Origin: an uncultured Chloroflexia bacterium
GTDB lineage: Bacteria; Chloroflexota; Limnocylindria; QHBO01
NCBI GenBank assembly: GCA_963753125.1
Contig: CAVWAU010000004.1
Location: forward strand, 54,445-118,444
Length of the DNA stretch: 64,000 bases
Reading direction: 5' to 3'
Positions 1 to 64,000 of this stretch are shown here, piece by piece. The notes beneath the pieces were generated by a model, which saw only the letters and a list, made by a program, of their open reading frames with translations, was not told the DNA's origin and made no database searches. Each line of letters starts with the position of its first letter. Positions within the stretch are counted from its first letter, which is position 1. Both the position numbers and the translations under genes were made by a program.

Positions 1-105
1 ATCCTCCAGCGCCTCTTCTCCCACGAGGCCTGGCACTGGGGCGAGCTGTCGCAGACGCTCGGCATCAACGGGCTCGCGCAACCCGACCTCTGGCGGCCCG
101 ACTAG
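1..105 (+). CDS. DinB/YfiT-like (DUF664-type) protein, C-terminal fragment; 5' end lies outside the window
   Basis: Frame 1 reads ...ILQRLFSHEAWHWGELSQTLGINGLAQPDLWRPD and ends at TAG 103-105. A His-rich C-terminus is typical of the DinB_2 family. Confidence 0.4.
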   Translation: MLQRLFSHEAWHWGELSQTLGINGLAQPDLWRPD

Positions 106-136
106 GGCTCGTCGACGACAGCGGGTGTGCTGGTCG

Positions 137-388
137 ATGACCCTGGACACGACATACCGGGCGCTGGCGCATCCGGTGCGGCGCGAGATGCTGGGTCGCC
201 TGCGTAATCGGGACATGCGCGTCACGGAGCTCGCGGCGTACTTCGACATGTCGCTGCCGGCCGCATCCAAGCACATCCGACAGCTCGAGCGGGCAGGCCT
301 CGTTTCGCGCCGGATCGACAGACGCGACCATTGGCTATCTCTCGAGGATGCACTGCTAGTGGAGGCCGCCGGCTGGCTGAAGGGTTGA
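137..388 (+). CDS. ArsR/SmtB family transcriptional regulator
   Basis: MTLDTTYRALAHPVRREMLGRLR...MRVTELAAYFDMSLPAASKHIRQLERAGLV is a winged-HTH ArsR signature. ATG at 137; an alternative GTG lies at 125. Confidence 0.85.
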   Translation: MTLDTTYRALAHPVRREMLGRLRNRDMRVTELAAYFDMSLPAASKHIRQLERAGLVSRRIDRRDHWLSLEDALLVEAAGWLKG

Positions 389-453
389 CAGGCAATCCGA
401 GTGCTAGGCGGCAAACGTAGGCGTGGTGACGACCGGAGGTCTTAGCAGAGCCG

Positions 454-1758
454 ATGACGACCACCTCGACCACCTCCAAGCAGCACGTCAGCACCCGCCA
501 GGCGGCATTCATCGGGGTGGGCGCCATGGTCGGCGCCGGGATCTTCTCGCTCCTCGGTGCCGCCGGTGAGGTGGCGGGCGCGGCCGTCTGGCTGTCGTTC
601 CTGCTCGCCGGGGGGATCGCCGCGCTCCAGGGGTACTCGTTCGGCAAGCTCGGCGCGAAGTTCCCGTCGGCGGGCGGCCTCCTCGAGTATGTCAACCAGG
701 GATTCGGCCCCGGCCACATAGCGACGGTCACCGCGTGGCTGACGTACGCCGCGAACGCCATCGTCACGGCGATGGTCGCGATCTCGTTCGGGAGCTACGC
801 CAGCGCCAGCGTCGCGGGCGGGGACCCGGCCTGGGAGAAGGCCTTTGCCGTCGCGATCGTGCTCGCGATGACCGCGCTCAATGTCGCGGGATCGACGTTC
901 GTGGCCAGGATCCAGAGCGTGATCGTCTTCGTCGTGATCGGCATCCTCGCCATGTTCGCCGTGGTCACGATCGCGAACTTGGACCCCGCGCTCCTGGCGC
1001 CGTCGGAGTACCCGGGAGCGCGCGACATCGTTTCGAGCGTTGCGCTGACGTTCTTCGCGTTCCTCGGGTTCGGTGTCGTGACCTTCACCGCCAAGGACCT
1101 GGCCGATCCGTCGCGCCAGCTGCCACGCGCGATGGCCATCGCGATCGGCCTCGCCACGATCATCTACGTGGCGGTGGCCCTGGGGGTGTTCGGCACGCTG
1201 ACCGTCGACGAGGTCATCGACTCGGGGGCGACGGCCATCGCGGTTGCGGCCCAGCCCGTGCTCGGCGACGCCGGCTACGCGCTCATGACCGTCACGGCGC
1301 TGTTCGCGACCGCCGGCGCCACGAACGCCGGGCTGTACCCAGCGGCGGGGCTCTCCGAACATCTGGCGTCGACCGGGCAGTTTCCGACGGTCATGGGCAG
1401 CAGGCTCGGCGACCGTGCGCCGGTCGGCCTCCTCATCGCCGCCGCCGTGATCCTGGTGATGGTCGTGCTATTCGATCTCTCCTCCGTCGCGTCGATCGGT
1501 AGCGCGGTGGCCCTGACGATCTTCGGGCTGGTCACTATCGGCCACCTTCGGGTGCGTACCCAGACCGGTGCTCGTCTCAGCATCCTCCTCCTCGCTCTTG
1601 CGACGATCGCCATCGCCCTGCTGACGTTCGTCCTCACGACGCTCATCCAGGAGCCGGCCTCCATCGCGACGCTGATCGCGATCCTGGTCATCAGCCTCGC
1701 GCTCGACTTCGGATGGGCGCGCGTGCGCGCTCGACGAGAGGCCGACGCGGGGAGCTAG
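454..1758 (+). CDS. APC-family amino acid permease
   Basis: 434 aa with about 12 TM segments. N-terminal FIGVGAMVGAGIFSLLG is the amino-acid permease signature. Confidence 0.85.
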   Translation: MTTTSTTSKQHVSTRQAAFIGVGAMVGAGIFSLLGAAGEVAGAAVWLSFLLAGGIAALQGYSFGKLGAKFPSAGGLLEYVNQGFGPGHIATVTAWLTYAANAIVTAMVAISFGSYASASVAGGDPAWEKAFAVAIVLAMTALNVAGSTFVARIQSVIVFVVIGILAMFAVVTIANLDPALLAPSEYPGARDIVSSVALTFFAFLGFGVVTFTAKDLADPSRQLPRAMAIAIGLATIIYVAVALGVFGTLTVDEVIDSGATAIAVAAQPVLGDAGYALMTVTALFATAGATNAGLYPAAGLSEHLASTGQFPTVMGSRLGDRAPVGLLIAAAVILVMVVLFDLSSVASIGSAVALTIFGLVTIGHLRVRTQTGARLSILLLALATIAIALLTFVLTTLIQEPASIATLIAILVISLALDFGWARVRARREADAGS

Positions 1759-2279
1759 GTCAGGGGCTCGTAGCGCAGGAGCGTGACGCCCGAGTCGAAC
1801 TGCTTCGACTCGATGAGCCGCACGGGGATCTTGGCGGCCTCGTACGGACGCTTGCCCTCCCCTTGGATCCGCGGGTGGATCCATATGTACAGCTCGTCGA
1901 CGAGGCCGGCCTGGATGAGCTGGCGCGCGAGCTCGCCGCAGCCCGTCAGCAGGATGTCACCGTCGCGCTCGGCCTTGAGACGGCGGACGCCCTCGACCGC
2001 GTCGCCCTCGATGGCGGTCGAGTTCCACTCGAGCGGACCGAGCTTGCTGCGCGAGGCGATGAACTTCGGCATCGGGTTGATGGCGTCGGCCCACGGACCG
2101 GTCTGCTGCGGCCAATAGCCGAGGAAGCCCTCGTAGGTCGGCCTCCCGGTCAGCAGCGCATCACAGCCCTGTATGAGCGACAGCGCCGCGTCGTCATGAT
2201 CGCCCGAGGCGATGAACCAGTCGGCGACCTCCATGACGCCGTCGACCGTCATGGCCGTCGAGTTGATCACTCGCGCCAT
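1755..2279 (-). CDS. dihydrofolate reductase family protein (RibD C-terminal domain), paralog 1 of 4
   Basis: 174 aa. INSTAMTVDGV...ALLTGRPTYEGF...ILLTGCGELARQLIQAGLVDELYIWIHP matches the RibD_C/DHFR-like fold. Confidence 0.8.
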   Translation of the reverse strand: MARVINSTAMTVDGVMEVADWFIASGDHDDAALSLIQGCDALLTGRPTYEGFLGYWPQQTGPWADAINPMPKFIASRSKLGPLEWNSTAIEGDAVEGVRRLKAERDGDILLTGCGELARQLIQAGLVDELYIWIHPRIQGEGKRPYEAAKIPVRLIESKQFDSGVTLLRYEPLT

Positions 2280-2282
2280 CGG

Positions 2283-3185
2283 TCAGCCCTCCGCCAGGAC
2301 GTCGCGCAGCTTGGCTGCGAACGCCTCCGGCTCGCCGGTCTGGCCGTACTCGCCGCCCAGGAAGCCGCCGTGGCCGCTCGGGAAGACGACGACCTTCGTG
2401 CCGAGCCGCTCGGCGACGGCGTACGCGCCTCGATTGGCCATCGTGCCCTCCTCGTTGCCGGCGGCCATGACGATCCGCGTCGATGCCCTCTTCAGGGCCT
2501 CGAAGTCGGGCTCGTAGCCGATGGATCCGACGAGGCCCAGGCCCAGCAGCGGATCGGTTCGTGAGCCGTCATCCTCAGCCGGCATGCCGAACATCGCCGG
2601 GTCCGGCGGCGGCTGCTGCGCGAAGTCGTCCGGGAACTCGCCCTCGTGGCTCACGACGGCGATGAAGTGGGCCATGCCCGCCCCCCACCCGCGCTTCATG
2701 TACGTCTCGTGGATCGCGCGTGAGGCGGCCAGGGCGGCCTCGCGGTCGGGAAGGATCGCCGGGAGCGGCGGCTCGTGCGCGACGAGCGTCCGCACGTCGT
2801 CCGGATGCTTCGCCACGAGCGCCAGCGCGTTCGTCGCGCCACCGCTGCTGGCGAAGAGGTCGACGGGTCCGCCGCCGAGCTCCTCGATGATCCGATGCAG
2901 GTCGTCGGCGTGCTCCTCCGGCGTCGGCGGCCTGGTCGGTTCGGTGAGCTCGCTGCGCTCGCTGCTGCGCGGGTCGTAGGTCGCGACCGTCCGGTCGTCG
3001 AAGTGCCCGCTCAGGGTGCCGAAGCCGGCCGCGCCCATCGGTGAGCCGATGAGGAACAGGATCGGCTCGGTGCTGTCGGCGTTGCGGCGGACGTCGTAGG
3101 TCAGCGTTGCGCCGGGGACGTCCAGGGTCTGGGTCTTGGGCTCCGTTGCGGTTGCAGTCACGGTTCTCTCCTTCATCGGTCTCAT
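2283..3185 (-). CDS. alpha/beta hydrolase
   Basis: 300 aa with a GxSxG-type nucleophile elbow (LFASSGGATNALAL) and an alpha/beta-fold pattern. Its start overlaps the stop of the upstream gene (3182-3185). Confidence 0.75.
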   Translation of the reverse strand: MRPMKERTVTATATEPKTQTLDVPGATLTYDVRRNADSTEPILFLIGSPMGAAGFGTLSGHFDDRTVATYDPRSSERSELTEPTRPPTPEEHADDLHRIIEELGGGPVDLFASSGGATNALALVAKHPDDVRTLVAHEPPLPAILPDREAALAASRAIHETYMKRGWGAGMAHFIAVVSHEGEFPDDFAQQPPPDPAMFGMPAEDDGSRTDPLLGLGLVGSIGYEPDFEALKRASTRIVMAAGNEEGTMANRGAYAVAERLGTKVVVFPSGHGGFLGGEYGQTGEPEAFAAKLRDVLAEG

Positions 3186-3637
3186 GAAGCTCGCTTGCGA
3201 TAGACCATGTCGAAGTCGGGCTCCCAGGCCTTCCCGTCGGGGGACGACTCCCAGGCGCCCTCGATCGTCGAGTCGTCCCTGAAGGTGCCGATGAAGCGCT
3301 GGAAGAAGCCGGGCGCATCGCGCCAGACGGTCCAGGCGTCATCGGTCAGGGTCATGCGGTAGATGCGGAAGACTCCTCGCGCGTCGGCGTAGAGCTGGGT
3401 GCACTCGTCGGTCGTGTCGTCCCAGCCGATGACCGCTGTCACCGGCATCGGCGAGTTGGTCGCCCAGTCCTCCGACGTGTTGGGATCGGGTTCGTCATTG
3501 GCGTGCTGGATGACGAAGGCGCCCTGCTCGATCCACTCGAAGCTCGTGGATCCGCGCCCCAGGAAGCTCCCGCCGGCGCTGGCCTCGAAGTCCCAGGTGC
3601 CGATCAGGTGCCCGAGCGGGGAGCCGGCCTTCGTCAT
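3182..3637 (-). CDS. hypothetical protein (possibly a lipocalin-like beta-barrel)
   Basis: 151-aa ORF with non-GC-biased composition. It is translationally coupled to its neighbours in a five-gene minus-strand operon. Confidence 0.5.
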   Translation of the reverse strand: MTKAGSPLGHLIGTWDFEASAGGSFLGRGSTSFEWIEQGAFVIQHANDEPDPNTSEDWATNSPMPVTAVIGWDDTTDECTQLYADARGVFRIYRMTLTDDAWTVWRDAPGFFQRFIGTFRDDSTIEGAWESSPDGKAWEPDFDMVYRKRAS

Positions 3638-3641
3638 CGGT

Positions 3642-4151
3642 TCAGCTCCGGCTCGCGACCGGGTCCTCGGCGAGGATCGCGTCGATCTGGCCGATCGCCT
3701 GCTTGAGGCCCTCCTCCTGCCCCATGGCCAGGAGCTGCTCCATCGCCTCGGTGCTCGGGAAGAGGCTCTCGATCGACATCCGCGATCGCCCGTCGCCGAT
3801 CTCCTCGATCCGGACGCGCATTTCCCCCGTCGGGAAGTCCGCGTTCGGCGTGCCGTCGTCGTTCGCGAAGCCGTCGCGGACGACCAGCGAGCGTGGGGGA
3901 TCGGTCTCGAGGATGTCCCAGTAGCCCTTCGGCTGGTCGCCCTCGGGTCCGGTCATGTGGTACTCGACGCGGCTGCCTGGAGTCAGGTCGTGCTTCGTGA
4001 AAGTCGCGGGATAGGTCGGCGGCCCCCACCAGCGCTCGAGCTGGCGCGGATCGGCCCAGAGCTGCCACACCCGCTCGGCGGATGCGTCGAACTCGGCGTC
4101 GACGGTCATGGTCAGGTTGTCGGTGTCCTTGCGGACGGCGGTGACGGTCAT
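3642..4151 (-). CDS. SRPBCC family protein (AHSA1/Aha1-like)
   Basis: MTVTAVRKD...AEFDASAERVWQLWADPRQLERWWGPP is the AHSA1 signature. The ATG at 4151 overlaps the ArsR stop (ATGA). Confidence 0.8.
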   Translation of the reverse strand: MTVTAVRKDTDNLTMTVDAEFDASAERVWQLWADPRQLERWWGPPTYPATFTKHDLTPGSRVEYHMTGPEGDQPKGYWDILETDPPRSLVVRDGFANDDGTPNADFPTGEMRVRIEEIGDGRSRMSIESLFPSTEAMEQLLAMGQEEGLKQAIGQIDAILAEDPVASRS

Positions 4152-4561
4152 CGGTGTCTCTCCCTGGTGTACTCGTTGACGAGCTCGGTCATGCGGTCGA
4201 TCCGTCCGCGCCACAGCTCCTCGTACTGGTCAAGCAGGCGGCGCGCCACGCGCAGCCCCTCGACGTTGGTGCGGACGACCTTGCGTCGGCCGATGCGCTG
4301 CTTGGTGACCAGCCCGGCCCGCTCGAGGATCGCGACGTGCTTCTGCACCGCCGCAAAGCTCATCGGGTAGTGGCTGGCCATCTCGGCGATGCCCTCCTCG
4401 GCGTCGATCGCGCGGCGGACGATGTCGCGGCGGGTGTGGTCCGCCAGGGCGCCAAACATGCGGTCGAAGTCGGGAGGAGCGATCTGCACGATACAACCAT
4501 ACGGTTGTATGAGAGCCATGTCAAGTGTGCGGTTGGGCTTGTGCGTTTGCACCCGGCGCAA
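4148..4561 (-). CDS. ArsR/SmtB family transcriptional regulator
   Basis: FGALADHTRRDIVRRA...MSFAAVQKHVAILERAGLVT is the HTH. This is the classic ArsR + SRPBCC pairing. The start is uncertain (4561 or 4519). Confidence 0.8.
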   Translation of the reverse strand: MRRVQTHKPNRTLDMALIQPYGCIVQIAPPDFDRMFGALADHTRRDIVRRAIDAEEGIAEMASHYPMSFAAVQKHVAILERAGLVTKQRIGRRKVVRTNVEGLRVARRLLDQYEELWRGRIDRMTELVNEYTRERHR

Positions 4562-4670
4562 GTAACGGCGAAGTTGGAGCCGAATTGGGCTAGTAGTTCG
4601 CCGCCGCTTGCACCCGGTGACCGGATCGGCAAAGAACGGGCCCCAAGTTGGTCGCTAGTTGCACCCGGCG
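4547..4670 (+). promoter_or_regulatory. three direct repeats of TTGCACCCGG(C/T)G in the divergent ArsR-operon / MFS intergenic region
   Basis: TTGCACCCGGCG at 4547, TTGCACCCGGTG at 4608 and TTGCACCCGGCG at 4659, spaced 61 and 51 bp. Shared upstream words AAGTTGG and GCTAGT(A/T)G accompany them. Confidence 0.4.
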
Positions 4671-4715
4671 AAATCCGACCGATGAGTGCCACGGCGAACG
4701 GCAGTCTGAGAGAAC

Positions 4716-6311
4716 ATGACTCAGATGTCGGACGAGTACGTGGTGCCGGAGCGGGCGACCAGGCGCGAGTGGATCGGGCTGGCCGTGCTCACCCTCGCGG
4801 CCCTCGTCTACGCGATGGACCTGACCGTGCTCAACCTCGCCATCCCTCGCATCAGCACGGAGCTGCAACCAACTAGCGCGCAGCTGCTGTGGATCATCGA
4901 CATCTACGGCTTCCTGGTGGCCGGCCTGCTCATCACGATGGGCACGCTGGGAGATCGCATCGGCCGGCGAAAGCTCCTGCTGGGGGGCGCATCGGGCTTC
5001 GCGCTTGCCTCGCTGCTCGCAGCCTTCTCGACGAGCTCGGAGATGCTCATCGCCAGCCGAGCCGTCATGGGGATCGCCGGGGCGACGATCGCCCCCTCGA
5101 CGCTCTCGCTGATCTTCACCATGTTCCTCGACCCGAAGCAGCGCACCGTGGCGATCGGGTTCTGGATCGCCGCCTACTCTGCGGGCGGCGCGATCGGTCC
5201 GGTTCTCGGCGGCGTGCTCCTCGAATTCTTCTGGTGGGGCTCGGTGTTTCTCATCGGCGTCCCGGTGATGGGCCTGCTGCTCATCCTCGGCCCGCGCACC
5301 CTTCCCGAGTACAGGGACCCGAACGCTCGGCCCCTGGACGTCAGCAGCGCGGCGATGTCGCTGCTCGCCATCCTCGCCGTGGTCTTCGGGCTGAAGGAGA
5401 TCGCCCAGGGTGGGCTCGCGCCGATGCCGGTCGTCTCGATCGTCGTCGGCATCGGTCTTGGCGTCTGGTTCGTCCGCCGCCAGCTCCACCTCGAGTCGCC
5501 GATCATCGACGTGCGCCTCTTCAGGATCCGCGCCTTCTCGGCGTCGCTCGGCACGTACCTGCTGAGCATCTTCGTCGTCGTCGGCTACTTCCTGTTCATC
5601 GGGCAGTACATGCAGCTCGTCCTCGGCCTGTCGCCGATCCAGGCAGCGGTCTGGTCGCTTCCGTCGGCGGCCGGCTTCATCGTCGGGTCCGTGATGGCGC
5701 CGAGGATCATCCATCGGTGGCGCCCGTCGGTGATCATGGGCGCCGGCATGGCCGTCGCCGCACTCGGGACGGCGACGCTGCTCGGCCTCGGGCTCGACAC
5801 CGGCCCGGGCATCGCGATCATCGTCCTCGCGTCGATCGTCATCTCGCTCGGGCTCGCTCCGGTCATCACGCTCGCCACCGAGCTCATCGTCGGCAGCGCG
5901 CCGCCGGAGCAGGCCGGGGCCGCCACCGGCATGTCCGAGACGAGCGGCGAGCTCGGAGGGGCGCTTGGGATCGCGCTCCTCGGCAGCCTGGGGACCGCTG
6001 TCTACCGCAGCGAGATCGCGGACTCGCTCCCGTCGGGCATTCCCGCGGAGGTCGCCGGCGCGGCGCAGGACACGCTCGGTGGCGCGCTGGCAGTCGCTCA
6101 GACGCTGCCCGAGGCGCTCGGGGCGGCACTCGTCGCGGTGTCGCAGGCGGCCTTCATGGATGCGCTCCACTTCGTCGCCGGGGTGGCCACGATCCTCGCG
6201 GTGGTGACGGCGATTGCCGCCGCGTATGCCCTGCGCAGCGTGCCGGCGCGGTCGGAGCCGGACGTCGAGGAGGGAGCCACCACGCCGGAGCCTGTCGCCG
6301 CCGCCGATTGA
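4716..6311 (+). CDS. MFS transporter, DHA2 (EmrB/QacA-like, 14-TMS) drug efflux family
   Basis: 531 aa. LAVLTLAALVYAMDLTVLNLAIP and GTLGDRIGRRKLLL are MFS motifs A/D1. Confidence 0.85.
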   Translation: MTQMSDEYVVPERATRREWIGLAVLTLAALVYAMDLTVLNLAIPRISTELQPTSAQLLWIIDIYGFLVAGLLITMGTLGDRIGRRKLLLGGASGFALASLLAAFSTSSEMLIASRAVMGIAGATIAPSTLSLIFTMFLDPKQRTVAIGFWIAAYSAGGAIGPVLGGVLLEFFWWGSVFLIGVPVMGLLLILGPRTLPEYRDPNARPLDVSSAAMSLLAILAVVFGLKEIAQGGLAPMPVVSIVVGIGLGVWFVRRQLHLESPIIDVRLFRIRAFSASLGTYLLSIFVVVGYFLFIGQYMQLVLGLSPIQAAVWSLPSAAGFIVGSVMAPRIIHRWRPSVIMGAGMAVAALGTATLLGLGLDTGPGIAIIVLASIVISLGLAPVITLATELIVGSAPPEQAGAATGMSETSGELGGALGIALLGSLGTAVYRSEIADSLPSGIPAEVAGAAQDTLGGALAVAQTLPEALGAALVAVSQAAFMDALHFVAGVATILAVVTAIAAAYALRSVPARSEPDVEEGATTPEPVAAAD

Positions 6312-6344
6312 GACCGATCCGACATCGGCGGTAGGCTGCAGGAT

Positions 6345-7583
6345 GTGACCGTCCGCGAGCAGGAAACCGAGCAGCGGGTGACGCCGCTCGAGCTGTTCTT
6401 CGATCTCGTCTTCGTCTTCGCCATCACCCAGGTCACCGGGTTCGTCACCCACGACCCGACCTGGGATGGACTGCTGCGCGGCCTGCTCCTGCTGGGCGCG
6501 CTGTGGTGGGCGTGGGCCGCCTACGCGTGGCTGACGAACACCCTCGACCCGGAGGAGGGCGCCGTCCGCCTGGCCGTCTTCGGCTCGATGGCCGCGATGC
6601 TCGTCGTCGCGCTCGCCGTCCCGACGGCCTTCGGCGCAAGTGCAATCGTCTTCGCCGTCGCGTACTTCATCGTGCGCGCCAACCACCTCTTGCTGTTCGC
6701 CATCGCCGGCAAAGGCGATCGCGACCTCCTCGTCGCCGTCCTGCGCTTCACGCCCAGCGCCGTGCTCGGGCCATCGCTGCTCGTGGTCGCGGCCTTCTTC
6801 GACGGGACCGCCGAACTCGGGCTGTGGTTCGCGGCGCTGGCGATCGACTACCTCGGCGCGATCGCCGCCCGCGGGCCGGGATGGCGCATCTCGCCCGAAC
6901 ACTTCGTCGAGCGCCACGGGCTGATCATCATCGTCGCGCTGGGCGAGTCGATCATCGCCATCGGGGTCGGCGCGGCCGGGCTGCCGCTCGATATCGGCCT
7001 CGTCACCGCGGCCTTGCTCGGCATCGTCGTCGCCGCCTCGCTGTGGTGGTCGTACTTCGACTGGGTCATCTACGTCTCGCAGGCACGCCTCGCCGACGCG
7101 ACGGGGCCGGAGCGCGCCTCACTCGCCCGCGACCTGTACAGCTACCTCCACATGCCGATGGTCTCCGGCATCGTGCTGTTCGCGGTCGGCATGGAGGTCA
7201 CGCTGGCGCATGCCGCCGATCCGCTCGAGGTCATTCCCGCCATCTGCATGTGCGGCGGGCTGGCGATGTACATGGCCGCGCACGTCGCCATGCGACTGCG
7301 GACCGGGGGCGGGTGGGGCCACGGCCGGCCGACGGCCACGGTCATCCTGCTCGCGCTGATCCCGGTTGCCACCATCGTGCCGGCGCTGGCCGCGCTCGCG
7401 CTCGTGGCCGCGGTGTGCGTCGGCCTCATCGCCTACGAGGCGATCCGCTATCGGTGGGCGCGCTCCTGGATCCGAAGCCATCGCGGTGAGTTCTCGATGG
7501 AGGAGGCGCGACGGATCGGCGGTACACGGGGCGGTGCCCCTTCTCCAGAGGCGGCAAGCGAAACCGATTCGCCATCTCCCTGA
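6345..7583 (+). CDS. ltrA: low temperature requirement protein A (LtrA) family membrane protein
   Basis: N-terminal VTPLELFFDLVFVFAI is the LtrA signature. The protein is a multi-TM protein and starts at a GTG. Confidence 0.8.
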   Translation: MTVREQETEQRVTPLELFFDLVFVFAITQVTGFVTHDPTWDGLLRGLLLLGALWWAWAAYAWLTNTLDPEEGAVRLAVFGSMAAMLVVALAVPTAFGASAIVFAVAYFIVRANHLLLFAIAGKGDRDLLVAVLRFTPSAVLGPSLLVVAAFFDGTAELGLWFAALAIDYLGAIAARGPGWRISPEHFVERHGLIIIVALGESIIAIGVGAAGLPLDIGLVTAALLGIVVAASLWWSYFDWVIYVSQARLADATGPERASLARDLYSYLHMPMVSGIVLFAVGMEVTLAHAADPLEVIPAICMCGGLAMYMAAHVAMRLRTGGGWGHGRPTATVILLALIPVATIVPALAALALVAAVCVGLIAYEAIRYRWARSWIRSHRGEFSMEEARRIGGTRGGAPSPEAASETDSPSP

Positions 7584-7666
7584 CCGATGCGCCACCCTCG
7601 ACATCGTTTGTCGAGGGGCTACCATGCGAGGCTGGAGAGAGTGCCAACCGAGACGGAGGTCCCACC

Positions 7667-9091
7667 GTGAGCACGACCTCATTCCCGATCACCGGCCTTG
7701 ACGGCCGTACCCTGCTGGACGCATCGCTCCTCGACGCTCTTGCCCGCGACCTCGACGGGACATTGCTTCACCCGGACGACGAGGGGTACGCGGAGTCGGT
7801 GTCGCTGTGGAACGGGATGATTGCCAAGCGACCTGCCGTGGTCGTCAAGGCCGAATCGGTCGACGACGTCGTGCGCACCGTACGGTTCGCCGCCGCCCAT
7901 GGCGTGGAGCTCTCGATCCGGGGTGGGGGACACAACATCGCCGGCCTCGCCCTGACCGACGGCGGTCTCACGCTCGACATGTCCGGCCAGAACGGGGTCG
8001 AGGTCGATCCCGAGGCACGGCTCGCACGCGTCCAGGCCGGTGCCCTTCTCGGCGACGTCGATCGCGCCACCCAAGAGCATGGGCTCGCCGCCACGCTCGG
8101 CTTCGTCTCGCTCACCGGTGTCGCCGGGCTGACACTGGGAGGCGGCTTCGGCTACCTGACCCGACGGTTCGGGTGGACTGTCGATGATCTCGATGAGGTC
8201 GAGATCGTGCTGGCCGACGGATCGGTCAACCGCGCGTCACGCGAGGAGAACGCAGAACTGTTCTGGGCACTGCGCGGCGGCGGCGGCAACTTCGGCGTCG
8301 TCACCGAATTCACGTTCCGCCTGCACGAGATCGGGCCGCAGATCATTGGCGGACCGATCGTCTGGCCCGCCTCCGAGGCCGAGCGCGTCCTCGACGCCTT
8401 CCGCCGCGTCACCGAGTCCGCGCCGCGTGAGCTGACGCTGGTGGCGGTGCGGCGCAACGCCCCGCCCGCGCCGTGGCTGCCGGAGTCGGCGCACGGCACG
8501 CCGATCGTCATGATCGTGGCCTGCCACTCAGGCGACCCTGCCCAGGCTGCCGCGGACCTCGAGCCGATCACCTCCATCGGTGAGCCGCTGGCGAACCTGA
8601 TCCAGGCCAGGGAGTACACGGCACAGCAGACGCTGCTCGACGCGACCCAGCCTCGGGGCAATCACTACTACTGGAAGTCGGAGTTCGTGCCCGGCCTGTC
8701 GGACGAGCTCATCCGGACCTACCACGCGCAGTTCGAGGGTCTCACCGCCCCGGCGAACCAGATCGTGCTATTCCAAATGGACGGCGCCTTGAACGAGCGA
8801 GCTAATGACGACGGTGCGGTCGGCAACCGCGATGCAGCCTTCGCCTGCGTCATCCAGTCGATGTGGACGCCGGACTCGCCCGCCGCCGAGGCGAATCGGT
8901 CCTGGGTCCGAGGCGCGTGGGAGGCGTTGAAGCCGTTCTCCACGGGCGGGAACTACGTCAACTTCCAGACCGAAGACGAGCCCGACGAGCGGACGCGTGC
9001 CTCCTTCCGGTCTAACTACGACCGGCTCGCCGAGGTGAAGGCCCGATACGACCCGACCAACCTGTTCCGGGTGAACCGGAACATCCGCTGA
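7667..9091 (+). CDS. FAD-binding oxidoreductase (FAD-linked oxidase with C-terminal BBE domain)
   Basis: RGGGHNIAGLAL is the FAD_binding_4 motif and C-terminal YDPTNLFRVNRNI is BBE-like. A GGAGG lies 7 bp upstream of the GTG. Confidence 0.85.
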   Translation: MSTTSFPITGLDGRTLLDASLLDALARDLDGTLLHPDDEGYAESVSLWNGMIAKRPAVVVKAESVDDVVRTVRFAAAHGVELSIRGGGHNIAGLALTDGGLTLDMSGQNGVEVDPEARLARVQAGALLGDVDRATQEHGLAATLGFVSLTGVAGLTLGGGFGYLTRRFGWTVDDLDEVEIVLADGSVNRASREENAELFWALRGGGGNFGVVTEFTFRLHEIGPQIIGGPIVWPASEAERVLDAFRRVTESAPRELTLVAVRRNAPPAPWLPESAHGTPIVMIVACHSGDPAQAAADLEPITSIGEPLANLIQAREYTAQQTLLDATQPRGNHYYWKSEFVPGLSDELIRTYHAQFEGLTAPANQIVLFQMDGALNERANDDGAVGNRDAAFACVIQSMWTPDSPAAEANRSWVRGAWEALKPFSTGGNYVNFQTEDEPDERTRASFRSNYDRLAEVKARYDPTNLFRVNRNIR

Positions 9092-9106
9092 ACCCGCCTG
9101 TGGCGC

Positions 9107-9610
9107 TCAGTCGGTCCCGCCGAGTACTTCCGCCGCGGCGGGATCCACATTTGCGCCGCTACGTTCAGCTGCGTCGGCGATGAGGCGGAGGATCTCCGGC
9201 TCGCGCTCCCAGACACCGAGCCCGATGTCAGCCGACGCGCCTGCGGCATCGGCAAGCTCCAGGATCCTGGCGTTGCCGCCAGCGACTCGAAGGCCGACGC
9301 GCGAGAGGGTGGACAGCTGGACCGACCGAGCCTTGGCCAGGTGCGGGGTCACCGTCAGCTCGTCGCCCGTGATGACCACTCGGCTGCGCCAGGCTCCCCA
9401 GGTCCACACGGAGGCGAAGGCCACGCTGAAAACGCCGCCAACGAGGGCGATCAAGCCCCAAAGACCGAGCACCGATGGGTCGACCCCCACTGCCAGCATG
9501 ATCAACCACGCGACCAAGAGGGCGAGCGCCCCGCCGGCGAGGACGAGGGGAGCGAAGTAAACCGCTGTTGCGGCCCGGCTCTCGAGAACCGTGTTCGAGT
9601 CTTGGCTCAT
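9107..9610 (-). CDS. PH-domain-like membrane protein (hypothetical)
   Basis: Two TM helices followed by VVITGDELTVTP...RSVQLSTLSRVGL (bPH-like). The start is taken at the internal ATG (MSQDSNTV); the long upstream extension is GC-frame junk. Confidence 0.5.
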   Translation of the reverse strand: MSQDSNTVLESRAATAVYFAPLVLAGGALALLVAWLIMLAVGVDPSVLGLWGLIALVGGVFSVAFASVWTWGAWRSRVVITGDELTVTPHLAKARSVQLSTLSRVGLRVAGGNARILELADAAGASADIGLGVWEREPEILRLIADAAERSGANVDPAAAEVLGGTD

Positions 9611-9664
9611 CGCGCGAATCCTATCGGCTTCGGCCGCTACCATCGGTCGGTGACCGAGCCGCGC

Positions 9665-10657
9665 ATGAAGGCCGCGTTCCACGACCGATACGGCCCGCCC
9701 GAGGTCGTCGAGATCCGCGAGGTCGAGCGCCCGACGCCCACGGACGATCAGGTGCTCGTTCGCGTCCGTGCCGCATCGGTCAACCGCGCCGACCTCGATG
9801 GCCTGAAGCCGAAGCCAGGGTTCGTGCGCCTCTTCATGGGCATCCGCGCGCCCAGGGCCCACGAGGTCGGCATCGATGCGGCCGGCGTCGTCGAGGCGCT
9901 CGGACCCGACGTGACCCGCTTCAAGCCCGGCGACGAGGTCATGACCGACATGTTCGCGGCGGGGAAGTTCGGAGCCTTCGCGGAGTACGTGTGTGCGCGC
10001 GAGAAGGCCTTTGAGCCGATCCCGCCCGGCATGTCGTTCGAGGAGTCAGCCACGCTGCCGCACTCGGCGGTGCTGGCGCTCCAGGGGCTTCGCACGCGCA
10101 AGGGCCGGACGGTCAAGCCGGGAGAGAGGGTGCTGATCGACGGAGCCTCCGGCAACGTCGGGCCGTTCGCCGTCCAGATCGCGAAGTCGATGGGCGCGGA
10201 GGTGACAGGCGTCGCTCGCGGCGACAAGCTGGACTTCGTCCGATCGCTCGGCGCCGACCACGTGATCGACTACGAGAAGGTCGACTACACCAAGACGGGG
10301 GAGCGGTACGACTGGATCCTCGCCGTCGACTCGCACCTCCCGATCCTGCGGATGCGCCGCGCGCTGCGGCCGAACGGCGTGTATCTCACGCTCGGCGGCG
10401 ACTCGGCCGCCATCTTCGGCGGGGCCCTGGTGGGGCCGCTGACCTCCCTCTTCAGCGACCGATGGACCGGCCTGGTGCTGTGGTGGAAGCCGATGCACCG
10501 GCCCGACGTCAACACCCTGAAGGAGCTGATCGCGGCCGGAAAGCTCAGGCCGATCATCGATCGGCGCTATCCGCTGGAGCAGGTCGTCGACGCGCTTCGG
10601 TGGGTGGAGGACGGCCACGCCAAGGGCAAGGTCATCCTCAAGGTGTCTGATGACTGA
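9665..10657 (+). CDS. NAD(P)-dependent alcohol dehydrogenase / quinone oxidoreductase (zinc-binding MDR family)
   Basis: MKAAFHDRYGPPEVVEIREVERPTP is an MDR N-terminus and LIDGASGNVGPFAVQIAKSMGA is the Rossmann motif. The real start is internal to the 438-aa ORF. Confidence 0.8.
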   Translation: MKAAFHDRYGPPEVVEIREVERPTPTDDQVLVRVRAASVNRADLDGLKPKPGFVRLFMGIRAPRAHEVGIDAAGVVEALGPDVTRFKPGDEVMTDMFAAGKFGAFAEYVCAREKAFEPIPPGMSFEESATLPHSAVLALQGLRTRKGRTVKPGERVLIDGASGNVGPFAVQIAKSMGAEVTGVARGDKLDFVRSLGADHVIDYEKVDYTKTGERYDWILAVDSHLPILRMRRALRPNGVYLTLGGDSAAIFGGALVGPLTSLFSDRWTGLVLWWKPMHRPDVNTLKELIAAGKLRPIIDRRYPLEQVVDALRWVEDGHAKGKVILKVSDD

Positions 10658-11264
10658 CGGGGCAACGGCCGAGGCGGAGTCGGCCCAGGGCCCTCGGGTG
10701 ATCCGACGGTGGCTGTACGCCGGCGGAACGCGCCAGGATCGCCTTCGCGACCCGGACGCGGTGATCGCCGTCCTCGATCTGCGACCCGGGATGGTCGTGG
10801 GCGATCTCGGTCCGGGCTATGGGCACTTCACCGTGCGCCTGGCTCGGGCGGTTGAGCCGGACGGCGTCGTCTACGCGCTCGACGCCAGCCAGAGCACGCT
10901 CGACGACCTGCGGCGCGCCGCCGACGATCGCGGGATCACGACGCTCCGGACGGTGCTCGTGCGTCGCGATCGGCTCGAGATCCCGGAGCCGGTCGACCTG
11001 CTCTTCGTCTCGGCCACCTACCACCACCTGCCCGAACCGACGAAGTACTTCGCGGACGCCCGGGCGTTCTTGCGACCGGGAGCGAGGGTCGCCATCCTCG
11101 AGTCGCGGCGCGAGGGCTTGTTGGCTCGATGGCGCGGCCGCCACGCGACCTCCTCGCGGCGGGTGCGGCGCGAGATGGCGGAGGCCGGGTATCGGCTCAC
11201 CTCGACCCACGACGTCGTCCGCGGGTACTGGTTCGGACTGTTCGAGGTCGCTACTGACCGATGA
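10650..11264 (+). CDS. class I SAM-dependent methyltransferase
   Basis: VLDLRPGMVVGDLGPGYGHFTVRLA is SAM-binding motif I. Its start overlaps the ADH stop. Confidence 0.8.
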   Translation: MTDGATAEAESAQGPRVIRRWLYAGGTRQDRLRDPDAVIAVLDLRPGMVVGDLGPGYGHFTVRLARAVEPDGVVYALDASQSTLDDLRRAADDRGITTLRTVLVRRDRLEIPEPVDLLFVSATYHHLPEPTKYFADARAFLRPGARVAILESRREGLLARWRGRHATSSRRVRREMAEAGYRLTSTHDVVRGYWFGLFEVATDR

Positions 11265-11295
11265 GATCCGCGCGACAGAGCGGTCAACACGGGTG

Positions 11296-11874
11296 ATGCG
11301 CAAGCTCATCGTCTGCAACATCATCTCGGTCGACGGCTTCTACTCCGGCCCGAACGACGACGTCATGGTGATGCCGTTCGACGAGCCGTTCAGCGACTAC
11401 AACGCCGAGCGGCTGCGCGCTGCCGACACCTTGCTGCTCGGTCGTCGGTCCTTCGAGGGCTTCAAGAGCTACTGGCCCACAGTCGCCGACGACCCCGAAG
11501 CGCCACCGGTCGAGCGCGAGATCTCGCGCCTCGACAACGCGATCGACAAGGTCGTCGTCTCGGATTCGCTGGCCGATGCGGACCTGGCTCCCTGGACGAA
11601 TACCCGCATCGTCCGTCGCTCCGATGCCAACGAGGCGATCGCGGAGCTGAAGCGCGGCCCCGGCCGCGAGATCCTCATGTTCGGCAGCCACGTCCTGTGG
11701 AACGACCTGCTGACGGCAGGCCTGGTGGACGAGCTGCACTTCATGATCGGCTCCGCCTTCCTCGGTGACGGCGTGCCGCTTTTCACCGGCCCGCGCACAG
11801 ACCTGCGCCTGCTCGAGGCTCGGGTCCTGGACGACTCTCAGCTGATCCTCGCGAAGTACGCGCCGGCGAGCTGA
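11296..11874 (+). CDS. dihydrofolate reductase family protein (RibD C-terminal domain), paralog 2 of 4
   Basis: MRKLIVCNIISVDGFYSG...LLLGRRSFEGF...ILMFGSHVLWNDLLTAGLVDELHFMI. Confidence 0.8.
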   Translation: MRKLIVCNIISVDGFYSGPNDDVMVMPFDEPFSDYNAERLRAADTLLLGRRSFEGFKSYWPTVADDPEAPPVEREISRLDNAIDKVVVSDSLADADLAPWTNTRIVRRSDANEAIAELKRGPGREILMFGSHVLWNDLLTAGLVDELHFMIGSAFLGDGVPLFTGPRTDLRLLEARVLDDSQLILAKYAPAS

Positions 11875-11879
11875 GGCCG

Positions 11880-12443
11880 CTACCGAACGACGCGATACAC
11901 GACGTGCGCCACGCCGCCGGCCTCGTACAGCTCTGTCTGCTTGAGCTCGATTCGCTGGGGGAGCTCCTCGAACATTCGGCGGCCCCCGCCGAGCAGCACG
12001 TCGACCAGGTGGATCCGGATCTCGTCCACGAGCCCGGCGGCGAGGAATTGTCGCGGGACATCGGCGCCCATGAGACCGATGCGCTTGTCGCCGGCGGCTG
12101 CGCGAGCCTTCTCGAGCGCGCTCTCGATCCCATCGGTGACGAAGGTGAAGAGTGGGCCCGCCTCTGAAGGCGGATCGTGGGTGACGACGAAGCAGGGCAC
12201 GTCGCCGACGGGACCGCCCTCGCCCCACTCGGGAATGGAGTTGTCGTACGTCCGGCGACCCATGATCACGGCGCCGGTGTTCTCGATCACGCCGTCGAAC
12301 ACGCGCTCGAACACACCCGGGTTGTCGAAGCCCCAGTTGTGGAGCCGCATGCCGTCCTCGCCCAGACCGTCCCCGGGGATGTCGTTGGGTGCCGCGATGT
12401 AGCCGTCCAGTGACATGCTCATGTCGATCGCCACGATCCCCAT
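11880..12443 (-). CDS. dihydrofolate reductase family protein (RibD C-terminal domain), paralog 3 of 4
   Basis: MGIVAIDMSMSLDGYIAAPND...VIMGRRTYD...IGLMGADVPRQFLAAGLVDEIRIHLV. Convergent with paralog 2, 5 bp apart. Confidence 0.8.
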   Translation of the reverse strand: MGIVAIDMSMSLDGYIAAPNDIPGDGLGEDGMRLHNWGFDNPGVFERVFDGVIENTGAVIMGRRTYDNSIPEWGEGGPVGDVPCFVVTHDPPSEAGPLFTFVTDGIESALEKARAAAGDKRIGLMGADVPRQFLAAGLVDEIRIHLVDVLLGGGRRMFEELPQRIELKQTELYEAGGVAHVVYRVVR

Positions 12444-12505
12444 GCTCAGGTGTCCTCGACCGATGCGTCGACCTCATCGGTTCCTGAACTCGACGATGCG
12501 CGTGA

Positions 12506-12784
12506 TCAGCTCAAGGGAATCGGCTCTTCGGCGGGGAAACGAATCGTGCCCTTCCCGACGGCATAGGGTCGGAGCGCGTCGCCCAGCTCCTCGACCATGG
12601 CATCGCTCCATGGGAAGAGGCTGTAATGGCGCTTGAACGCCTCGTACGAGACGAGGAACCGACCGTCGAGTCGGAAGCCGGGCATGTTGTAGGTGATCAC
12701 CTCGGTCGCGGTGGGTGCGGCCGAGCGGATCGTGCTGCGGATCTGCTCCATGACGGCGCGTCGGTCGTCAGGCAACTGCGCCAT
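12506..12784 (-). CDS. DUF1801 domain protein (YdhG-like)
   Basis: MAQLPDDRRAVMEQIRSTIRSAAPTATEVITYNMPGFRLDGRFLVSYEAFKRHYSLFP. ATG at 12784. Confidence 0.7.
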   Translation of the reverse strand: MAQLPDDRRAVMEQIRSTIRSAAPTATEVITYNMPGFRLDGRFLVSYEAFKRHYSLFPWSDAMVEELGDALRPYAVGKGTIRFPAEEPIPLS

Positions 12785-12891
12785 GTATTCGCTCGACGCT
12801 CTCGTACTTGGACACATGTCTCCTCCCTGCCCATAGGGTGGACACACCATAGCCCCTTGACCGCAGGTTCCCGGCCCCAAGAATCAGAACC

Positions 12892-13368
12892 ATGCACCCG
12901 CAAACTGGGTCGGGACGGGCAGCCGCGCTGGCGGCGCGTCTGGAGGGGGCGGCCTCGAGCCTCATCGCGGTTATCGAACCGATCACCGACGGTCGCTGGC
13001 GCTTCGTCCGGACGCCGGAGGTCTGGTCGATCAGCAAGGATGCTGAGCACGTCGCCGAGGCATCGGCCTACCACCAGTGGATCGTGCGCCTCACGATCGG
13101 CGAGAAGGTCTCATCCCGCCGCCCGCACATTGAGCGCAAGCAGATGATCTCCGACCGGTCACCAGCCGAGATCGTCGCCCTGATCCGCGAACGGACCGAT
13201 GCGGGCGTGCGCCTTCTCCTCTCCCTGAGCGATGAGCAGCTCGACCTGCCGACGCGCCCTCCACGGGCCCGGGATCAGCGACTGGCCGAGATGATCGAGC
13301 TCGTGCTCATCGATCACTACGACGGGCACCGGGCGGACATCGAGGCGAAGCTACGCGCCCTCGGCTGA
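12892..13368 (+). CDS. DinB family protein (DinB_2/DUF664-like)
   Basis: 158 aa. SKDAEHVAEASAYHQW...DHYDGHRADI carry the His-triad-type motifs of DinB/YfiT. Confidence 0.65.
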   Translation: MHPQTGSGRAAALAARLEGAASSLIAVIEPITDGRWRFVRTPEVWSISKDAEHVAEASAYHQWIVRLTIGEKVSSRRPHIERKQMISDRSPAEIVALIRERTDAGVRLLLSLSDEQLDLPTRPPRARDQRLAEMIELVLIDHYDGHRADIEAKLRALG

Positions 13369-14139
13369 GGGCCTCAGGCTGGCCTGCCGGAAGAGCAGGC
13401 CCGATGCAACCCAGGCACCGATGAAGAACGCGTCCGCCAGCAGCGTCGGGCCGAGGCCCGCAACGAGCGCGATCACCGCGACCAGCGCGTGCGCGCCCGC
13501 CGTCGCGAACAGCGCGATCGACGCCTCGCGCGGCTCGAAGCGCGCGATCGCGGCGCCGATAAGCAGAACGAAGAGGACGAAGAGATACATCAGGTTCGCG
13601 GGGTTTCCCTCGTCGCCGATCATCCCGACCGCGAGGTTGACCCAGATCAGGAACAGCCCGGCCGCCACCGCGATGCCGACGGCGACCCTGTGAGCGACGT
13701 TCCCGGCCCGCCTGGTGGCGTACTCGTACAGGAGGCCCGTCCCGAGGATCAGGACGCCCATGATGGCGAAGTCCATCGGGCCCCAGTTCACGCCCTCGGT
13801 GCCCTGCCCCGGGTCGGGGACCCCGATGTTGAACGCCATGGCGAGGGCCGGCACGCCCAGCAATGCCGCGGTGATGAGCACCCAGCGGAGGTAGTTCATG
13901 TTCTGCATGACCATGTGCGTCGCGTTCTCCCTGATGATGGCCGCGGAGGTCTCGGCGAATGTCCCGAGGGCGAAGCCGAGGAGGCCCCGGTCCGCATCGG
14001 TCCGTTCGCGCGCCAGGTCGGTGAAGGTCTGCGCCATCGGTTCGCCGAACCGGTCCTGGAAGGGCCCCGGGTAGAGGCGGAGCAGCCGGGCGTACCAACG
14101 CCGGTATCGGCTTATGGACCGATCAGACGCCATCGGCAA
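13351..14139 (-). CDS. PadR-associated integral membrane protein (hypothetical)
   Basis: 262 aa with about 6 TM helices. Its start overlaps the stop of the upstream PadR gene by 17 bp. Confidence 0.6.
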   Translation of the reverse strand: MPMASDRSISRYRRWYARLLRLYPGPFQDRFGEPMAQTFTDLARERTDADRGLLGFALGTFAETSAAIIRENATHMVMQNMNYLRWVLITAALLGVPALAMAFNIGVPDPGQGTEGVNWGPMDFAIMGVLILGTGLLYEYATRRAGNVAHRVAVGIAVAAGLFLIWVNLAVGMIGDEGNPANLMYLFVLFVLLIGAAIARFEPREASIALFATAGAHALVAVIALVAGLGPTLLADAFFIGAWVASGLLFRQASLRPSAEGA

Positions 14140-14482
14140 AGGCGTTCGGGGTGAGGTGCTTCTCCTTGGCGACCGCGACGACGTCGCGGTATCGGTCCAG
14201 CTCGGTCTCGAGCGCCTTCCGTCCGAGCCCGGTGACCGTGTAGTAGATCCGCCGCTCGTCGTCCATCGCGGGGTCGACCTTCCTGTCGCTCTCGCGGATC
14301 AGCCCCGCCTCCATCATCCGGCCGAGCGACCCGTACAGCGTGCCCGGCCCCATCTTCACCTTGCCCTGCGACTCGGCCTCGGCCTGCTTCATGATCCCGT
14401 ACCCGTGCCGCTCCTCGGTGGAGAGCGCGAGCAGGATGTGCAGCACCGTCGGCGTCAGGGGAGCGTCCGTCTTGTTCTTCAC
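14123..14482 (-). CDS. PadR family transcriptional regulator
   Basis: LTPTVLHILLALSTEERHGYGIMKQ...GTLYGSLGRMMEAGLI is the PadR winged helix. Confidence 0.85.
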   Translation of the reverse strand: MKNKTDAPLTPTVLHILLALSTEERHGYGIMKQAEAESQGKVKMGPGTLYGSLGRMMEAGLIRESDRKVDPAMDDERRIYYTVTGLGRKALETELDRYRDVVAVAKEKHLTPNAFADGV

Positions 14483-14586
14483 CGAGCCTCCACACTATAT
14501 CCGTGACGGATGCACACTATATCCGTTACCGATACACGTCAACGGCTTGACCGATGAGTTTCACGGGTCGGACCTATCCTCAAGGC

Positions 14587-15228
14587 ATGAGCAAGGTACG
14601 AGTGCACATCTCGACGTCGCTGGACGGCTACGTCGCCGGCCCCAACCAGAGCATGGAGAATCCTCTCGGCGAGGGAGGCGAATCGCTCCACGACTGGCTG
14701 GTCGTGCTGAAGGCCTGGCGCGAGGGTGCCGGCATGGAGGGCGGCGAGGAGAACGTCAGTAATGCCGTGGTCGCGGAGGAGCACGCGAACGTCGGTGCCG
14801 AGATCATGGGTCGTGGCAAGTTCGGCCCGCCCACCCGCGGTCCGTGGGGCGACGATCCCTGGAGCGGTTGGTGGGGTGACGAACCGCCCTTCCACAAGCC
14901 GGTCTTCGTCCTCACCCACCACCAGCGGGAGCCGCTGACCCTATCGGACACGACCTACACCTTCGTGACCGATGGCATCGAGGCCGCCCTGGGGCGCGCG
15001 AGGGAGGCCGCCGGCGAGAAGGACGTCTTCATCGGCGGCGGCGCCGAAGTCATCAACCAGTACCTGGCGGCCGGGCTGGTCGACGAGCTGGAGCTGCACG
15101 TCGTCCCGATCCTCCTGGGCGGAGGCGCCCGCCTCTTCGAAGGCGTCGGCGCGAACGTAAAGCTCGAGGAGCTTCGCGCGATCGAGGGACCCGGGGTCGC
15201 GCACCTCAAGTACCGCGTCCTGAAGTAG
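14587..15228 (+). CDS. dihydrofolate reductase family protein (RibD C-terminal domain), paralog 4 of 4
   Basis: MSKVRVHISTSLDGYVAGPNQ...IMGRGKFG...VFIGGGAEVINQYLAAGLVDELELHVVPILLGGG. An alternative ATG lies at 14554. Confidence 0.8.
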   Translation: MSKVRVHISTSLDGYVAGPNQSMENPLGEGGESLHDWLVVLKAWREGAGMEGGEENVSNAVVAEEHANVGAEIMGRGKFGPPTRGPWGDDPWSGWWGDEPPFHKPVFVLTHHQREPLTLSDTTYTFVTDGIEAALGRAREAAGEKDVFIGGGAEVINQYLAAGLVDELELHVVPILLGGGARLFEGVGANVKLEELRAIEGPGVAHLKYRVLK

Positions 15229-15234
15229 CCGGGG

Positions 15235-15705
15235 ATGGCGGCGCCCGAGTCGATTCCACCCGATCTGTTCCTCTCCGGGTATTCCGCCGAGATCCGTGAC
15301 CTCGCCGAGCGCCTCCGCACCGTGGTCGTCGAAGCCGTCCCCGAGGCGATCGAGCGCGTCCGAACCGGCTGGCGGCTGATCGGCTACGACGTCCCGATCG
15401 GTCGTCGCACCCGCTACTTCGCCTTCGTCGCTCCCGAGCCGGAGCACGTCCATCTCGGCTTCGAGCATGGCATCTGGATGACGGATCCCGACGGCATCCT
15501 CCGGGGTGCCCATCTCGAGCTGAAGAAGGTCCGCTATGTCACCTATGTGCCGGGCAACACGATCCCGACCGAAGTTCTTGTGCGTTACACCAGCGAGGCA
15601 GCCGCATTGGCCGCGATAGCACCCTCGGGACACCGGCGCGACAATGCGCCCGAGGTGCGGGCGGGCAGCTCGCCGCAGCCCTGCAGCCCAGACGACGAGA
15701 ATTGA
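15235..15705 (+). CDS. DUF1801 domain protein
   Basis: LAERLRTVVVEAVPEAIERVRTGWRLIGYDVP...YFAFVAPEPEHVHLGFEHG is DUF1801-like. The C-terminal tail may be extended by an undetected shift. Confidence 0.6.
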   Translation: MAAPESIPPDLFLSGYSAEIRDLAERLRTVVVEAVPEAIERVRTGWRLIGYDVPIGRRTRYFAFVAPEPEHVHLGFEHGIWMTDPDGILRGAHLELKKVRYVTYVPGNTIPTEVLVRYTSEAAALAAIAPSGHRRDNAPEVRAGSSPQPCSPDDEN

Positions 15706-15775
15706 CCGGGGACCGATGAATCAGGCGCGCGCGGCCGGTCGTGTCAACGCAACACGCACCGCCCAGGAGGAGTCC

Positions 15776-16309
15776 ATGTCCACGAGCCTGACGATTTCAC
15801 CGACTGAGACGAAGAACCTCGACGGCTATGGCTTGCCACCCCTCGAGTGGCAGCGCGTGATCGAGGCGCTGAACAGGATTCGCGAGCTTGATGTGAACGA
15901 CGCGGCGGGCCGCTTCTGGATCGCCACGACACGACCGGATGGACGGGCGCACACGATGCCAGTGGGCATCGTCTGGGATGACAGCAAGTTTTACCTGGCC
16001 ACTGGCGCCGGCACGCAGAAGGGCAAGAACCTCGCCCGCGATCCGCGCTGCGTCGTCAGTGTCGCGGCACCGGGAATCGACATCGCCGCCGAGGGGGAAG
16101 CGAAGATCATCCGCGACGAAGGCGAGCTGCAGCGCATCGCCACGTTGTTCGACGACTGGGGTCCGCAGGTGCGCGACGGCGCGTTCTGGCACGAGTTCAG
16201 CGCGCCGAGCGCCGGTCCGCCGCCGTGGGACGTGCACGAGATCACACCCACGACCGTCTACGCACTGGCGACCGCCGAGCCGTATGGAGCCACGCGCTGG
16301 AGGCTGTGA
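15776..16309 (+). CDS. pyridoxamine 5'-phosphate oxidase family protein (PPOX / F420-dependent split-barrel)
   Basis: AGGAGG lies 5 bp upstream of the ATG at 15776. RFWIATTRPDGRAHTMPVGIVWDDSKFYLATGAGTQKGKNLARDPRCVVSV is the PNPOx-like barrel. An in-frame upstream ATG at 15716 is an alternative start. Confidence 0.75.
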   Translation: MSTSLTISPTETKNLDGYGLPPLEWQRVIEALNRIRELDVNDAAGRFWIATTRPDGRAHTMPVGIVWDDSKFYLATGAGTQKGKNLARDPRCVVSVAAPGIDIAAEGEAKIIRDEGELQRIATLFDDWGPQVRDGAFWHEFSAPSAGPPPWDVHEITPTTVYALATAEPYGATRWRL

Positions 16310-16481
16310 ACCTCGTGGCTAGTCGCGAGCCTCGCGTTGCGGCTGGCTGGTTCGAGCGACACCAGCCGGATCGGACCGGATCTCAGTTGCTAGCCTGCGC
16401 GATTCACCCGATGACCTGGGAACGCGCCGAGGGAGCTACGAAGCCGGTCCTGAGGTGCCCCCTGTGCGGCGGCGCTGATCT

Positions 16482-16751
16482 TCATCGGTCTTGCTCGAGC
16501 CAGCTCATGCCGGCGAGATGCACGCGGGTGCGTTCACGGATCGTCGTCACGACGACCACGACGTTGCCGCACGTCGGGCATCGCGCGACATCCCCGGCGC
16601 TCCGGTAGACCAGCATTGCAGCCACCGGATGCACCGAGCCACAGCCGGCGCAGGTGCCGCGCTCATCGGTCATCTCGCGCCCGAAGACCTCCATCAGCGC
16701 GCCGCCGAGCGCGTTGCCGTCGACGTGCGTGTCTCCCGTCATGCTTCTCAC
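16482..16751 (-). CDS. DUF6510 family protein (CxxC...CxxC small protein)
   Basis: MTGDTHVDGNALGGALMEVFGREMTDERGTCAGCGS...VARCPTCGNVVVVV. The GTG start overlaps the reconstructed stop of the upstream reductase gene (GTGA). Confidence 0.7.
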   Translation of the reverse strand: MRSMTGDTHVDGNALGGALMEVFGREMTDERGTCAGCGSVHPVAAMLVYRSAGDVARCPTCGNVVVVVTTIRERTRVHLAGMSWLEQDR

Positions 16752-17501
16752 CCTCCGGTGGGACCGAATCGCTCGGTCAGAATCCGTCCAGGCTCATGGC
16801 CGAGCTCGACCAGGACCGATGCGACCGCCTCCACGAACCCGGTCGGCCCGCAGACGTAGTGTCAGCGGCTGCATGTCCGGCGGCCAGGCCAGCTGCGACA
16901 CGGCCTCGCGGTCGAACCGACCGCGGCGACCGCTCCAGTCCTCCGGCGCCGATCGGGTCAGGGTATGGGTGATCGAAACGGCATCCTCGTCGCGGGCGAT
17001 GGCCGCCAGCTCATCGGCGTAGATCACGTCCTCGGCGGTGCGCCAGGAGCACAGCATCCGGACCGGGACGTCGCTGCGCGCGCCGACACGCGCGCGGAGC
17101 ATCGCCATCAGCGGCGCGACTCCGCTGCCGCCACCGATCAGCCCGAGCGGGCCGCCACGGTCGGGCTCCCAGACGAAGTAGCCGCCGATGGGACCGCGCA
17201 GCTCGACCTTGTCGCCGACCACCAGGACATCGGTCAGATAGGTCGAAACTTCGCCGTCCTCGAGCCGCTCGACGGTGATCGTCACCCGGCTGCCGTCCTG
17301 CGGCGTCGCGATCGAGTAGCTGCGCTGCGCGCGATAGCCATCCGGGGCGGTGAGCCGCACGTCGATGTGCTGCCCCGGCAGGTGGCCCGCCCAGTCGGGG
17401 ACGTCGAAGGTCAGGCTCTGGACGCGTGGCGTCTCACCGACCCGGTCGACGACCTCGGCGATCGCCCAGGTCAGTCGCCGGAGTACCGCTGTTCCCGCCA
17501 T
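16748..17501 (-). CDS. ferredoxin-NADP reductase-like FAD/NAD-binding oxidoreductase, with an apparent +1 frameshift near 16858
   Basis: RSYSIATP is the FAD motif and GPLGLIGGGSGVAPLMAML is the NAD motif. The in-frame ORF (16794-17501) ends in junk (LTLRLRADRVRGGG). Shifting one base restores the conserved C-terminus ...PLTYVCGPTGFVEAVASVLVELGHEPGRILTERFGPTGG* ending at TGA 16748-16750. Confidence 0.7.
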
Positions 17502-18076
17502 GGATCTCCGTAGTTGTGATAGCCGTAGCCCTCCCAGAAGCCGGGCGCATCGGCGTCGCGCAGCTCGATGGCGCGGACCCACTTCGCGCTCTTCCAGAAG
17601 TAGAGGTGGGGGACCAGCAGGCGCGCCGGACCGCCGTGCTCGGGGTCGAGTGGCTCGCCGTCGTACTGGTAGGCGATCCACGCCTTTCCATCGGTCAGGT
17701 CTGCGAGCGGCAGGTTCGTCGTGTAGCCGCCGAACGAGTGCGCCATGACGTGGTCGGCCGCGGTCTGGACGCCGTCGAGGAGGGTGTCAACGGGCACGCC
17801 GCGCCACTTCGGGTCGAGCTTCGACCACTTCGTGACGCAATGGATGTCGACGGTGACGTCCTCGGCCGGCAGGGAGGTGAACTCCTCCCAGCTCCAGCCA
17901 CGTGGCTTGTCCACCTGGCCGATGATCTCGAAGCGCCATTCGTCGAGGCCGATGCGCGGCGTCGGCCCGGCCGACAGGACGGGGAAGTCGTGGGTCACGT
18001 ACTGGCCGGGCGGCACCCGGTCGGCCGGCGCATCCGCCGCCTCGCGTCGTCGAAACCCGCGTGAGATGAACGTCAT
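17471..18076 (-). CDS. sulfite oxidase-like molybdopterin-dependent oxidoreductase (MsrP/YedY-like catalytic subunit)
   Basis: 201 aa. HCVTKWSKLDPKWRGVPVDTLL and GPARLLVPHLYFWKSAKWV are Mo-cofactor-domain motifs. Its 3' end overlaps the reductase start by about 31 bp. Confidence 0.8.
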   Translation of the reverse strand: MTFISRGFRRREAADAPADRVPPGQYVTHDFPVLSAGPTPRIGLDEWRFEIIGQVDKPRGWSWEEFTSLPAEDVTVDIHCVTKWSKLDPKWRGVPVDTLLDGVQTAADHVMAHSFGGYTTNLPLADLTDGKAWIAYQYDGEPLDPEHGGPARLLVPHLYFWKSAKWVRAIELRDADAPGFWEGYGYHNYGDPWREQRYSGD

Positions 18077-18086
18077 CGGCGCTGCC

Positions 18087-19174
18087 TCAGCCGAAGGTGA
18101 AGCAGTATGCCTCGACGCCCGGCTCGAGGAACTCGATCTCGAAGACGCGCTCGGAGATCGGGCCCTGCTGCCGGATCAGCTGGTAGAGGCGCTGTTGCTG
18201 CGCTGTGCCGTCTCCCGACTCCTCGACGTCGGAGCCGTGGGAGGCACCCGGTGCCTGGCCATCGAGGCGAACGCGGAACGGCACGGAGGTCCCGCGCGCG
18301 GCGGGCCCCATGACGAGGTGCACGTCGCGGGCATGGAACCGGAAGGCGATGCGTCCATTGGCGTCATTCAGGACGGCCGCATGCTGCGCGATCGTCCAGT
18401 TCCCGATCGGCGCCCATCGGTTGAGTCGGAGGCCGGAAGCCTCGGGGTATGCGTGCGCCGTATCGGCCTGGAGGTCGTCGGGTGACGCGAAGCCCGTGGT
18501 CCTGCCGTTGCCGAGATACGTCTCCGGTGAACGGAGGTTCTGCCAGTCGGCATCGGCCTCGAGGCCGTCGGGCGCCGACCTGGACCAGCGCGCCGTCGAG
18601 GCCCTCGGCTCCAGCGTCCATCAGCAATTGCTGAATGACCATCTCGGTCATGGCGAACTCGCGCTCACCGTAGTGGTGGTAGCGAAGGCGGCCCTCCGCA
18701 TCGGCGATATAGGTGGCCGGCCAGAAGTTGTTGGCGAATGCTCGCCAGACCGCGTAGTCGTTGTCGAGCGCGATCGGGTACTCGACGTTCTCATCCTTCG
18801 CCGCGGCGATGACGTTCTCGCGGTCGTGCTCGAAGCCGAACTCCGGGGTATGGACGCCGATGACCGTCAGGCCCTGGTCGCGATACTTCGCTTCCCAGGC
18901 GCGCACGTACGACAGCGTCCGCAGCCAGTTGATGCAGGTGTAGGTCCAGAAGTTGACGAGGACGACGCGACCCCGGAGTGCCTGCCGGAGTCAGCGGCTC
19001 CGAGTTGAGCCAGCCCGTCGCGCCCTCGAACCCCGGGAGGCGACCCTCATCAGGCAGCGTCGCCCCGCCGGCCTCCTGCCGGTGAATCAGCGAGCGGATG
19101 AGTTGGCCAAGTTCGGAGGGTGGGGCCAGGTCGGCGGTTTCCGTGCTCGGCTGCGCTGGCGTGGTGGTGGTCAT
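18087..19174 (-). pseudogene. DipZ-like secreted thioredoxin/redoxin-domain protein, disrupted (two frameshifts; CxxC reads CINW)
   Basis: Three frame segments on the minus strand. N-terminal MTTTTPAQ...GWLNSEPLT (GGAGGA RBS, ATG at 19174); a Trx-fold segment LRGRVVLVNFWTYTCINWLRTL...WPATYIADAEGRLRYHHYGEREF; and a C-terminal domain ...EADADWQNLRSPETYLG...VHLVMGP...YQLIRQQGPISERVFEIEFLEPGVEAYCFTFG* ending at 18087. Joining them requires a +1 shift near 18975 and a -1 shift near 18555. Confidence 0.65.
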
Positions 19175-19190
19175 GTCTCCTCCGGACGGC

Positions 19191-20438
19191 TCAGTTGGCT
19201 GCCGTGCGCAGCGATGTGAAGGCTGTACGCAGCTCGGCCGAGAGCAGATCGGGCTGCTCCCAGGCCGCGAAGTGGCCGCCCTTCTCAAGCTCGTTGTAGT
19301 GGATCAGCTGGGGATAGGCCCGCTCAGCCCAGCTTCGCGGGGCCTGATACTGCTCGCCGGGAAAGACGCTCACCGCCACTGGAATGCCGACACCCTTGGC
19401 GTTGAAGAAGCCGCCGCGGTACTCCCAGTAGAGACGCGATGCGGAGACCCCGGTGTTCGTCAGCCAGTACAGCGTGATGTTGTCGAGGACCTCGTCCCGC
19501 GTCAGCTCCCTGGTCGTGCTCGCCGTCCGGCCGAGGGCCGCGACGACCGCTGCCGCGGGCTGGCCGCCGGCATCGTTGTGGTCGAGAAGCCAGGCTGCCA
19601 GGCCGACAGGTGAGTCGGCGATGCCGTAAGCGTTTGCGGGCGTGACGCCATCAACCTCGCATAGTCGACCTGCTTGAACGTCCTGACCAGCTGCTCGTAC
19701 GCCCGATGCTTCCTCGGCGGAAAGGCCCTCGGGTGGCGGGTCGCCGGCAAGAAGCGCTCTATCCACATCGGCCGGGACGGTGCCTGGCATGTTCGTGTGA
19801 ATTGCGAGCAGCCCTTCCGGTGCCTGCAGGCCCATCTGGTCGACGACGAAGGCACCCCAGTCGCCGCCCTGGGCGACATAGCGGGTGTAGCCCAGACGCT
19901 TCATCAGCTCAGCCCAGGCGCTGGCTATACGTTCGGGGCCCCAGCCGGGGCTCGTTGGCTTCCCGGAGTATCCGTATCCGGGCATCGACGGGATGACGAC
20001 GTCGAAGGCATCCGATGCGCGCCCTCCGTGGGCGGTCGGATCGGTCAGAGGGCCGATGATCTTGAGCTGCTCGATGATGGAGCCGGGCCAGCCATGCGTG
20101 ACGATCAGAGGCAGGGCGTTATCGCTCTTGGAGCGAACGTGGATGAAATGGATGTCCAGCCCATCGATCTCGGTGATGAACTGCGGCAGCGTGTTGAGTT
20201 TCGCCTCCACCTTGCGCCAGTCGTATTCGGTCGCCCAATAGCCTGCAAGTTCTTGGATGATGGCCAGCGGCACGCCCTGCGACTGGTCGGCGACCGTCTC
20301 CTTCTCGGGCCACCGTGTCATGGTGACGCGCCGCCGCAGCTCCTCGAGGGACTCATCTGTGACCTTCGCCATGAACGGACGAATGGTCGTTTCGTCGCGC
20401 GTGGCCGAGCGTTGTGGTGTTGGAGCGATGGTGGACAT
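19191..20438 (-). CDS. epoxide hydrolase (alpha/beta hydrolase with EH N-terminal domain), copy 1
   Basis: 415 aa. IRPFMAKVTDESLEELRRRVTMTRWP is the EH N-domain and HGWPGS is the oxyanion motif. AAGGAGG precedes the ATG. Confidence 0.85.
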   Translation of the reverse strand: MSTIAPTPQRSATRDETTIRPFMAKVTDESLEELRRRVTMTRWPEKETVADQSQGVPLAIIQELAGYWATEYDWRKVEAKLNTLPQFITEIDGLDIHFIHVRSKSDNALPLIVTHGWPGSIIEQLKIIGPLTDPTAHGGRASDAFDVVIPSMPGYGYSGKPTSPGWGPERIASAWAELMKRLGYTRYVAQGGDWGAFVVDQMGLQAPEGLLAIHTNMPGTVPADVDRALLAGDPPPEGLSAEEASGVRAAGQDVQAGRLCEVDGVTPANAYGIADSPVGLAAWLLDHNDAGGQPAAAVVAALGRTASTTRELTRDEVLDNITLYWLTNTGVSASRLYWEYRGGFFNAKGVGIPVAVSVFPGEQYQAPRSWAERAYPQLIHYNELEKGGHFAAWEQPDLLSAELRTAFTSLRTAAN

Positions 20439-20485
20439 GGCTCTGCCTCCTTGGCGCTCGGACGCCTGCCCGCGCGCGGCCTCAA

Positions 20486-21689
20486 TTACCGCAGTGAGCT
20501 GAATGCAGCCCGCACTTCCTCGGAGAACAGCTGCGGCTCCTCCCAGGCGGCGAAGTGGCCGCCCTTCTCGGCCTCATTGAAGTAGGCGAGGCCGGGGTAG
20601 ACCGCCTCGACCCAGCTGCGCGGGGAGGCCCAGATCTCGCCTGGGAACGTCGTGAAGCCGACCGGCACGCTGACCGGCGGGGGGGGCTGGCCGCTGGCAA
20701 GCGATGCGGCGAGCGCTCGTGCGTCCTCCCAGTAGTTTCGGGCCGCCGAGACTGCGGTGCCCGTGATCCAGTAGAGCGTGATGTTGTCGACGATGCTCTC
20801 CCGGGTGAGGCCGCCCACGGGCGCCCCGTCGACGAACGCGCGCGGAGATCTTGTAGTAGCTGTCGGTGTCGTGGTCGAGCATCCAGGCCGCCAGCGCGAC
20901 GGGGGAATCCAGCAGGGCGTAGCCGATCGTCTGTGGCCGCGTTGCCATCTCCAGGAAGTAGCCGAAGCCGTCCTGCCTGAACGTCCCGACCGCCTGGGCC
21001 GCCTTGCGCTCCTCTTCGGACTCCCTGGGCAGTTGATCGCCGATGGCGAGCACCGCCGTGAGCAGGTTCAGGTGGTAGCCGGCCAGACCTTCGACCGCCT
21101 GGCGGCCCATCAGGTCCGTGACGAGCGCACCGACGTCGCCGCCCTGGGCTACGTAGCGGGTGTAGCCGAGGCGGTGCATCAGCTCCGCCCACGCGCGTCC
21201 GGTTCGGGCGGCGTCCCAGCCGAGCTCGGTCGGCTCGCCGGAGAGGCCGTAGCCGGGCAGGGACGGCAGCACCAGGTGGAATGCGTCCTCGGCTGTGCCA
21301 CCGTGCGCGGTCGGGTCGGTCAGCGGGCCGACGGTCTCGAGCAGCTCGATGACCGAGCCGGGCCAGCCATGCGTCACGATCAGCGGCAGCGCATTCTCGT
21401 GGCGCGACTTGACGTGGATGAAATGGATCTCCACCCCATCGATCTCGGTCTTGAACTGCGGCAGCGCGTTCAGCCTGGCCTCGATCCGACCGAAGTCGTA
21501 GTCGGTCGTCCAGAAGCGCGCCAGCTCCTTGGTCGTCGCCAGCTGGACGCCCTGCGATCGATCCTCGACGAGCTCCTTGGTGGGCCAGCGCGTCGCCGCG
21601 ATACGCCGGCGCAGATCGTCGATCTGCTCCTGTGGAATCTTGACTTGGAACGGCCGGATATCGGTCGCGATGTCAACGGCGATGGTCAT
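20486..21689 (-). CDS. epoxide hydrolase, copy 2, with an apparent 1-bp insertion near 20843
   Basis: MTIAVDIATDIRPFQVKIPQEQIDDLRRRIAATRWP...HGWPGS...DSYYKIS, then a shift, then RAFVDGAPVGGLTRESIVDNITLYWITG...EKGGHFAAWEEPQLF. An extra base sits in a GCGCGCG / CC run. GAAGGAGG RBS and ATG at 21689. Confidence 0.75.
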
Positions 21690-21812
21690 GACGACCTCCT
21701 TCGGGAAGGGACCTGAACGCAGCACGGATCTCGGTCGTGACGACGTCCGGCTCGGGCGGCCAGGCCGCGGAATGGTGCCTCTCCACTGTGGGCCTGCGGC
21801 CGCGAGACGACA

Positions 21813-21826
21813 GTGACCGCGGTCAC
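21813..21826 (+). promoter_or_regulatory. CRP/FNR-type palindrome GTGACCGCGGTCAC (GTGA-N6-TCAC)
   Basis: Perfect 14-bp inverted repeat in the 254-bp divergent intergenic region, about 118 bp upstream of the Crp/Fnr-family gene and about 124 bp upstream of epoxide hydrolase copy 2. Confidence 0.45.
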
Positions 21827-21943
21827 CAAAGTCCTTGCCCGGGTGTCTATTCTTTGTAGGGGGCCGCGATCGGACGGCACGGATGACCATCGGAACCCCA
21901 ACCAGATCCGCCACTTGCCGGCCGACCCTCCGGGCGGCCGGCG

Positions 21944-22610
21944 GTGACGTCGAGGAGTGCGTTGGGGGATAGCTTCCTGGCCGACGTGGATCCGCGCGTC
22001 GTCGATGCCCTGACGCGGCGAGCCGTCGTTCAGCACGTCGACGCCGGTGAGGTCTTCGTCTCGGAGACGGACTCGCAATGGACGGGGATCGTCCTCTCGG
22101 GAATGGCGCGGATCTTCCTGCGAACCCCATCGGGTCGCCAGGTCACGCTTGCGCACCGCGACGGCCGGCGGATCGATCGGCATCGCGGCCGTGTTCGCGG
22201 CGGGCTCGATATCGGCCCAGGCGATCACGGAGTGCGAGCTGCTACGCCTGGACACCCAGAAGCTCGTGAAGCTGGCACACGCCCATCCGGACCTGGCGAT
22301 GGCGATCGCCCGCGAGCTGAGCGTCCGCCTGATCGAGACGTATCGCGAGATCGTGATCCAGGCCCATGGATCCGTGCACCAGCGGCTGGCACGCCAGCTG
22401 TTGCACCTCAGCTCCATCCGGGGTCCTCAGCGCCACCTCGCCGTGAAGATGAGCCATAGCGAGATCGCGGACGCGGTGGGCTCCGCCCGGGAAGTGGTCA
22501 CACGCCACTTGGACAGGTTCCAGGCCGATGGGATGCTGCGGCTGGAGCGTGGCCAGGTCACCATCGTGGATCCCCTTCGCCTCCACGAGGCCGCCAGGGA
22601 CACGGGCTAG
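21944..22610 (+). CDS. Crp/Fnr family transcriptional regulator, with an apparent 1-bp insertion near 22170
   Basis: The N-terminal cNMP-binding segment (VFVSETDSQWTGIVLSGMARIFLRTPSGRQVTLAHRDG) and the C-terminal segment with HTH (SIGIAAVFAAGSISAQAITECELLRL...KMSHSEIADAVGSAREVVTRHLDRFQADGML) are in frames offset by +1. Confidence 0.7.
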
Positions 22611-22777
22611 CTTTAGCGCGACCGATTCGTGGGGTATCGCGATGAGTCCCTGTCAGGGACCTGCCCCCGATGGACATGAGCAAGGTAAGGGTCGTGCAAG
22701 TCGTCTGTCGCGCCAGCCTCAGGAGGCTTCAGAAGGCACCACGGATACCTCCAAATCGCCGCAGCTGAAACGAGTGG

Positions 22778-24161
22778 GTGACGAGAACCGTCCCAGCACA
22801 AATGTTCCACTCCCATCGTCACCTCTCCGTTGGAATCGTCGCAGTGATCCTCGTGTGCCTCGGCTGCACCTCGCCCGCCGCGCAAGATGGCCAGGTCCCA
22901 TCGGCCACACCGGACGCGACGCCGAGCCTCGACGCGAACTCTCCACAGCCGTCGGACCAGGCGAGCACCGACGGGCTCGTGGTGCGGCTCGATGGTGCGG
23001 GCGAGGCCGGCCGGGTCCACCTCCTCACCGTTTTCGCCGATGGTCGCGTCGTCATCGCAAGACCTGACGGCCAGGGCGGGATGAGTGCACCCGTGGAGCG
23101 GCGCCTGACAGCGGCCGGGGTCGAGCTTGTTCGTGACGAGTTGGCTGCGACTGGCCTGACCGATAGCGTCCGCCAACTACATGCCCGTCGCCAACCCTGG
23201 CGTCGAGGCGCCGGGATACGGCGGCGCGGGTCCTTCGCTGGAGGTCGGCCTGCCCGACGGTGGGAAGGCGGTCATCACCTGGTACCTGTTCGCCGATACC
23301 GAGGAGGACTACTTCCAGCCGCAGCCGGAGGCCGAGGCGCTCGACGCCCTTGCCGCGCGGCTGTCGAGGCTCGAGGAATTGCTCCCGGCGGACGCCTGGG
23401 TTGATGGGAGCAGCGATGCCCCACCGCTCGCGTTCGAGGCACCCGACGGCATCCTGCCGCCGAACAGCATCATCGCAGTGGTCGCGGATGGCCTGCAGCT
23501 GCGTTCCGAGCCAGGTCTTGCCGCTCCGGTGACGGGCCTCGCATCGACAGGCGACCAATTCCAGGTGCAGGGTTGGTTCGGACCTGTCGAGCGTGATGGC
23601 CTCGACTGGTACAGGTTGGGGTCGTCGACGGTCGGCGACCTGGATGAGTGGGCGGCCGCCGGATCTGGCGCAGACCAGTACCTGGAGCTCGTGCCTCCCG
23701 ATTGCCCCGTGGGGGACCCGGACCTGGCGACGGTCATCAACATGGGTAGCGACTGGGATCGGCTTGCCTGTCTCGGCGATCGGTCGCTGACCTTCGAAGG
23801 CACGTTCGGCTGCGGTGTCTGTGACGGCACCATGGCGGGAGACTTCGAGCCATTCTGGCTGGCGCATCCAATGGTCCCCCAGTTCCTGTGGGCCGACTTC
23901 CTGGCCGGTGTGGGGCCCCTGGGAGTGCACGTGGCGCCCGACTCGGGTGTCGAGTTCCCGGCCGTGGGATCGATCGTGCGCGTGACCGGGCACTTCAGCG
24001 ACCCGGCATCGACGACCTGCTCGATGTCGACGTTTGATGGCGAGCTGGCAATCGCAGTCGATCAGAGGACAGCCGAGCTGTACTGCCGCGAACGCTTCGT
24101 GATCGACGCTCTGGAAGTCACCGGGACCGATCCGAACTACTCCGATCCGTACAATCCCTAG
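22778..24161 (+). CDS. secreted SH3b-like / Cys-rich domain protein (paralog A), probably one gene with a shift near 23180
   Basis: Signal peptide (VAVILVCLGCTSPAAQ). The first frame ends in Arg/Gly junk after ...LTDSVRQL. The second frame (ATG 23181) carries IIAVVADGLQLRSEPGLAAPVTGLASTGDQFQVQGWFGPVERDGLDWYRL (SH3b-like) and a Cys-rich C-terminal domain. It may instead be two separate ORFs (22778-23404 and 23181-24161). Confidence 0.5.
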
Positions 24162-24221
24162 CTGGGCCCTGCGAGGGTACGCTCGATCGCGCGGATGTTA
24201 GTCGGCTCTGGATCGCGGCAA

Positions 24222-24960
24222 TCAGCGACGCTTCATCCCGAGGTAGCGATCGCGATCGGCTTTGTCGAGCTTCTCGATGGAATAGCGGAGCATGACCCGT
24301 GGCATCGTCGAGGCATGGGCGTCGAGGAACGCGGCGTGCCGAGCTTGATCGCGCTTTCCGGCCTCGCGCAGCATCCAGCCAACGGCCTTGGCGACGAGAT
24401 CGTCAGGGTCGTTCGCGAGCGTTTCCGCGATCCGATAGGTGTCGTCGAGCTGATTCCGCCGGATGAATGCGTAGGTGCTGAGGATCGCGGTTCGCCGCTC
24501 CATCGGTCTGGAAGAGCGCGCCAGCTCCTGCAGGATCTCCCGCGGCTGGTCGACCAGGTACTCGCCGACACAGTGGATCGCGCTTCGGTCGACGAGGTCC
24601 CAGGTGTCGATCCGGTCATGCCGCCGGATGTAGAGGTCGAACAGCGTCGCGCCGCCGCTCCGCCGTCGTCTTCCTGTCCCGCGCCTGCCAGTCCATGATG
24701 CTGACGGCGCCGACCCGCACCGGGTGATCGTCGCTCTCGAGCAGCTGCTCGATCTCGGCCGGCGGCATCGCCTGGTACTCCTTGGCCAGCTTGAAGATCT
24801 GGCCCATACCGATGCCCGCGTAAGGTTCGACCCCCTGATGATCCGGCGGGCGCAGGGAGGCGAGATCGTTCATGAACGCCCGCGCCGTGGGAGTCGCATC
24901 GTCCGCCACGCGCCAAGCATAGATAACCTGGTCAGGCGACCTCGAGCTGGGTGTAGCCAA
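24222..24960 (-). CDS. AlkD-like DNA alkylation repair protein (HEAT-like-repeat alkylpurine DNA glycosylase), with an apparent frameshift near 24640
   Basis: IFKLAKEYQAMPPAEIEQLLESDDHPVRVGAVSIMDWQARD, then a shift, then GGATLFDLYIRRHDRIDTWDLVDRSAIHCVGEYLVDQPREILQELARSSRPMERRTAILSTYAFIRRNQLDDTYRIAETLANDPDDLVAKAVGWMLREAGKRD. The start is 24960 or 24873. Confidence 0.7.
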
Positions 24961-25087
24961 CCTCGAGGAAGGCCGGCACCGTCGTCGCCGGAAGCCTGTT
25001 GGTGGCGCGCATAGGAGCGTTCGGAAGTAACACTCCGCGGACCGCGAGCGTCAGTCGGCTATCCCTCTCCACCCTGAGGCCCGAGCC

Positions 25088-26074
25088 ATGCCCGCCGCAG
25101 GCGGTCCCCAGTCCCGGACACATACAGTGCCGGTTGTCAATCGTCGTCTGATCGCCACTGTCGTCCTTGGCGTAATCCTGACCGCATGCCAGGCCGCAAC
25201 CGTGACTTCCCCCTCGTTGGACGAGTCACCGACGCCAGAGCCGAGTGCGAGCAGCCGACCAGAGGCCATGCCTTCGAACATGCAGACGGCTAGCCCGGCG
25301 GCCACGGCGCAGCCCACAGCCTCGCCTGATGTGGCCGTCCGGGCCGACACCGTTGTCGCCACGACGGTCGAGGGGCTATCGGTCCGGCGGAGTCCGGGGA
25401 CCGAAGGCGAGCAGATCGGCTTCCTGGAGCTCGGGACGGTCGCCTTCGTGCTTGACGGCCCTACCGATGTCAACGGCGTGCCGTGGTATCGCGTCACCGG
25501 CATGGGATTGCCGTACCTCTCAGGCTGCGCGACGAACCCTCCCGATCAGCCGATCACCTGTCCAGGATTCGAGGGCTGGGTGGCCGGCGCGAATGAGGCC
25601 GGAGATCCGTGGCTCGCGCCGACGGACCCTGGCGCTTGCCCTGAGCCAACCATCCGGGGAATCAGCGAGGCCGGATACACGTGGCGGCTCGTCTGCTGGG
25701 CGGATGAACCGATCACCTTCGACGCCTGGTGGCCGGTGGTCCCCGACGGGGTCGGCCTTGGTGGGTTCTGCCCGGTGAACAGCGAGCCGGGTGGCTTCCT
25801 CTACTGTCAGGTTAGCAATACCGTCGGCCTGACAGCCTCACCCGATGAAGAGTTTGTGTTCCGCCTCTCCCTGAGCATTGACCCGGCCAGCGGAGTCACC
25901 ATGCCGGCGCGTGGACAGTCGGTCCGCGTGACGGGCCAGTTCGACCACCGGCGGCTGACGACTGCGCTGACTTGGCTCGGCAAGTTGAGGATCCGCTCCA
26001 GGAAGTCTTCAGATGCCGGCTCCAATTCGTGCCCACATCTGTCGAGCCGCTCGGCAGCTGATCCGGCCGACTAG
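25088..26074 (+). CDS. SH3b-like / Cys-rich domain lipoprotein (paralog B); the C-terminus is possibly frameshifted near 25945
   Basis: Lipobox VILTAC. TVVATTVEGLSVRRSPGTEGEQIGFLELGTVAFVLDGPTDVNGVPWYRVTG is SH3b-like. The Cys-rich domain aligns with paralog A. An alternative frame after VTGQFDH gives PAADDCADL..., matching PASTTCSMS of paralog A. Confidence 0.65.
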   Translation: MPAAGGPQSRTHTVPVVNRRLIATVVLGVILTACQAATVTSPSLDESPTPEPSASSRPEAMPSNMQTASPAATAQPTASPDVAVRADTVVATTVEGLSVRRSPGTEGEQIGFLELGTVAFVLDGPTDVNGVPWYRVTGMGLPYLSGCATNPPDQPITCPGFEGWVAGANEAGDPWLAPTDPGACPEPTIRGISEAGYTWRLVCWADEPITFDAWWPVVPDGVGLGGFCPVNSEPGGFLYCQVSNTVGLTASPDEEFVFRLSLSIDPASGVTMPARGQSVRVTGQFDHRRLTTALTWLGKLRIRSRKSSDAGSNSCPHLSSRSAADPAD

Positions 26075-26077
26075 GCT

Positions 26078-26503
26078 TTGCTGGATCCGATGACGCCTGT
26101 ACTCATGCTCGTCACCCTGGGTGGCATCCTCCTTCTGCTGGCTGGATTCGTTGTGCTGCTCTATCGGCTCGGAGGATTCCATCCGACTGCCCGGGAGCGC
26201 CGGAGCTGGCTCATCGCCGGTGCGGTGTTGCTCGCGTGGGTCGTGCTCCTCGCCTTCGTCGGACCCCTGCCGCCATCCATGTCGTTGCTGCTGAGCGGAG
26301 GTACCCTCGTCCTCGCCCTTTGGTGGTGGCGGAACGGCCGTTTTCGCCTCGACGCCGTGCCAGCCGACTCCCGCGAGGAGGTTGCGCGGAGGCGCGAGTG
26401 GATGCGGATGCACCCGGGTCTGCTCATTGGCCTCGGCACCGCCTTCACCGTCCTGATGGTCGTTTGGGCACTCACGGTTGTGCTCGTCACGCGACCCGGT
26501 TAG
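26078..26503 (+). CDS. hypothetical membrane protein (4 TM)
   Basis: 141 aa with hydrophobic helices and a TTG start. Confidence 0.5.
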   Translation: MLDPMTPVLMLVTLGGILLLLAGFVVLLYRLGGFHPTARERRSWLIAGAVLLAWVVLLAFVGPLPPSMSLLLSGGTLVLALWWWRNGRFRLDAVPADSREEVARRREWMRMHPGLLIGLGTAFTVLMVVWALTVVLVTRPG

Positions 26504-26555
26504 GCCTCGCAACTAGAACAGCCCGTCGATCCTGACTGGCGACTACCATCGGGAC

Positions 26556-29500
26556 GTGACCCTGCGAGCCCCTGACTCGAGCCGGGACGGCGACTTCGTC
26601 CACCTCCACGTCCACTCGGAGTTCAGCCTGCTCGACGGGCTGAGCCGCATCGGTGAGATGACCCAGCGGGTCGCCGAGCAGGGGATGCCGGCGCTGGCGC
26701 TCACCGATCACGGGTCCATGTACGGCGTCATCCCGTTCTACGCCGCCGCCAGAAAGGCGGGCATCAAGCCGATCATCGGCATCGAGGCCTACGTCGCCCC
26801 TCGTGGCATGACCGACAAGGAGGGCAAGGCCGACGCCGACTACCACCACATGATCCTGCTGGCCAAGGACGACGTCGGTTATCGCAACCTCCTGGCGCTC
26901 ACGACGGCCGCGCACCTGGACGGCTACTACTACAAGCCGCGGATCGACAAGGAGCTGCTCGCGAAGCACGCGCAGGGGCTCATCGGTACGTCAGCCTGCC
27001 TCGGTGGGGAGGTGCTGAAGCGGCTGGCGCAGGGCGACGAGCAGGGAGCGGCGGAGGCCGCGGACAGCTATCGGTCCATCCTGGGCGACGGGAACTTCTA
27101 CATCGAGATCCAGGAGCACGGGATCGACGACCAGGCCCGGCTCCATCCGCAGCTGGTGGAGCTGGCGCGGCGCCAGAACATCCCGCTGCTCGCGACGAAC
27201 GACACGCACTACACGCACCCGGAGCAGTACGAGGCGCACGACCTCCTCGTCTGCATCCAGACCGCGTCGAACCTCGACACGCCCGGGCGGATGCGCTTCG
27301 AGAACAACGAGTTCTACCTCAAGCCCGCATCCGAGATGCGCCGCCTCTTCAACGGCGAGCTGCCCGAGGCCTTCGACAACACGCTGGTCATCGCCGAGCA
27401 GTGCAACGTGTCGCTCGACTTCGAGGGGCTGCGCCTGCCGCACTTCGAGGTCCCCGAAGCAGAGACCGATGCGTCCTGGCTGCGCAAGGAGTGCGAGCGC
27501 GGATTACCGGAGCGTTACCAGTCGCTTACCGATGAGATCCGCCACCGGCTCGACTACGAGCTCGGGATCATCGATCGGATGGGGTACAGCAGCTACTTCC
27601 TGATCGTGGCCGACTTCATCCGCTTCGCCCGCGAGCGGGGGATCATGACGACCTGCCGGGGGAGCGCGCCGGGCTCGATCGTCACCTACAGCCTTGGAAT
27701 CACGCCGGTCGACCCGCTCGAGTACGGCCTGCCGTTCGAGCGCTTCCTCAACCCCGACCGCGTGACGATGCCGGACATCGACATCGACTTCCAGGACAGC
27801 CGCCGCGACGAGGTCATCGAGTACGTCACGCGCAAGTACGGCGACGACCGGGTGGCGCAGATCATCACCTTCGGGACGCTCGGCGCGAAGGCGGCCATCC
27901 GCGACGTCGGCCGGGCGATGGGCCTGACCTATGCCGAGGCCGATCGCGTCGCCAAGGCGGTCCCGCTCGAGCTGAACATCTCGCTCGACCGCGCGGTCGA
28001 GACGAGTCCGCAGCTGCGCGAGCTGATGGCGGGCGACGATCGGGTCGACAAGCTCATCGGCATCGCGAAGCAGCTCGAGGGAGTGAGCAGGCACGCGTCC
28101 ACCCACGCCGCCGGGATCGTTATCTCACGCGAGCCGCTGACCGAGATCATGCCGCTCCAGCGCGCGACCGACGGCCGCACGACGATGACCCAGTTCGAGA
28201 TGCACGCCTGCGAGGCGCTCGGCCTCCTGAAGTTCGACTTCCTGGGCCTCATCAATCTCACCATCCTGGCCGATGCCATCGACCTGGTGGAGAAGCACCG
28301 AGGCGTCAGGCTGGACGTCGACACGCTGCCGCTCGACGACGCGAAGACGTTCGAGCTGCTCGGCCACGGCGACACGATGGGCGTCTTCCAGCTGGAGGGC
28401 TCCGGGATGCGCCGATACGTCCGCGAGCTCAAGCCGACCGAGGTGCGCGACCTGGCCGCCATGGTCGCCCTCTTCCGCCCGGGACCGATGGCGAACATCC
28501 CCGCCTACATCCGCCGCAAGCATGGTCTCGAGCCGGTGACCTATCTCCACGACTCGCTGGAGCCGGCGCTGAAGGACACCTACGGCATCTTCGTCTACCA
28601 GGAAGACATCATGACCGCGGCCATCGCGATGGCCGATTACACCGGCCCCGAGGCGGACAACCTCTGCTACGCGATCCGCAAGAAGAAGGAGGACGTCCTC
28701 CGCCAGCACGAGGCGAAGTTCAAGGCCGGCGCGAAGAAGAAGGGGATCCCGCCGCACATCGTCGATAAGGTCTTCGCGGAGTTCGAGCCCTTCGCCCGAT
28801 ACGGGTTCAACAAGGCCCACGCCACCTGCTACGGGCTGATCGCCTACCAGACGGCGTACCTCAAGGCGAACTACCCGATCGAGTTCATGACCGCGGTCAT
28901 GAACGGCTTCCGGGAGCGCGCCGAGAAGGTCGCCGCGGTCATCGCCGAATGCCGGCGGCTGGGGATCGAGGTCCGTCCGCCGGACGTGCAGAAGTCCCTG
29001 GCCCTCTTCGCGGTGGAGACCGATGCCTCCGGCGCCCCCGAGGCCATCCGCTTCGGGCTCGCCGCGATCAAGAACGTCGGCGAGGGCGCGGTCGATGCGA
29101 TCGTCGCCGTCCGCGACGGGGGAGGGGAGCCCGGCCCGTTCGCGTCGCTCGACGACTTCTGCCGGCGCGTCGAACTCCACGTCCTGAACCGGCGGGTGCT
29201 CGAGTCGCTGATCAAGGCCAACGCCATGGCGTCCCTCGGCAACGCGGGCGCCCTGCTCGAGGCACTGGATGCTTCGTTGGAAAACGGGGCGCGCCACCAG
29301 CGCGACGTGGCGGCGGGCCAGTCGACCCTGTTCGACCTCTTCGCGATCCCCGCGTCGAACGGCGAGACGGCATTCCTTGGCGGAGGCGAGGAGATTCCGA
29401 AGCGCGAGCGGCTGCGGTGGGAGAAGGAGCTCATCGGTCTATACCTGTCGGACCACCCGTTGAGCGAAATCGAGAAGGAGCTGCCCGAGTACGCAACCGC

Positions 29501-30260
29501 GATGGTCGTCGACCTGGCCGAGGAGGCCGATCAGACCAAGGTCACGCTGGGCGGGATCGTCGCCGGATCGAGACGAGTCATCACCCGCGCCGGCTCGACG
29601 ATGCTCGTCGCGACGCTCGAGGACCTTACCGGCACGGTCGAGGTCGTCGTCTTCCCGAAGGTCTACGAGCAGACCGCGCCGGCGTGGGCCAACGACTCGA
29701 TCGTCCTCGTCTCGGGCCGTCTCGACCGGCGCGATGAGGCTCCCCAGATCCTGTGCGAGGCCGTCTGGGCCTGGGACGATGCCGTGCGGATGGGCGTCGA
29801 GGGCTTCGGCGCCGAGCGAGACAGGCTCCTGGCGCCGCGCGGGCGGTGGGAGCGGAACGGGCGCTCATCGGTCCGTGAGCCGATCCCGGTCGAGGCGCCG
29901 TCGCCCGTCGCGATGGCGGTGGGCGCTCCGGAACCGGCCGAGGAGCCGCCGGTGCCGATCGACTCGGTGCCACTCCAGGCGGCTCCCACCGGATCGGCGG
30001 CGACCGTATCGGTTCTCCTCGGTGACGACGTCCCGAACGACCGGCTGCTCGGGGCGATCGAATCGGTCAAGGGCGCGCTGGCGGCCCGACCGGGCCCGCT
30101 GGCGGTGACCCTGTCGATCTCGGTCGCGGGCGCATCTCGCCAGGTCCGGCTGCCGGACCGAGTGGCCTGGGACGAGCGGCTCGAGGATGCGGTGCGCCGC
30201 GCGGCCGGGGTGCCGGTCAGCGTCCATCTCCAGCCGGCGATCGAGGCGCGCGGCGCCTGA
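26556..30260 (+). CDS. dnaE: DNA polymerase III subunit alpha (DnaE1)
   Basis: 1234 aa. N-terminal PHP domain (FVHLHVHSEFSLLDGL), polymerase core and C-terminal OB fold. GTG start. Confidence 0.95.
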   Translation: MTLRAPDSSRDGDFVHLHVHSEFSLLDGLSRIGEMTQRVAEQGMPALALTDHGSMYGVIPFYAAARKAGIKPIIGIEAYVAPRGMTDKEGKADADYHHMILLAKDDVGYRNLLALTTAAHLDGYYYKPRIDKELLAKHAQGLIGTSACLGGEVLKRLAQGDEQGAAEAADSYRSILGDGNFYIEIQEHGIDDQARLHPQLVELARRQNIPLLATNDTHYTHPEQYEAHDLLVCIQTASNLDTPGRMRFENNEFYLKPASEMRRLFNGELPEAFDNTLVIAEQCNVSLDFEGLRLPHFEVPEAETDASWLRKECERGLPERYQSLTDEIRHRLDYELGIIDRMGYSSYFLIVADFIRFARERGIMTTCRGSAPGSIVTYSLGITPVDPLEYGLPFERFLNPDRVTMPDIDIDFQDSRRDEVIEYVTRKYGDDRVAQIITFGTLGAKAAIRDVGRAMGLTYAEADRVAKAVPLELNISLDRAVETSPQLRELMAGDDRVDKLIGIAKQLEGVSRHASTHAAGIVISREPLTEIMPLQRATDGRTTMTQFEMHACEALGLLKFDFLGLINLTILADAIDLVEKHRGVRLDVDTLPLDDAKTFELLGHGDTMGVFQLEGSGMRRYVRELKPTEVRDLAAMVALFRPGPMANIPAYIRRKHGLEPVTYLHDSLEPALKDTYGIFVYQEDIMTAAIAMADYTGPEADNLCYAIRKKKEDVLRQHEAKFKAGAKKKGIPPHIVDKVFAEFEPFARYGFNKAHATCYGLIAYQTAYLKANYPIEFMTAVMNGFRERAEKVAAVIAECRRLGIEVRPPDVQKSLALFAVETDASGAPEAIRFGLAAIKNVGEGAVDAIVAVRDGGGEPGPFASLDDFCRRVELHVLNRRVLESLIKANAMASLGNAGALLEALDASLENGARHQRDVAAGQSTLFDLFAIPASNGETAFLGGGEEIPKRERLRWEKELIGLYLSDHPLSEIEKELPEYATAMVVDLAEEADQTKVTLGGIVAGSRRVITRAGSTMLVATLEDLTGTVEVVVFPKVYEQTAPAWANDSIVLVSGRLDRRDEAPQILCEAVWAWDDAVRMGVEGFGAERDRLLAPRGRWERNGRSSVREPIPVEAPSPVAMAVGAPEPAEEPPVPIDSVPLQAAPTGSAATVSVLLGDDVPNDRLLGAIESVKGALAARPGPLAVTLSISVAGASRQVRLPDRVAWDERLEDAVRRAAGVPVSVHLQPAIEARGA

Positions 30261-30762
30261 GGAGGGTGGCCGTGCGGCTCAGCCGCGGATCGCGTAGGAG
30301 CCTGTGCGTCTCGATCGGTTCATTCAATCGAGAGAACGGCGCCCCAAATAGCCCCGATGCGCTCTCCCCTCGATCAACTGAGCGACGTCGCCCTCTGCGC
30401 TGGCGACTGGCCATGACCCGCGACCCCCACCAGGCGAACCACGCCACGAGCGGAACGGCCTGGACGACCGCCGGCAGGCCGCGCGCACGCTGCATCTCGC
30501 GCTCGAGGATGCCGGGGCGCCACGCCTCGGCGGTCATCGCGGCGAGGGCGATCGGTCCGAACGGATGGTCGCGAACGGCCTGCACCGGGTCGAGCCGCGC
30601 GACCGAGTGCCACGAGCGGACCATGCCGCACGTCGGGCAGGGATAGCCGGTGATGCGGCGGATCGGGCAGGTCGTCGGCAGGTGCGTGACGACGGTGCGC
30701 GGCAGAAGCGCGCCAACCGCTGCCGCCAGACCGACGAGGCCCAGGCGAGATCCTGGTTTCAC
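30217..30762 (-). CDS. DUF2752 domain membrane protein
   Basis: CPIRRITGYPCPTCGMVRS is the DUF2752 CxxC motif. The 3' 44 bp overlap the convergent dnaE, and the C-terminal tail may be frameshifted. Confidence 0.6.
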   Translation of the reverse strand: MKPGSRLGLVGLAAAVGALLPRTVVTHLPTTCPIRRITGYPCPTCGMVRSWHSVARLDPVQAVRDHPFGPIALAAMTAEAWRPGILEREMQRARGLPAVVQAVPLVAWFAWWGSRVMASRQRRGRRRSVDRGESASGLFGAPFSRLNEPIETHRLLRDPRLSRTATLLRRRAPRSPAGDGR

Positions 30763-30774
30763 GCCCGTGCTTGG

Positions 30775-31122
30775 CTATCGGCGCAGAGGGCGGCCCTGGG
30801 CATCGGTCATGTTGCCGATGACGACGAGGATCAGATCGATGATCGCCCAGATTCCGCAGCCCCCGAGGGTGACCAACTTGAGGATCCCGAGCCCGGTGTA
30901 GCCGAGATAGAACCGATCGATCCCGAAGACGCCGACGAAGAACGAGAGCAGTACCGTCACCAGCCACTCCTTGTCGGAGTACAGGCCGGGCACCTCCGCG
31001 GCGCGGAACCACCGGCCCTCCGGGCCCGATGCCAGTCGCACCTGCGTGTCGGCGCGCACTTCGCCGGCCTTCACCTGCTGGAGGAGGTCGTCGACGGTGT
31101 AGGGCCCCTGCTCGGTGCCCAT
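30775..31122 (-). CDS. TM2 domain protein with N-terminal DUF4339 (GYF-like) domain
   Basis: [28 protein letters not shown] is DUF4339. [48 protein letters not shown] is TM2. Confidence 0.75.
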
Positions 31123-31213
31123 GCGCTGAACGAAGAAGGTGTCGGTACCGGTTGTCACGATCGGTCCCCTCGCCTGTTCTGGTGGAGATACACAATACCC
31201 TCCAGCGCCGCGC

Positions 31214-32080
31214 CTAGGGCTCGAACTCGAGCGAGTCGAGCATCGCGACGATGTCGTCGAACAGGTCCTGGCGCTCACGCTGGAGGCCGGCGAGGTCGGC
31301 GCGGACCTCGATCCATCGGTCCGGGAAGCCCGGCGGGCTGAGCTGCCACCACGCGACGGTCTCGCGCCTCCCGGCGCGCTCGATCCGGAAGGCGGCCGGC
31401 GCGCCGCCGATCTCATCGGCGTCCAGATCCTCCGGATCGGCGATCCTCGGCGTCCCGCCCTCCCACGCGGTCATCACCACCGATCCCCCCGCGGCCGGCA
31501 TACCCTCGCCGGTCAGCGGGCACGGGTCGTCGAAGGCGGTGCAGAGCTCATCGTCGGAGACGGGGAAGGTCACGAGGTGAGCGATGACGCGGTGCGCGGG
31601 ATCCTGGCCCGGTTCGCCCGCGTTCAGCGTCCAATCGGACGGATAGGTGAAGCTGACGTCCGCGTTGTCGAAGGTATTCACCTCCTCGGGGGGCCCGGCC
31701 GAGAGCGTCAGGACCGCCACGACCAGGGCAACCACCACCAGCGCGCCGATCGCGATGCCCGCGATCCGTTGCGGCGTCTCCATCGGTGTCGGCGGTGCCG
31801 GTGGGTGAGCCACCGGGCGGCGCATCCGCGGCTCCTCGTCCATCCCCGGCGCGCGCCATGGCGACGGCTCGATGACCGTGTGCTGGCGGTCCCACGTCGC
31901 GCGACGGCTCGGGTCCGAGAGGACGTGCCATGCCTCGTTGATGCGCGACATGCGCTCGGCGGCGGGTGCGCCCGCATCGGGATGGTGCTGGCGCGCCAGC
32001 GCGCGGTAGGCGCGCGCGATCTCCCTGCGGGTGGCGCCGCGCGGCACGCCCAGCACGGCGTACGGGTCGATCTCGGTCAC
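31214..32080 (-). CDS. J-domain (DnaJ-like) membrane-anchored protein
   Basis: [31 protein letters not shown] is a J domain with HPD. It is followed by one TM helix and a C-terminal extracytoplasmic domain. Confidence 0.8.
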
Positions 32081-32132
32081 GGTCGCGGCAGTCTACGTCC
32101 GGCCGCCACTTCGGTTGCTATCCTTCGGGCCG

Positions 32133-32609
32133 ATGATCACGAAGCGCGCCGCGAAGCCGGCCCAGCCAGGCGACCCCGGCTCGACCGTTCGCCCGGGACG
32201 CAAAGCGGCCGCCAAGACCGCGACGGTTCCTCCTGCCACCGAGGCGCCGATCGACGGCGCCCAGCTCGACGCTGCGATCCTCCGCTTCCTGCGCAAGTAC
32301 CCCAACCAGACGGTCGACCTCACGCCGCTGGCCGCCGAGCTGGGGGTGGATCCGTATCGGCTCCAACTGTCGGTGGAGGATCTCGGGCGACGGCGGATGG
32401 TGGTGGTGCCGTTCATCGAGCCGGGTACGGCGGGCGGGGCGACCCTTACGCAGGTCGGCCTGAAGTGGCTGCTCGAGCGCGAGGGCGGCAAGCCGACCGA
32501 CAAGCCCGAGGCGCTCAAGCTGGCGAGGGAGCACGTCCGGGCCGGCGACGAGGCCGCGCGCCTTCCCCGCGCCCAGGTGTACGGGCTCAAACCTCAGTCG
32601 GACCGATAG
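32133..32609 (+). CDS. hypothetical protein (possible winged-helix)
   Basis: 158 aa from an internal ATG. Basic N-terminus, then ILRFLRKYPNQTVDLTPLAAELGVDPYRLQLSVEDLGRRRMV. Confidence 0.45.
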   Translation: MITKRAAKPAQPGDPGSTVRPGRKAAAKTATVPPATEAPIDGAQLDAAILRFLRKYPNQTVDLTPLAAELGVDPYRLQLSVEDLGRRRMVVVPFIEPGTAGGATLTQVGLKWLLEREGGKPTDKPEALKLAREHVRAGDEAARLPRAQVYGLKPQSDR

Positions 32610-32667
32610 GTCCGCGGGTCCCGACCTGCCTGGTGTGGGAGATCGGTCCGCGGCGTAGCCTTTGCGC

Positions 32668-34392
32668 ATGCACCGAACCGAGTCCGCCAATGTCCTCGTG
32701 ATCGGCACGGGCGCCGCCGGATGGCGCGCCGCGATCGCCGCAACGCAATCGGGCGCAGAGGCGCTGATGCTCGGCAAGCGGCCACATCTCGACGCGCACA
32801 CCGTGCTCGCGTCCGGCGGCATCAACGCGGCGCTTGGAACGCGGGATCCGGAGGATTCCTGGGAGCAGCACTACGCCGACACGTGGCGTGAGGGCTACTT
32901 CCTCGGGAACCCCCGGATGATCGAGATCCTCGCTCGCGAGTCGCCGGCCATCGTGCGGGAGCTGGCCGACTGGGGTTGTGAGTTCGCGCGCACGCCAGAC
33001 GGCAAGCTCGACCAGCGCTTCTTCGGCGCGCACCGTTGGCGACGCACCTGCTACGCGGGCGACTACACCGGCCGCGCGATCCAGCGCACGGTGGCGGGCA
33101 GGGGTCGTGAGCTGGGCATCCGGGTCGACGAGGACCATTACGTCTCGCGACTCCTCGTCGCCGATGGCACCTGCTTCGGCGCCCTCGCCTTCGACCTCCT
33201 CACGGGCGATCGCACGGTCTACCTGGCCGATGCGGTCATCCTGGCGACGGGCGGCCACACCCGCCTCTGGCGACGTAGCTCGTCGCGTCGCGACGAGAAC
33301 TACGGCGACGGCCTGCGCCTTGCGCTCGATGCGGGTTGCCGCCTCATGGACATGGAGCTCGTCCAGTTCCATCCGACCGGCATGGTCCACCCCGAGGAGG
33401 CCGCGGGCACGCTCGTGACCGAGGCCGTTCGTGGCGAGGGTGGCATTCTCCGGAACGCGCTCGGCGAGCGCTTCATGGAGCGCTACGACCCTGATCGGCT
33501 CGAGCTGAGCTCACGCGACCGCGTATCCCTGGCGAACTACACCGAGATCGCCGAGGGACGCGGCGGGCCGCACGGCGGGGTGTTCCTTGACATCAGCGAT
33601 CGCCCCAAGGCGTACATCGCCGAGAAGCTGCCGCGGATGTACCGCCAGTTCATCGAGTGGCAGATGCTCGACATCTCGCGCGAGCCGATGGAGGTCGCGC
33701 CGACCGCCCACTACAGCATGGGCGGCATCGTCGTCGACCCCGAGACCCACGCCACCGACGTCCGCGGCCTCTACGCGGCGGGGGAGTGCGTGGGCGGGCT
33801 CCACGGCGCGAATCGGCTTGGCGGCAACTCGCTGGGTGAGGCCCTGATCTCGGGAAGGCATGCCGGTGAGGCGGCGGCCGCCTTCTCCGTCGAGCGCGAG
33901 GTCTTCAGCCGATCCCGCAGCGCGATCGGCGCGGCGCTCGACGAGCTCGATGAGCTGACCCGCCCCGGTGAGGAGCTCGGCCGGCCACTCCAGCGGCGGC
34001 TGCGGGACCTCATGTGGGAGAGGTGCGGGGTCGTCCGGAACGAGGAGGGGCTGCGCGAGGGCCTGCGCGAGCTGGCCGCCATCCGCGAGGCCGCGACGAG
34101 CGTCGACGTGCGGCCGGGTGCGGAGGGTTGGGCCGACCTGGCGCACGCCCTCGACCTGCGCGCCGGCCTCGTTGCCGCGGAGGCCACGCTGCGGAGCGCG
34201 ATCGAGCGGCGGGAGACCCGCGGCGCGCAGATCCGGACCGACTTCCCCGAGCTCGACCCGGCGTTGCAGGCCAACGTCCACGTGGACGCGCGGATGGACC
34301 CGTGGACCGTGGCCGTGCCGCCGGTGCCGGATGACCTGCGTGAGTGGGCGGATCAGCCGCTGGAGGTCGGCGCCGACCGGCTCCTCGAGTAG
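32668..34392 (+). CDS. FAD-binding flavoprotein of the L-aspartate oxidase / fumarate reductase-succinate dehydrogenase flavoprotein family
   Basis: VLVIGTGAAG is the dinucleotide-binding motif. HTVLASGGINAA, FHPTGMV and RGEGGIL are catalytic motifs, and HYSMGGIVVD...ANRLGGNSL is the C-terminal FAD motif. Confidence 0.85.
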   Translation: MHRTESANVLVIGTGAAGWRAAIAATQSGAEALMLGKRPHLDAHTVLASGGINAALGTRDPEDSWEQHYADTWREGYFLGNPRMIEILARESPAIVRELADWGCEFARTPDGKLDQRFFGAHRWRRTCYAGDYTGRAIQRTVAGRGRELGIRVDEDHYVSRLLVADGTCFGALAFDLLTGDRTVYLADAVILATGGHTRLWRRSSSRRDENYGDGLRLALDAGCRLMDMELVQFHPTGMVHPEEAAGTLVTEAVRGEGGILRNALGERFMERYDPDRLELSSRDRVSLANYTEIAEGRGGPHGGVFLDISDRPKAYIAEKLPRMYRQFIEWQMLDISREPMEVAPTAHYSMGGIVVDPETHATDVRGLYAAGECVGGLHGANRLGGNSLGEALISGRHAGEAAAAFSVEREVFSRSRSAIGAALDELDELTRPGEELGRPLQRRLRDLMWERCGVVRNEEGLREGLRELAAIREAATSVDVRPGAEGWADLAHALDLRAGLVAAEATLRSAIERRETRGAQIRTDFPELDPALQANVHVDARMDPWTVAVPPVPDDLREWADQPLEVGADRLLE

Positions 34393-34435
34393 TGCCTGCC
34401 AGTCGCCGGCGGCGAGGGCTGCCGGCTGAGGCCGG

Positions 34436-35212
34436 CTATCGGTCCAGAAAGCGCCGCAGGAAGTGCGTCGTCTCCTCGTGGCGGGGATCGTTGAGCACCT
34501 GCTCCGGCGGCCCCTGCTCGACCACCACGCCGTCCTCCATGAAGACGACGCTGTCCGCGGCCTCGCGGGCGAAGTGCAGCTCGTGCGTCACGACGATCAT
34601 CGTCGTTCCCGCATGCGCCAGGTCCTCCATCACGTGGAGGACCTCTCCGATCAGCTCCGGATCGAGCGCGGACGTCGGCTCGTCGAAGAGGAGCACCTTC
34701 GGATCCATGCACAACGCTCGCGCGATGGCGACGCGTTGCTTCTGGCCGCCGGAGAGCCGCGATGGGTACTCGTCGCGCTTCTCGGCCAAGCCGACGACTT
34801 CGAGGAAGTACTCGGCGCGCTGGACCGCGTCCCGGCGTGGCTGACGAAGCACGCGCATCGGTGCCTCGATGCAGTTTCCAAGGGCCGTCATGTGGGGGAA
34901 GAGGTTGAACTCCTGGAACAGCATCCCGGCGCGGAGGCGCATCTGACGGATCTGCTCCTGGTGCTTACGGCTGCGCGCGTGAAGCGGATCGGCTTCGAGC
35001 TTGAGCCCGTCGATCTCGACCGATCCGACCGTCGGCTCCTCGAGGAAGTTGATGCACCGCAGGAGCGTGGTCTTACCGCTGCCCGAGCGGCCGATGACCA
35101 TCACCGCCTCTTTATGCCGCACCTGAAGGTTCACGCCGCGAAGCACGTGGTTGTCCCCGAAGTACTTCTCGAGGTCCTCGATGCGGACGATGACATCCCC
35201 GTCGGTGGTCAT
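34436..35212 (-). CDS. polar amino acid ABC transporter ATP-binding protein
   Basis: 258 aa. Walker A GRSGSGKTT, signature LSGGQKQR and Walker B LLFDEPTSALD. The ATG overlaps the permease stop (ATGA). Confidence 0.9.
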   Translation of the reverse strand: MTTDGDVIVRIEDLEKYFGDNHVLRGVNLQVRHKEAVMVIGRSGSGKTTLLRCINFLEEPTVGSVEIDGLKLEADPLHARSRKHQEQIRQMRLRAGMLFQEFNLFPHMTALGNCIEAPMRVLRQPRRDAVQRAEYFLEVVGLAEKRDEYPSRLSGGQKQRVAIARALCMDPKVLLFDEPTSALDPELIGEVLHVMEDLAHAGTTMIVVTHELHFAREAADSVVFMEDGVVVEQGPPEQVLNDPRHEETTHFLRRFLDR

Positions 35213-36018
35213 CGGTCGCCGCGCGCCATCCGTCGCTCCAGTCGCTGCTGGAAGTGGCTGAAGAGGATGGTCAGGATCCAGTACACCGTCGCGGCGATGA
35301 CGAGCGCCTCGAGGCTCCGGAAATTCTGCTGGCCCACCAACCGGGCGCGGAACAAGAGCTCTTCGACGGCGAGGATCGAGACGAGCGAAGAGTCCTTGAT
35401 CATCGCGATGAACTCGTTGCCGATTGCCGGGATCACGATCCGAACCGCCTGCGGCAGGACGATTCGGCGCATCACCAGGCGCTCCGGCATGCCCAGCGCC
35501 TCCGCGGCCTCGCGCTGGCCACGCGCCACGGCCTGGATGCCGGCCCGGAAGATCTCGGTCATGTACGCGCCGTAGTTGAAGCTCAGGGCGATGATCCCTG
35601 CCGGGATGGCGGGTAAGACGATCCCGACCTGTGGCAGTGCCAGGTAGACGAATAGGATCTGCACCACCAGCGGGGTGCCGCGGGCGAGCGACACGTACAG
35701 CGACGCCAATCCATTGATGTACGGATTGGGGGACAGCCTGCCGAATGCGGCCGTGAGCGCGAGGACCGTGGCGATCGCGATTGACACCACCGAGATCAGG
35801 ACGGTGAGGCCCGCGCCGCCGATGATGAACGGCCCCCACTCGCGGATGAAGGAGGTGTCGATGTTGTTCGTGACCCACAGGCCCCCGAGGATCACGCCGA
35901 TCAGCGCGACCCATGTAATCGCGACCTTCAGGCGAAAGGCAACTCGAGCGCGCTCCTCAGCCGCGCGGACCTGGTCGCGGATCGACCGTCGGTCGGGAGT
36001 GCCCACTGCTGCAGTCAT
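35209..36018 (-). CDS. polar amino acid ABC transporter permease (HisM/GlnP-like)
   Basis: 269 aa with an EAA-like loop (...SFNYGAYMTEIFRAGIQAV...). Confidence 0.85.
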   Translation of the reverse strand: MTAAVGTPDRRSIRDQVRAAEERARVAFRLKVAITWVALIGVILGGLWVTNNIDTSFIREWGPFIIGGAGLTVLISVVSIAIATVLALTAAFGRLSPNPYINGLASLYVSLARGTPLVVQILFVYLALPQVGIVLPAIPAGIIALSFNYGAYMTEIFRAGIQAVARGQREAAEALGMPERLVMRRIVLPQAVRIVIPAIGNEFIAMIKDSSLVSILAVEELLFRARLVGQQNFRSLEALVIAATVYWILTILFSHFQQRLERRMARGDR

Positions 36019-36092
36019 GCCACTGTCCTTCTCAATAGTTGAGGGCGAGGACGCTCGGCGTCCTCGCCCTCATGGTGTCCTCCCGCGGTGGT

Positions 36093-37013
36093 TCAGCCGC
36101 CGGATGGATCCTGCGTGAGGTCCTCGTCGAACCACTCCTCGCTGAGCTCGGTCAGGGTCCCATCTGCGTGCATCTCGCCGATGATCCTGTCGATCTCGTA
36201 CAGGAGCGCGGCGTGCTCGGGCCCGGCCTTGTCGACCGCCACAGCCAGGTTCTCCTGGTAGAGGGGATCACTGATGCGCACAACGGGCTGACCCTCTTCG
36301 GTTGCGGCATCGATGACCGTGCCGGAGGTGATGAAGAGGTCAAATTCCTCCCGGCCGGCGGCGATCTCCTCGATGCAGTTCGCGTCGACCGGTCGGGTCA
36401 CGGGCTCCGCGCCCTCGGGAAGGTCGAAGGGGACGTCCTCGACGGACGTCAGGCCGGATCGCGTGCTGGCGCCGATGTCGGCGGGCGTGTAGTAGTACGG
36501 CTGCGTGAAGCTGAACAGCTCCTTCCGGTCCGTGGTGATCGTCATCGATCCCACGCTGATGTCCCAGCGCTCGGACCAGCTTCCCGCCGTGATGATCTCC
36601 CAGTCCTGATGCTGGAACTCGGGCTCGACGCCGAGCCGGGTTGCGATCTCGGTGCCGACGTCGATATCGAATCCGACCCACGAGCCGTCCGGTTCGCGGA
36701 ACGACTGCGGCTTATAGTTGGCCTCGGTCGAGATCCGCAGGACGCCACTCTCCATGACCGTCTCGAGGAGGTCTCCCGCGGTGTCGGCCGGTTCCTCGAT
36801 CGGGTCCTGGACGTCCGGCTGAAGGTCTCCGTTCAGCCAATCGAGGTATGTGGTCGCCTCGCCCACGCAGACGACGGCTGGAATGTCAGCTGCCGCACCG
36901 CCGTCCGTGGCGCCGGCGCTCTCGTCAGGGCTCTCGCCGCTGTCTGCGGGCTGACACCCTGCTAGCACAAGGATCGCGACCGGCAGGATCGCGAAGCGTC
37001 GGTAGTTCTTCAC
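36093..37013 (-). CDS. amino acid ABC transporter substrate-binding lipoprotein
   Basis: Start inferred at the GTG (VKNYRRFAILPVAILVLAGC, lipobox LAGC), followed by an SBP_bac_3-like domain. The upstream 39 codons of the ORF are likely non-coding. Confidence 0.75.
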   Translation of the reverse strand: MKNYRRFAILPVAILVLAGCQPADSGESPDESAGATDGGAAADIPAVVCVGEATTYLDWLNGDLQPDVQDPIEEPADTAGDLLETVMESGVLRISTEANYKPQSFREPDGSWVGFDIDVGTEIATRLGVEPEFQHQDWEIITAGSWSERWDISVGSMTITTDRKELFSFTQPYYYTPADIGASTRSGLTSVEDVPFDLPEGAEPVTRPVDANCIEEIAAGREEFDLFITSGTVIDAATEEGQPVVRISDPLYQENLAVAVDKAGPEHAALLYEIDRIIGEMHADGTLTELSEEWFDEDLTQDPSGG

Positions 37014-37138
37014 GAAGCGTCTCCTCAAATGCAGTGACTCGCCGCCCCTCCGCAGCGTCAGTCGTTCCCGGTCGGCACGTTGTAGCACTCGTCCGGCGCC
37101 GCGGCAAGGCGCGCTGGTGCATCGGTACACTTTCGCGC

Positions 37139-38239
37139 ATGACCTCGACGCTGCCGACGACGCCGCTCAGTCGCGCCTCGACCCTGCCGAAGCGGTACTT
37201 CCTCGATCCCGACATCCTCGAGGCCGAGAAGGAACGGATCTTCGGCAGCACCTGGCAGCTCGTCGCAAAGACCGATGAGCTCCAGCGCATCGGCGACTTC
37301 GTGCCGGTGACGGTCCTCGACGAGCCGGTCGTCATCACACGCGGCCTGGAGGGGGAGCTGCGGGCCTTCTACAACGTCTGCCGGCATCGGGCCGGGCAGG
37401 TGGCGCTCTCCAAGGGCAATCGCAAGTCGCTCCAGTGCCGATACCACGGCTGGACCTACGGGCTGGACGGGTGTCTTCGCGCCGCTCCCGAGATGGAGGA
37501 GACCGAGGGATTCTCCAAGGACGACTTCGGGCTGATGCCGGTTCGCGTCGACGCCTGGGGCCCGTTCGTGTTCGTGTGCCTATCGGACTCGGCGCCGGCT
37601 TTGCGCGACATGATCGGGGCGATTCCCTCGGAGGTCGCAGCGGCCGGCTACGACGTGGAGTCCATGCGACTGGTCGAGCGGCGCGAGTACGTCGTCGAAT
37701 GCAACTGGAAGGTCTACGTCGACAACTACCTCGAGGGCTACCACCTGCCGATCGCGCACCCGCAGCTCTACAAGGAGCTCGACTACGACGCCTACCGCGT
37801 CGAGGAGTTCCGGTACTACAGCAAGCAGCACGCGCCGATCCGGGAGCTGAAACCGGGGGAGGAGATCGGGGTCGACCGTCGCTTCCTGCGTCAGCCTGGC
37901 GCCGAGGACTCGGCGCTCTACTTCTGGCTGTTCCCGAACACGATGTTCAACATCTACCAGGACAACATGTCCTCGAACGTCATCCTGCCGCTGGGCGTGG
38001 ACCGCACGCTCACGATCTTCGAGTGGTTCTTCGCCGACCCCGGTTCCGGCCCCGGCTGGGAGTCGATGCAGCAGACGATCGCCTTCTCCGACGAGATCCA
38101 GCAAGAGGACATCGTCATCTGCGAGCAGGTTCAGCGCGGCCTCCGATCACGCTCTTACGAGGCCGGCCGCTTCTCCGCCAAGCGCGAGAACGGCGTCTAC
38201 CACTTCCAGAACCTCGTCCGCGAGTTCCTCGGGAAGTAG
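37139..38239 (+). CDS. Rieske [2Fe-2S] aromatic-ring-hydroxylating oxygenase alpha subunit-like protein
   Basis: CRHRAG...CRYHGW is the Rieske motif, with mononuclear-iron EGYHLPIAH further on. The real ATG is at 37139; the 463-aa ORF N-terminus is antisense to the SBP gene. Confidence 0.85.
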   Translation: MTSTLPTTPLSRASTLPKRYFLDPDILEAEKERIFGSTWQLVAKTDELQRIGDFVPVTVLDEPVVITRGLEGELRAFYNVCRHRAGQVALSKGNRKSLQCRYHGWTYGLDGCLRAAPEMEETEGFSKDDFGLMPVRVDAWGPFVFVCLSDSAPALRDMIGAIPSEVAAAGYDVESMRLVERREYVVECNWKVYVDNYLEGYHLPIAHPQLYKELDYDAYRVEEFRYYSKQHAPIRELKPGEEIGVDRRFLRQPGAEDSALYFWLFPNTMFNIYQDNMSSNVILPLGVDRTLTIFEWFFADPGSGPGWESMQQTIAFSDEIQQEDIVICEQVQRGLRSRSYEAGRFSAKRENGVYHFQNLVREFLGK

Positions 38240-38256
38240 CACCCGGCGCCATTCTC

Positions 38257-38387
38257 GTCAGATTCAGTTGGCAGCCGCGGTATCTGCGTCATCGGTCCGC
38301 CGGCCCGTCAACTGCGGCTGTGACCCTGCAGGGCGGCGACTTCTGACGCGTTTCGCATCGGTAGTGCGGCGGTCACCTGAATCTGAC
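38257..38387. repeat. MITE-like 131-bp element with ~26-bp terminal inverted repeats, copy 1
   Basis: Left end GTCAGATTCAGTTGGCAGCCGCGGTA. Right end GGTAGTGCGGCGGTCACCTGAATCTGAC. Confidence 0.6.
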
Positions 38388-38737
38388 AGGCTGTGGAACC
38401 AGAGCAGGCCCGAGGCGGGAAGCGTTGGGGTTCGGAGCCATCGCCGCGTCGAGCCGCCCCGGATCGCGAACGTCTCGAGAAGCGCCTCGTGCCGAGCGAC
38501 GATGCGGCGGTTCGTGCTGTCCTCCGCAAGCACCAGCGCCCTCACCGCGGACGACGGCGGCCCAAGGCCGAGCTCTCGCGAGATGACGCCGGCGAGCCGC
38601 ATTTTCGTATCGAGCCGATGGAGCGTCTCCTGGAGATTCCCCAGCCTGGACTTCACCTCGACGATGAGCAGGATCCGATGGACCGGATGCCACGCAACGA
38701 GGTCGCAGCTGCCTCGATCGCCGTAGTGGTTGAACGT
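38264..38737 (-). pseudogene. PD-(D/E)xK nuclease-like (YraN/UPF0102-like) gene remnant lying between two copies of the element
   Basis: Stop-to-stop frame on the minus strand. TFNHYGDRGSCDLVAWHPVHRILLIVEVKSRLGN... carries the D...EVK motif. The C-terminal 41 codons are read from element copy 1, and an in-frame TGA sits immediately upstream. Confidence 0.3.
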
Positions 38738-38789
38738 TCACGCCATCTTCGCGATCGCCGCATACTGCGTGCGTACGGCGCGCTTATTG

Positions 38790-38920
38790 ATCAGATTCAG
38801 ATGAGGGCCGCACTACGCGCTGAATCGGCCCGCCTACTCGTCATATGCGGCGCTGGTCCTGCAGCTCGGCGGGTGGAGGCGCCGCTCGCCGAGTTAGTGC
38901 GGCAGTGGCATGAATCTGAC
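38790..38920. repeat. MITE-like 131-bp element, copy 2
   Basis: Left end ATCAGATTCAGATGAGGGCCGCACTA. Right end GTTAGTGCGGCAGTGGCATGAATCTGAC. Same orientation and length as copy 1; the interior is about 60% identical, with a shared CCTGCAG core. Confidence 0.6.
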
Positions 38921-38953
38921 GGAACGTCGCTACTGGCCCGCTACGCTCCACAA

Positions 38954-39226
38954 ATGACCTACGAGGAGCTCCTCGAAATCGCACGCAAGAACGCAGGCAA
39001 GACGCTCGAGACCGTCACCGGGAAGCGCTTCACCGTCGGCATCTACCGCGACTGCCCGTTCTTCACGCCGGCCTCGAGCGGCTACGGCCAGAGCGACGGC
39101 CGCCCCGCGGCCGAGCGCTTCCTCCGGCGGTACAACGAGACCGGCAGCCTCCGCCCGGGCGACTACGCGGACGTCACCAGGAACGCGTCGTACTTCATCG
39201 GTCTCCTGATCAACGGCGTACGCTGA
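38954..39226 (+). CDS. hypothetical small protein (90 aa)
   Basis: MTYEELLEIARKNAGKTLETVTGKRFTVGIYRDCPFFTPASSGYGQSDGRP... Starts 34 bp after copy 2 and ends 5 bp before the C-N hydrolase gene. Confidence 0.5.
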   Translation: MTYEELLEIARKNAGKTLETVTGKRFTVGIYRDCPFFTPASSGYGQSDGRPAAERFLRRYNETGSLRPGDYADVTRNASYFIGLLINGVR

Positions 39227-39230
39227 ACGG

Positions 39231-40085
39231 ATGACGACCACCCCACCGACCAGGGCCGACGGCAAGCTGACGGTCGCCCTCGTCTCGGAGGTCTTCTGGG
39301 AGGCCGATGGCGCCCAGCGCCTCCGCCAGCGCCTCGCCGAGGTTGCCGAGCGTGGCGCGGACCTCGCGGTTCTCCCGGAGATCCCGCTCAACCCGTGGCG
39401 CCCCGCCAGCAGGGAGGCGCACGATGACGACGCCGAGCCGATGGACGGGCCCCGCTCGAAGGCCCAGCAGGACGCGGCGAGGGAAGCCGGGATCGGCTTG
39501 GTGGGCGGCATCATCCACCGCGAGCCGGACACGGGCCGCCGGACGAGCCGCGCGCTGATCATCGACGGCGCCGGCCAGATCCGGGCGACCTACGAGAAGC
39601 TCCACCTGCCGGAGGAGCCGGGCTTCTGGGAGACGAGCCACTACGAGCCGGGCACCAAGCCGCCGAACAGGATCGACGCCTTCAGCCTGCCCATCGGTGT
39701 CCAGATCTGCTCCGACAACAACCGGCCGCAGGGGACGCACCTGCTCGGGGCACAGGGCGCGATGGCGGTCGTCGTCCCGAGAGCCAGCGAGGAGAAGACC
39801 TACCAGCGCTGGAAGAGCGTCTTCCGCTCGAATGCGCTGACCGGCTGCCTCTACGTCCTGAGCGTGAACCGCCCGCATCCGGAGGAGGGCGTGCTGATCG
39901 GCGGGCCGAGCGTCGCCTTCGACCCCAACGGCGAGCTCCTCACGGAAACCACGGACCAGGTCGCTCTCGTCACCCTGGCAGCCTCAACGGTGACCGATGC
40001 GCGCCGCGCGTATCCCGGGTATCTGCCGATCCACGCCCGCCTCTACGCCGATGCCTGGGCCGAGATCGCCGGAACCGACGGCTGA
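39231..40085 (+). CDS. carbon-nitrogen hydrolase family protein (nitrilase/amidase superfamily)
   Basis: 284 aa. LAVLPE is the catalytic Glu region, a Lys region follows, and IGVQICSDN is the catalytic Cys. Confidence 0.8.
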   Translation: MTTTPPTRADGKLTVALVSEVFWEADGAQRLRQRLAEVAERGADLAVLPEIPLNPWRPASREAHDDDAEPMDGPRSKAQQDAAREAGIGLVGGIIHREPDTGRRTSRALIIDGAGQIRATYEKLHLPEEPGFWETSHYEPGTKPPNRIDAFSLPIGVQICSDNNRPQGTHLLGAQGAMAVVVPRASEEKTYQRWKSVFRSNALTGCLYVLSVNRPHPEEGVLIGGPSVAFDPNGELLTETTDQVALVTLAASTVTDARRAYPGYLPIHARLYADAWAEIAGTDG

Positions 40086-40103
40086 GACGGCTGGGCGCGG
40101 AAC

Positions 40104-40793
40104 CTAGCTCTCGGCGAGGTTGAACCGCTTCGTCGCGATCAGCCGGTCACCGATGTAGACGCGCCACGAATACTGGCCCGCGCCCCACTCATCGATGAAG
40201 TTCTCCGCCGGACCCACGACATAGCCGAACACCGTCGCGTCAGGGCTGACCCCGATCGCCTCGCGTGGCAGGACGACAGTTCGGGCATCGTCCACGCGGA
40301 CCACCTCGTTCAGGATCTGGTCGGCGCCGAAGCCGTCGGGCATCTCGACGGAGTACGCGAAGGTCATTGACGGCGTGAACGTCTCCACCGCCTCGGCGAT
40401 CTTGTCCTCGCCATTGAGCGTCTGGCCGAACGCGATCGTCCCCGGGTATTGAATGGGGGCTGGGGTCGGGGCCGGAGAGTCGGTCGGGAGCGGCGTTTCG
40501 GTGGGCTCGGCCGTCGCCGAAGGGGTGGCGCTCGGCGTCGGCGCGCCCTCGCCGACGAGCGGATCGGTCGTGTTGAGGCTGGAGACGAATAGGCCGATCA
40601 GCACCGCCCCGAAGATCGTGCCGATCACGGCCGCGATCGAGATGAGCGAGTTGATGTCGGTCGGAAAGCGACCGGTCGGGACCGTGCGCGCCTGGCCATG
40701 CCGCAGGGGGACGCCACACGATCGGCACACCTGCGCCCACTCGGGATTCGATCGGCCGCAGTTGTAGCAGTCGACGGTCTCGTCGGTCGTCAT
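40104..40793 (-). CDS. zinc-ribbon domain membrane protein (hypothetical)
   Basis: N-terminal CYNCGRSNPEWAQVCRSCG zinc ribbon, one TM helix, a Pro/Thr-rich linker and a C-terminal globular domain. Confidence 0.55.
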   Translation of the reverse strand: MTTDETVDCYNCGRSNPEWAQVCRSCGVPLRHGQARTVPTGRFPTDINSLISIAAVIGTIFGAVLIGLFVSSLNTTDPLVGEGAPTPSATPSATAEPTETPLPTDSPAPTPAPIQYPGTIAFGQTLNGEDKIAEAVETFTPSMTFAYSVEMPDGFGADQILNEVVRVDDARTVVLPREAIGVSPDATVFGYVVGPAENFIDEWGAGQYSWRVYIGDRLIATKRFNLAES

Positions 40794-41084
40794 GGAGGGC
40801 GAGCGGAGCTCCTCGATGCATCCGGGGGGTGGCGACGAAGCCTAGCACGCAGGTGGCCGCCGGCGGTGAGAACGCCGACGGCCGGTAGCCGATCCCGCAA
40901 CGGACCGACCGTCACCCAGTCTATCGGCCTCTACGTCATCCGGCCCGCGCCTCCCCGGACGCTTCTCACAGGACCGATACCGTCGGGCGCCCGATGGGCG
41001 CCATCGGTCCATGGCCGTACCGTGGCTGCACGACGGCGCACCCAATGCGCCACCGAACGACACGGTCCAGGAGGTCCCCACGAG

Positions 41085-41267
41085 ATGAACGGAACGACGA
41101 CGACCAACGTCCATGGCCGCTCCGTGCAGCTCGCGGTCATGGCCGCACCATCGGCGAGCGTCGCCGAGGCGGTGGCTGAGGCGCGACGCCGGCACGAAAC
41201 GCCCGGCGCGTGGATTTCCCGCCCGGTTTCCGGGCCCTCGCTTCGCACGCAGGCGGCCGCCACCTGA
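41085..41267 (+). CDS. hypothetical small ORF (60 aa)
   Basis: AGGAGG lies 10 nt upstream of the ATG. MNGTTTTNVHGRSVQLAVMAAPSASVAEAVAEARRRHETPGAWISRPVSG. There is no family support. Confidence 0.25.
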   Translation: MNGTTTTNVHGRSVQLAVMAAPSASVAEAVAEARRRHETPGAWISRPVSGPSLRTQAAAT

Positions 41268-41403
41268 GCGTCGAGCCCCTCGCCGCGCGCCGGTTGTGCG
41301 GCCGCCTCGCGGTGCCGCGGAGCGCCGCTGCGCGAGGATCGCGTGCGGTCGCGGCCCAAGATCTGCATGATTGCGGCGGCGTTCAATCGCTTGGAGGTGC
41401 CCC

Positions 41404-41769
41404 ATGACCAGCCCAACCATGGCCGGCGAGCCCCAGCCACCCGCATCCACCACGCCGCCTCCGTCGGTCGTCGACGAGCTGCTGCGCGATTACCACGATG
41501 CCCGTCGTCGGGAGGACCAGTGGCGCATCCCGCAGCTGCTGCTCGCGCTCGCGACACCCATCGTGGCGTTCATCACCGTCCTCTTCACGCTCGCCGGGGC
41601 GAAGGACTACGCGGTCATCTCTGGAGCGGTGGCGATCGTCACCGGTACGGGAGCGGCGCTGATCGCCACCGAAGTGTGGCGCTGGCATCGGACCGCGATC
41701 GGGATCGCCAACAGCGTGCGCGATGAGCACCCTGGCGATGCGGCTCTGCTGCTCAAGGACCCGCTCTGA
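41404..41769 (+). CDS. hypothetical membrane protein (2 TM)
   Basis: MTSPTMAGEPQP...LLLALATPIVAFITVLFTLAG...AVAIVTGTGAALIATEVW. Confidence 0.45.
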   Translation: MTSPTMAGEPQPPASTTPPPSVVDELLRDYHDARRREDQWRIPQLLLALATPIVAFITVLFTLAGAKDYAVISGAVAIVTGTGAALIATEVWRWHRTAIGIANSVRDEHPGDAALLLKDPL

Positions 41770-41934
41770 GCATCGCATCCTCAGGGGAAACCTGTTCAGC
41801 GTCCACCTTTCCGGCGGGGCCTCTTGCTGTGGAGTGGATACTGCCGTCGATGCAGGCGGAGTCAGGCGAGAAGGTGGCCGCGTTGATCCGGGTGGCAGGC
41901 TGACGGGCGAGCAGGGGGCCGTACACTCGCCGTA

Positions 41935-42276
41935 ATGGTTGGCGAAGCTTCGGCCGCACGGATCGCCCGGCGTCTTTCGCTTGCCACCTGCGTCTGCCTC
42001 AGCGCCTGCACGCTCATGGCTGAGCCCCGATCAACGGAAGGTCCGGACCTCATCAACACGACCGATGCCGAAGTGGTCGTGTTCGTGGACACACGGGCGG
42101 CGGGCGAGGTACGGGCCATGAACCTAGGTCCGGGGAGCAGCGGCATCTATGACATCGGCGTCGACAACTGCACGAAGTCTCGCCTCATTGCGAGGACACC
42201 GGACGGAGATGAGGTAGACCGCATAGCTGCCGGCCTGTGTGACGGCGAGTCGTGGGAGATCGCCGAGCCCGGCTAA
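41935..42276 (+). CDS. hypothetical lipoprotein
   Basis: Signal peptide with lipobox CLSAC. 113 aa. Confidence 0.5.
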   Translation: MVGEASAARIARRLSLATCVCLSACTLMAEPRSTEGPDLINTTDAEVVVFVDTRAAGEVRAMNLGPGSSGIYDIGVDNCTKSRLIARTPDGDEVDRIAAGLCDGESWEIAEPG

Positions 42277-42374
42277 ACGATCCGCTTGCCGTCCGTTTGC
42301 CGGAGGTCCGAACCGAACGGACGTTCAGCTTGGCCACGAGACCGAATCCACCCCGTTCCGTGCACGAACGGAGG

Positions 42375-42461
42375 TGGTGCCGGGGGTGGGACTCGAACCC
42401 ACACGGGCTTGCGCCCATCGGTGTTTGAGACCGACGCGTCTACCGATTCCGCCACCCCGGC
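42375..42461 (-). tRNA. tRNA-Leu (anticodon CAA)
   Basis: Minus-strand read GCCGGGGTGGCGGAATCGGTAGACGCGTCGGTCTCAAACACCGATGGGCGCAAGCCCGTGTGGGTTCGAGTCCCACCCCGGCACCA. Cloverleaf with a long variable arm, anticodon loop CTCAAAC and an encoded CCA. Confidence 0.85.
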
Positions 42462-42488
42462 GAGGGCAGCCGTCATTATAGGAAGCCG

Positions 42489-43100
42489 ATGGCCGACCTC
42501 CCCGAGCCGACCACTGGCACCCGAACGCAGCCGCTTCCCGACGAGGCGGCTGTCATCGCGCGAGCCGCCGATGGCGACCGGACGGCCTTCGCGCAGCTGA
42601 TGGAGCACTACCAGAGCGCCTGCTACGGCCTCGCCTGGCGGCTCCTCGGCGACCCCGACCAGGCGGCCGATGCGACCCAGGACGCCTTCATCCACGCGTA
42701 CAGGGCCATGCGCTCGTACCGCGGCGGCATCTTCCGCTCGTGGCTCCTGCGCATCACCGCGAACGCCAGCTACGACATCCTGCGTCGCCAGCAGCGGCGG
42801 CCGACGACCGTGCTCCCGGACCCCGAGGAGGGCGCGCCGGAGCTGCCTGACCGTGCCGCCGTCAACCCCGACGTCGAGGCCACGAAGGCCGAGATGTACC
42901 GCCACCTCGAGCGCGCGCTTGCGCGGCTGCCGGAAGATCAGCGAACCGCGATCGTGCTGTGCGACGTCTACGGGATGGACTACAACGAGGTCGCGGCGAT
43001 GACCCAGTCCGCGCTCGGCACCGTCAAGTCGCGCATCCACCGCGGGCGGCTTCGCCTGCGCGAGCTGCTCGCCGAGCACCGGGAACTCTTCATCCGATGA
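42489..43100 (+). CDS. ECF (sigma-70 family) RNA polymerase sigma factor
   Basis: Region 2 (FAQLMEHYQSACYGLAWRLLGDPDQAADATQDAFIHAYRAM) and region 4 (IVLCDVYGMDYNEVAAMTQSALGTVKSRIHRGRLRL). Confidence 0.9.
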   Translation: MADLPEPTTGTRTQPLPDEAAVIARAADGDRTAFAQLMEHYQSACYGLAWRLLGDPDQAADATQDAFIHAYRAMRSYRGGIFRSWLLRITANASYDILRRQQRRPTTVLPDPEEGAPELPDRAAVNPDVEATKAEMYRHLERALARLPEDQRTAIVLCDVYGMDYNEVAAMTQSALGTVKSRIHRGRLRLRELLAEHRELFIR

Positions 43101-43119
43101 GCACGTCTGGGCCGAAGGC

Positions 43120-43815
43120 ATGCTGATTCCGAACCATCCGCACGACGAGCGACTCTCGGCGCTGGCCTCGGACGATCCCGAGGCGCTCGCCGATTCCGCG
43201 CTGTCCGAACACGTCGCCTCCTGCGTCCGCTGCACCGATACCGTCGCCGAGCTCGGCGCCCTCCGCGCCTCGCTTGCCGAGCTCCCGGACCTGCCCCCGC
43301 ACCGGCCGCTCCGCCTGCTCCCACCGGTAACCGATGCAGGGCCATCGCGCGTCGACCGCGCCGGCGGCTGGGCAAGGAGGTTCTTCGCTCCGGCCCTCAC
43401 GGCCGGCGCCGCGATTGCGATGGTCGGCCTCGTCGGCACGACGGCACCGCTGCTCGGAGGCATGGCGGGCCAGGCCGATTCGGGCCAGGAGTCCCTCGAC
43501 GCCGCCGACGCCGCACAGCCCGAGACCGATGCGGGTGGTGCGCTGGGTGAGCTCTACAACAGGGAAGTAACTGGCACGAGCGAGGAGCCCGAGGCGGCCG
43601 GTGCCGCCGGCGATGGCGGGGATGCCGAAGTCCCTGCCGCGGAGCCGCTCGAGTCCGAGGTCGAGGCGGCGACGCTGGACGAGACCGGCTCGGACGCCGA
43701 ACAGTTCTCGTTCGCCGAGGAGCGGTCGGTCTGGCCGATGGTCCTCTTCGCCGGCGTCGCGATCATGATCGCGGCCGCGCTCCTGCGCTGGATCCTGGCT
43801 CCCCGTCCCGAGTGA
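43120..43815 (+). CDS. anti-sigma factor (zinc-finger HxxxCxxC type) with C-terminal TM segment
   Basis: It starts 20 bp after the sigma gene. EHVASCVRCTD is the motif, followed by an acidic linker and a C-terminal TM helix. Confidence 0.75.
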   Translation: MLIPNHPHDERLSALASDDPEALADSALSEHVASCVRCTDTVAELGALRASLAELPDLPPHRPLRLLPPVTDAGPSRVDRAGGWARRFFAPALTAGAAIAMVGLVGTTAPLLGGMAGQADSGQESLDAADAAQPETDAGGALGELYNREVTGTSEEPEAAGAAGDGGDAEVPAAEPLESEVEAATLDETGSDAEQFSFAEERSVWPMVLFAGVAIMIAAALLRWILAPRPE

Positions 43816-44003
43816 CCTTCCGCTCATTCGGTTGAGCTGAACGCGCATGCAGAGCCGCCTGGGCGCGATTCGCGCATCGGATCGAGTTGACGCCGGCACG
43901 AACGGAGCACCGATGCGCGCGTCGTGCTGCTGAGGCCTCACTCAAGCGCGGAAACCGCGCACGAAGGCGCCATCCGGCGCCGTGGTCTCGATCTACTGAA
44001 TGG

Positions 44004-44543
44004 TCAGAGCGCCAGGCGACCCGCGACCGCCGCCCCGGCCAGCAGCAGCACGATCAGTCCCGCCGCCAGCAGCGCGGCCCACGCGGAGTCACGGAACGTC
44101 GACGGCAGGGGATCCGGCCGTGGCGGGCGACGCGTTCGAGGAATGACGACCTCGCCGGGCTGGCGCACCGTGCGTGGAGCGGCGCGGGTGTCGTCGGCGG
44201 TGGCGCGCCACGAGGCCCAGGTGCGAGTCGACGCCGGCTGCATCGGTCGGATCGGCGTGCGGGAAGCTGCCCAGTGACCGCCGGAGGCGGCGGCGGCGAC
44301 CGTCCCGGCCGCGGGATACGAGCGGTCGAAGTCGCGGCGACGGATGGGGTTCGAGAGGATCGCCCACGCCTCGTTGATGCGGCGCATCTGCTCGGCCGCA
44401 TCGGTGACGGCCGCGGCGCCCTCGTGGAGGTCGGGGTGGTGGCGCTTCGCGAGCCGCCGGTGAGCGCGCGCGACCTGGAGCGGCGTCGCGTCGCGGGCGA
44501 CGCCCAGGATCGCGTACGGATCGAGGGTCCGACTGGCCTGCAT
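44004..44543 (-). CDS. J-domain (DnaJ-like) membrane-anchored protein, second copy
   Basis: DPYAILGVARDATPLQVARAHRRLAKRHHPD, with a C-terminal TM helix. Confidence 0.8.
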   Translation of the reverse strand: MQASRTLDPYAILGVARDATPLQVARAHRRLAKRHHPDLHEGAAAVTDAAEQMRRINEAWAILSNPIRRRDFDRSYPAAGTVAAAASGGHWAASRTPIRPMQPASTRTWASWRATADDTRAAPRTVRQPGEVVIPRTRRPPRPDPLPSTFRDSAWAALLAAGLIVLLLAGAAVAGRLAL

Positions 44544-44599
44544 CGGGTCTGATTCTACGGCGGCCGGGGGGCCGCCATCGGTCTAGACTTCACGCACCG

Positions 44600-47480
44600 A
44601 TGCCCGACCGCAGACCTCTCCTCATGCTCATCGACGGGCCGAGCCTGGTCTATCGTGGCTACTTCGCGCTCCCGCCGCTGACCCTCTCGGACGGCATGCT
44701 CGTGAACGCGGTCTTCGGCTTTCTCCAGATCGTGCTGCGCGGGATGCAGGACGTGAAGCCGGACTACGCGATGGTGTCGTTCGACGTCGGAAAGCCGAAA
44801 TTCCGCTTCGACGCGTACCCCGAGTACAAGAAGGGCCGGCCGAGCATGCCGGACGACCTGCGATCGCAGTTCCCGATCGTGCGCGAGATCGCCTCGATGA
44901 TGAACATCCCGATCCGCGAGCTTGAGGGTTACGAGGCCGATGACGTCATCGGCACCCTCACCAAGCAGGCCACCGCCGCGGGCGTCGACACGATGATCGT
45001 CTCCGGGGACCTCGACGGGCTGCAGCTGGTCGACGATCACGTGCGGCTGCTCACCACGCGGATGGGGGTGGCGGCGACGGTGATCTACGACGAGGCCCGC
45101 GTCATGGAGCGCTACGGCCTCCGTCCGGACCAGATGCTCGACTACAAGGCGCTCAAGGGCGACACCAGCGACAACATCCCCGGCGTGCCCGGAGTGGGGG
45201 AGAAGACCGCCTCTAGCCTCCTCCAGCAGTTCGGCACCCTCGACGGCATCTACGAGCACCTGGACGAGGTGAAGGGCAAGCTCCGCGAGCGCCTGGCGGA
45301 GCACCGCGAGTCGGCGTTCATGTCGCGCGAGGTGGGCCGGATCGTCATCGATCTGCCGGTGCAGCTGGACCTGGAGGAAGTCTCGCACCGGACGTTACGA
45401 CCGTCGGGCGGTCGCCCAGCGCTTCCGCGAGCTCGAGTTCCGCTCGCTCATCGACCGGCTGCCGGCCTCGAGCATCGCGCCGACCGGGTACGACTCGCCC
45501 GAGCAGGACACGAAGGGTGGGCTCCAGCTCAGCCTCGACCTGCTCGGTGGAAAGGCCCCGGCCGCGGGCGCGGACGCGACCCAGGCGCGGCCCGACCCGC
45601 TGACCGATCCTGCCGGGGCGATCGAGCACGTCGACCCACGGTTCGTCCGCACCGCCGACGAGATGGCCGAGCTGTCGGCGTGGCTCGAGGCGCACGGCGA
45701 CGCCATCGGTCTCGGTTGGGCGGTCGGCAGCGGCCGGCCGCTCGAGCGGCGGCTGTTCGGGATCGCGCTCGCCGGCGCCGACGCCAGCAGCTGGTACGTG
45801 CCGTGCGACCCGTCGAGCATCGCCATCGAGCGGCTGCCCGAGTGGTTCGCCCGCACCGAGCCGCGGCGGGTCGGCCACGACCTGAAGCAGCTGACGGTGA
45901 CGCTGGCGGCCGACCGAGGCATCGAGCTCCAGGGCCGCTTCTTCGACACGCTCGTCGCCGGCTACATGGTCAACCCGGCGCTGCGGTCGCAGACGATCGA
46001 CGACATGGCGGCCACGCGGTTCGGCGCGACGCTGCCCGACAAGGCGTTGAGCTCCGACACGGGCGCCGAGGAAGGCGCGATGGCGCGCCGCGCGGCAGCC
46101 GAGGCGCTGACATCGGTCTTCATGGTTCCGGCGCTCGAGCAGGAGATGGCCGAGGGTGGGCTGGCCGGCCTGTTCGACGAGGTGGAGATGCCGCTCCTGC
46201 CCGTGCTGGCGCGGATGGAGCTGGCGGGCATCAAGATCGACCTCGAGGCGCTCAAACAGATGCGCGAGGAGTTCGCCACCACGCTTGCCGGGCTCGAGGC
46301 GCGGATCTACGAGCTGGTCGGGCACGAATTCAACATCGGCTCACCACGGCAGCTCGAGACGGTCCTCTTCGACGAGCTCGGGCTGCCGTCGACGAAGCGC
46401 ACGCGGACGAGCCGCTCGACGGACGCATCCGTGCTGGAGGAGCTGCGCGAGCAGCACGAGGTCATCGACCTGATCCTCGAGCACCGGCAGGTGTCCAAGC
46501 TGAAGTCGACCTACGTCGACGCGCTGCCGACGCTGGTGGACGCCGAAGCGCGGCTTCACACGACCTACCAGCAGGCGGTCGCCGCCACGGGACGCCTCTC
46601 GAGCACCGATCCCAACCTCCAGAACATCCCGATCCGAACCGCGCTCGGTCGCCGCATCCGGCGCGCTTTCGTCGCGCCTCCGGGACGGCTGCTGCTGGGC
46701 GCCGACTACTCGCAGCAGGAGCTGCGGATCCTCGCCCACGTCTCCGGCGACGAGGGGCTGCGCGCGGACTTCGCCGCGCACTCCGACATCCATCTCGCGG
46801 CCGCCGCCCGCGTGCTCCACCTGGCCGCCGACCAGGTCGGGCCGAAGGAGCGCAGCGTCGCCAAGATGATCAACTACGGGATCGCGTACGGGCTCTCCGA
46901 CTTCGGCCTGGCGGATCGGCTGCGCATTCCGCGCGAGGAGGCTCGCGGCTACATCGAGGATTACTACGCCGCGTACCCGGGGATCCGGCGCTACACGACC
47001 GAGATGAAGATCCTCGCGCGAGACCAGGGCTTCGTGACGACCTTGCTGGGGCGCCGGCGCTACCTGCCGGAGCTGACTGCGCGGAACGGGGCGCTTCGCT
47101 CCGCGGGCGAGCGGATGGCCATCAACATGCCGATCCAGGGCACCGCCGCGGACGGGATGAAGATCGCGATGGTCCGGCTGGACGAGGCGCTCCGCTCACG
47201 GGGACTCCGCTCGCAGATGCTCCTCCAGGTCCACGACGAGCTCGTCTTCGAGACCGATGAGGACGAGCTGCCCGCCCTCGCCAACCTCGCGGTCGAGATC
47301 ATGGAGGGCGCCCTTCCCTTGGACGTGCCGCTGGAGGTGGATCTCAAGGTCGGGACCAACTGGGAGCAGATGGACCGATACCTCCGCGCCGATGGCGCGT
47401 GGCGGCGTGTGCCGAAGTCCGCCGGCGACGTGGCTCGGGAAGAGGCCGAGGAGGAGGTCGCGGCCGCGCTGGCCTCCTAG
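44600..47480 (+). CDS. polA: DNA polymerase I (PolA), with an apparent 1-bp insertion near 45390
   Basis: 5' nuclease domain (44600-~45390); then a +1 frame carries the 3'-5' exo-like and polymerase domains (...RRAVAQRFRELEFRSL...QVHDELVFE...). Junction context: GAGGAAGTCTCGCACCGGACGTTAC. Confidence 0.9.
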
Positions 47481-50400
47481 GAGCGCTGCTCCGCCGGCTG
47501 TGCGGCCATGGTCTGCGCAGCGGGAGCCGGTTGAGGCCGCTGCTCGAGCGCCTCGAGCCGTCGCTGGAACGGCTCGGCCTGGAGCTCCAGCAGGATCATC
47601 CTGGCCTCGTCCGCGGCAGCGGTCGCACCGTTGCCCGCGCTGCCGAGCGTCGCCAGCAGATCAAGATGACAGAGGGCGAGGTCGAACCGCAGGCCGAGCT
47701 CACGCCACTGGCGTGCGGCATCGCGGAATGCCGCGCCGGCCTCGCCGGCCCTCCCATCGAGAGCCGCCACGACCGCCCGCATCGTTCGGCGGCTCGCCTC
47801 GACTGCCGGCCCGTGAACGCCGGACTCCTCGAGAATCGAATGCGCGCGACGCGCCCCGTCCAGGTCGCCCCGCCAGGCGGCCGCATGGGACGCGAGCGAA
47901 GTCCCTTGGCCGACCACGTTCACGCTTGCCTCCGCCGCGGCGATCCCCTTGGCGAATGCCTCACCGTCGCGCCCGGCGACGAGGTCCTGCATACCCTGGG
48001 TAAGGGCGAGCACCCCGCTCTGCGATGGGTCCGAGAGCGAGCGACCAAGCTCGGCGAGCTCTGCGATCGTGGACGAGACGTCCACGCCGCGGCACGCGCG
48101 GATGATCGGCGTATCGGTGAGGCTCAGCAGGTCCGCCGGCTCGAGATCGAGCGCCCGTAGCTCGGCCTCGCGCTCGAGCGCCCAGTCCCAGTCGCCGGTA
48201 CGCGTGGCACAGGCGATCGCGTTGTTGGTGAGCAGGACGAACCACGGGCGATCGCCGAGCCGTCGCGCGATGTCGATCCCGGCCCGCGCAACCTCGAGGC
48301 CACGCCGGGGATCGGTGATCCACATCGAGTTGCTGAGGTTCAGGCGCGCCCGCATCTGGCTGGCCGGCAGGTCGTTCTCATCGGCGAAGCTGAGGGCGCC
48401 GGCGAGCAATGCCTCCGCCTCCCGCATTCGGCCGAGGCTGCCCAGAGACGTGGCCTTCGTGATCATGCCCTCGGCGATGATCGGCACGACGTCAAGCCGC
48501 TCCGCGCCCGCGAGGGCGCGATCCGCCCATTCGACCGCGAGCGCGTTCTCCTCGGCCCGCATGTAGACCTGCGCCAGCCGGGCCTGGAGCGCGACGACCG
48601 CCGGGTCGGAGTCGACGTCTCCCAGGATCTCGAGCGCCTCCCGGGTCTCGGCCAGGCCCTGGTCGACCCGTCCACTCATCAACAGGAGTTCGCCGATCCT
48701 CGCCGAAGCCCGTGCGGCCGCCGCAGGGTCGCCGATGCCACGTGCGAGCTCGACCGCCTCGCGCAGGTGCGTCTGGCTCGCCTCGTAGCGCCCGGCTGCC
48801 TGCGCCGCAGCTCCGGCCCGGTCGAGCAACTCCACTCGATCCGAGGCCTCCGGCGACACTTCGAGCGCCTGGACCAGGAATGCGAGCGCCTGCTCGTGCG
48901 AGTGGAGCGTGGCGGCGCGATCGGCAGCGGCTCGCAGCGCGATGCGTGCCTGGGTCGCGACGGCGGCGCCCCCCTCCCCTTCCGGGTTCGCCCGATACGC
49001 GTCGAGATAGTGCGTCGCCAGGACGCCGGCGATCTCGTCGTCGCCGAGGCTCTCGAAGTAGCGCGCGGCGGCCAGGTGGCGGGTTCGGCGGTCGCGGCGG
49101 GAGAGCGTCCCGTACGCGACTTCGCGGATGAGCCGATGGACGAAGCTGTACTGCCCGCGCTCCGGGGAGCGTGGGTCGACGTTGAGCTCGAGAAACTCCC
49201 GTCGGACCAGATCGCGCAGCCGCGGCTCGAGCGCCTCAGCATCCTGGCCCGACACGGCGGCGGCGCCGGTCAGCGTGAAGCTGAGGCCGAGTACCGCCGC
49301 CTCCTGGACAACTGCTCGGTCGCCCGGTTCGAGGCTGTCCAGCCGGGCGGCGATGAGCGCCTGGAGAGAGTCGGGAATGTCCAGGTGCGACAGGTCGCCG
49401 ACGGGGCGGTACGACCCTTCCTCCGCCGCCAGGCGGCCGTCGTGGAGCAGCATCCGGACGGTCTCGACCGCATACAGCGGCACGCCGTCGGCACGCTCGA
49501 GTATGAGGCGCACGGCGGCGTCGGGCAGGCCTGGGACGAGACCGTCCAGTCCCTCCGACATGACCTCGTCGCTGAGCGGCTCGAGCGAGAGCGAGACCGA
49601 GTTCCGCTGTCCGGCTCCCCAGTCCGGACGGCGTTCGAGCAGGTCGGGCCGCGCCAGCGTCACGATCAGGATCGGGTGGGAGCGGCTCCACTCGAGCATG
49701 TGGTCGATGAAGTCGAGAAGCCCCGGATCGGCCCACTGGAGGTCCTCGAAGAGGAGGATGGTCACGCCCAGGTCCGCGACGCGCTCGAAGAAGGTGCGCC
49801 ACGCCGCGAACAGCTCCTCGCGCTCGCCGGCGCGCCCCTCTTCGAGCCCGAGCAGCTGGAGGAGCCGCGGCTCGATCCAGCGCCGCTCCTCCGGGTCGGG
49901 GACGTACTCGGCAACGGTCGCCGCGATCCGCTCGCGCGTGGTCGCGGCGTCGTCCGATTCGGCGAGGCCGGCGCGCTTGCGGACCATCTCGCCGAGGGCC
50001 CAGAACGTGATGCCCTCGCCATAGGCCGGGGACCGTCCCTGGTGCCAGTAGATGTCCTCGACGACGCCGTCGATGTACTTGTGGAACTCCCAGCCCAGGC
50101 GCGTCTTGCCGATCCCGGCCACCCCGACGAACGACACGAGCCGCGCCCGCCGCTCGCGCGTGGTCGCGTGCAGCAGCTCCTTGAGGATGCGCATCTCGGC
50201 TTCGCGTCCGACGAATGGCGGCTCGAGGGCTTCGCTGCGATTCGCGCCCCCGCGCATGGCGACGACGCGATCCGCGCGCCAGGCGCTGACCGGCAGCTCC
50301 TTGCCCTTCAGGACCTTCTCGCCGGCAGGCTCGAAGGTGATCGCCACCGATGCGGCGCGCATCGTCGCGTCGTCCACCAGGAGGGAGCCAGGCGGGGCCG

Positions 50401-51012
50401 CGGACTGGAGTCGCGAGGCGGTGTTGACCATGTCGCCGGCGACCATGCCCTGGCCCGTCGCTCCGATCGTGACCGCGGCCTCGCCGGTGGTAACGCCGGC
50501 TCGCAGCTGGAGGTCCGACGAGTCGACCTGCGTCCCGAGCTGACGGACGGCGAGGATCAGCTCCAGCCCGGCGCGAACGGCGCGCTCGGCATCGTCCTCG
50601 TGCGCCGTCGGCGTGCCGAAGGCCGCCATGACGGCGTCACCGATGAACTTCTCGACGACGCCGCCATAGCGCTCGATGATCTCGCGGGCGACGTCGAAGT
50701 ATCGGGTCAGGAGCTCGCGGACATCCTCGGCGTCCCGGGTCTCGGACAGGGTCGTGAAGCCCACCAGGTCGGCGAACAGGACCGATACCAGCCGCCGCTC
50801 GGAAACCGGCGTCGGGGGCTCGGCGTGCGCGTCGGTGCTCAGGCGGGTGATGCCGATGCCTCCGCCAGCGTCGCGCCGCACTCGCCGCAGAACAGGTCAC
50901 CGACGACAGCGGGGGTGCCGCAGGCCGCGCACGCCAGTCCCAGGCGGGCGCCGCAGTGAGAGCAGAACTTTCGGTTGGCAGCGTTGGCCGATCCGCAGCT
51001 CGGGCAGGACAT
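47477..51012 (-). CDS. double zinc-ribbon / adenylate-guanylate cyclase / AAA(STAND) ATPase / TPR multidomain protein, with an apparent frameshift near 50860
   Basis: N-terminus MSCPSCGSANAANRKFCSHCGARLGLACAACGTPAVVGDLFCGECG (ATG at 51012). After the shift comes the class III cyclase domain (RRLVSVLFADLVGFT...FIGDAVMAAFG), then P-loop VGVAGIGKTRL and a TPR-rich C-terminus. The 3' end overlaps polA by 4 bp (CTAG). Confidence 0.8.
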
Positions 51013-51085
51013 CGATGGATGGGCTCGGGGTGTGGTGTGGCGCGCAATGTACCCGATCGTCGCGGATCGGACACACTCTCTGGCG

Positions 51086-51982
51086 ATGCCGGAGCTGCCA
51101 GAGGTCGAGACCGTCGCCCGCGACCTCCATCGCGCCGTCGCCGGCGCGACCATCCGCGACGCGACCGTTCACTGGGACCGCACGATCCGCCATCCACAGC
51201 CGCCGGAGCGCTTCGTCGCCGAGATCGCCGGTGCCACGATCCGGAGGGTGAGCCGCCGCGCGAAGACGGTCCTGCTCCACATGGAGGACGGGCGCGTGAT
51301 GACGGTCGCGCTCCGCATGACCGGCGCGCTGCTCGTGGTGGCAGAGGGGATGCCGCCCGACCCGTACGTGCGCGTTACGTTCTCACTGACCGACGGCCGC
51401 GAGCTGCGCTACCGCGACGTCCGCAAGTTCGGGCGCATCGGGCTGTGGCCCGGCGGTGGGCTCAGAAGCGTCGGCGCCGGGCGCGGCACGCGGTCGAAGC
51501 GGGTCGCCGAGGGAGGCCGACGCTACCGGGTGGGCGAGGTCTTCAGCGGCCACGGTCCCGAGCCGCTGAGCAGCGGTTTCACTGTCGAGCGCCTCGAGCA
51601 GCGCCTCGCGCGGCGGATCGCGAAGCTGAAGACCCTCCTCCTCGACCAGTCCTTCATCGCCGGCGTCGGGAACATCTACGCGGACGAGGCGTTGTGGCGG
51701 GCGCGCCTCCACCCGCTGCGAGCGGCGGACACGCTCGACGATCAGGAGGTGCGGCGGCTGCATCGGTCCATCAGGAAGGTCCTGCGGCAGGGGATCGCGA
51801 ACCGCGGCAGCAGCTTCAACGACTACGTCAGCACCGACGGGCAGCCTGGCGACAACGCCGAGCGGCTGATGGTCTACCGGCGCACCGATCAGCCCTGCTA
51901 CCGATGCGGGCGGCCGATCAGCCGGGTCGTCGTCGCCCAGCGCAGCACCCACTTCTGCCCGCGCTGCCAGCCGGAGCGGTAG
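51086..51982 (+). CDS. mutM: formamidopyrimidine-DNA glycosylase (Fpg/MutM)
   Basis: MPELPEVETVARDL is the catalytic N-terminus. ...LLDQSFIAGVGNIYADEAL... is the H2TH, and the C-terminal zinc finger is CYRCGRPI...FCPRCQ. Confidence 0.9.
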   Translation: MPELPEVETVARDLHRAVAGATIRDATVHWDRTIRHPQPPERFVAEIAGATIRRVSRRAKTVLLHMEDGRVMTVALRMTGALLVVAEGMPPDPYVRVTFSLTDGRELRYRDVRKFGRIGLWPGGGLRSVGAGRGTRSKRVAEGGRRYRVGEVFSGHGPEPLSSGFTVERLEQRLARRIAKLKTLLLDQSFIAGVGNIYADEALWRARLHPLRAADTLDDQEVRRLHRSIRKVLRQGIANRGSSFNDYVSTDGQPGDNAERLMVYRRTDQPCYRCGRPISRVVVAQRSTHFCPRCQPER

Positions 51983-51995
51983 CATCGGCCGGGCG

Positions 51996-52568
51996 ATGAA
52001 GGTGATCGGTCTCACCGGCAACATCGGCTGCGGCAAGAGCACCGTCGCCGGGATGCTGCGCGAGCACGGCGTGGCGACCGTCGACGCCGACGCCGTCGCG
52101 CGGGAGATCCGTCAGAACGACGCGGACGCGCGGTCGGAGATCCAGGCCCGCTTCGGCACCTACGACGCGGCCGAGCTGGCCGAGGTCGTCTTCAATGATC
52201 GCGAGGCGCTTCGCGACCTCGAGCGAATCCTCCATCCGCGGGTGCGCGGCGCGATCCGGGCGCGCCTTGCCGAGCTGGCCCAGGGCGGCGTGGAGGCGGT
52301 CGCCGTGGAGGTGGTCAAGCTGCTCGAGTCGCCGCTGGCGGACGGCTGCGACCAGATCTGGGTCGTCCGTTGCGACGAGGCCGATGCGATCGCGCGCCTG
52401 GCCGCCTCGCGCGGCATGGACGAGCGGACCGCCCGGGGGCGCCTCGCCAGCCAGTCGCCGCAGGAGCAGATGCTCGCCGCGGCGGACGTCGTGATCGACG
52501 GCTCGCTGTCGCTGGACGAGACGCGGCGCCAGGTCGAGCGCTCCCTGGCGACGCTGCTCGCTTCCTAG
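51996..52568 (+). CDS. coaE: dephospho-CoA kinase
   Basis: MKVIGLTGNIGCGKSTV is the P-loop. 190 aa. Confidence 0.9.
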   Translation: MKVIGLTGNIGCGKSTVAGMLREHGVATVDADAVAREIRQNDADARSEIQARFGTYDAAELAEVVFNDREALRDLERILHPRVRGAIRARLAELAQGGVEAVAVEVVKLLESPLADGCDQIWVVRCDEADAIARLAASRGMDERTARGRLASQSPQEQMLAAADVVIDGSLSLDETRRQVERSLATLLAS

Positions 52569-53395
52569 TTGCCCGCCTCAGCTGCCTGCGTTGGAGCGAC
52601 CTCGAGCGGACGCGGCACGGGGAAGCCGAACTCCTCGACGAGGCGGTCGACGGTCGAGCCCTCCGTATCGGCGGTCCGATCGTCCTCGGCCGGTCGCAGG
52701 GCCATCGTGAAGGTGCCGCCCACGGCGAGCAGCTCGGCGATCTTCTCGGCAGTCTCGAGGTCGGAGCGCACGATATACACCGTGCCGGTCCGAGCGAGGA
52801 CCATCAGCGACTGCAGCGTCACCTTGGTCGAAGGGCCGGGAATGACGGTTGTGGCCTGCTGCTCTGCCCCCTCCTCGGTCTGGCCGACTTCCGGGTTCAG
52901 CGGCATGGTGACGATGAGATCGACCACCTGGCCCGGCACGAGCGTGCCGCCGACGGCGTTCGCGTCGGCCACCGTGAGGCTGACCGCGCGCCAGTCAGGC
53001 CCGTTCGGGTCATATTCGGATCCCATGTCGAGGATCGAGAACGCCTGACCCTCGGTGGTGGATGCCAGCACGTTGCGTGTCAGGAGCTGGCCAGTCGAGA
53101 CCGGAATGCCGACGACCCTCCCGAGCACTTCGTCGAGGCTGGTGAAGGCGGTCTCGTTCGTCGCGTCGGCGGCGACGTCGCGGACCATCACGTCCGCCTC
53201 CTCGATCGCCTTGCGCGCCGGGATGTCCTGGACCGCGACGACGACCGATCGCATCTCGACGTCGGAGTCGCCGGTCAGGTTGCTCGCCTGGAGGGCCACG
53301 AAGACCGTAGCCGCCACCACGAGGGCGACGATGACGCCGACCGCGATGTACACCTTCGATCGGCGGCTGTTTCTGTCCGAGTATTCGAGTTCCAC
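52565..53395 (-). CDS. cpaB: Flp pilus assembly protein CpaB/RcpC
   Basis: N-terminal TM helix followed by SAF-like domains. It is adjacent to the TadE/TadG-like genes. Confidence 0.7.
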   Translation of the reverse strand: MELEYSDRNSRRSKVYIAVGVIVALVVAATVFVALQASNLTGDSDVEMRSVVVAVQDIPARKAIEEADVMVRDVAADATNETAFTSLDEVLGRVVGIPVSTGQLLTRNVLASTTEGQAFSILDMGSEYDPNGPDWRAVSLTVADANAVGGTLVPGQVVDLIVTMPLNPEVGQTEEGAEQQATTVIPGPSTKVTLQSLMVLARTGTVYIVRSDLETAEKIAELLAVGGTFTMALRPAEDDRTADTEGSTVDRLVEEFGFPVPRPLEVAPTQAAEAGN

Positions 53396-53428
53396 GTGCT
53401 GTGCGCTCCTAGCAGGCTGCGGGGTGGG

Positions 53429-55405
53429 TCATGACCACGGGACCAGACGGGCACGCTGGGCGCGCCGGAGGCTCGGGTCGTTGGGATCGGCGGCGATGCC
53501 GGTGACGGCATGACCGATGATGTCGTTCGAGCCGACCGCATCGATATGGAAGACGGCGAAGCCGATGACGTCGACGTACTGCCCGCTGCTCGACGTGGTG
53601 GCAACGGTGAATCGGACGGTCTCGAGGTGCGTGACGGGCTGGCCGTTGCTGTTCGTGCCGTTGGCACGAAGCGTGAACAGGTAGCAGCCCTGTGCCAGGC
53701 CCGAGGTGTTGATCGTGAGCGTCATCGCCGTACCCGTGCCCGTGCTGGGCGCCACGGAGGTTGCGCCGAAGCTGATCGACCCCAATCCGAGCGCGCGTGG
53801 CTGGAGGCTGCAGCTCGTCAGCGAGTCGCTGTCCCAGCCCAGCGTGACGCCGGTCTCCGCAGCCGGCCCGCTACCCCAGTTGCTCGATCCGTTGCCGGTC
53901 GAGACTCGCAACGGCAGGCTGATGGTGCCGCCGAGGGTGGCCGTTGACCCGTCGAGCACCGAATTGTCGAGGCTGAAGTCGCGCGTCACCTTCACGTCGC
54001 CGGCGTCGTTGTAGTCGCCGTCGTTGTTGCCATCGGTCTGAACGCGCACCGGCACAGGGACCCGCCGGCGCTGGTAGTACGGGTTGCCCGACTCTCCCTC
54101 GAGCCAGGCGGTGTAGATGCCGGGCGGGATGGCGCTCGTCTGAATGTCGTTGAGGCGCACCGTGGTGCCGCTCTTGGCCGGCTCGAAGACGTTCTGCGAC
54201 CAGATCGGCTCGGTCATGTCCCCGCCGGCGGGCGGCGTGACGGACGGGTTCGGCAAGATGTCGTGCTCGGGGTGCCCCGCCGCCGCCGCCCCGTCGTCGC
54301 CGCGCAGCGACAGGGTCACGGTGCTGTGGAAGTCGTCGTTGCGGGAGATCGTGGTGGTGGGCCCGTCAAACGGCGTCACCGTGGTGCCCGGGACCGAGAT
54401 CTCGACCGGCGGACTGATCGTGAAGTCGGGGATCTCCATGACTGTGCCGTCGTATACGGCGAGCAGGACTCGGTCACCGACACGGAACGTGTCATCGAAC
54501 TGCTGCACGACAAACGACGTGCTGTTCCCGGAGAGGACCGCGACCTGAGTGTCTCCCGATGGAGGCGTCGACACCGGGGGGAATGCCGGTCCGGGGTATC
54601 CGGTGACGAGGTACGCGCCCTGCTCATCCTTCAGGGTGTTGTCGCTCATCCCCGCCGTGACCCCGTTGTAGTACACGCGGGTGTCGGTGCCCTCGAAGTT
54701 CCGAACGTCGAGCGCGATGAAGCCGCGGAAGCTCGAGTCGTTGTGGGCCTTGCTGTTCGGCCCGTAAATGGCGAACTGCGGCCCGGGCGCGGCCTCGCTC
54801 GCGGGTATCCGCGGTCCGTAACCGCGCGGATTCGTCGGGTCCACCGCCCCTGAGGTGCTCGTGGCCGCAGAGGCGAGATGATCGGTGAAGCCGTTGCCGG
54901 GCCCGGGCGGGCTCTCGTAGCGCCGCGCGACGATCGGGAGTGCCGGCCGGCCCTGGAGGTCGCACCGTGCGCGGGCGCCGGTATCGAGGCTCGGGATGCC
55001 GACCAGCTGGGCCAGCATCGTGTCGACACTCGACGCGACCGCCACTCGGACCCTGGTCCCGGCGACGACGATCCCGCTGACAAGCTCGTCGGCGTCGATC
55101 CCGCCGCTGCCGTCGAGGTCTGCGTAGCTCGGCGGGCTGGCGATCGACGTCGAGGCGCCCGCCGGCGAGCCCTCGAGGTTTGTCAGCGTGATCTGCTGAG
55201 CGGTCGCGGCAGCGACCGCATCGGTCTCGCCGGCGATGATCGCGCGGCAGGCTGCCAGGGCCCCCGCATCGGCTGCGGCCTGGGCGTGCCGGCGCTCGGC
55301 CACGACGCGGCCGACGTCGATCGTGATGCCGGCGAAGGCGAGCAGTACGACGACCAGGACGGTGAAGACGACGAGCACCTGCCCGCGGGGCGCCGAGCGC
55401 TCCAT
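53429..55405 (-). CDS. TadG-like (TadE/TadG family) large pilus-assembly / pseudopilin-like protein
   Basis: 658 aa. N-terminal TadE-like segment VLVVFTVLVVVLLAFAGITIDVGRV followed by a large Gly/Thr/Ser-rich extracellular region. Confidence 0.65.
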   Translation of the reverse strand: MERSAPRGQVLVVFTVLVVVLLAFAGITIDVGRVVAERRHAQAAADAGALAACRAIIAGETDAVAAATAQQITLTNLEGSPAGASTSIASPPSYADLDGSGGIDADELVSGIVVAGTRVRVAVASSVDTMLAQLVGIPSLDTGARARCDLQGRPALPIVARRYESPPGPGNGFTDHLASAATSTSGAVDPTNPRGYGPRIPASEAAPGPQFAIYGPNSKAHNDSSFRGFIALDVRNFEGTDTRVYYNGVTAGMSDNTLKDEQGAYLVTGYPGPAFPPVSTPPSGDTQVAVLSGNSTSFVVQQFDDTFRVGDRVLLAVYDGTVMEIPDFTISPPVEISVPGTTVTPFDGPTTTISRNDDFHSTVTLSLRGDDGAAAAGHPEHDILPNPSVTPPAGGDMTEPIWSQNVFEPAKSGTTVRLNDIQTSAIPPGIYTAWLEGESGNPYYQRRRVPVPVRVQTDGNNDGDYNDAGDVKVTRDFSLDNSVLDGSTATLGGTISLPLRVSTGNGSSNWGSGPAAETGVTLGWDSDSLTSCSLQPRALGLGSISFGATSVAPSTGTGTAMTLTINTSGLAQGCYLFTLRANGTNSNGQPVTHLETVRFTVATTSSSGQYVDVIGFAVFHIDAVGSNDIIGHAVTGIAADPNDPSLRRAQRARLVPWS

Positions 55406-56028
55406 CAGTTGACGACCATCGTCGTCGTCGCGTGCTGGACGAAGCGCCCGTTCGCGTCATGAGACAGGAGGGCGCCCATGAACGGCACGATGATGTCCGA
55501 CCGGTAGGTGAGGGTGACCTGGACGAGGCACCCGACCGGATCATCCGTCGTGCAGTACGTCCCCGCGGTCGGACAGGGGCTGGTCGACGTCGCCATGGAC
55601 GCGCACAGGGTCATGGTCAGATCGCCGTTCACCCAGCGGTCGTGATACCCGTCGCCGTTCAGGTCAGTGGCCGATGCCGGCGCGCACGGATCAGTCACGG
55701 CGAAGTGCGGCGCGCTCGCGGTCAGAAGCCCGAACGACTGCACGGCGGCGTCGAGCGCAGCGGTGCAGCGATTGACGTCATTCGCCGCGCGCGTCGAGTC
55801 GACGTCGAACGGGGCGATCGTGGCTGCGCGCGCCGCCTCGCGAGCCGCGTTCGTGAGGGTCACGTTCGCCCCGAACAGGAGCCCGAACTGGATGATGCCA
55901 GCCACGATGAGGAGGATGGGCAGCAGAACGGCGGCAAACTCGACCATCGCCTGGCCGCGCGCGGCGTGACACGGGCTGGTTGAGGATGGCCGTTTTCGGG
56001 CGAACGATCTTCGATGATGGTGGGCCAT
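55405..56028 (-). CDS. TadE/TadF-like protein
   Basis: RGQAMVEFAAVLLPILLIVAGIIQFG is a TadE-like N-terminus. The stop overlaps the TadG-like start (TGATG). The start may instead be the internal ATG at 55947. Confidence 0.65.
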   Translation of the reverse strand: MAHHHRRSFARKRPSSTSPCHAARGQAMVEFAAVLLPILLIVAGIIQFGLLFGANVTLTNAAREAARAATIAPFDVDSTRAANDVNRCTAALDAAVQSFGLLTASAPHFAVTDPCAPASATDLNGDGYHDRWVNGDLTMTLCASMATSTSPCPTAGTYCTTDDPVGCLVQVTLTYRSDIIVPFMGALLSHDANGRFVQHATTTMVVN

Positions 56029-56163
56029 CGGGTGATACGGGCACTCGGGAGTGATTCGTCAGTCGGACAACGGGCCGATCCTATGGATGGCTTGCTGGGA
56101 CCGATATAGGTCGTTGGGAGCGCTTGGGGTGGGACCGATGGACGGCGGCTAGAATCGGTCCCC

Positions 56164-58305
<2,142 letters not shown>

Positions 58306-58911
58306 ATGGCCGGCACGATGCCGCATGCCATCTTCATCGAGACCGATGTCGACGGGCACGGCCTCGTCGGCGCGTATGCCGCCGAGCTCCCGGGCTGCGC
58401 CGTCTTCGCCGGCACCGATGACGAGGCCGCGACCGCGATGCCGACGCGGGTGAGCCGCTTCACGGCCTGGCTGAGGGACAACGGCGAGTCCGCCCCGTCG
58501 TTCGTCGGCGACAACTGGTACGAGGTCGAGCGCGCGGCAGCCAACGGGGAGCGGCGCGCGGCCTTCACCCTCGACGACCTCCCGCCGTCCGACGAGGAGT
58601 TCGCCACCTGGCTGCGCTGGCTGGAGCTCGCGCGAGAGGAGCTCGCGGCCGCGCTCGATGCGGCGGATCCATCGACTGCCGCGCCGCTGCTCGATGCGAT
58701 CGAGCGCCAGGACGTCGCCTTCGTCCGCGAGCTCGAGCACGCCGCGCCCGAGCTGTCGAGCGACCCGATCGACCGCCTCTACGCGGCCCGCGACGCCCTG
58801 TCCGATGCGCTCGAGGCCGCAGGCCCGTACCACGACGGAGTCCGGCGGATGCTGCGCCTCGCGATCGCCGACGACCTGCGGGCCGCCGAGGCCCTTCGCG
58901 CCGGCGCGTGA
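58306..58911 (+). CDS. HicB-like (UPF0150/RNase H-like fold) N-terminal domain protein with a helical C-terminal domain
   Basis: MAGTMPHAIFIETDVDGHGLVGAYAAELPGCAVFAGTDDEAATAMPTRV is HicB_lk_antitox-like. The ATG abuts the uvrB stop (TAGATG). Confidence 0.55.
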   Translation: MAGTMPHAIFIETDVDGHGLVGAYAAELPGCAVFAGTDDEAATAMPTRVSRFTAWLRDNGESAPSFVGDNWYEVERAAANGERRAAFTLDDLPPSDEEFATWLRWLELAREELAAALDAADPSTAAPLLDAIERQDVAFVRELEHAAPELSSDPIDRLYAARDALSDALEAAGPYHDGVRRMLRLAIADDLRAAEALRAGA

Positions 58912-59576
58912 TCGACCTCGCGACCCTGGAGCCGAAGCGGCTCCGCCACACCGGGGAGTGGCCCGTTCCCGCGCCTCGCCGCGCGCCGCCTGGCACCGAG
59001 CTGCGGGCACTCCAGGACGCCATGCCGCGCTGCGAGGACGGCGCCACGCCCGTCCTCTCCGGCGACGGATCCGAGCGCGCGATGCTCATCGGCCAGGCGC
59101 CCGGGTGGCGGGAGATCGAGACCGGCGTTCCCTTCGCATGGGACGCCGGGAAGCGGCTGTGCGGCTGGCTCGCTGCCGCCGGCATCGGCGTCGACGACTT
59201 CCGCGGGCGCTGGTACGTCACGTCCGTCGGCAAGTGCTACCCCGGGCGCGCGCCGGGCTCGTCGGTCGACCGTCCGCCATCGCGCGCAGAGATCGCGCGA
59301 TGGGCGCCGACCCTGCTCGAGGAGATCCGTCTCGTCCAACCGCGGCTCATGCTCCTCGTCGGCGGCACGGCGCATCGGCTCGCCTTCGGCCCTGACGCCC
59401 GGCTCGACGACCTCGTCGGCCGGGAGCTGGCCTGGGAGGCGGCGCCGGATGCATCGGTGCTGTGCCTGCCGCACCCGTCCGGTGCCTCCACCTGGCTGAA
59501 CGACCCGGCGCGGGTCGAGCTGTGGCGGCGGGGGATCGGCCTGCTGCGGGAGCGGTGGGCGGAGCTGGCGGGATGA
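58908..59576 (+). CDS. uracil-DNA glycosylase superfamily protein (family 4/5-like)
   Basis: GQAPG-containing motif (LIGQAPGWREIETGVPF) and C-terminal HPSG motif (LCLPHPSGAS). Overlaps the upstream gene (ATGA). Confidence 0.8.
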   Translation: MIDLATLEPKRLRHTGEWPVPAPRRAPPGTELRALQDAMPRCEDGATPVLSGDGSERAMLIGQAPGWREIETGVPFAWDAGKRLCGWLAAAGIGVDDFRGRWYVTSVGKCYPGRAPGSSVDRPPSRAEIARWAPTLLEEIRLVQPRLMLLVGGTAHRLAFGPDARLDDLVGRELAWEAAPDASVLCLPHPSGASTWLNDPARVELWRRGIGLLRERWAELAG

Positions 59577-60091
59577 CGCGCGAGCTGCGCATCGGCCTGG
59601 CGCTGCTGCTGGCCCTCGGTGCGTTCACGGCCGTGATGATCGTCGTCGGATCGCTGGGCGAGCCGCGGGCCGAGGTCGACCCGCTCAGCGTCGAGGAGGC
59701 GCTGGAGGGCCCGGACCAATGGGGGGGCGACGAGCTGCACGTCGCGGGCTGGTACGCGGAGCTCGACGGCGACTGCGTCGGCGATACCGGAGGGGCGGAT
59801 CCGGAGGTTGCCTGGCTCCAGCGCGACTGCCCGCTGCGGGTGCTGATGCCGACGCAGCCGGCCGAGGACGTCACCCAGGAGGAGCTGCTCCGAGACGGGC
59901 TTCGGTTGGCGGCCCCGCTCGGCAACGCCTTCCCGTCGCGCGCCGATCCGGGCGGCCCGAACCTGAGGGGTCAGCAGCTCGTCTTCGTCGGCCACTTCGC
60001 CGATCCGGCGGCCGAGGACTGCGTGCCGGATCGCGTCGACCGATGCCGGAACACGCTGGTGGTGAACGACTACGACGAGCTGGTGCGCTAG
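59573..60091 (+). CDS. hypothetical secreted/membrane-anchored protein
   Basis: MTRELRIGLALLLALGAFTAVMIVVG is a signal-anchor. 172 aa. Overlaps the UDG stop (ATGA). Confidence 0.5.
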   Translation: MTRELRIGLALLLALGAFTAVMIVVGSLGEPRAEVDPLSVEEALEGPDQWGGDELHVAGWYAELDGDCVGDTGGADPEVAWLQRDCPLRVLMPTQPAEDVTQEELLRDGLRLAAPLGNAFPSRADPGGPNLRGQQLVFVGHFADPAAEDCVPDRVDRCRNTLVVNDYDELVR

Positions 60092-60964
60092 CTCCCCGTC
60101 ACCATGTCGAGCAGTCCGCCCTGGCGGGCGCGGCGCATGAACCAGGCGAAGGCGGCGAGCGCGAGCGGAATCGCGACGGCGGTCGATGATGAGCAGGAAG
60201 AGCATGACGAGGTCATCGGGCACGGTGCCGATCCAGGACTGTGGCGTCCCGTGGCCGAGCAGGCCACGCCGCGACGCCTCCAGCCACCACGTCGTCGGCA
60301 AGGCGTACGCGATCGGCTGGAGGACCGATGGAAGGTGGTCGATCTGGAAGATCGCGCCCGAGAGCAGGTACAGGGCGCCGGCGATCGCCTCCGGGTACGA
60401 CCATGCCTCCTGGCGCAGCTGCAGGCACCAGCCGGCCATGAAGATGCCGATGGCGATGACAGCCAGGACGCCGAGCACGGTCGCGGGCACGAGGTAGAGG
60501 AGATTCACCTGGAGGTCGACGCCGAGGAAGACCACGCCGACGGCCAGGGTCAGCACCACCGCAACGAACGAGATGATCACCCGCGCCAGTGACCGTCCGA
60601 GCAGGAACGGGAAGAGCGAGGGCGGCGTGACGACGACGTACTTGATCATCCGATAGCGCTCACGGTCCTCGAGGATCGATTGCACCAGCCCGGCGAGGAC
60701 CCCGAAGACGACGTTCCACAGCGCCGTGCCAACGATGAGGAACTGCAGGAACTCCGGGTTCCGGCCGCCGGTGATGACCTGGAACATCACGACCAGGATC
60801 GCCGCCGCCGCCAGCGGCTTGGCGAGCGTGTAGATGAAGAAGAGGAGCGGATCGGACCAGTTCGCCTCGACCGCCCAACCGAGACCGATGGCGGTGCGGA
60901 AGCTGCGCCACGCATCGGCGAAGGTGACGCCGCGGACGGTCGCGGATCGGCCGGTCACTGCCAT
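60088..60964 (-). CDS. ABC-2 type transporter permease, subunit 2, with an apparent 1-bp insertion near 60170
   Basis: MAVTGRSATVRGVTFADAWRSF... is a 6-TM ABC-2 permease. After ...LVMLFLLII a +1 shift restores DAVAIPLALAAFAWFMRRARQGGLLDMVTGS* (TAG at 60088-60090), because GACGCC reads GACCGCC. An alternative GTG start at 60958 gives a GTGA overlap. Confidence 0.75.
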
Positions 60965-61827
60965 CGCAGCGTCAGGCGTCCTTCGCGCCGGGCGAGCCGC
61001 TCGAGGTAGCCGAGCGCCAGCCGGGCGGCGACGAGGAAGACCACGCCCATCACGGCCAGGATCGCGATCTCGACGTTCACCGGGAGCACGGGCTCGACAT
61101 CGCTGCTGGCGAAGGCGAGCTGGCGCATCGCGTCGAGGCCCACGGCAAGCGGCAGCGTCGCCACCACGACCGCGGCGAGGGGCATGATCGCGCTGAGCGG
61201 GAAGTTCACGCCGCCGAGGAAGTAGATCGGCTCCTGGAGGAGCTGCGCGAGGTGGAAGCCCTCGCGCCCCCACATCAGGAACAGCGACGCGAAGAGCATT
61301 CCCATCCCGTACAGCGGGATCATCGTCAGGAAAAAGACGCCGACCAGGAGCCACGGCTGCTGCACGTCGTAGGTCACGCCGTAGACGATCGAGCCGATGC
61401 CGATCACGGCCAGCGCTCGCGAGCTCGTCAGCACCAGGCCACCGATGGCCATGCCGGCCAGGATGCTCATCAGGTGCATCGGCGCCGAGAAGTAGAGCTC
61501 CAGGTTGCCCTGGTCCTTCTCCCAGTAGAACTGGGCGGCCATCATCCACACGACGTTGAGCCAGAACGCGGTCATCGCGCCGCCGAGCACCACGAAGCCG
61601 ATGAAGTGCTCGGGCGCCTCCAGCGCCCGATAGACGAAGACGAAGGCGCTGACGGCCAGGAACGGCAGCAGGATCTCGAAGAAGATCCACGAAGGCTCCC
61701 GCGTGAGACCGATGATCCTCGGGTAAGCCCGACCCACGATCGCGCGCAGGTTGACGCGGACGAGGCGCCCCGTCGACCACTCGGCGGCCTCTCGTGGGGT
61801 CCTGGCCAGCGTGTGGTAGCTGCTCAT
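60955..61827 (-). CDS. ABC-2 type transporter permease, subunit 1
   Basis: 290 aa, 6 TM. Overlaps the ATPase stop (ATGA). Confidence 0.85.
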   Translation of the reverse strand: MSSYHTLARTPREAAEWSTGRLVRVNLRAIVGRAYPRIIGLTREPSWIFFEILLPFLAVSAFVFVYRALEAPEHFIGFVVLGGAMTAFWLNVVWMMAAQFYWEKDQGNLELYFSAPMHLMSILAGMAIGGLVLTSSRALAVIGIGSIVYGVTYDVQQPWLLVGVFFLTMIPLYGMGMLFASLFLMWGREGFHLAQLLQEPIYFLGGVNFPLSAIMPLAAVVVATLPLAVGLDAMRQLAFASSDVEPVLPVNVEIAILAVMGVVFLVAARLALGYLERLARREGRLTLRWQ

Positions 61828-62849
61828 GACTGGTTGTTCCCGTCCTCATCGCCGAAGCCGCGTCCGACCAGCTCGACGAAGACGTCCTCGAGGCTCGGCT
61901 CCGACTTCGCCAGCCCGACGAGGTGCGATCCGCGCTCCGCGACCGCGGTGACGACGCTCGTCAGGGCAGAGTCGTCGGCCAGCGCCACCTTCAGGGCGAC
62001 CCGGTCGGAGCCGGCGCCCTCGCCGTCGACGTCGGCGCGAACCGCCGAGAGGACCCCCGGCAGCTCGCCGATGGCTGCCAGGCCGCCCTGCGCGGGGAGC
62101 TGGTCGAGCTCGAGGCGGAAGATCGACTCGGCCTGCACCCTTCGCCGCAGCTCATCGGGCGAGCCGAGCGCGAGGATCCGGCCCCGGTCGACGATGGCGA
62201 TCCGGTCGCACAGCTGCTCGGCCTCGACCATGTAGTGCGTCGTGAGCAGCACGGTGCGGCCCTCGGTCTCGGCCTTCCAGGTCAGCGTGTGCTCGCGCAG
62301 GTCGCGCGCCGCGGCCACGTCGAGACCCAGGGTCGGCTCGTCGAGGAAGAGGACCCACGGGTCGTTGAGCAGGCCGCGCGCGAAGTTGAGCTTCTGGCGC
62401 TGGCCGGTCGAGAGGGTGCGCACCTTCTGGTCGCGCTGCTCGACGAGGCCGGTGATCTCGATCAGCTCGTCCACCCGCCGCCACCCGTCGCGCTGCGTCA
62501 GGCCGTAGAACTGGCTGAACATCCACAGCTGCTCGCGGGTCGTCAGCAGGCCGTAGCCGGACTGCTCGCCGCCGGAGACCATGTTGATGACGCGCCGGAT
62601 CTTGGCGGTCTCGTTGACGACGTCGAAGCCGGCGACGCGGGCCGTGCCGCTGGTCGGCAGCAGCAACGTCGTGAGGATCTTGATGAGCGTCGTCTTGCCG
62701 GCGCCGTTCGGCCCGAGCAGCCCGAAGAACTCGCCCGGCTCGACGTCGAGGTCGACGCCGCCGAGGGCGGTCACGGGCTCCGGCTTGGCCTTGTAGACGC
62801 GCGTGACGGCGCGCGCGTGAATGGCCAGTTCGTCAGCGCTGTCGGGCAT
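61824..62849 (-). CDS. ABC transporter ATP-binding protein (DrrA-like, ABC-2 exporter)
   Basis: Walker A GPNGAGKTT, signature LSTGQRQK and Walker B LFLDEPTLGLD. 341 aa with a C-terminal regulatory domain. Confidence 0.9.
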   Translation of the reverse strand: MPDSADELAIHARAVTRVYKAKPEPVTALGGVDLDVEPGEFFGLLGPNGAGKTTLIKILTTLLLPTSGTARVAGFDVVNETAKIRRVINMVSGGEQSGYGLLTTREQLWMFSQFYGLTQRDGWRRVDELIEITGLVEQRDQKVRTLSTGQRQKLNFARGLLNDPWVLFLDEPTLGLDVAAARDLREHTLTWKAETEGRTVLLTTHYMVEAEQLCDRIAIVDRGRILALGSPDELRRRVQAESIFRLELDQLPAQGGLAAIGELPGVLSAVRADVDGEGAGSDRVALKVALADDSALTSVVTAVAERGSHLVGLAKSEPSLEDVFVELVGRGFGDEDGNNQS

Positions 62850-62942
62850 GTGCTTTCCCCACGGCGAGGCCGATCGGAATACCGGCGGGAGCGCGATGGT
62901 AGCACCGGCGGCCGGCGAGGAGAATCGCTCCTGTCGGAGCCC

Positions 62943-63200
62943 TCAGTTCAGCGAGTCGTCGTCGCAGCAGTCGTCGGGGCCGTGGCTGCAGTCGACCGAC
63001 AGGAGGTGGGCTCCGGAGATCCCGAGGAGAGCCGAGCAGACCGCGTCCTCGCTGGGGCGATCGTGCTCGAGGGTCTCCAGGGCGAGCTCCACGCGGGCCG
63101 ACAGGGTGGCGCTCATCGACTCGTTCGCGCCGAAGGTGCGCCACATGCCGTCGTCGTCCCAGATGACGATGCCGTAGCCCTTGACTGCCACCGAGAACAT
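62943..63200 (-). CDS. hypothetical small acidic Cys-rich protein (85 aa)
   Basis: MFSVAVKGYGIVIWDDDGMWRTF...SVDCSHGPDDCCDDDSLN. No family recognised. Confidence 0.35.
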   Translation of the reverse strand: MFSVAVKGYGIVIWDDDGMWRTFGANESMSATLSARVELALETLEHDRPSEDAVCSALLGISGAHLLSVDCSHGPDDCCDDDSLN

Positions 63201-63344
63201 CGGTCTTCTCGTTCCAAAAGTACTGGTGTGGTACTGGGACTCAGGATGAGGCTGCCGAGCTCGCGTGCCAAGTGTGCGCGTCCACCCAAGAGCGCACCCG
63301 ACCGATCAAAGTTGCCGGTCGTGACGCCGTCGGTAGGCGGTTCC

Positions 63345-63476
63345 GTCAGATTCACGCCACGGCCGCACGAACTCGCGTACCAGGGTCGGATTCCGCCGCG
63401 GTGCAGGGTGGGAGCCGCAGATGACGTGTCCAGGCCCGATCCGGGAGCGTAATGCGGCGCTCATCATGAATCTGAC
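63345..63476. repeat. MITE-like element, copy 3 (132 bp)
   Basis: Left end GTCAGATTCACGCCACGGCCGCACGA. Right end CGTAATGCGGCGCTCATCATGAATCTGAC. Same TIR pair as copies 1 and 2. Confidence 0.55.
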
Positions 63477-63545
63477 CGATTTCCCGCCACTGCGATGATC
63501 GGATCGTGGAAGCGCTCTCTTGACCGATGCGCCTAGAATGCCATC

Positions 63546-64000
63546 GTGACCGTGAGAGCGCTCTCACAGGAGCCGGAAGGCGCCGCGACCCTCGAAGAGG
63601 TCGCGAACGCAGCCCATGTCTCGCGCGCCACCGCCTCGAGGGTCGTCAACGGCGACCGGCGCGTGAGCCAGCCCGCCAGGGAGGCGGTCCAGGAGGCCGT
63701 CCGGGCGCTCGGGTACGTGCCGAACCGGGCAGCGCGCAGCCTGGTGACGAGGCGCAGTGACTCGGTCGCCGTCGTAATCCCGGAGCCGAGCACGCAGCTC
63801 TTCGGCGACCCGTTCTTCCCACGCATCCTGCGAGGCATCAGCGACGCCCTCGCCGAGGAGTCGATGCAGCTGATCCTGCTCATGCCGCAGGCCAGGACCG
63901 AGGAGGACCGCGTCGAGCGCTACCTCGGTGCCGGCCACACCGACGGCGCAATGCTCATCTCGCTCCACGGCGCCGATCCGCTCCCGGCAGCCCTGCGTCG
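63546..64000 (+). CDS. LacI family transcriptional regulator (3' end outside the window)
   Basis: GTG start. ATLEEVANAAHVSRATASRVVNG is the LacI HTH, and a periplasmic-binding-protein-like domain follows. Confidence 0.85.
   Translation, partial: MTVRALSQEPEGAATLEEVANAAHVSRATASRVVNGDRRVSQPAREAVQEAVRALGYVPNRAARSLVTRRSDSVAVVIPEPSTQLFGDPFFPRILRGISDALAEESMQLILLMPQARTEEDRVERYLGAGHTDGAMLISLHGADPLPAALR
63553..63566 (+). promoter_or_regulatory. LacI-type operator palindrome TGAGAGCGCTCTCA
   Basis: Perfect 14-bp palindrome overlapping codons 3-7 of the LacI-family gene. A partial half-site AGCGCTCT lies at 63511-63518. Confidence 0.5.

Follow-up and report, generated by a model that had tools for sequence, protein, structure and literature searches.

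The 64-kb window analyzed in this work (the whole stretch of DNA under study) comes from a 68% GC genome of Candidatus Limnocylindria (Chloroflexota). A first-pass annotation had reported at least 8 interrupted genes within 9.3 kb of this DNA and at least 12 frameshifts in the window as a whole. Are these interruptions mutations of the organism or errors of the assembled sequence?

Number and distribution of the indels

In total, 13 single-base indels (10 insertions and 3 deletions) were identified in the window, disrupting 11 genes that are well conserved apart from these lesions. The stretch between positions 16860 and 25945 holds ten of the indels, in 8 genes, while the remaining three affect polA (~45378), a zinc-ribbon/cyclase/STAND gene (50841–50899) and an ABC-2 permease gene (~60181). 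The presence of 10 of the 13 indels within 9.3 of 64 kb is clustering far above the chance expectation (binomial p = 8e-7). Between 16.5 and 26.5 kb there are ∼11 genes, 8 of which carry indels. Every frameshift listed by the first-pass annotation was found, each within ∼20 nt of the position given there, but a compensating pair of indels (19629/19710) in an epoxide hydrolase gene had been overlooked.

The first 16.7 kb and the dnaE gene had been described as free of shifts. In agreement with this, dnaE is intact, and no shift was recognized in the first 16.7 kb, either with a 3-periodic Markov frame model or by comparison with the homologues of relatives over the parts that these cover. Likewise, no shift was seen in the 10 kb on each side of the segment 16480–26555.

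Several other candidates were rejected. The Markov frame switches at positions 3638/4152, 30744, 35214, 43095, 53358, 55405, 58270, 59569 and 62943 are ordinary gene junctions, with stop and start codons present. The apparent shifts at 27579–29478, 32101, 34862, 36082, 37013–38161, 39371, 40674 and 51975 represent frameshifts in the relatives or off-frame shadow ORFs, which are typical of high-GC DNA. An indel at 16729 relative to locus L019 does not disrupt a gene, as it sits at the start of the next one.

The disrupted genes

The gene of an FNR-like oxidoreductase (16748–17501, minus strand) carries an extra T at position 16860 (+1; previously placed at ∼16858), which was located by alignment of DNA and protein with L019. 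The shift throws the final 36 codons (YVCGP...FGPTGG) out of frame, and this tail is 100% identical to that of L019; in the corrected gene, a match to NAD_binding_1 crosses the junction. Comparison with loci L002 and L003 placed two extra bases (∼18577 and ∼18976, both +1; earlier ∼18555 and ∼18975) in a DipZ-like thioredoxin-fold gene (18087–19174, minus strand). Deletion of both restores the Redoxin domain and the full Thioredoxin_10 domain.

Two epoxide hydrolase genes follow. EH1 (19191–20438, minus strand) lacks one base at 19629 (-1) and has an extra base at 19710 (+1). These changes compensate each other: the ORF remains open, with 27 codons (81 nt) out of frame, and the alternative frame encodes HRAYEQLVRTFKQVDYARLMASRPQTL, matching the relatives. 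In EH2 (20486–21689, minus strand), the same comparison with L002 and L003 revealed an extra C at 20843 (+1), exactly where it had been expected; the out-of-frame part of this gene is 90% conserved, compared to 80% for the in-frame part.

The Crp/Fnr regulator gene (21944–22610, plus strand) contains an extra T at ∼22150 (+1, T to TT; L002 and L003 used for comparison, earlier estimate ∼22170), and a cNMP_binding match crosses the junction. The extra base in the gene of lipoprotein A (22778–24161, plus strand), previously assigned to ∼23180, was found at ∼23161 (+1, GAT[A]GCG); both halves of the protein are contiguous in four homologues of 438–460 aa (P0038–P0041) that cross the junction. In the AlkD-like DNA alkylation repair gene (24222–24960, minus strand), an extra G at 24646 (+1; formerly ∼24640) interrupts a stretch invariant across 5 relatives. 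A DNA_alkylation match crosses this junction, the out-of-frame part is 91% conserved, compared to 81% for the in-frame part, and the gene adjoins dnaE in six relatives. Finally, a shift that had been considered probable in the gene of lipoprotein B (25088–26061, plus strand) was recognized through paralogy: with the missing C restored at ∼25945 (-1, CCC read as CC), the protein has a C-terminus similar to the one in lipoprotein A.

Outside the cluster, polA (44600–47480, plus strand) has an extra base at ∼45378 (+1; earlier ∼45390), where the 5'-3' exonuclease domain ends, as revealed by comparison with at least 10 relatives; no restart codon was found close to the shift. The double-zinc-ribbon/adenylate cyclase/AAA (STAND) gene (47477–51012, minus strand) lacks one base within 50841–50899 (-1), a range that includes the previously suggested ∼50860. 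The shift separates the double zinc ribbon from the cyclase domain, and the orthologues in L064 and L018 encode both in a single ORF. The ABC-2 permease 2 gene (60088–60964, minus strand) has an extra base at ∼60181 (+1; GGCGGTC on the plus strand; earlier ∼60170), which leaves its final ∼30 codons out of frame; it is a single ORF in the short-read JGI contigs L083 and L092.

Shifts of this kind might be bypassed in vivo by programmed ribosomal frameshifting or transcriptional slippage, for which nothing speaks beyond the presence of the shifts themselves. They are of both signs, on both strands and in 11 unrelated genes, no slippery motif is common to the sites, and in every orthologue from the relatives the ORF runs through the corresponding site uninterrupted. 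Judging from these continuous orthologues, this explanation may be regarded as effectively refuted, with a negligible chance of being correct.

Character of the lesions

All 11 genes regain a full-length ORF with one or two single-base edits each, and Pfam domains cross the junctions once the frames are corrected. No in-frame stop codons were found in any of the affected genes, nor multi-base deletions, all 13 lesions being of 1 nt. The pieces downstream of the lesions show 86–100% identity to relatives, and the out-of-frame parts are conserved equally to the in-frame parts or more. In the one affected gene compared, AlkD, there was no significant excess of window-private substitutions, which would hint at low quality or decay: the counts are small, corresponding to 3.75% (2.3–4.8% in relatives), with 1.68% (1.3–3.5%) in dnaE.

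Nearly all of the shifts had been described as lying in GC-rich short runs. This was not borne out, since most are insertions outside homopolymers and short runs: just 3–4 of the 13 indels lie within runs of two or more bases, the inserted bases are mostly not duplicates of the adjacent base, and no homopolymer or shared-motif signature was found across the sites. Homopolymer indels are the classical signature of nanopore sequencing. The non-homopolymer insertions observed here point to a low-depth or strain-mixed consensus, and not to a classical homopolymer-length miscall.

Frameshifts in related loci and sequencing technology

Twenty intact genes of the window were used as queries to compare 27 Microflora Danica nanopore-only loci with 52 other MAG loci. 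The nanopore-only relatives contained 24 frameshifts in 201 kb of conserved genes, distributed over 10 of the 27 loci, compared to none in 269 kb of the other MAG loci. For dnaE alone, 7 of 27 nanopore-only loci were shifted versus 0 of 53 others (Fisher p = 2.8e-4), and no frameshift was flagged in any relative among the 16 JGI contigs compared. In the window and in the nanopore-only relatives alike, the lesions reach essential or highly conserved genes: polA in the former and dnaE in the latter. Most of the frameshifts in these relatives (roughly 85% by eye) insert a single base at a site other than a homopolymer, and they form local clusters; in L048, two of them lie within 42 nt. The indels of the window match them in type and spectrum. 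The first-pass annotation had taken the damage to polA as favoring indel error, and this view gains support, as the same type of lesion was seen only in nanopore-only relatives (24 versus 0).

A number of the relatives used for reference are nanopore MAGs that are error-prone in their own right. The argument stands nonetheless, since errors cannot create an intact ORF.

The proteins of the window are assigned to the same contig of 1,225,059 bp (NCBI/ENA, unannotated), as with MFD MAGs, and a single contig of 1.2 Mb suggests a long-read source. We infer that the window itself is nanopore-only. In the MFD-LR pipeline, assembly with Flye (meta, nano-hq) is followed by one round of Medaka, without short-read polishing (PMC12313526), and polishing is needed for nanopore bins of less than ∼40-fold coverage (PMC9262707).

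It is conceivable that most of the indels are consensus errors and a minority are real, e.g., the EH1 pair or the shift in an accessory lipoprotein gene. The EH1 pair keeps the frame open over 81 nt, like a tolerated real change, and true rearrangements are found nearby. However, the pair alters a stretch of 27 codons that is conserved in all relatives, close pairs of frameshifts also occur in error-prone relatives such as L048, and no feature sets any one indel apart from the others. A mixed origin is unlikely.

The variable segment upstream of dnaE

All 10 clustered indels are located inside a structurally variable segment upstream of dnaE (16480–26555). L004 and L013 have the AlkD-like gene and then dnaE immediately after a small zinc-ribbon gene, while L002, L003 and L019 contain subsets of the segment in different orders. 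Homology to the small zinc-ribbon gene ends at ∼16480, leaving a truncated copy (16411–16480); an epoxide-hydrolase C-terminal remnant (21673–21777) is the second real structural remnant. Both are genes separate from those bearing indels, and their presence demonstrates that real genome flux occurs in this segment. A conserved 63-bp element (16411–16473) was considered as a tRNA or an island attachment site, but ARAGORN and Rfam gave no match; it is a 5' fragment of the small zinc-ribbon gene.

The segment could be a truly decaying, pseudogene-rich island, with recent real indels under relaxed selection. It is accessory, is rearranged among relatives and holds the two gene remnants; indels are present in 8 of its ∼11 genes and in none of the flanking ones, and real lesions could also accumulate in accessory genes through relaxed selection. 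Several observations make such decay improbable. The hit genes contain neither nonsense codons nor larger deletions, and AlkD, the one gene tested, has no clear excess of private substitutions. Insertions outnumber deletions 10:3 at non-repeat sites, the opposite of the indel spectrum of bacterial pseudogenes, which is deletional and driven by slippage. The AlkD-like gene is hit despite its conserved position beside dnaE in six relatives, and the same type of lesion occurs outside the island in polA, the cyclase gene and the permease gene. Moreover, nanopore-only relatives have identical lesions in dnaE, which the short-read relatives never show.

A particular form of this explanation, in which the flexible island by dnaE underwent a recent insertion-biased, non-slippage burst of frameshifts in a soil Limnocylindria population, conceivably tied to the Pol I gene, which would be broken at the same time, is very improbable; if true, it would constitute a localized mutational process not previously described.

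Origin and consequences of the frameshifts

Considering the above, the frameshifts are most probably (probability of about 0.85) single-base consensus errors of a noisy long-read metagenome assembly and not mutations of the organism. The first-pass annotation had favored long-read consensus indel error concentrated in a low-quality stretch, and the single-base nature of the indels, the lack of nonsense codons and the conserved tails are in accord with that reading. According to this scenario, the assembly would be of nanopore type, without short-read polishing, and the genes would be intact in the cell, one base having been added (10 cases) or lost (3 cases) by the assembler or polisher. The accessory segment at 16.5–26.5 kb, presumed to be structurally variable among co-occurring strains, would have been built from reads that were mixed, or fewer than those of the flanking core genome, and therefore the local consensus quality would be lower and errors would accumulate there. 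The location of the cluster in the variable segment suggests such a low-coverage or strain-mixed stretch, and we infer that local coverage or strain mixture caused the clustering.

The shifts would then have no biological import, since the genes are most likely intact. Nevertheless, the ORF calls are split or truncated for 11 genes of the window, including polA and 8 of the ∼11 genes in the 16.5–26.5 kb segment, and the frames should be corrected before function, pseudogenes or pangenomes are inferred from these calls. In nanopore-only MAGs of this clade there is ∼0.1 frameshift per kb of conserved coding sequence, compared to none in short-read MAGs. Such errors can be ∼10-fold denser in strain-variable segments, mimicking gene decay in accessory islands.

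Comparison with known systems

As at programmed frameshift sites (dnaX, prfB, IS3-family transposases), the genes resume in another frame after a single-base offset, but the shifts of the window are not conserved in orthologues, lack a slippery sequence and are mixed in direction and gene family. With pseudogene clusters of decaying or flexible islands, the locus shares interrupted adjacent accessory genes, a rearranged segment and two truncated remnants. It differs from them in its freedom from nonsense mutations, multi-base deletions and a clear substitution excess (AlkD only tested), in its bias toward insertions, and in that conserved genes (AlkD-like, polA) are hit.

The third comparison is with the indel (frameshift) errors of nanopore-only assemblies and MAGs, an artefact that the IDEEL test is meant to reveal (Sereika et al., 2022, PMC9262707; MFD-LR catalogue, PMC12313526). 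The sites in the window, a sequence of presumed nanopore origin, are mostly non-homopolymeric and dominated by insertions, unlike classical nanopore errors. In both, however, single-base indels split conserved, even essential, genes, and a one-base correction restores them; in unpolished long-read MAGs such errors are locally clustered, and short-read assemblies of the same clade are free of them.

Frameshift inventory and lesion anatomy

The reading frame was checked in three independent ways: a GC3 frame plot and Viterbi decoding of the whole window with a 3-periodic second-order Markov model; alignment, as DNA and as protein, to loci of relatives retrieved around dnaE and uvrB; and comparison with database homologues and Pfam. 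All shifts listed in the first-pass annotation, made from the sequence without database searches, were recovered by these approaches. Single extra bases were located at 16860 in an FNR-like oxidoreductase gene, at ~18577 and ~18976 in a DipZ-like gene, at 20843 in epoxide hydrolase 2 (EH2), at ~22150 in a Crp/Fnr gene, at ~23161 in the lipoprotein A gene, at 24646 in an AlkD-like DNA alkylation repair gene, at ~45378 in polA and at ~60181 in ABC-2 permease 2; single bases were missing at 25945 in the lipoprotein B gene and within 50841-50899 in a zinc-ribbon/cyclase/STAND gene. Absent from the earlier list was a compensating pair in epoxide hydrolase 1 (EH1), a missing base at 19629 and an extra base at 19710, between which 27 codons are out of frame and the ORF remains open; translated in the other frame, this stretch matches the relatives' conserved peptide exactly. 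In total, the window contains 13 single-base indels in 11 genes, and 10 of them, in 8 genes, lie within 9.3 kb (binomial p = 8e-7). As previously noted, no shift was detected in the first 16.7 kb (frame model; relatives' homologues over the parts they cover) and dnaE is intact; none was found in 26.5-40 kb.

An indel at 16729 relative to the related locus L019 was rejected as damaging, because it lies where the next gene begins. This small CxxC-containing gene (16482-16742, minus strand; MTGDTHVDGNALGGALMEVFG...), directly downstream of the FNR-like gene, is conserved with L019 and is intact although the indel lies near its start.

A one-base edit (two for the DipZ-like gene and EH1) restored a single full-length ORF in each affected gene. 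After correction, the Pfam domains NAD_binding_1, Redoxin with Thioredoxin_10, cNMP_binding, DNA_alkylation, 5_3_exonuc, and DZR with Guanylate_cyc were continuous across the former junctions. None of the affected genes contained an in-frame stop codon. The pieces downstream of the shifts were at least as conserved as those upstream (EH2, 90% vs 80%; AlkD, 91% vs 81%), the FNR-like tail being 100% identical to L019, and window-private substitutions showed no clear rise in AlkD relative to dnaE. Insertions accounted for 10 of the 13 indels. Only three or four of the 13 lengthened or shortened a run of identical bases, while the remainder were inserted bases differing from both neighbours; the G at 24646 was inserted in a stretch invariant across five relatives. 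Programmed frameshifting is excluded, as every orthologue is a continuous ORF and no motif is common to the sites.

A structurally variable segment upstream of dnaE

All ten clustered indels (16860-25945) lie inside 16480-26555, a segment that is structurally variable among relatives; no shift was seen in the 10 kb flanking it on either side. In loci L004 and L013 the AlkD-like gene comes immediately after a small zinc-ribbon gene, with dnaE next, and L002, L003 and L019 carry portions of the segment in differing order. The zinc-ribbon gene, complete in L004, L013 and L002 (about 66 aa), retains only its first ~23 codons in the window (16411-16480, plus strand; MTWERAEGATKPVLRCPLCGGA), and homology stops at the left boundary of the segment (~16480). 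This fragment reflects either a real truncation caused by rearrangement or a join made during assembly. At 21673-21777 (minus strand), immediately upstream of EH2, lies what remains of the C-terminal part of a third epoxide hydrolase (HHSAAWPPEPDVVTTEIRAAFRSLPEG). The epoxide hydrolase paralogues are arranged differently from those of L002 and L003, which suggests recombination within a tandem array. Given this structural variability and the gene remnants, 16480-26555 is flexible, accessory DNA in which real rearrangements have taken place.

The lipoproteins A and B (22778-24161 and 25088-26061, plus strand) are paralogues with a lipobox, an SH3_3-like region and a Cys-rich C-terminal domain that has no Pfam match. 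Their family comprises more than 130 metagenomic homologues, the few named ones belonging to Limnocylindria or Chloroflexota.

Other features of the window

The gene at 38264-38737 (minus strand) lacks the N-terminal XRE-type HTH half found in its homologues in L021, L001 and L041. A stop codon immediately precedes the conserved TFNHYGDRG and the sequence upstream is unrelated. This looks like a real 5' truncation rather than a one-base shift. Two stretches of ~600 bp (40817-41370 and 41770-42375) show a coding signal in no frame and match no Rfam family; they are separated by a small ORF (41371-41769) and adjoin tRNA-Leu(CAA) (42375-42461).

Frameshifts and sequencing technology among relatives

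The decisive comparison for separating artefact from biology is that of sequencing technology. The window has a GC content of 66-75%, and its dnaE (26556-30260) encodes a protein 70-95% identical to those of Candidatus Limnocylindria/Chloroflexota MAGs. Eight window proteins were found verbatim in a public protein collection, all on one unannotated NCBI/ENA contig of 1,225,059 bp; for such a lineage, a contig as long as 1.2 Mb points to a long-read assembly. Of the 80 related loci, 27 originate from the Microflora Danica long-read catalogue, in which nanopore reads were assembled by Flye (meta, nano-hq) and given a single Medaka round, without short-read polishing (PMC12313526). Polishing is still needed for nanopore bins below ~40-fold coverage (PMC9262707).

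When 20 intact window genes served as queries, frameshifts numbered 24 in the 27 nanopore-only loci (201 kb of aligned coding sequence; 10 loci affected, at most 5 shifts per locus) and zero in the 52 other MAG loci (269 kb). Taken alone, dnaE was shifted in 7 of the 27 nanopore-only loci and in none of the 53 others (Fisher p = 2.8e-4). Around uvrB, no relative's frameshift was flagged in the comparison with 16 JGI metagenome contigs. By eye, roughly 85% of the shifts in the nanopore relatives were single-base insertions outside homopolymers, and the shifts were often closely spaced; the lesion spectrum of the window is the same.

Of the eight dnaE frameshifts found in nanopore-only relatives, six (in L019, L036, L044, L047, L048 and L054) fall in residues 854-975 of 1234, which suggests a local error hot spot; the equivalent stretch of the window's own, intact dnaE is ~29100-29480.

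Consensus errors versus gene decay

Recent genuine pseudogenisation of the island would fit its accessory nature and the true gene remnants present there. Decay of bacterial pseudogenes is expected to produce nonsense mutations, longer deletions and a deletional, slippage-type spectrum, and to spare conserved genes. None of these marks was seen in the window, and polA, with no restart codon nearby, is also broken; pseudogenisation is thus improbable. A mixture of errors with a few real changes is likewise unlikely. From the association with technology, the matching spectrum, the absence of decay marks and the broken polA, we therefore conclude, with a probability of roughly 0.85, that the window indels are consensus errors. 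The first-pass annotation had preferred this reading, which the technology comparison, the shared spectrum and the lesion anatomy support. Lower or strain-mixed read support in the variable segment would best account for the clustering of the indels. The frameshift cluster is not a biological feature. The ORF calls of the 11 genes require frame correction, and the 16480-26555 segment should not be counted as gene decay.

Follow-up and report, generated by a model that had tools for sequence, protein, structure and literature searches.

The question raised by this locus is what kind of sequence is represented by three short palindromic units (w1, w2 and w3) found in a 64,000-nucleotide stretch of DNA, hereafter the window, from an uncultured Chloroflexia bacterium. 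A preliminary description, made from the letters of the window, had presented them as a miniature inverted-repeat transposable element (MITE) or, alternatively, as a structured RNA whose ends pair. The three stretches, which read as described there, are listed in Table 1 together with the features around them.

Table 1. Positions in the window of the three elements, of the parts of w1 and of the neighbouring genes
Feature	Position	Strand	Length	Remarks
w1 (copy 1, "D" copy)	38257-38387	+	131 bp	covariance model, 126 bits
R box of w1	38257-38266			followed by a 7-nt spacer
L box of w1	38274-38282			GCCGCGGTA
Central motif of w1	~38306-38332			CGTCAACTGCGGC-TGTGAC-CCTGCAGG; followed by the L' box
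R' box of w1	38378-38387
w2 (copy 2, "U" copy)	38790-38920	+	131 bp	covariance model, 116 bits
w3 (copy 3, solo)	63345-63476	-	132 bp	left spacer longer by one base
XRE-HTH + PD-(D/E)XK nuclease pseudogene remnant	38324-38737	-		tblastn
Deletion junction	38737-38738	.		305 bp cleanly deleted; present in the close relative L040 as 9978-10282
Rieske/ring-hydroxylating oxygenase gene	37148-38239	+		Pfam; context, outside the element
Small ORF + C-N hydrolase	38954-40085	+		Pfam; context, outside the element
Small ORF	38954-39226	+	90 aa	no family
C-N hydrolase	39231-40085	+		Pfam

The units share one plan, in which a two-part terminal inverted repeat of 26-28 bp (R box, spacer of 7 nt and L box, the last reading GCCGCAsTA) encloses an asymmetric central motif, CTGCGGC-N7-CCTGCAG, within a nearly fixed length. 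The 10-mers at the element ends (GTCAGATTCA/TGAATCTGAC) occur exactly five times in the window, where base composition predicts ~0.03, and a sixth with one mismatch (ATCAGATTCA) forms the left end of w2, the first base of which is A and not G. All six are located at element ends, and the number observed at one mismatch or fewer was reached in none of 100 shuffles. The second box, GCCGCA(C/G/T)TA, is located 7 nt inside each end in w2 and w3, and the left box of w1 is the variant given in Table 1. The common inverted ends of ~26 bp reported earlier were therefore recovered, as was the figure of about 60% identity in the interior: with orientation corrected, the three copies are 61-62% identical in the interior and 68-72% over the whole element. 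The core CTGCGGC-N7-CCTGCA(G), ascribed earlier to copies 1 and 2, is present in both, but is not limited to them, as w3 has it too. The third copy is inverted relative to the others; it scores 113 bits with the covariance model on the minus strand versus 54 bits on the plus strand, and its interior is the reverse complement of theirs. Its inverted repeat extends over 36 nt at 92%, it is nearest in sequence to the U-type copies, including the upstream-type copy of its own lineage, and it agrees with w2 in the spacer, in the bases immediately inward of the L box and in a 5-nt 3' flank, GGAAC. No further copy was detected in the window by two covariance models, in agreement with the original count of three.

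The neighbours of the elements, namely the Rieske oxygenase gene, the operon of the small ORF and the C-N hydrolase, and the LacI gene, are those named in the preliminary description. The w1 element starts 18 nt after the Rieske stop codon, and w2 lies upstream of the operon, 33 nt from the ATG of the small ORF (38954). The description of all three as intergenic or at gene ends needs one amendment, in that the right half of w1, read on the minus strand, is the coding tail of a pseudogene of an HTH-nuclease and thus lies within the 3' end of a degraded gene. Similarly, w3, placed before the LacI gene, does adjoin it, being located between the gene for this LacI-family regulator (63537 onward, plus strand) and an ABC-transporter operon (60955-63305, minus strand); however, its opposite orientation, which had been missed, means that it is directed away from LacI and towards the ABC-transporter operon. 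Also missed was the main point, the tie between the elements and a conserved gene for an HTH-nuclease.

In this genome the gene is broken. The remnant corresponds to residues 106-243 of the L031 protein with 58% identity (tblastn); it lacks both the start codon and the HTH domain, and its frame extends into w1. Blocks aligned by blastn place L040 7447-9977 on window 41273-38738, and L040 10283-11897 on window 38737-37123, and the intervening 305 bp, comprising 23 bp upstream of the start codon and the first 282 nt (94 codons) of the gene, have been lost from the window. Judged from this alignment, the deletion inactivated the nuclease gene. The idea that w2 had been inserted into the gene was rejected, because the alignment with L040 gives a deletion. 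Unless the genome has a second copy of the gene at another locus, all three elements would be orphaned.

In the intact homologs, the protein comprises Pfam domains HTH_37/HTH_31/HTH_3 and a weak VRR_NUC, and searches of Pfam and NCBIfam returned only HTH families and weak VRR_NUC/YraN matches. The HTH domain is nearest to those of C-proteins, HipB, HigA, ClgR and DdrO. An AlphaFold2 (AF2) model (pLDDT 85) matched R2 RLE, Upx, Can2, EcoT38I and XisH in Foldseek, and the E...D...ExK catalytic motif on a restriction-endonuclease-like fold, characteristic of the PD-(D/E)XK nuclease superfamily, is present; E104, D117, E132 and K134 are invariant in 40 homologs. Thus, this XRE-HTH + PD-(D/E)XK protein is predicted, and is likely, to be an active nuclease. 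It belongs to a large family (650 clusters at 50% identity, E <= 1e-30), and libraries of defence systems and phages gave only weak matches to the HTH and to a Upx fragment.

The relation between gene and element was followed in seven loci, namely the window and six others with a homolog of the gene (L031, L033, L034, L037, L040 and the distant L047). In all seven, the 3' end of the gene runs into an element: the overlap is exactly 67 nt in L031, L033, L034 and L037, where the stop codon is located in the central loop, and 121 nt in L047, and in the window and L040 the stop of the gene has been lost and the frame continues through the element. In about six of the seven, the start codon is preceded at a distance of 42-75 nt by another copy, oriented like the first; this upstream copy is missing in L033 and L047, and bracketing of the gene is therefore not obligatory. 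By alignment, w1 is orthologous to L040:10633-10763 and to the D copies of L031, L033, L034 and L037, and w2 to the upstream copies of the relatives (L040:9795-9925 aligned). The gene is flanked by the convergent Rieske oxygenase gene on one side and the C-N hydrolase on the other in the window, L033, L034, L037 and L040; in L031 the C-N hydrolase side is readable and present. The C-N hydrolase is directly adjacent to the HTH-nuclease gene in L031, L034 and L040, and inserted genes separate the two in L033 and L037. The positions of copies 1 and 2 are orthologous across lineages in which the flanking protein is only 56-68% identical, and these copies are not random insertions. The link between gene and element is positional only and is traceable to one ancient arrangement, so that the association represents one evolutionary event kept by selection and not many independent ones.

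The overlap also bears on the protein itself. The signature of the translated element, DS[DG]..R[TIV]....RVR.....AG-stop, was recognized by eye at most of 120 homolog C-termini. In the AF2 model, the fold ends at LLWFE and the C-terminal tail has a pLDDT below 50, which indicates that the tail is read-through into the element and not a folded domain; the elements would thus explain it as a disordered, repeat-encoded extension. As the basic "RVR" tail is also conserved in distant homologs, the element arm may derive in part from ancestral coding sequence. A comparison by eye of the recognition-helix residues of the HTH with the L-box variants in the 120 homologs gave no clear pattern, and phylogeny confounds it.

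Outside the window, the search of other genomes that had been recommended recovered ~20 homologous copies, all from Limnocylindria-type Chloroflexota, and w1-w3 are members of an old, low-copy family of ~131-bp imperfect palindromes of these bacteria. The 19 copies of this subfamily measure 131 +/-1 bp, with variants of 144-145 bp in other Chloroflexota, and the terminal repeats (26-28 bp) are ~80% paired across 17 copies, the R box being nearly invariant. A collection of 185,579 species yielded exact-end copies in only 3 genomes, and 3 metagenome contigs have such copies too. A scan of the genome collection for the end pattern gave 29 matches, against ~17 estimated by chance; the true relatives among them are only five 131-bp copies (Chloroflexia/Chloroflexota MAGs) and one 145-bp variant (L007). 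The other matches, in Enterococcus, cyanobacteria, Bacteroidota and so on, were rejected as relatives and have only the 10-mers in common. The same scan of viral contigs gave no match, nor did a plasmid collection, searched by DNA and by protein. The suggestion that the repeat family is undescribed agrees with the lack of matches in Rfam and the plasmid collection; the high copy number on which it had been made to depend was not found, since a covariance-model scan gave one solo copy in ~220 kb of unbiased sequence.

The copies of this family are old. Non-orthologous copies are 17-68%, mostly ~30-50%, identical at variable positions, and there are no near-identical pairs except one local tandem duplication, which indicates that copying, if any, is infrequent or took place long ago. 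The solo copies stand at intergenic positions that vary from genome to genome, in both orientations. For instance, L030/L018 have a copy between dnaK and xthA that six relatives lack, five of them (L042-L046) in that spacer and the other (L041) at a rearranged xthA locus; in the relatives the spacer has been replaced by non-homologous sequence (mscL and other genes), and hence there is no clean empty site there.

The best explanation of these observations may be that the elements are the cognate DNA sites of the XRE-HTH + PD-(D/E)XK nuclease, in an arrangement like that of REPINs and RAYTs; we advance this reading, which is drawn from sequence comparison, tentatively and somewhat short of an even chance. 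Several lines of evidence were counted for it. The syntenic neighbourhood suggests that the locus was inherited vertically. Ends of elements are duplicated beside the nuclease gene (a tandem duplication in L033, an extra left end in L031 and an extra right end in L047), which was counted as activity at the element ends. Concerted change between the copies of a genome is suggested by an L-box variant of L033 that is matched on both arms (TGCGCAC/GTGCGCA), by a variant of L034, GTGCTCA, present on both arms of the upstream copy and on the 5' arm of the downstream copy, and by the upstream and downstream copies of L037, which are 68% identical at variable positions where unrelated copies are ~30-45% identical. 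Finally, w2 and its L040 ortholog are ~80% identical, about level with the flanking intergenic DNA, and nearly all box positions are unchanged, the exceptions being the first and last bases of the left R box; selection thus appears to act on the boxes and their spacing and to exempt the interior.

In this arrangement, one copy is placed just upstream of the start of the nuclease gene and the other supplies its last 22 codons and the stop codon, with additional solo copies scattered through intergenic DNA. From these patterns we infer a mechanism of binding, cutting and repair. The HTH domain would read the R box (GTCAGATTCA) and/or the L box (GCCGCAsTA), present as inverted pairs at a fixed distance, in the duplex or in an extruded hairpin or cruciform, and the nuclease domain would nick or cut at the boxes. 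Repair or copying of the cut element would occasionally seed a new copy or homogenise others by gene conversion. Weighing against this reading are the low copy number, the rarity of near-identical copies, the lack of a clean empty site or target-site duplication, the loci without an upstream copy, the "RVR" tail of distant homologs and the positional nature of the link.

Other explanations have to be weighed against this one. The elements could be regulatory sites, the HTH-nuclease-like protein being mainly a transcription factor and the 131-bp units composite operators, in which four GCCGCAG-like half-sites and two R boxes allow an oligomer to wrap ~130 bp; the upstream copy would then autoregulate the gene and the divergent C-N hydrolase operon, and solo copies would mark other members of the regulon. 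The affinities of the HTH domain, the place of the upstream copy in a divergent promoter region, mispairs that are free of strand bias, and a fixed length with conserved boxes, as suits a spacing-dependent protein complex, are all consistent with this, and in 7 of 9 contexts a gene in the same orientation follows the element at 27-145 nt (xthA, tlyA, nuoA, a tRNA, the ABC operon and, twice, the C-N hydrolase operon). However, some copies are located where the 3' ends of two genes converge (ogt/clpP in L009; Rieske/HTH gene), the L026 copy is antisense to both neighbours, the neighbouring genes have no common function, and the dnaK-xthA solo copy is not conserved among relatives. As 131 bp with 26-bp inverted ends is also unusual for an operator, and a pure regulator would not need the invariant catalytic residues, we consider operators unlikely. 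The MITE reading, supported only in part, is distinctly unlikely: here the units would be ordinary non-autonomous transposons moved in trans by a transposase encoded elsewhere, and the gene-flanking copies old insertions, kept because one of them supplies a stop codon, like in-frame Rickettsia palindromic elements. The architecture noted in the preliminary description, a short multi-copy unit with terminal inverted repeats, is indeed there, its bipartite ends are of the kind that transposases use, and the dispersed intergenic copies in both orientations, the orthologous sites without an element in relatives and the 144-145-bp length variants would all fit. Nevertheless, no direct repeat was found in the flanks of the 18 listed copies (17 distinct, one being a local tandem duplicate), as had been noted earlier for the window, and the only recurrent flank feature is a 3' GGAA(C/G) in 5 copies; no transposase or integrase was found in the window or among the genes called in loci with gene calls, and no larger element bounded by the same ends, such as a partner IS, was found in the window or in ~220 kb of related loci. 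In addition to the low copy number, there are no young copies and no recent burst, and the one site tested for an empty allele, dnaK-xthA, has a replaced region and not a simple insertion. The MITE reading also leaves unexplained the second copy upstream of the same gene, the concerted changes within a genome and the fact that immobile copies have kept their boxes over deep divergence.

A structured RNA, with a long terminal stem and a conserved apical hairpin, transcribed within neighbouring mRNAs and serving as a stabiliser, a processing site, a terminator or antisense RNA against the 3' end of the mRNA for the HTH-nuclease, is improbable. The folding energy is below that of shuffles on the element strand (z = -5.3 for w1 and -4.4 for w2) and less so on the opposite strand (z = -2.9 and -2.7), 13 of 17 copies keep a G-U pair of the central hairpin on the element strand, and orientation is mostly co-directional with the flanking genes. 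By contrast, the two strands of w3 fold equally well, and the terminal stems contain 382 Watson-Crick pairs, 35 G:T and 35 A:C; as G:T and A:C are equal, neither strand is preferred, which points to recognition of duplex or symmetric DNA rather than to RNA. The sequence of the stems is conserved and shows little true covariation (the RNAalifold covariation term is positive, that is, unfavourable), pairs changed on both sides are within the range of shuffles (81 of 500), the interior fold differs from copy to copy, and promoter and terminator scans detected no such signal inside the elements. Homology to a known non-coding RNA, which had been raised as grounds for refutation, was not seen either: Rfam 15 at gathering thresholds gave only tRNAs and one c-di-GMP-II riboswitch, all outside the elements, and an E-value scan of 38200-38980 gave only chance-level matches. 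Very improbable, in our estimate, are single-strand recombination sites like attC, with the gene and one element as a fossil cassette and the hairpin of R box, spacer and L box as a mimic of the core site of a tyrosine recombinase. Two boxes per arm, a partly unpaired 7-nt spacer, a variable centre, a length of 131 bp, an ORF ending inside and direct repeats on both sides of a gene recall such sites, but the ends read GTCAGATTCA...TGAATCTGAC with no GTTRRRY/RYYYAAC core, no integrase or recombinase is found among the window ORFs or in the locus gene tables, and the strand bias expected for bottom-strand folding is lacking. There are no cassette arrays, at most two copies standing in a row around the same gene, and what lies between them is always that gene at the same chromosomal place.

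REPINs are doublets of REP sequences of ~70-110 bp that form hairpins and occur with REP-associated tyrosine transposases (RAYTs) in Pseudomonas and enterobacteria. Their ends are conserved and their spacers are not, and they lie beside an enzyme gene present in single copy, which is immobile and vertically inherited; signs of co-evolution of gene and repeat, no target-site duplication and long persistence in a lineage complete the picture (PMC3337134). The Chloroflexota elements are similar in that they form hairpins whose inverted ends are conserved while the spacer is not, stand on both sides of an enzyme gene inherited vertically in a syntenic neighbourhood (about six of seven loci), and show signs of gene-repeat co-evolution and long persistence without target-site duplication. 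They differ in the enzyme, an XRE-HTH + PD-(D/E)XK nuclease in place of the HUH/Y1, IS200-like transposase; in their ends, which are bipartite 26-bp repeats reading GTCAGATTCA and not 20-25-bp REP palindromes with a GTAG/CGTC head; in the conserved asymmetric central motif, the strict length of 131 bp and the fusion of one copy to the coding end of the gene; in copy number, apparently about ten per genome as opposed to hundreds; and in the host phylum.

Other palindromic repeats offer partial parallels. Correia elements of Neisseria are 100-155 bp in length with 26-bp ends and a TA target duplication, and ERIC/IRU sequences are 127-bp imperfect palindromes; size, terminal inverted repeats of ~26 bp, and an intergenic, often co-transcribed position in both orientations are common to these and the present elements, which differ by the absence of a target duplication, their low copy number, their old and divergent copies and their fixed association with one gene. 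Rickettsia palindromic elements are inserted in frame in many unrelated genes; here too, a palindromic repeat has been absorbed into an open reading frame and adds a peptide segment, but only the C-terminal tail of one protein family, predicted to be disordered, is affected. Integron attC sites, imperfect palindromes of up to ~140 bp, likewise have a pair of conserved boxes in each arm around a variable centre, and an ORF often ends within them; the Chloroflexota elements lack their core sequence, integrase and arrays.

Persistent, vertically inherited partnerships of a repeat and an enzyme have so far been seen mainly in the REPIN/RAYT systems of Proteobacteria. No PD-(D/E)XK nuclease is known to act alone as a transposase, which counts against the proposed reading. 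It is tempting to speculate that the lifestyle of REPINs and RAYTs was invented a second time, independently, in Chloroflexota, by a chromosomally fixed HTH + PD-(D/E)XK nuclease that maintains and occasionally copies its 131-bp sites by structure- or sequence-specific cleavage and repair. This wider claim is rather unlikely; if true, it would be a novel enzymatic way for intragenomic replicators to persist and to be inherited vertically. If the pairing is comparable, such partnerships would arise from unrelated enzymes, and a large unannotated protein family would gain a concrete DNA substrate. In the Limnocylindria, an abundant but uncultured lineage of soil, the elements mark sites of local duplication and deletion and may matter for the assembly of MAGs and for gene calling.

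The three elements of the window (w1, w2 and w3) carry at each end an outer conserved box (R box) and, 7 bases further inward, an inner box (L box). The left-hand L box reads GCCGCA(C/G/T)TA, except in w1 (GCCGCGGTA), and the right-hand one is its complement. The sequence GTCAGATTCA or its complement is exact at five of the six element ends, the left end of w2 (ATCAGATTCA) being one mismatch away; about 0.03 exact matches in the window are expected from composition, and a count as high as that observed did not arise in any shuffle. The elements are 68–72% identical overall and 61–62% in the interior, and the w3 interior is the reverse complement of those of w1 and w2 (covariance-model score for w3, 113 bits on the minus strand versus 54 on the plus strand). 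Orientation is set by an asymmetric central motif, CGTCAnCTGCGGC-N7-CCTGCAG, present in all three copies. The stretches, coordinates, lengths, shared ends and general anatomy (a short unit with terminal inverted repeats) are as the preliminary description had them; its CCTGCAG core is real but is one half of this motif and not limited to w1 and w2. Two covariance models found no additional copy in the 64-kb window.

Element copies and the nuclease gene remnant
Feature	Location	Coordinates	Strand	Remarks
w1	window	38257-38387	+	131 bp
w2	window	38790-38920	+	131 bp; left end with one mismatch
w3 (solo)	window, ABC operon/LacI spacer	63345-63476	-	132 bp; inverted relative to w1 and w2
HTH-nuclease remnant	window	38737-38324	-	residues 106-243 only; 58% identity to the L031 protein
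Solo copy	ogt/clpP spacer			
Solo copy	upstream of tRNA	regions L009:5995-6257 and L032:1703-1963		50-52 nt 5′ of the tRNA, same strand
Solo copy	dnaK-xthA spacer			
Solo copy	upstream of nuoA			
Solo copy	upstream of tlyA			
Solo copy	Mrp/phosphoesterase spacer			

The suggestion that this is an undescribed repeat family was borne out: the family is a new and real feature, and Rfam returned no match at gathering or permissive thresholds. Scanning one genome per species for the two end 10-mers spaced 96–126 nt gave 29 matches, roughly in line with the ~17 estimated by chance; five of them, in Chloroflexia/Chloroflexota MAGs, are exactly 131 bp long and carry the L box as well as the central motif. 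Three more contigs came from a metagenome scan and further copies from model searches of fetched loci, while a viral scan gave no match. The consensus of oriented 131-bp copies is GtCAgATTCAg..g...GCCGCA.tA....(interior)....cGtCA.cTGCGGC..Tca.CCtGCA....(interior)....TA.TGCGgc..t...cTGAATCTGAC. Length is 131 ± 1 in 19 copies of the window-type subfamily, and variants of 144–145 bp occur in other Chloroflexota. In 5 of 17 copies (w2, w3 on its 63345-63349 side, L009a, L012 and L023) the right end is directly followed by GGAA(C/G), and in both copies of locus L037 by GGTTCC; at one of its two ends, the conserved unit may run a few bases past the R box.

Contig L031, from a metagenome, shows synteny with the window (C-N hydrolase adjacent) and carries two element copies 838 bp apart with an intact 243-aa gene between them on the opposite strand. 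Its product combines an XRE-type HTH domain (Pfam HTH_37/31/3) with a weak VRR_NUC/YraN match; E104, D117, E132 and K134 are invariant among 40 homologs, and structural matches to the AlphaFold model (pLDDT 85) are restriction-endonuclease-like nuclease domains, including those of R2 RLE, Upx, Can2, EcoT38I and XisH. Compared with its close relative L040 (80–90% nucleotide identity), the window lacks 305 bp in one clean deletion, which took out the start codon together with the first 94 codons. The window gene (38324-38738) is thus a pseudogene, and w2 and w1 are the orthologs of the copies upstream of the gene (U) and at its 3′ end (D), respectively. Both the window and L040 have also lost the normal stop codon at the centre of the element (TCA for TGA, coding strand). 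Elsewhere, ~1.1 kb of the window (41273-42374) replaces a 4.3-kb segment (L040:3089-7446) with some five genes, an alpha/beta hydrolase and a phytase among them, at an indel hotspot adjoining a tRNA (42378-42461, minus strand). Two adjacent paralogous gene copies (71–74% nucleotide identity, spacing 1275–1304 bp) occupy 19207-21659, and L031:3551-3637 (minus strand) holds a c-di-GMP-II-GAG riboswitch match barely over the gathering threshold (40.9 bits; threshold 40) 5′ of a secreted-protein-like ORF.

The element is associated with this gene in synteny and over evolutionary depth. At least 878 close homologs of the HTH-nuclease exist, labeled, where labels are given, as Candidatus Limnocylindria or Chloroflexi MAGs, and the 50%-identity clusters number 650 families (E <= 1e-30). 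Five more loci, fetched via proteins 59–67% identical to the L031 protein, are all syntenic, with a convergent Rieske oxygenase on one side and the C-N hydrolase on the other; the hydrolase is an immediate, divergent neighbor in L034 and L040, and inserted genes intervene in L033 and L037. D overlaps the end of the coding sequence in all fetched loci, by exactly 67 nt with the stop codon in the central loop in L031, L033, L034 and L037; U lies 42–75 nt 5′ of the start in all but L033, sharing the orientation of D and running antisense to the gene. By eye, the translated element is visible in the tails of most of 120 homologs, as DS[DG] from the R box, R[TIV] from the L box, RVR, and AG-stop from CCTGCAGG-TGA; in the AlphaFold model the folded domain ends at LLWFE, right where the element begins to overlap, and pLDDT is <50 in the tail. 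The distant homolog L047, from a subfamily 36–51% identical to a second query protein, still carries over the 3′ end of the gene a 144-bp variant, its R box nearly unchanged, but no U copy. Distant members (P0241-P0389; 50%-identity clusters), some labeled Gemmatimonadales or Patescibacteria MAGs, keep a basic "(G)RQRVR" C-terminal tail; thus, the family may extend beyond Chloroflexota, and ancestral coding sequence may be the source of part of the element arm.

Boxes and length are under selection. Although w2 and its L040 ortholog are ~80% identical, a level similar to that of the neighboring spacer outside the element, nearly all changes lie outside the boxes, the exception being the first and last bases of the left R box. 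Symmetric pairing is confined to the outer 26–30 nt, and the interior fold differs from copy to copy. Percentage paired and covariation score exceed all shuffles; covariation is modest, with 14 of 34 pairs altered on both sides, inside the shuffle range for that measure. Copies also change in concert within a genome, U and D included. In L033 the two arms have matching L-box variants; in L034 the variant is matched between the arms of U and occurs on the 5′ arm of D; and U and D of L037 are 68% identical at variable positions, where unrelated copies reach ~30–45%. The solo copy w3 is closest to U-type copies; its spacer, the bases immediately inward of its L box and 5 nt of its 3′ flank agree with those of w2. 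Element ends are also duplicated on a small scale beside the gene in three lineages: a 180-bp tandem duplication (L033:4678-4988) takes in the whole downstream element and the gene end, in nearly identical copies, and extra partial ends (R box plus L-like box) outside the gene-proximal copy at L031:~2866-2895 and L047:5824-5851 suggest that element ends are prone to local duplication.

Solo copies occupy spacers beside housekeeping genes, at sites that differ among genomes. The tRNA-adjacent copy is retained in two related organisms whose flanking proteins are 90–95% identical. In ~220 kb chosen without regard to the element, w3 was the sole solo copy. The dnaK-xthA copy is missing from the spacer of five relatives (XthA 75–97% identical), and likewise from a sixth, whose xthA locus is rearranged and does not adjoin dnaK; since the spacer holds mscL and other genes in four of the five and unrelated sequence in the fifth, the site is a replaced region rather than a clean empty site. 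Target-site duplications are not visible at any copy, and gene calls revealed no transposase or integrase in the window or the examined loci. The anatomy given in the preliminary description stands, but the evidence is unlike that for a typical MITE, and a plain MITE with an unseen transposase is improbable. A structured RNA is less probable again: the terminal stems hold 35 G:T and 35 A:C mispairs beside 382 Watson-Crick pairs, so that neither strand is favored, and this speaks against a structure formed by RNA alone. An operator of composite type, bound by a regulator, is somewhat less unlikely than either, and attC-like sites are very doubtful.

The best fit, offered tentatively, is that these repeats are tied to, and bracket, one immobile, vertically inherited enzyme gene. 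The HTH domain would read the element boxes, the nuclease would cut there, and repair or copying would then spread or homogenize the copies. Such an arrangement recalls REPINs, which bracket RAYTs (PMC3337134), as the repeats here bracket the nuclease gene. However, because the enzyme class is not that of a RAYT and the elements have no REP head sequence, the system may be said to work like REPIN/RAYT rather than to be a member. It is most simply placed as a variant of the known combination of a palindromic repeat with a dedicated enzyme gene.

Follow-up and report, generated by a model that had tools for sequence, protein, structure and literature searches.

Several described systems come close to the locus reported here. 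The Correia elements of Neisseria are bacterial MITEs without a known transposase, and the attC sites of integrons are imperfect palindromes that lie at the 3' end of an ORF, are conserved mainly at their ends and carry the core sites RYYYAAC and GTTRRRY. REPIN-RAYT systems pair REP doublets with REP-associated tyrosine transposases (PMC3116915, PMC3337134, bioRxiv 10.1101/2021.07.10.451892).

The locus lies in a 64-kb stretch of DNA (the window), where the minus strand of 38264-38830 reads ...LINKRAVRTQYAAIAKMA*TFNHYGDRGSCDLVAWHPVHRILLIVEVKSRLGNLQETLHRL..., matching the quotation in an earlier reading made from the letters alone (the sequence-only reading). As that reading had it, two copies of an element with terminal inverted repeats (TIRs), in direct orientation, bracket a minus-strand gene remnant with a D...E-V-K signature: the downstream element D (its copy 1; 38257-38387, minus strand) and the upstream element U (its copy 2; 38790-38920, minus strand, same polarity as D), each 131 nt long. 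D has the tips GTCAGATTCAG/CTGAATCTGAC, a subterminal GCCGCAC/GTGCGGC pair and the centre CCTGCAGGGTCA. The remnant itself (38264-38734, minus strand) runs from family codon F104 to the C-terminus and then reads on through D; its ORF traverses all of copy 1 to a stop at 38264-38266, and its final 41 codons do come from this element, as had been claimed. Next to the remnant lies a deletion junction (38735-38740, minus strand), consisting of the in-frame TGA (38738-38740) that ends a leader-derived reading and then ACG, followed by the surviving 5' leader of the nuclease gene (38741-38789, minus strand), which is untranslated in relatives. Outside the module, a 90-aa ORF on the plus strand (38954-39226) begins 34 bp past copy 2, just where it had been placed; it is a conserved member of the CN-hydrolase neighbourhood and matched no Pfam or NCBIfam family. 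A third, solo copy of the element, c3 (63345-63476, plus strand), is intergenic, with an 85-aa gene on one side and a LacI-type regulator gene on the other, and lies in a divergent promoter region.

The terminus GTCAGATTCAG, with at most one mismatch, was matched six times in the window against 0.81 expected, a count reached in none of 100 shuffles, and the six matches pair into the three units of ~131 nt named above (D, U and c3). Since nhmmer scored each unit at 94-122 bits on one strand and only 14-29 on the other, the units have a polarity, by which copies 1 and 2 are direct and copy 3 is inverted. Among 23 copies from several genomes, the two element ends pair in 82% of cells, compared to 27-35% in controls whose partner was slid by 1-3 columns. 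Each element has a paired tip and a second paired box, with 7 unpaired nt as a spacer between them, forming an imperfect palindrome of ~130 bp that is conserved mainly at its ends, (G)TCAGATTCA/TGAATCTGA(C). The 131-bp elements have no independent coding capacity and encode no transposase and so, being short, non-coding and bounded by terminal inverted repeats, they have the build of MITEs. D is 87% identical to the orthologous element in comparison locus L001, which carries a full-length orthologue of the gene, and U is 78% identical to the element upstream of that gene. Inside one locus, U and D are usually only ~60-68% identical, and therefore have not transposed recently. We also considered a reading of the elements as RNA hairpins, which was dropped: in the paired ends, G-T mismatches were not commoner than A-C mismatches (21 versus 26, p 0.56), a lack of strand bias that argues against a sense-strand RNA hairpin, and RNAalifold retained the tip stem only. 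A cmscan of 38000-39300 against Rfam (E ≤ 1) returned only a chance snoRNA match outside the elements, and a promoter and terminator scan of the region found no promoter-like site and placed its sole terminator-like sites in the gene's leader remnant, with none in the elements.

As to the protein, the sequence-only reading had identified the remnant as a YraN/UPF0102-type or Hjc-like endonuclease. Pfam and NCBIfam searches of the remnant returned only sub-threshold VRR_NUC, UPF0102 and YraN matches (13.9 bits against PF02021, with a cut-off of 23.6, and 15.8 bits against the NCBIfam YraN model NF009154, with a cut-off of 109), and the YraN/UPF0102 profile matches in 14 of 32 family members were likewise sub-threshold (best E 6e-4, still under the gathering score). 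No Hjc model came up in Pfam for the remnant (E ≤ 1) or for the 32 members (E ≤ 0.1), and the top 50 Foldseek matches included no Hjc structure. This identity was abandoned; it also fails on size, YraN/UPF0102 being a single-domain protein of ~120 aa while the intact relatives have ~240 aa and an N-terminal HTH. The true relatives of the remnant are these ~240-aa proteins, which combine an XRE-type HTH with a PD-(D/E)xK nuclease domain (E 1e-42). They are found almost only in the Chloroflexota class Limnocylindria; the family is large, amounting to 773 clusters at 50% identity (E ≤ 1e-30), and its genes are currently annotated 'XRE family transcriptional regulator'.

The XRE HTH domain (PF13560/PF01381) was matched in 29 of the 32 members, the window copy having lost it to the deletion; PDB profile matches of this N-terminal domain include HigA2 and C.Esp1396I (E 1e-7 to 1e-6), and Foldseek aligned it with HipB, HigA and C-proteins. 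Within the nuclease domain, the 32 sequences all share D114, E129 and K131, and E101 is present in nearly all of them. An AlphaFold model of family member P0013 reached a mean pLDDT of 83, with about 90 in the core and less than 50 in the tail, and its core follows the order alpha-beta-beta-beta-alpha-beta (H78-93, E97-106, E109-119, E124-131, H137-149, E165-173). Searched with Foldseek, this domain matched the R2 restriction-like endonuclease (RLE) domain (E 1.7e-4), Can2, AF1548, XisH, Upx and Bax1. With both the core fold and the D...(D/E)xK residues in place, the family falls within the PD-(D/E)xK nuclease superfamily by its modelled structure, catalysis being predicted. PADLOC matched the family at the HTH level only, and it is therefore not a known defence protein; the Pfam output for its members contained no Y1 transposase family, and no partner toxin, methyltransferase or restriction gene was found near the family loci.

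Aligned with these proteins, the window interval is a dead, front-truncated copy of this unannotated Limnocylindria HTH/nuclease gene, a pseudogene. The remnant corresponds to the C-terminal ~135 codons of the ~240-aa family (E 1.5e-42, 51-71% identity) and keeps D114, E129 and K131, and it is without a start codon, the HTH domain and helix alpha-1 carrying E101; the first in-frame start codon past the TGA is the GTG of E-V-K. That a decayed gene with a PD-(D/E)xK-type nuclease core stands here, as the earlier reading proposed, was supported, the nuclease core by the structure model rather than by Pfam membership. In a pairwise DNA alignment of the window with L001, ~308 bp of L001 (5978-6285) are absent from the window, and the window leader has its counterpart at L001 5926-5977, ahead of that gene's true start, the ATG at 5979. 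Judged by this alignment, an internal deletion of ~300 bp took away the HTH domain and the first core helix along with the start codon, and both elements survive together with the leader. The residues past the TGA that had looked YraN-like belong to the stretch whose counterpart in the full-length orthologue is untranslated leader, and the 5' loss, earlier ascribed to a hit by the element, is this same internal deletion, which spared copy 2 and the leader.

The window leader carries degenerate, 11-nt-phased repeats of the (G/A)TAA type (AATAAGCGCGCC GTACGCACGCA GTATGCGGCGA), and in the closest relatives such phased repeats sit between the upstream element and the start codon. Over 27 loci, the leaders contain 50 RTAA motifs against 1.7 expected, at a spacing of 11 or 22 nt. 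Phased repeats upstream of the gene suggest autoregulation, as in XRE regulators. The idea that they represent the elements' own subterminal box motif was dropped, as a position-weight matrix of the leader repeats scored no better in the elements than in shuffles (5.16 versus 5.08). Decay of the gene recurs in the window, in L002 and in P0081/P0082, L002 carrying an independent deletion with different left endpoints. A double frameshift in L001 was set aside as a third independent decay, being untrustworthy: several comparison loci come from error-prone long-read assemblies in which small frameshifts are unreliable, and the sister assemblies of the L001 series abound in indels.

At the 3' end of the gene, the intact relatives share one arrangement: a TIR element of ~130 bp begins at about codon 220 and gives the gene its last ~20 codons and its stop codon, the latter supplied by the element's central CTGCAGGnTGA. 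In element D this central TGA has become TCA, and therefore the window ORF runs on to 38264. The overlap with copy 1, which had been taken for a hit at the 3' end, is the conserved state in intact relatives and is, by this comparison, native, the inner half of element D being the gene's own 3' end. An element was present at the 3' end in every locus where the nhmmer model detects the element (L001-L011, L013-L016, L040 and L207; L012 breaks off ahead of the gene's 3' end). An intact orthologue with unchanged boundaries in relatives lacking the elements had been offered as evidence that would count against the double hit; intact orthologues do exist, and instead they carry the elements.

Inverted repeats spanning the stop codon scored at least 12 in 15 of 73 loci, compared to 0.8% of control positions (Mann-Whitney p 1.7e-11), and their sequences are lineage-specific, including those of paralogues elsewhere in the genome. 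By a gapless test (score of at least 10), the stop-spanning repeat is detectable in only ~40% of loci, and in many distant paralogues this test detected none. Substitutions in the tail fall evenly on the three codon positions (0.56/0.58/0.58 at positions 1, 2 and 3), whereas both domains show a 1.7-2.0-fold substitution excess at position 3; the element-derived tail is disordered and is not under protein-level constraint. A second, like-oriented element is frequently found 40-60 bp ahead of the start codon in the closest relatives (L001 with its full-length gene, L002-L006, L008, L009 and L016), and in many intact loci this upstream element is absent. Between paralogues, the HTH recognition helix changes along with the repeat sequence, a consistent pattern but one confounded by phylogeny, and hence no test of a link between the two.

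Across the class, the module sits at a shared syntenic locus between the CN-hydrolase and Rieske genes, with CN-hydrolase, Rieske and ABC-transporter neighbours common to about 35 loci, and the family gene occurs in one or two copies per genome. By gene order, then, the module is vertically inherited at the CN-hydrolase/Rieske locus. Homologues of the 90-aa gene (orf90) adjoin the CN-hydrolase gene or the module in at least 20 related loci, on either side of the module. In the type A arrangement the block lies between the Rieske gene and orf90, in type B between orf90 and the CN-hydrolase gene, and in both the outer TIRs are 18-34 bp from the neighbouring genes. The element-gene-element block is thus found on different sides of the 90-aa gene by lineage, as would fit its movement as a unit. 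Paralogues with repeats of their own occupy unrelated contexts.

The elements also occur away from the gene. The site orthologous to that of c3 lacks the element in L203, L204 and L205, and in L206 a copy truncated at its 5' end occupies it. A metagenome scan with TCAGATTCA-N7-GCCGCA, a pattern too loose for this purpose, returned 120 loci, of which 117 were chance matches and three were real solo copies. Together, the solo copies and the filled and empty states of one orthologous site suggest that the elements are mobile now or were so formerly. Dispersal and insertion polymorphism, both typical of MITEs, are accordingly seen in c3, the three metagenomic solos and the empty site, albeit with few copies. 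Within the sequence covered, the 64-kb window and comparison loci of at most 20 kb, copy number looks low, with three copies in the window (one of them solo) and a single, truncated one in 80 kb from relatives. No direct repeat that could be a target-site duplication flanks c1, c2 (the window's copies 1 and 2), c3, L125 or L165; in four independent copies, one tip adjoins GGAAC. The additional copies that L010 and L063 carry beside the gene were rejected as evidence of transposition, as they are tandem duplications.

Taking these observations together, we consider it somewhat probable that the window holds a dead, lineage-specific gene module whose intact nuclease would act on its own flanking repeats, much as RAYTs do on REPINs, with a different enzyme. 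The protein would bind DNA via its HTH, would probably regulate its own expression at the leader repeats, and would use its nuclease domain on the cognate TIR elements, mobilising or maintaining them. The outcome would be a single-copy, vertically inherited enzyme accompanied by a small population of non-autonomous repeats, as with RAYTs and REPINs, although the enzyme's fold is unrelated to theirs. The window's lineage would be left with a dead enzyme and fossil elements. The more specific proposal, that the XRE-HTH/PD-(D/E)xK nuclease is a dedicated mobiliser of the ~130-bp TIR elements, one of which is always joined to its own gene, inserting them beside GGAAC without target duplication as an unrecognised mobile-DNA system, is one we put forward tentatively and regard as doubtful. 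Such a system would be a functional counterpart of RAYT/REPIN on a restriction-endonuclease fold, and perhaps the first case of a stand-alone PD-(D/E)xK protein in a transposase-like role. Against the general reading stand the leader repeats that are not enriched in the elements, the low copy number, the lack of any target-site duplication, the stop-spanning repeat detected in only ~40% of loci and the upstream element missing from many intact loci. An unrelated transposase elsewhere in the genome could be the mover of the elements.

Other explanations account for parts of these data. An ordinary autoregulated XRE regulator, or a stand-alone nuclease in defence or repair, could carry the 3' repeat as a mere cis feature (a transcript end, a stabiliser or a distal operator), with the dispersed copies due to another enzyme or to chance. 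The strong phased leader repeats fit autoregulation by an HTH protein, leader repeats and elements are dissimilar, solo copies are few, and the GGAAC found at one tip in four copies without a duplication could point to a different enzyme, an insertion style of that kind being known from HUH-type (IS200/IS605, IS91) transposition. We nonetheless find this explanation unlikely: the paired ends show no bias of G-T over A-C, the elements hold neither an Rfam family nor a terminator-like site, no known defence protein was matched beyond the HTH, and the junction is kept while repeat and recognition helix change between paralogues, which would be puzzling if gene and element had no functional connection. 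Element, leader, gene and element could also form an autonomous, rarely moving transposon whose ends are the outer TIRs, with solos arising by recombination between direct copies (compare solo LTRs) or in trans. The close fit of the outer TIRs to the neighbouring genes in both arrangements, the paralogues with their own repeats in unrelated contexts and the repeated decay, as expected of dispensable selfish genes, would all suit such a transposon. It is rendered quite improbable by the single relocation that can be inferred, which tracks phylogeny, by the one or two copies per genome, by the many intact loci devoid of an upstream element, by the divergence of U from D, which speaks against recent transposition, and by the lack of any target-site duplication found around the block.

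That a nuclease gene was struck at both ends by a mobile element, leaving a composite or pseudo-composite transposon with remnant cargo, or else an insertion hot spot, was the explanation originally offered by the sequence-only reading, and it now seems very improbable. Two direct copies do bracket the remnant, the solo copies and the filled/empty polymorphism indicate that the element probably inserts, and the U-gene-D block does lie on different sides of the 90-aa gene by lineage. The 5' truncation, however, is internal, the upstream element and leader being intact and collinear with L001; many species have the 3' overlap in an intact gene, as do paralogues whose repeat sequences differ; and the locus is syntenic across the class. 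Nor do elements of 131 bp that encode no transposase make a composite transposon in the usual sense, and the cargo of such a transposon is unrelated to its flanking elements and found elsewhere without them, whereas here all the loci of the gene family in which the model detects an element have one at the gene's 3' end. Least credible of all is an integron reading, with the elements as attC recombination sites and the gene as a cassette. Their layout of paired tip, 7-nt spacer and second box at the 3' end of an ORF resembles attC, and direct copies lie on both sides of the gene, but the ends are TCAGATTCA/TGAATCTGA rather than RYYYAAC/GTTRRRY, the loci contain no integrase and no cassette array, their neighbours being conserved housekeeping genes in fixed order, and one solo copy lies in a divergent promoter region.

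The window locus itself is only a pseudogene, and its value is in exposing a conserved HTH-nuclease gene whose 3' end merges into a TIR element, which is also dispersed as solo copies. The arrangement is absent from the Pfam, NCBIfam, PADLOC and Rfam libraries, and a literature search on Limnocylindria repeats gave nothing relevant. As normal companions of the gene family, the repeats point to a possible new partnership of a nuclease and a miniature repeat. Should the nuclease act on the elements, the REPIN-RAYT style of pairing, a domesticated enzyme with a repeat population inside its genome, would have arisen a second time, independently, and the PD-(D/E)xK fold would be added to the enzyme classes by which miniature repeats are moved or maintained. 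For the annotation of Limnocylindria genomes, it means that the C-terminal tails of these 'XRE family transcriptional regulator' genes are read-through into a repeat element.

Compared with the known systems, the nuclease domain resembles the R2 RLE domain, XisH, type II restriction endonucleases and Can2/Card1 in its predicted fold and D...(D/E)xK motif, these being its best Foldseek matches, and differs from them in its domain partners and in an identity of only 7-18%; none of them is known to have a TIR element joined to its 3' end. With YraN/UPF0102 and Hjc the family shares the superfamily and a similar GD..D-x(14)-E-x-K spacing, and unlike them it has an N-terminal HTH, is twice as long, is almost confined to one class and stays under all cut-offs. 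Its N-terminal domain is like the C-proteins of restriction-modification systems and the HigA/HipB antitoxins by both sequence and structure, except that here the HTH is fused to a nuclease domain. The elements have much in common with Correia-type MITEs, being non-coding, ~100-150 bp long with terminal inverted repeats of ~26 nt, found as intergenic solos and polymorphic for presence and absence, yet they differ in that no target-site duplication was found, in the GGAAC that recurs at one tip and in their fixed link to one gene family. The module is like REPIN-RAYT in that copies of a short palindromic or inverted-repeat element flank an enzyme gene that is single-copy and passed on mostly by vertical descent; the element is non-coding, ~100-130 bp long, lineage-specific in sequence and also dispersed in the genome. 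In REPIN-RAYT systems the repeats number tens to hundreds per genome and depend on the enzyme. In place of an HUH/Y1 transposase, however, the enzyme here is an XRE-HTH protein with a PD-(D/E)xK nuclease domain of predicted activity, and the element, whose copy number is apparently low, covers the last ~20 codons of the gene and provides its stop.

Between the Rieske oxygenase gene (plus strand, ending at 38239) and a conserved 90-aa ORF (starting at 38954, with a C-N hydrolase gene next at 39231), the minus strand carries a reading frame bounded by an in-frame TGA at 38738-38740 and ending at 38264-38266, and the translation quoted for it in the sequence-only reading agrees exactly with the sequence. 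Against Pfam and NCBIfam, this remnant scored E 0.04 for VRR_NUC, 0.07 for UPF0102 and 0.01 for YraN, all far under the curated cut-offs. A large protein collection, in turn, yielded 82 relatives (best E 1.5e-42, 50-70% identity to the remnant), nearly all of them ~240 aa long, carrying an XRE-type HTH domain (PF13560/PF01381) at the N-terminus and labelled, where named, 'XRE family transcriptional regulator'. The remnant corresponds to family residues 104-240 in the alignment; F104, N105, G108, R110, G111, D114, E129 and K131 are among the invariant residues of the family and E101 is nearly so. The AlphaFold model of a full-length member (mean pLDDT 83) shows the HTH domain followed by an alpha-beta-beta-beta-alpha-beta core, which Foldseek matched to the restriction-like endonuclease domain of R2 retrotransposons (E 1.7e-4) and further to Can2/Card1, AF1548, XisH, the Upx restriction enzyme and Bax1. 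For the N-terminal part the matches were HipB, HigA and C-proteins. The modelled core and its matches thus support the earlier assignment to the PD-(D/E)xK nucleases. The proposed YraN or Hjc identity is not supported, the YraN profile scores being sub-threshold. At 50% identity the family makes up 773 clusters with E<=1e-30 and, among species-representative genomes, is almost confined to MAGs of the Chloroflexota class Limnocylindria, at 1-2 copies per genome; purifying selection and the invariance of its catalytic residues point to an active nuclease.

The decay of this gene in the window could be followed at the orthologous locus of a close relative (L001), whose CN-hydrolase is 88% identical to that of the window and which shares the order CN-hydrolase, small ORF, gene, Rieske gene, the gene being full-length there. 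The two DNAs are collinear through the upstream element (78% identity) and the ~50 nt leader to the start codon, and collinearity resumes at codon F104 and continues to the gene end; ~308 bp of L001 (5978-6285) are absent from the window, with ACG in their place. Deleted in the window were the start codon, the HTH domain and helix alpha-1 including E101. According to the alignment across this deletion, the stretch upstream of the TGA and closed by it (KRAVRTQYAAIAKMA*), previously read as YraN-like residues, is untranslated leader that lies in frame by accident. As the first in-frame start past the TGA is a GTG within E-V-K, no product with the catalytic D is possible. The locus itself is an ordinary pseudogene. 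The L001 gene is apparently doubly frameshifted, which we discounted as decay since assemblies of its series are rich in indels: in long-read metagenome assemblies (ERZ250395xx, MFD series; L001 at 6458-6612, L207, L030) several comparison loci carry many small indels that disrupt conserved genes, and frameshifts in them are unreliable as biology. A more distant relative (L002) carries a different deletion, in which position ~117 of the upstream element is joined straight to ...HYGDRG. The window (38732-38740) and L002 (~890-900) deletions differ in their left ends and are independent, and both resume at most 2 codons apart (F104, H106), just before the FNHYGDRG motif.

The terminus GTCAGATTCAG occurs six times in the window with at most one mismatch (0.81 expected), and the six matches pair up into three units of ~131 nt, namely the downstream and upstream elements of the remnant (copy 1, 38257-38387; copy 2, 38790-38920) and a solo copy 3 (63345-63476). 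Alignment and nhmmer revealed their polarity, copies 1 and 2 being direct and copy 3 inverted. In each element a paired tip (TCAGATTCA/TGAATCTGA) is followed by a spacer of ~7 nt that does not pair and by a second box, also paired (GCCGCAC/GTGCGGC); the centre, CTGCAGGnTGA, is conserved. Across several genomes (23 element copies), 82% of cells at the ends are paired, compared to 27-35% when the partner is slid by 1-3 columns. Terminus counts, polarity and pairing above the slid controls thus confirm the earlier observation of a reading frame between two elements in direct orientation.

Elements proved to be regular partners of the gene. Every locus in which the nhmmer model detects an element has one at the gene 3' end (L001-L011, L013-L016, L040 and L207; L012 ends before that point), beginning at about codon 220 of 240. 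A further element lies upstream in L001-L006, L008, L009 and L016, its end 40-60 bp short of the start codon, and is missing from other loci. Intact genes take their stop codon from the central CTGCAGGnTGA (window copy at 38317-38329, minus strand), whose TGA gives an ...AG-stop C-terminus, and the motif is equally conserved in non-coding (upstream and solo) copies. In both dead genes this TGA is mutated, to TCA in the window and CCA in L002, so the ORF reads through the whole element. Within the element-encoded tail, the three codon positions show the same level of differences (0.56/0.58/0.58 for positions 1, 2 and 3), unlike in both domains, which show a position-3 excess of 1.7-2.0-fold, and pLDDT falls below 50 in the AlphaFold model; the tail is without protein-level constraint. 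About residue 220 is where the functional protein ends; beyond it the frame always continues into the element. Given that the 3' element is the normal state and the tail unconstrained, the gene was not 'hit' at its 3' end; the earlier interpretation is partly supported, as to the nuclease, but neither as to this insertion nor as to YraN/Hjc. The element model fails in more distant syntenic loci and in paralogues from unrelated contexts. De novo inverted repeats occur there, with the left arm 45-100 nt before the stop and the right arm 10-130 nt after it, in lineage-specific sequences (e.g., arms of 31 nt in L018 and 28 nt in L051); a stop-spanning repeat scoring >=12 is present in 15/73 loci vs 0.8% of control positions (Mann-Whitney p 1.7e-11).

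About 35 loci share as neighbours the zinc-ribbon protein, CN-hydrolase, Rieske oxygenase and ABC-transporter genes, and the module of elements, leader and gene is vertically inherited. In the window's clade this block has the Rieske gene on one side and the 90-aa gene on the other, and in another group it is flanked by the 90-aa gene and the CN-hydrolase gene, the 90-aa ORF being a conserved neighbour found on either side; either the block or the small gene must have been relocated at least once. In both arrangements no more than a few tens of bp separate the outer element ends from neighbouring genes. The two groups with the block on opposite sides are L003, L006, L007, L017, L020, L027, L028 and L032 versus the window, L001, L002, L009, L014, L019, L021, L022, L029, L030, L034 and L038; a third group is without the 90-aa gene. 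Orthologous elements group by position (downstream 87%, upstream 78%). The upstream and downstream elements of L004 are mutual nearest relatives (77%). Tandem duplication accounts for the additional copies next to the gene in L010 and L063. Directly downstream of the gene 3' end, L063 (3600-4450) carries an element array with periods of 61 and 171 nt, and L010 (3623-3989) a 180-bp unit duplicated at 99% identity.

Solo copies comprise copy 3 and three on metagenome contigs without the gene. Copy 3 (63345-63476) lies between a LacI-type regulator gene and an 85-aa gene, and its orthologous site is empty in three relatives (L203, L204, L205; about 9780-10000), where the conserved blocks are spaced by 58-73 nt vs 65 + 132 nt in the window; a fourth, L206 (9768-9866), contains a 5'-truncated element. 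GGAAC (GTTCC on the opposite strand) directly abuts one element tip in four independent copies (window 38921-38925 and 63340-63344; L165 951-955; L188 946-950), and an orthologous empty site (L204, ~9860) reads TTCCT|GGAACC. This abutment, with no target duplication seen at element copies, suggests target-specific insertion. The adjacent 85-aa cysteine- and aspartate-rich protein (…CSHGPDDCCDDDSLN; 62943-63200, minus strand) has no Pfam domain and >160 close homologues, and adjoins an ABC-2 transporter operon in most relatives examined.

The 75-nt leaders of the gene in 27 loci contain 50 (G/A)TAA repeats (1.7 expected), spaced by exactly 11 or 22 nt (L001, L003-L031, L040). Two or three repeats of the (G/A)TAA(G/T)C type occur, the last placed 27-32 nt ahead of the HTH-nuclease gene's start codon, and the window leader (38741-38789, minus strand) keeps degenerate copies. 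Their phasing suggests an autoregulatory operator, and they probably serve as operator or promoter.

The paired ends of the elements could be read as RNA structure, which is disfavoured by the lack of G-T over A-C bias in the paired ends (21 vs 26) and of any Rfam match. The gene-element junction is kept while both the repeat sequence and the HTH recognition helix vary between paralogues, which suggests that the elements are cognate sites of the enzyme, whose HTH domain would bind DNA. Against such a mechanism count the low element copy number, the leader-repeat matrix showing no enrichment in elements, and the many paralogues in which the inverted-repeat search detected no stop-spanning repeat; an unrelated transposase could move the elements instead. 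The arrangement is absent from the profile libraries and literature searched. If the elements are indeed cognate sites, the closest analogy is the relationship of RAYTs and REPINs (PMC3116915, PMC3337134), though the enzyme fold of this family differs, and the arrangement is provisionally best placed among variants on the theme of a 'domesticated enzyme plus miniature repeat'.
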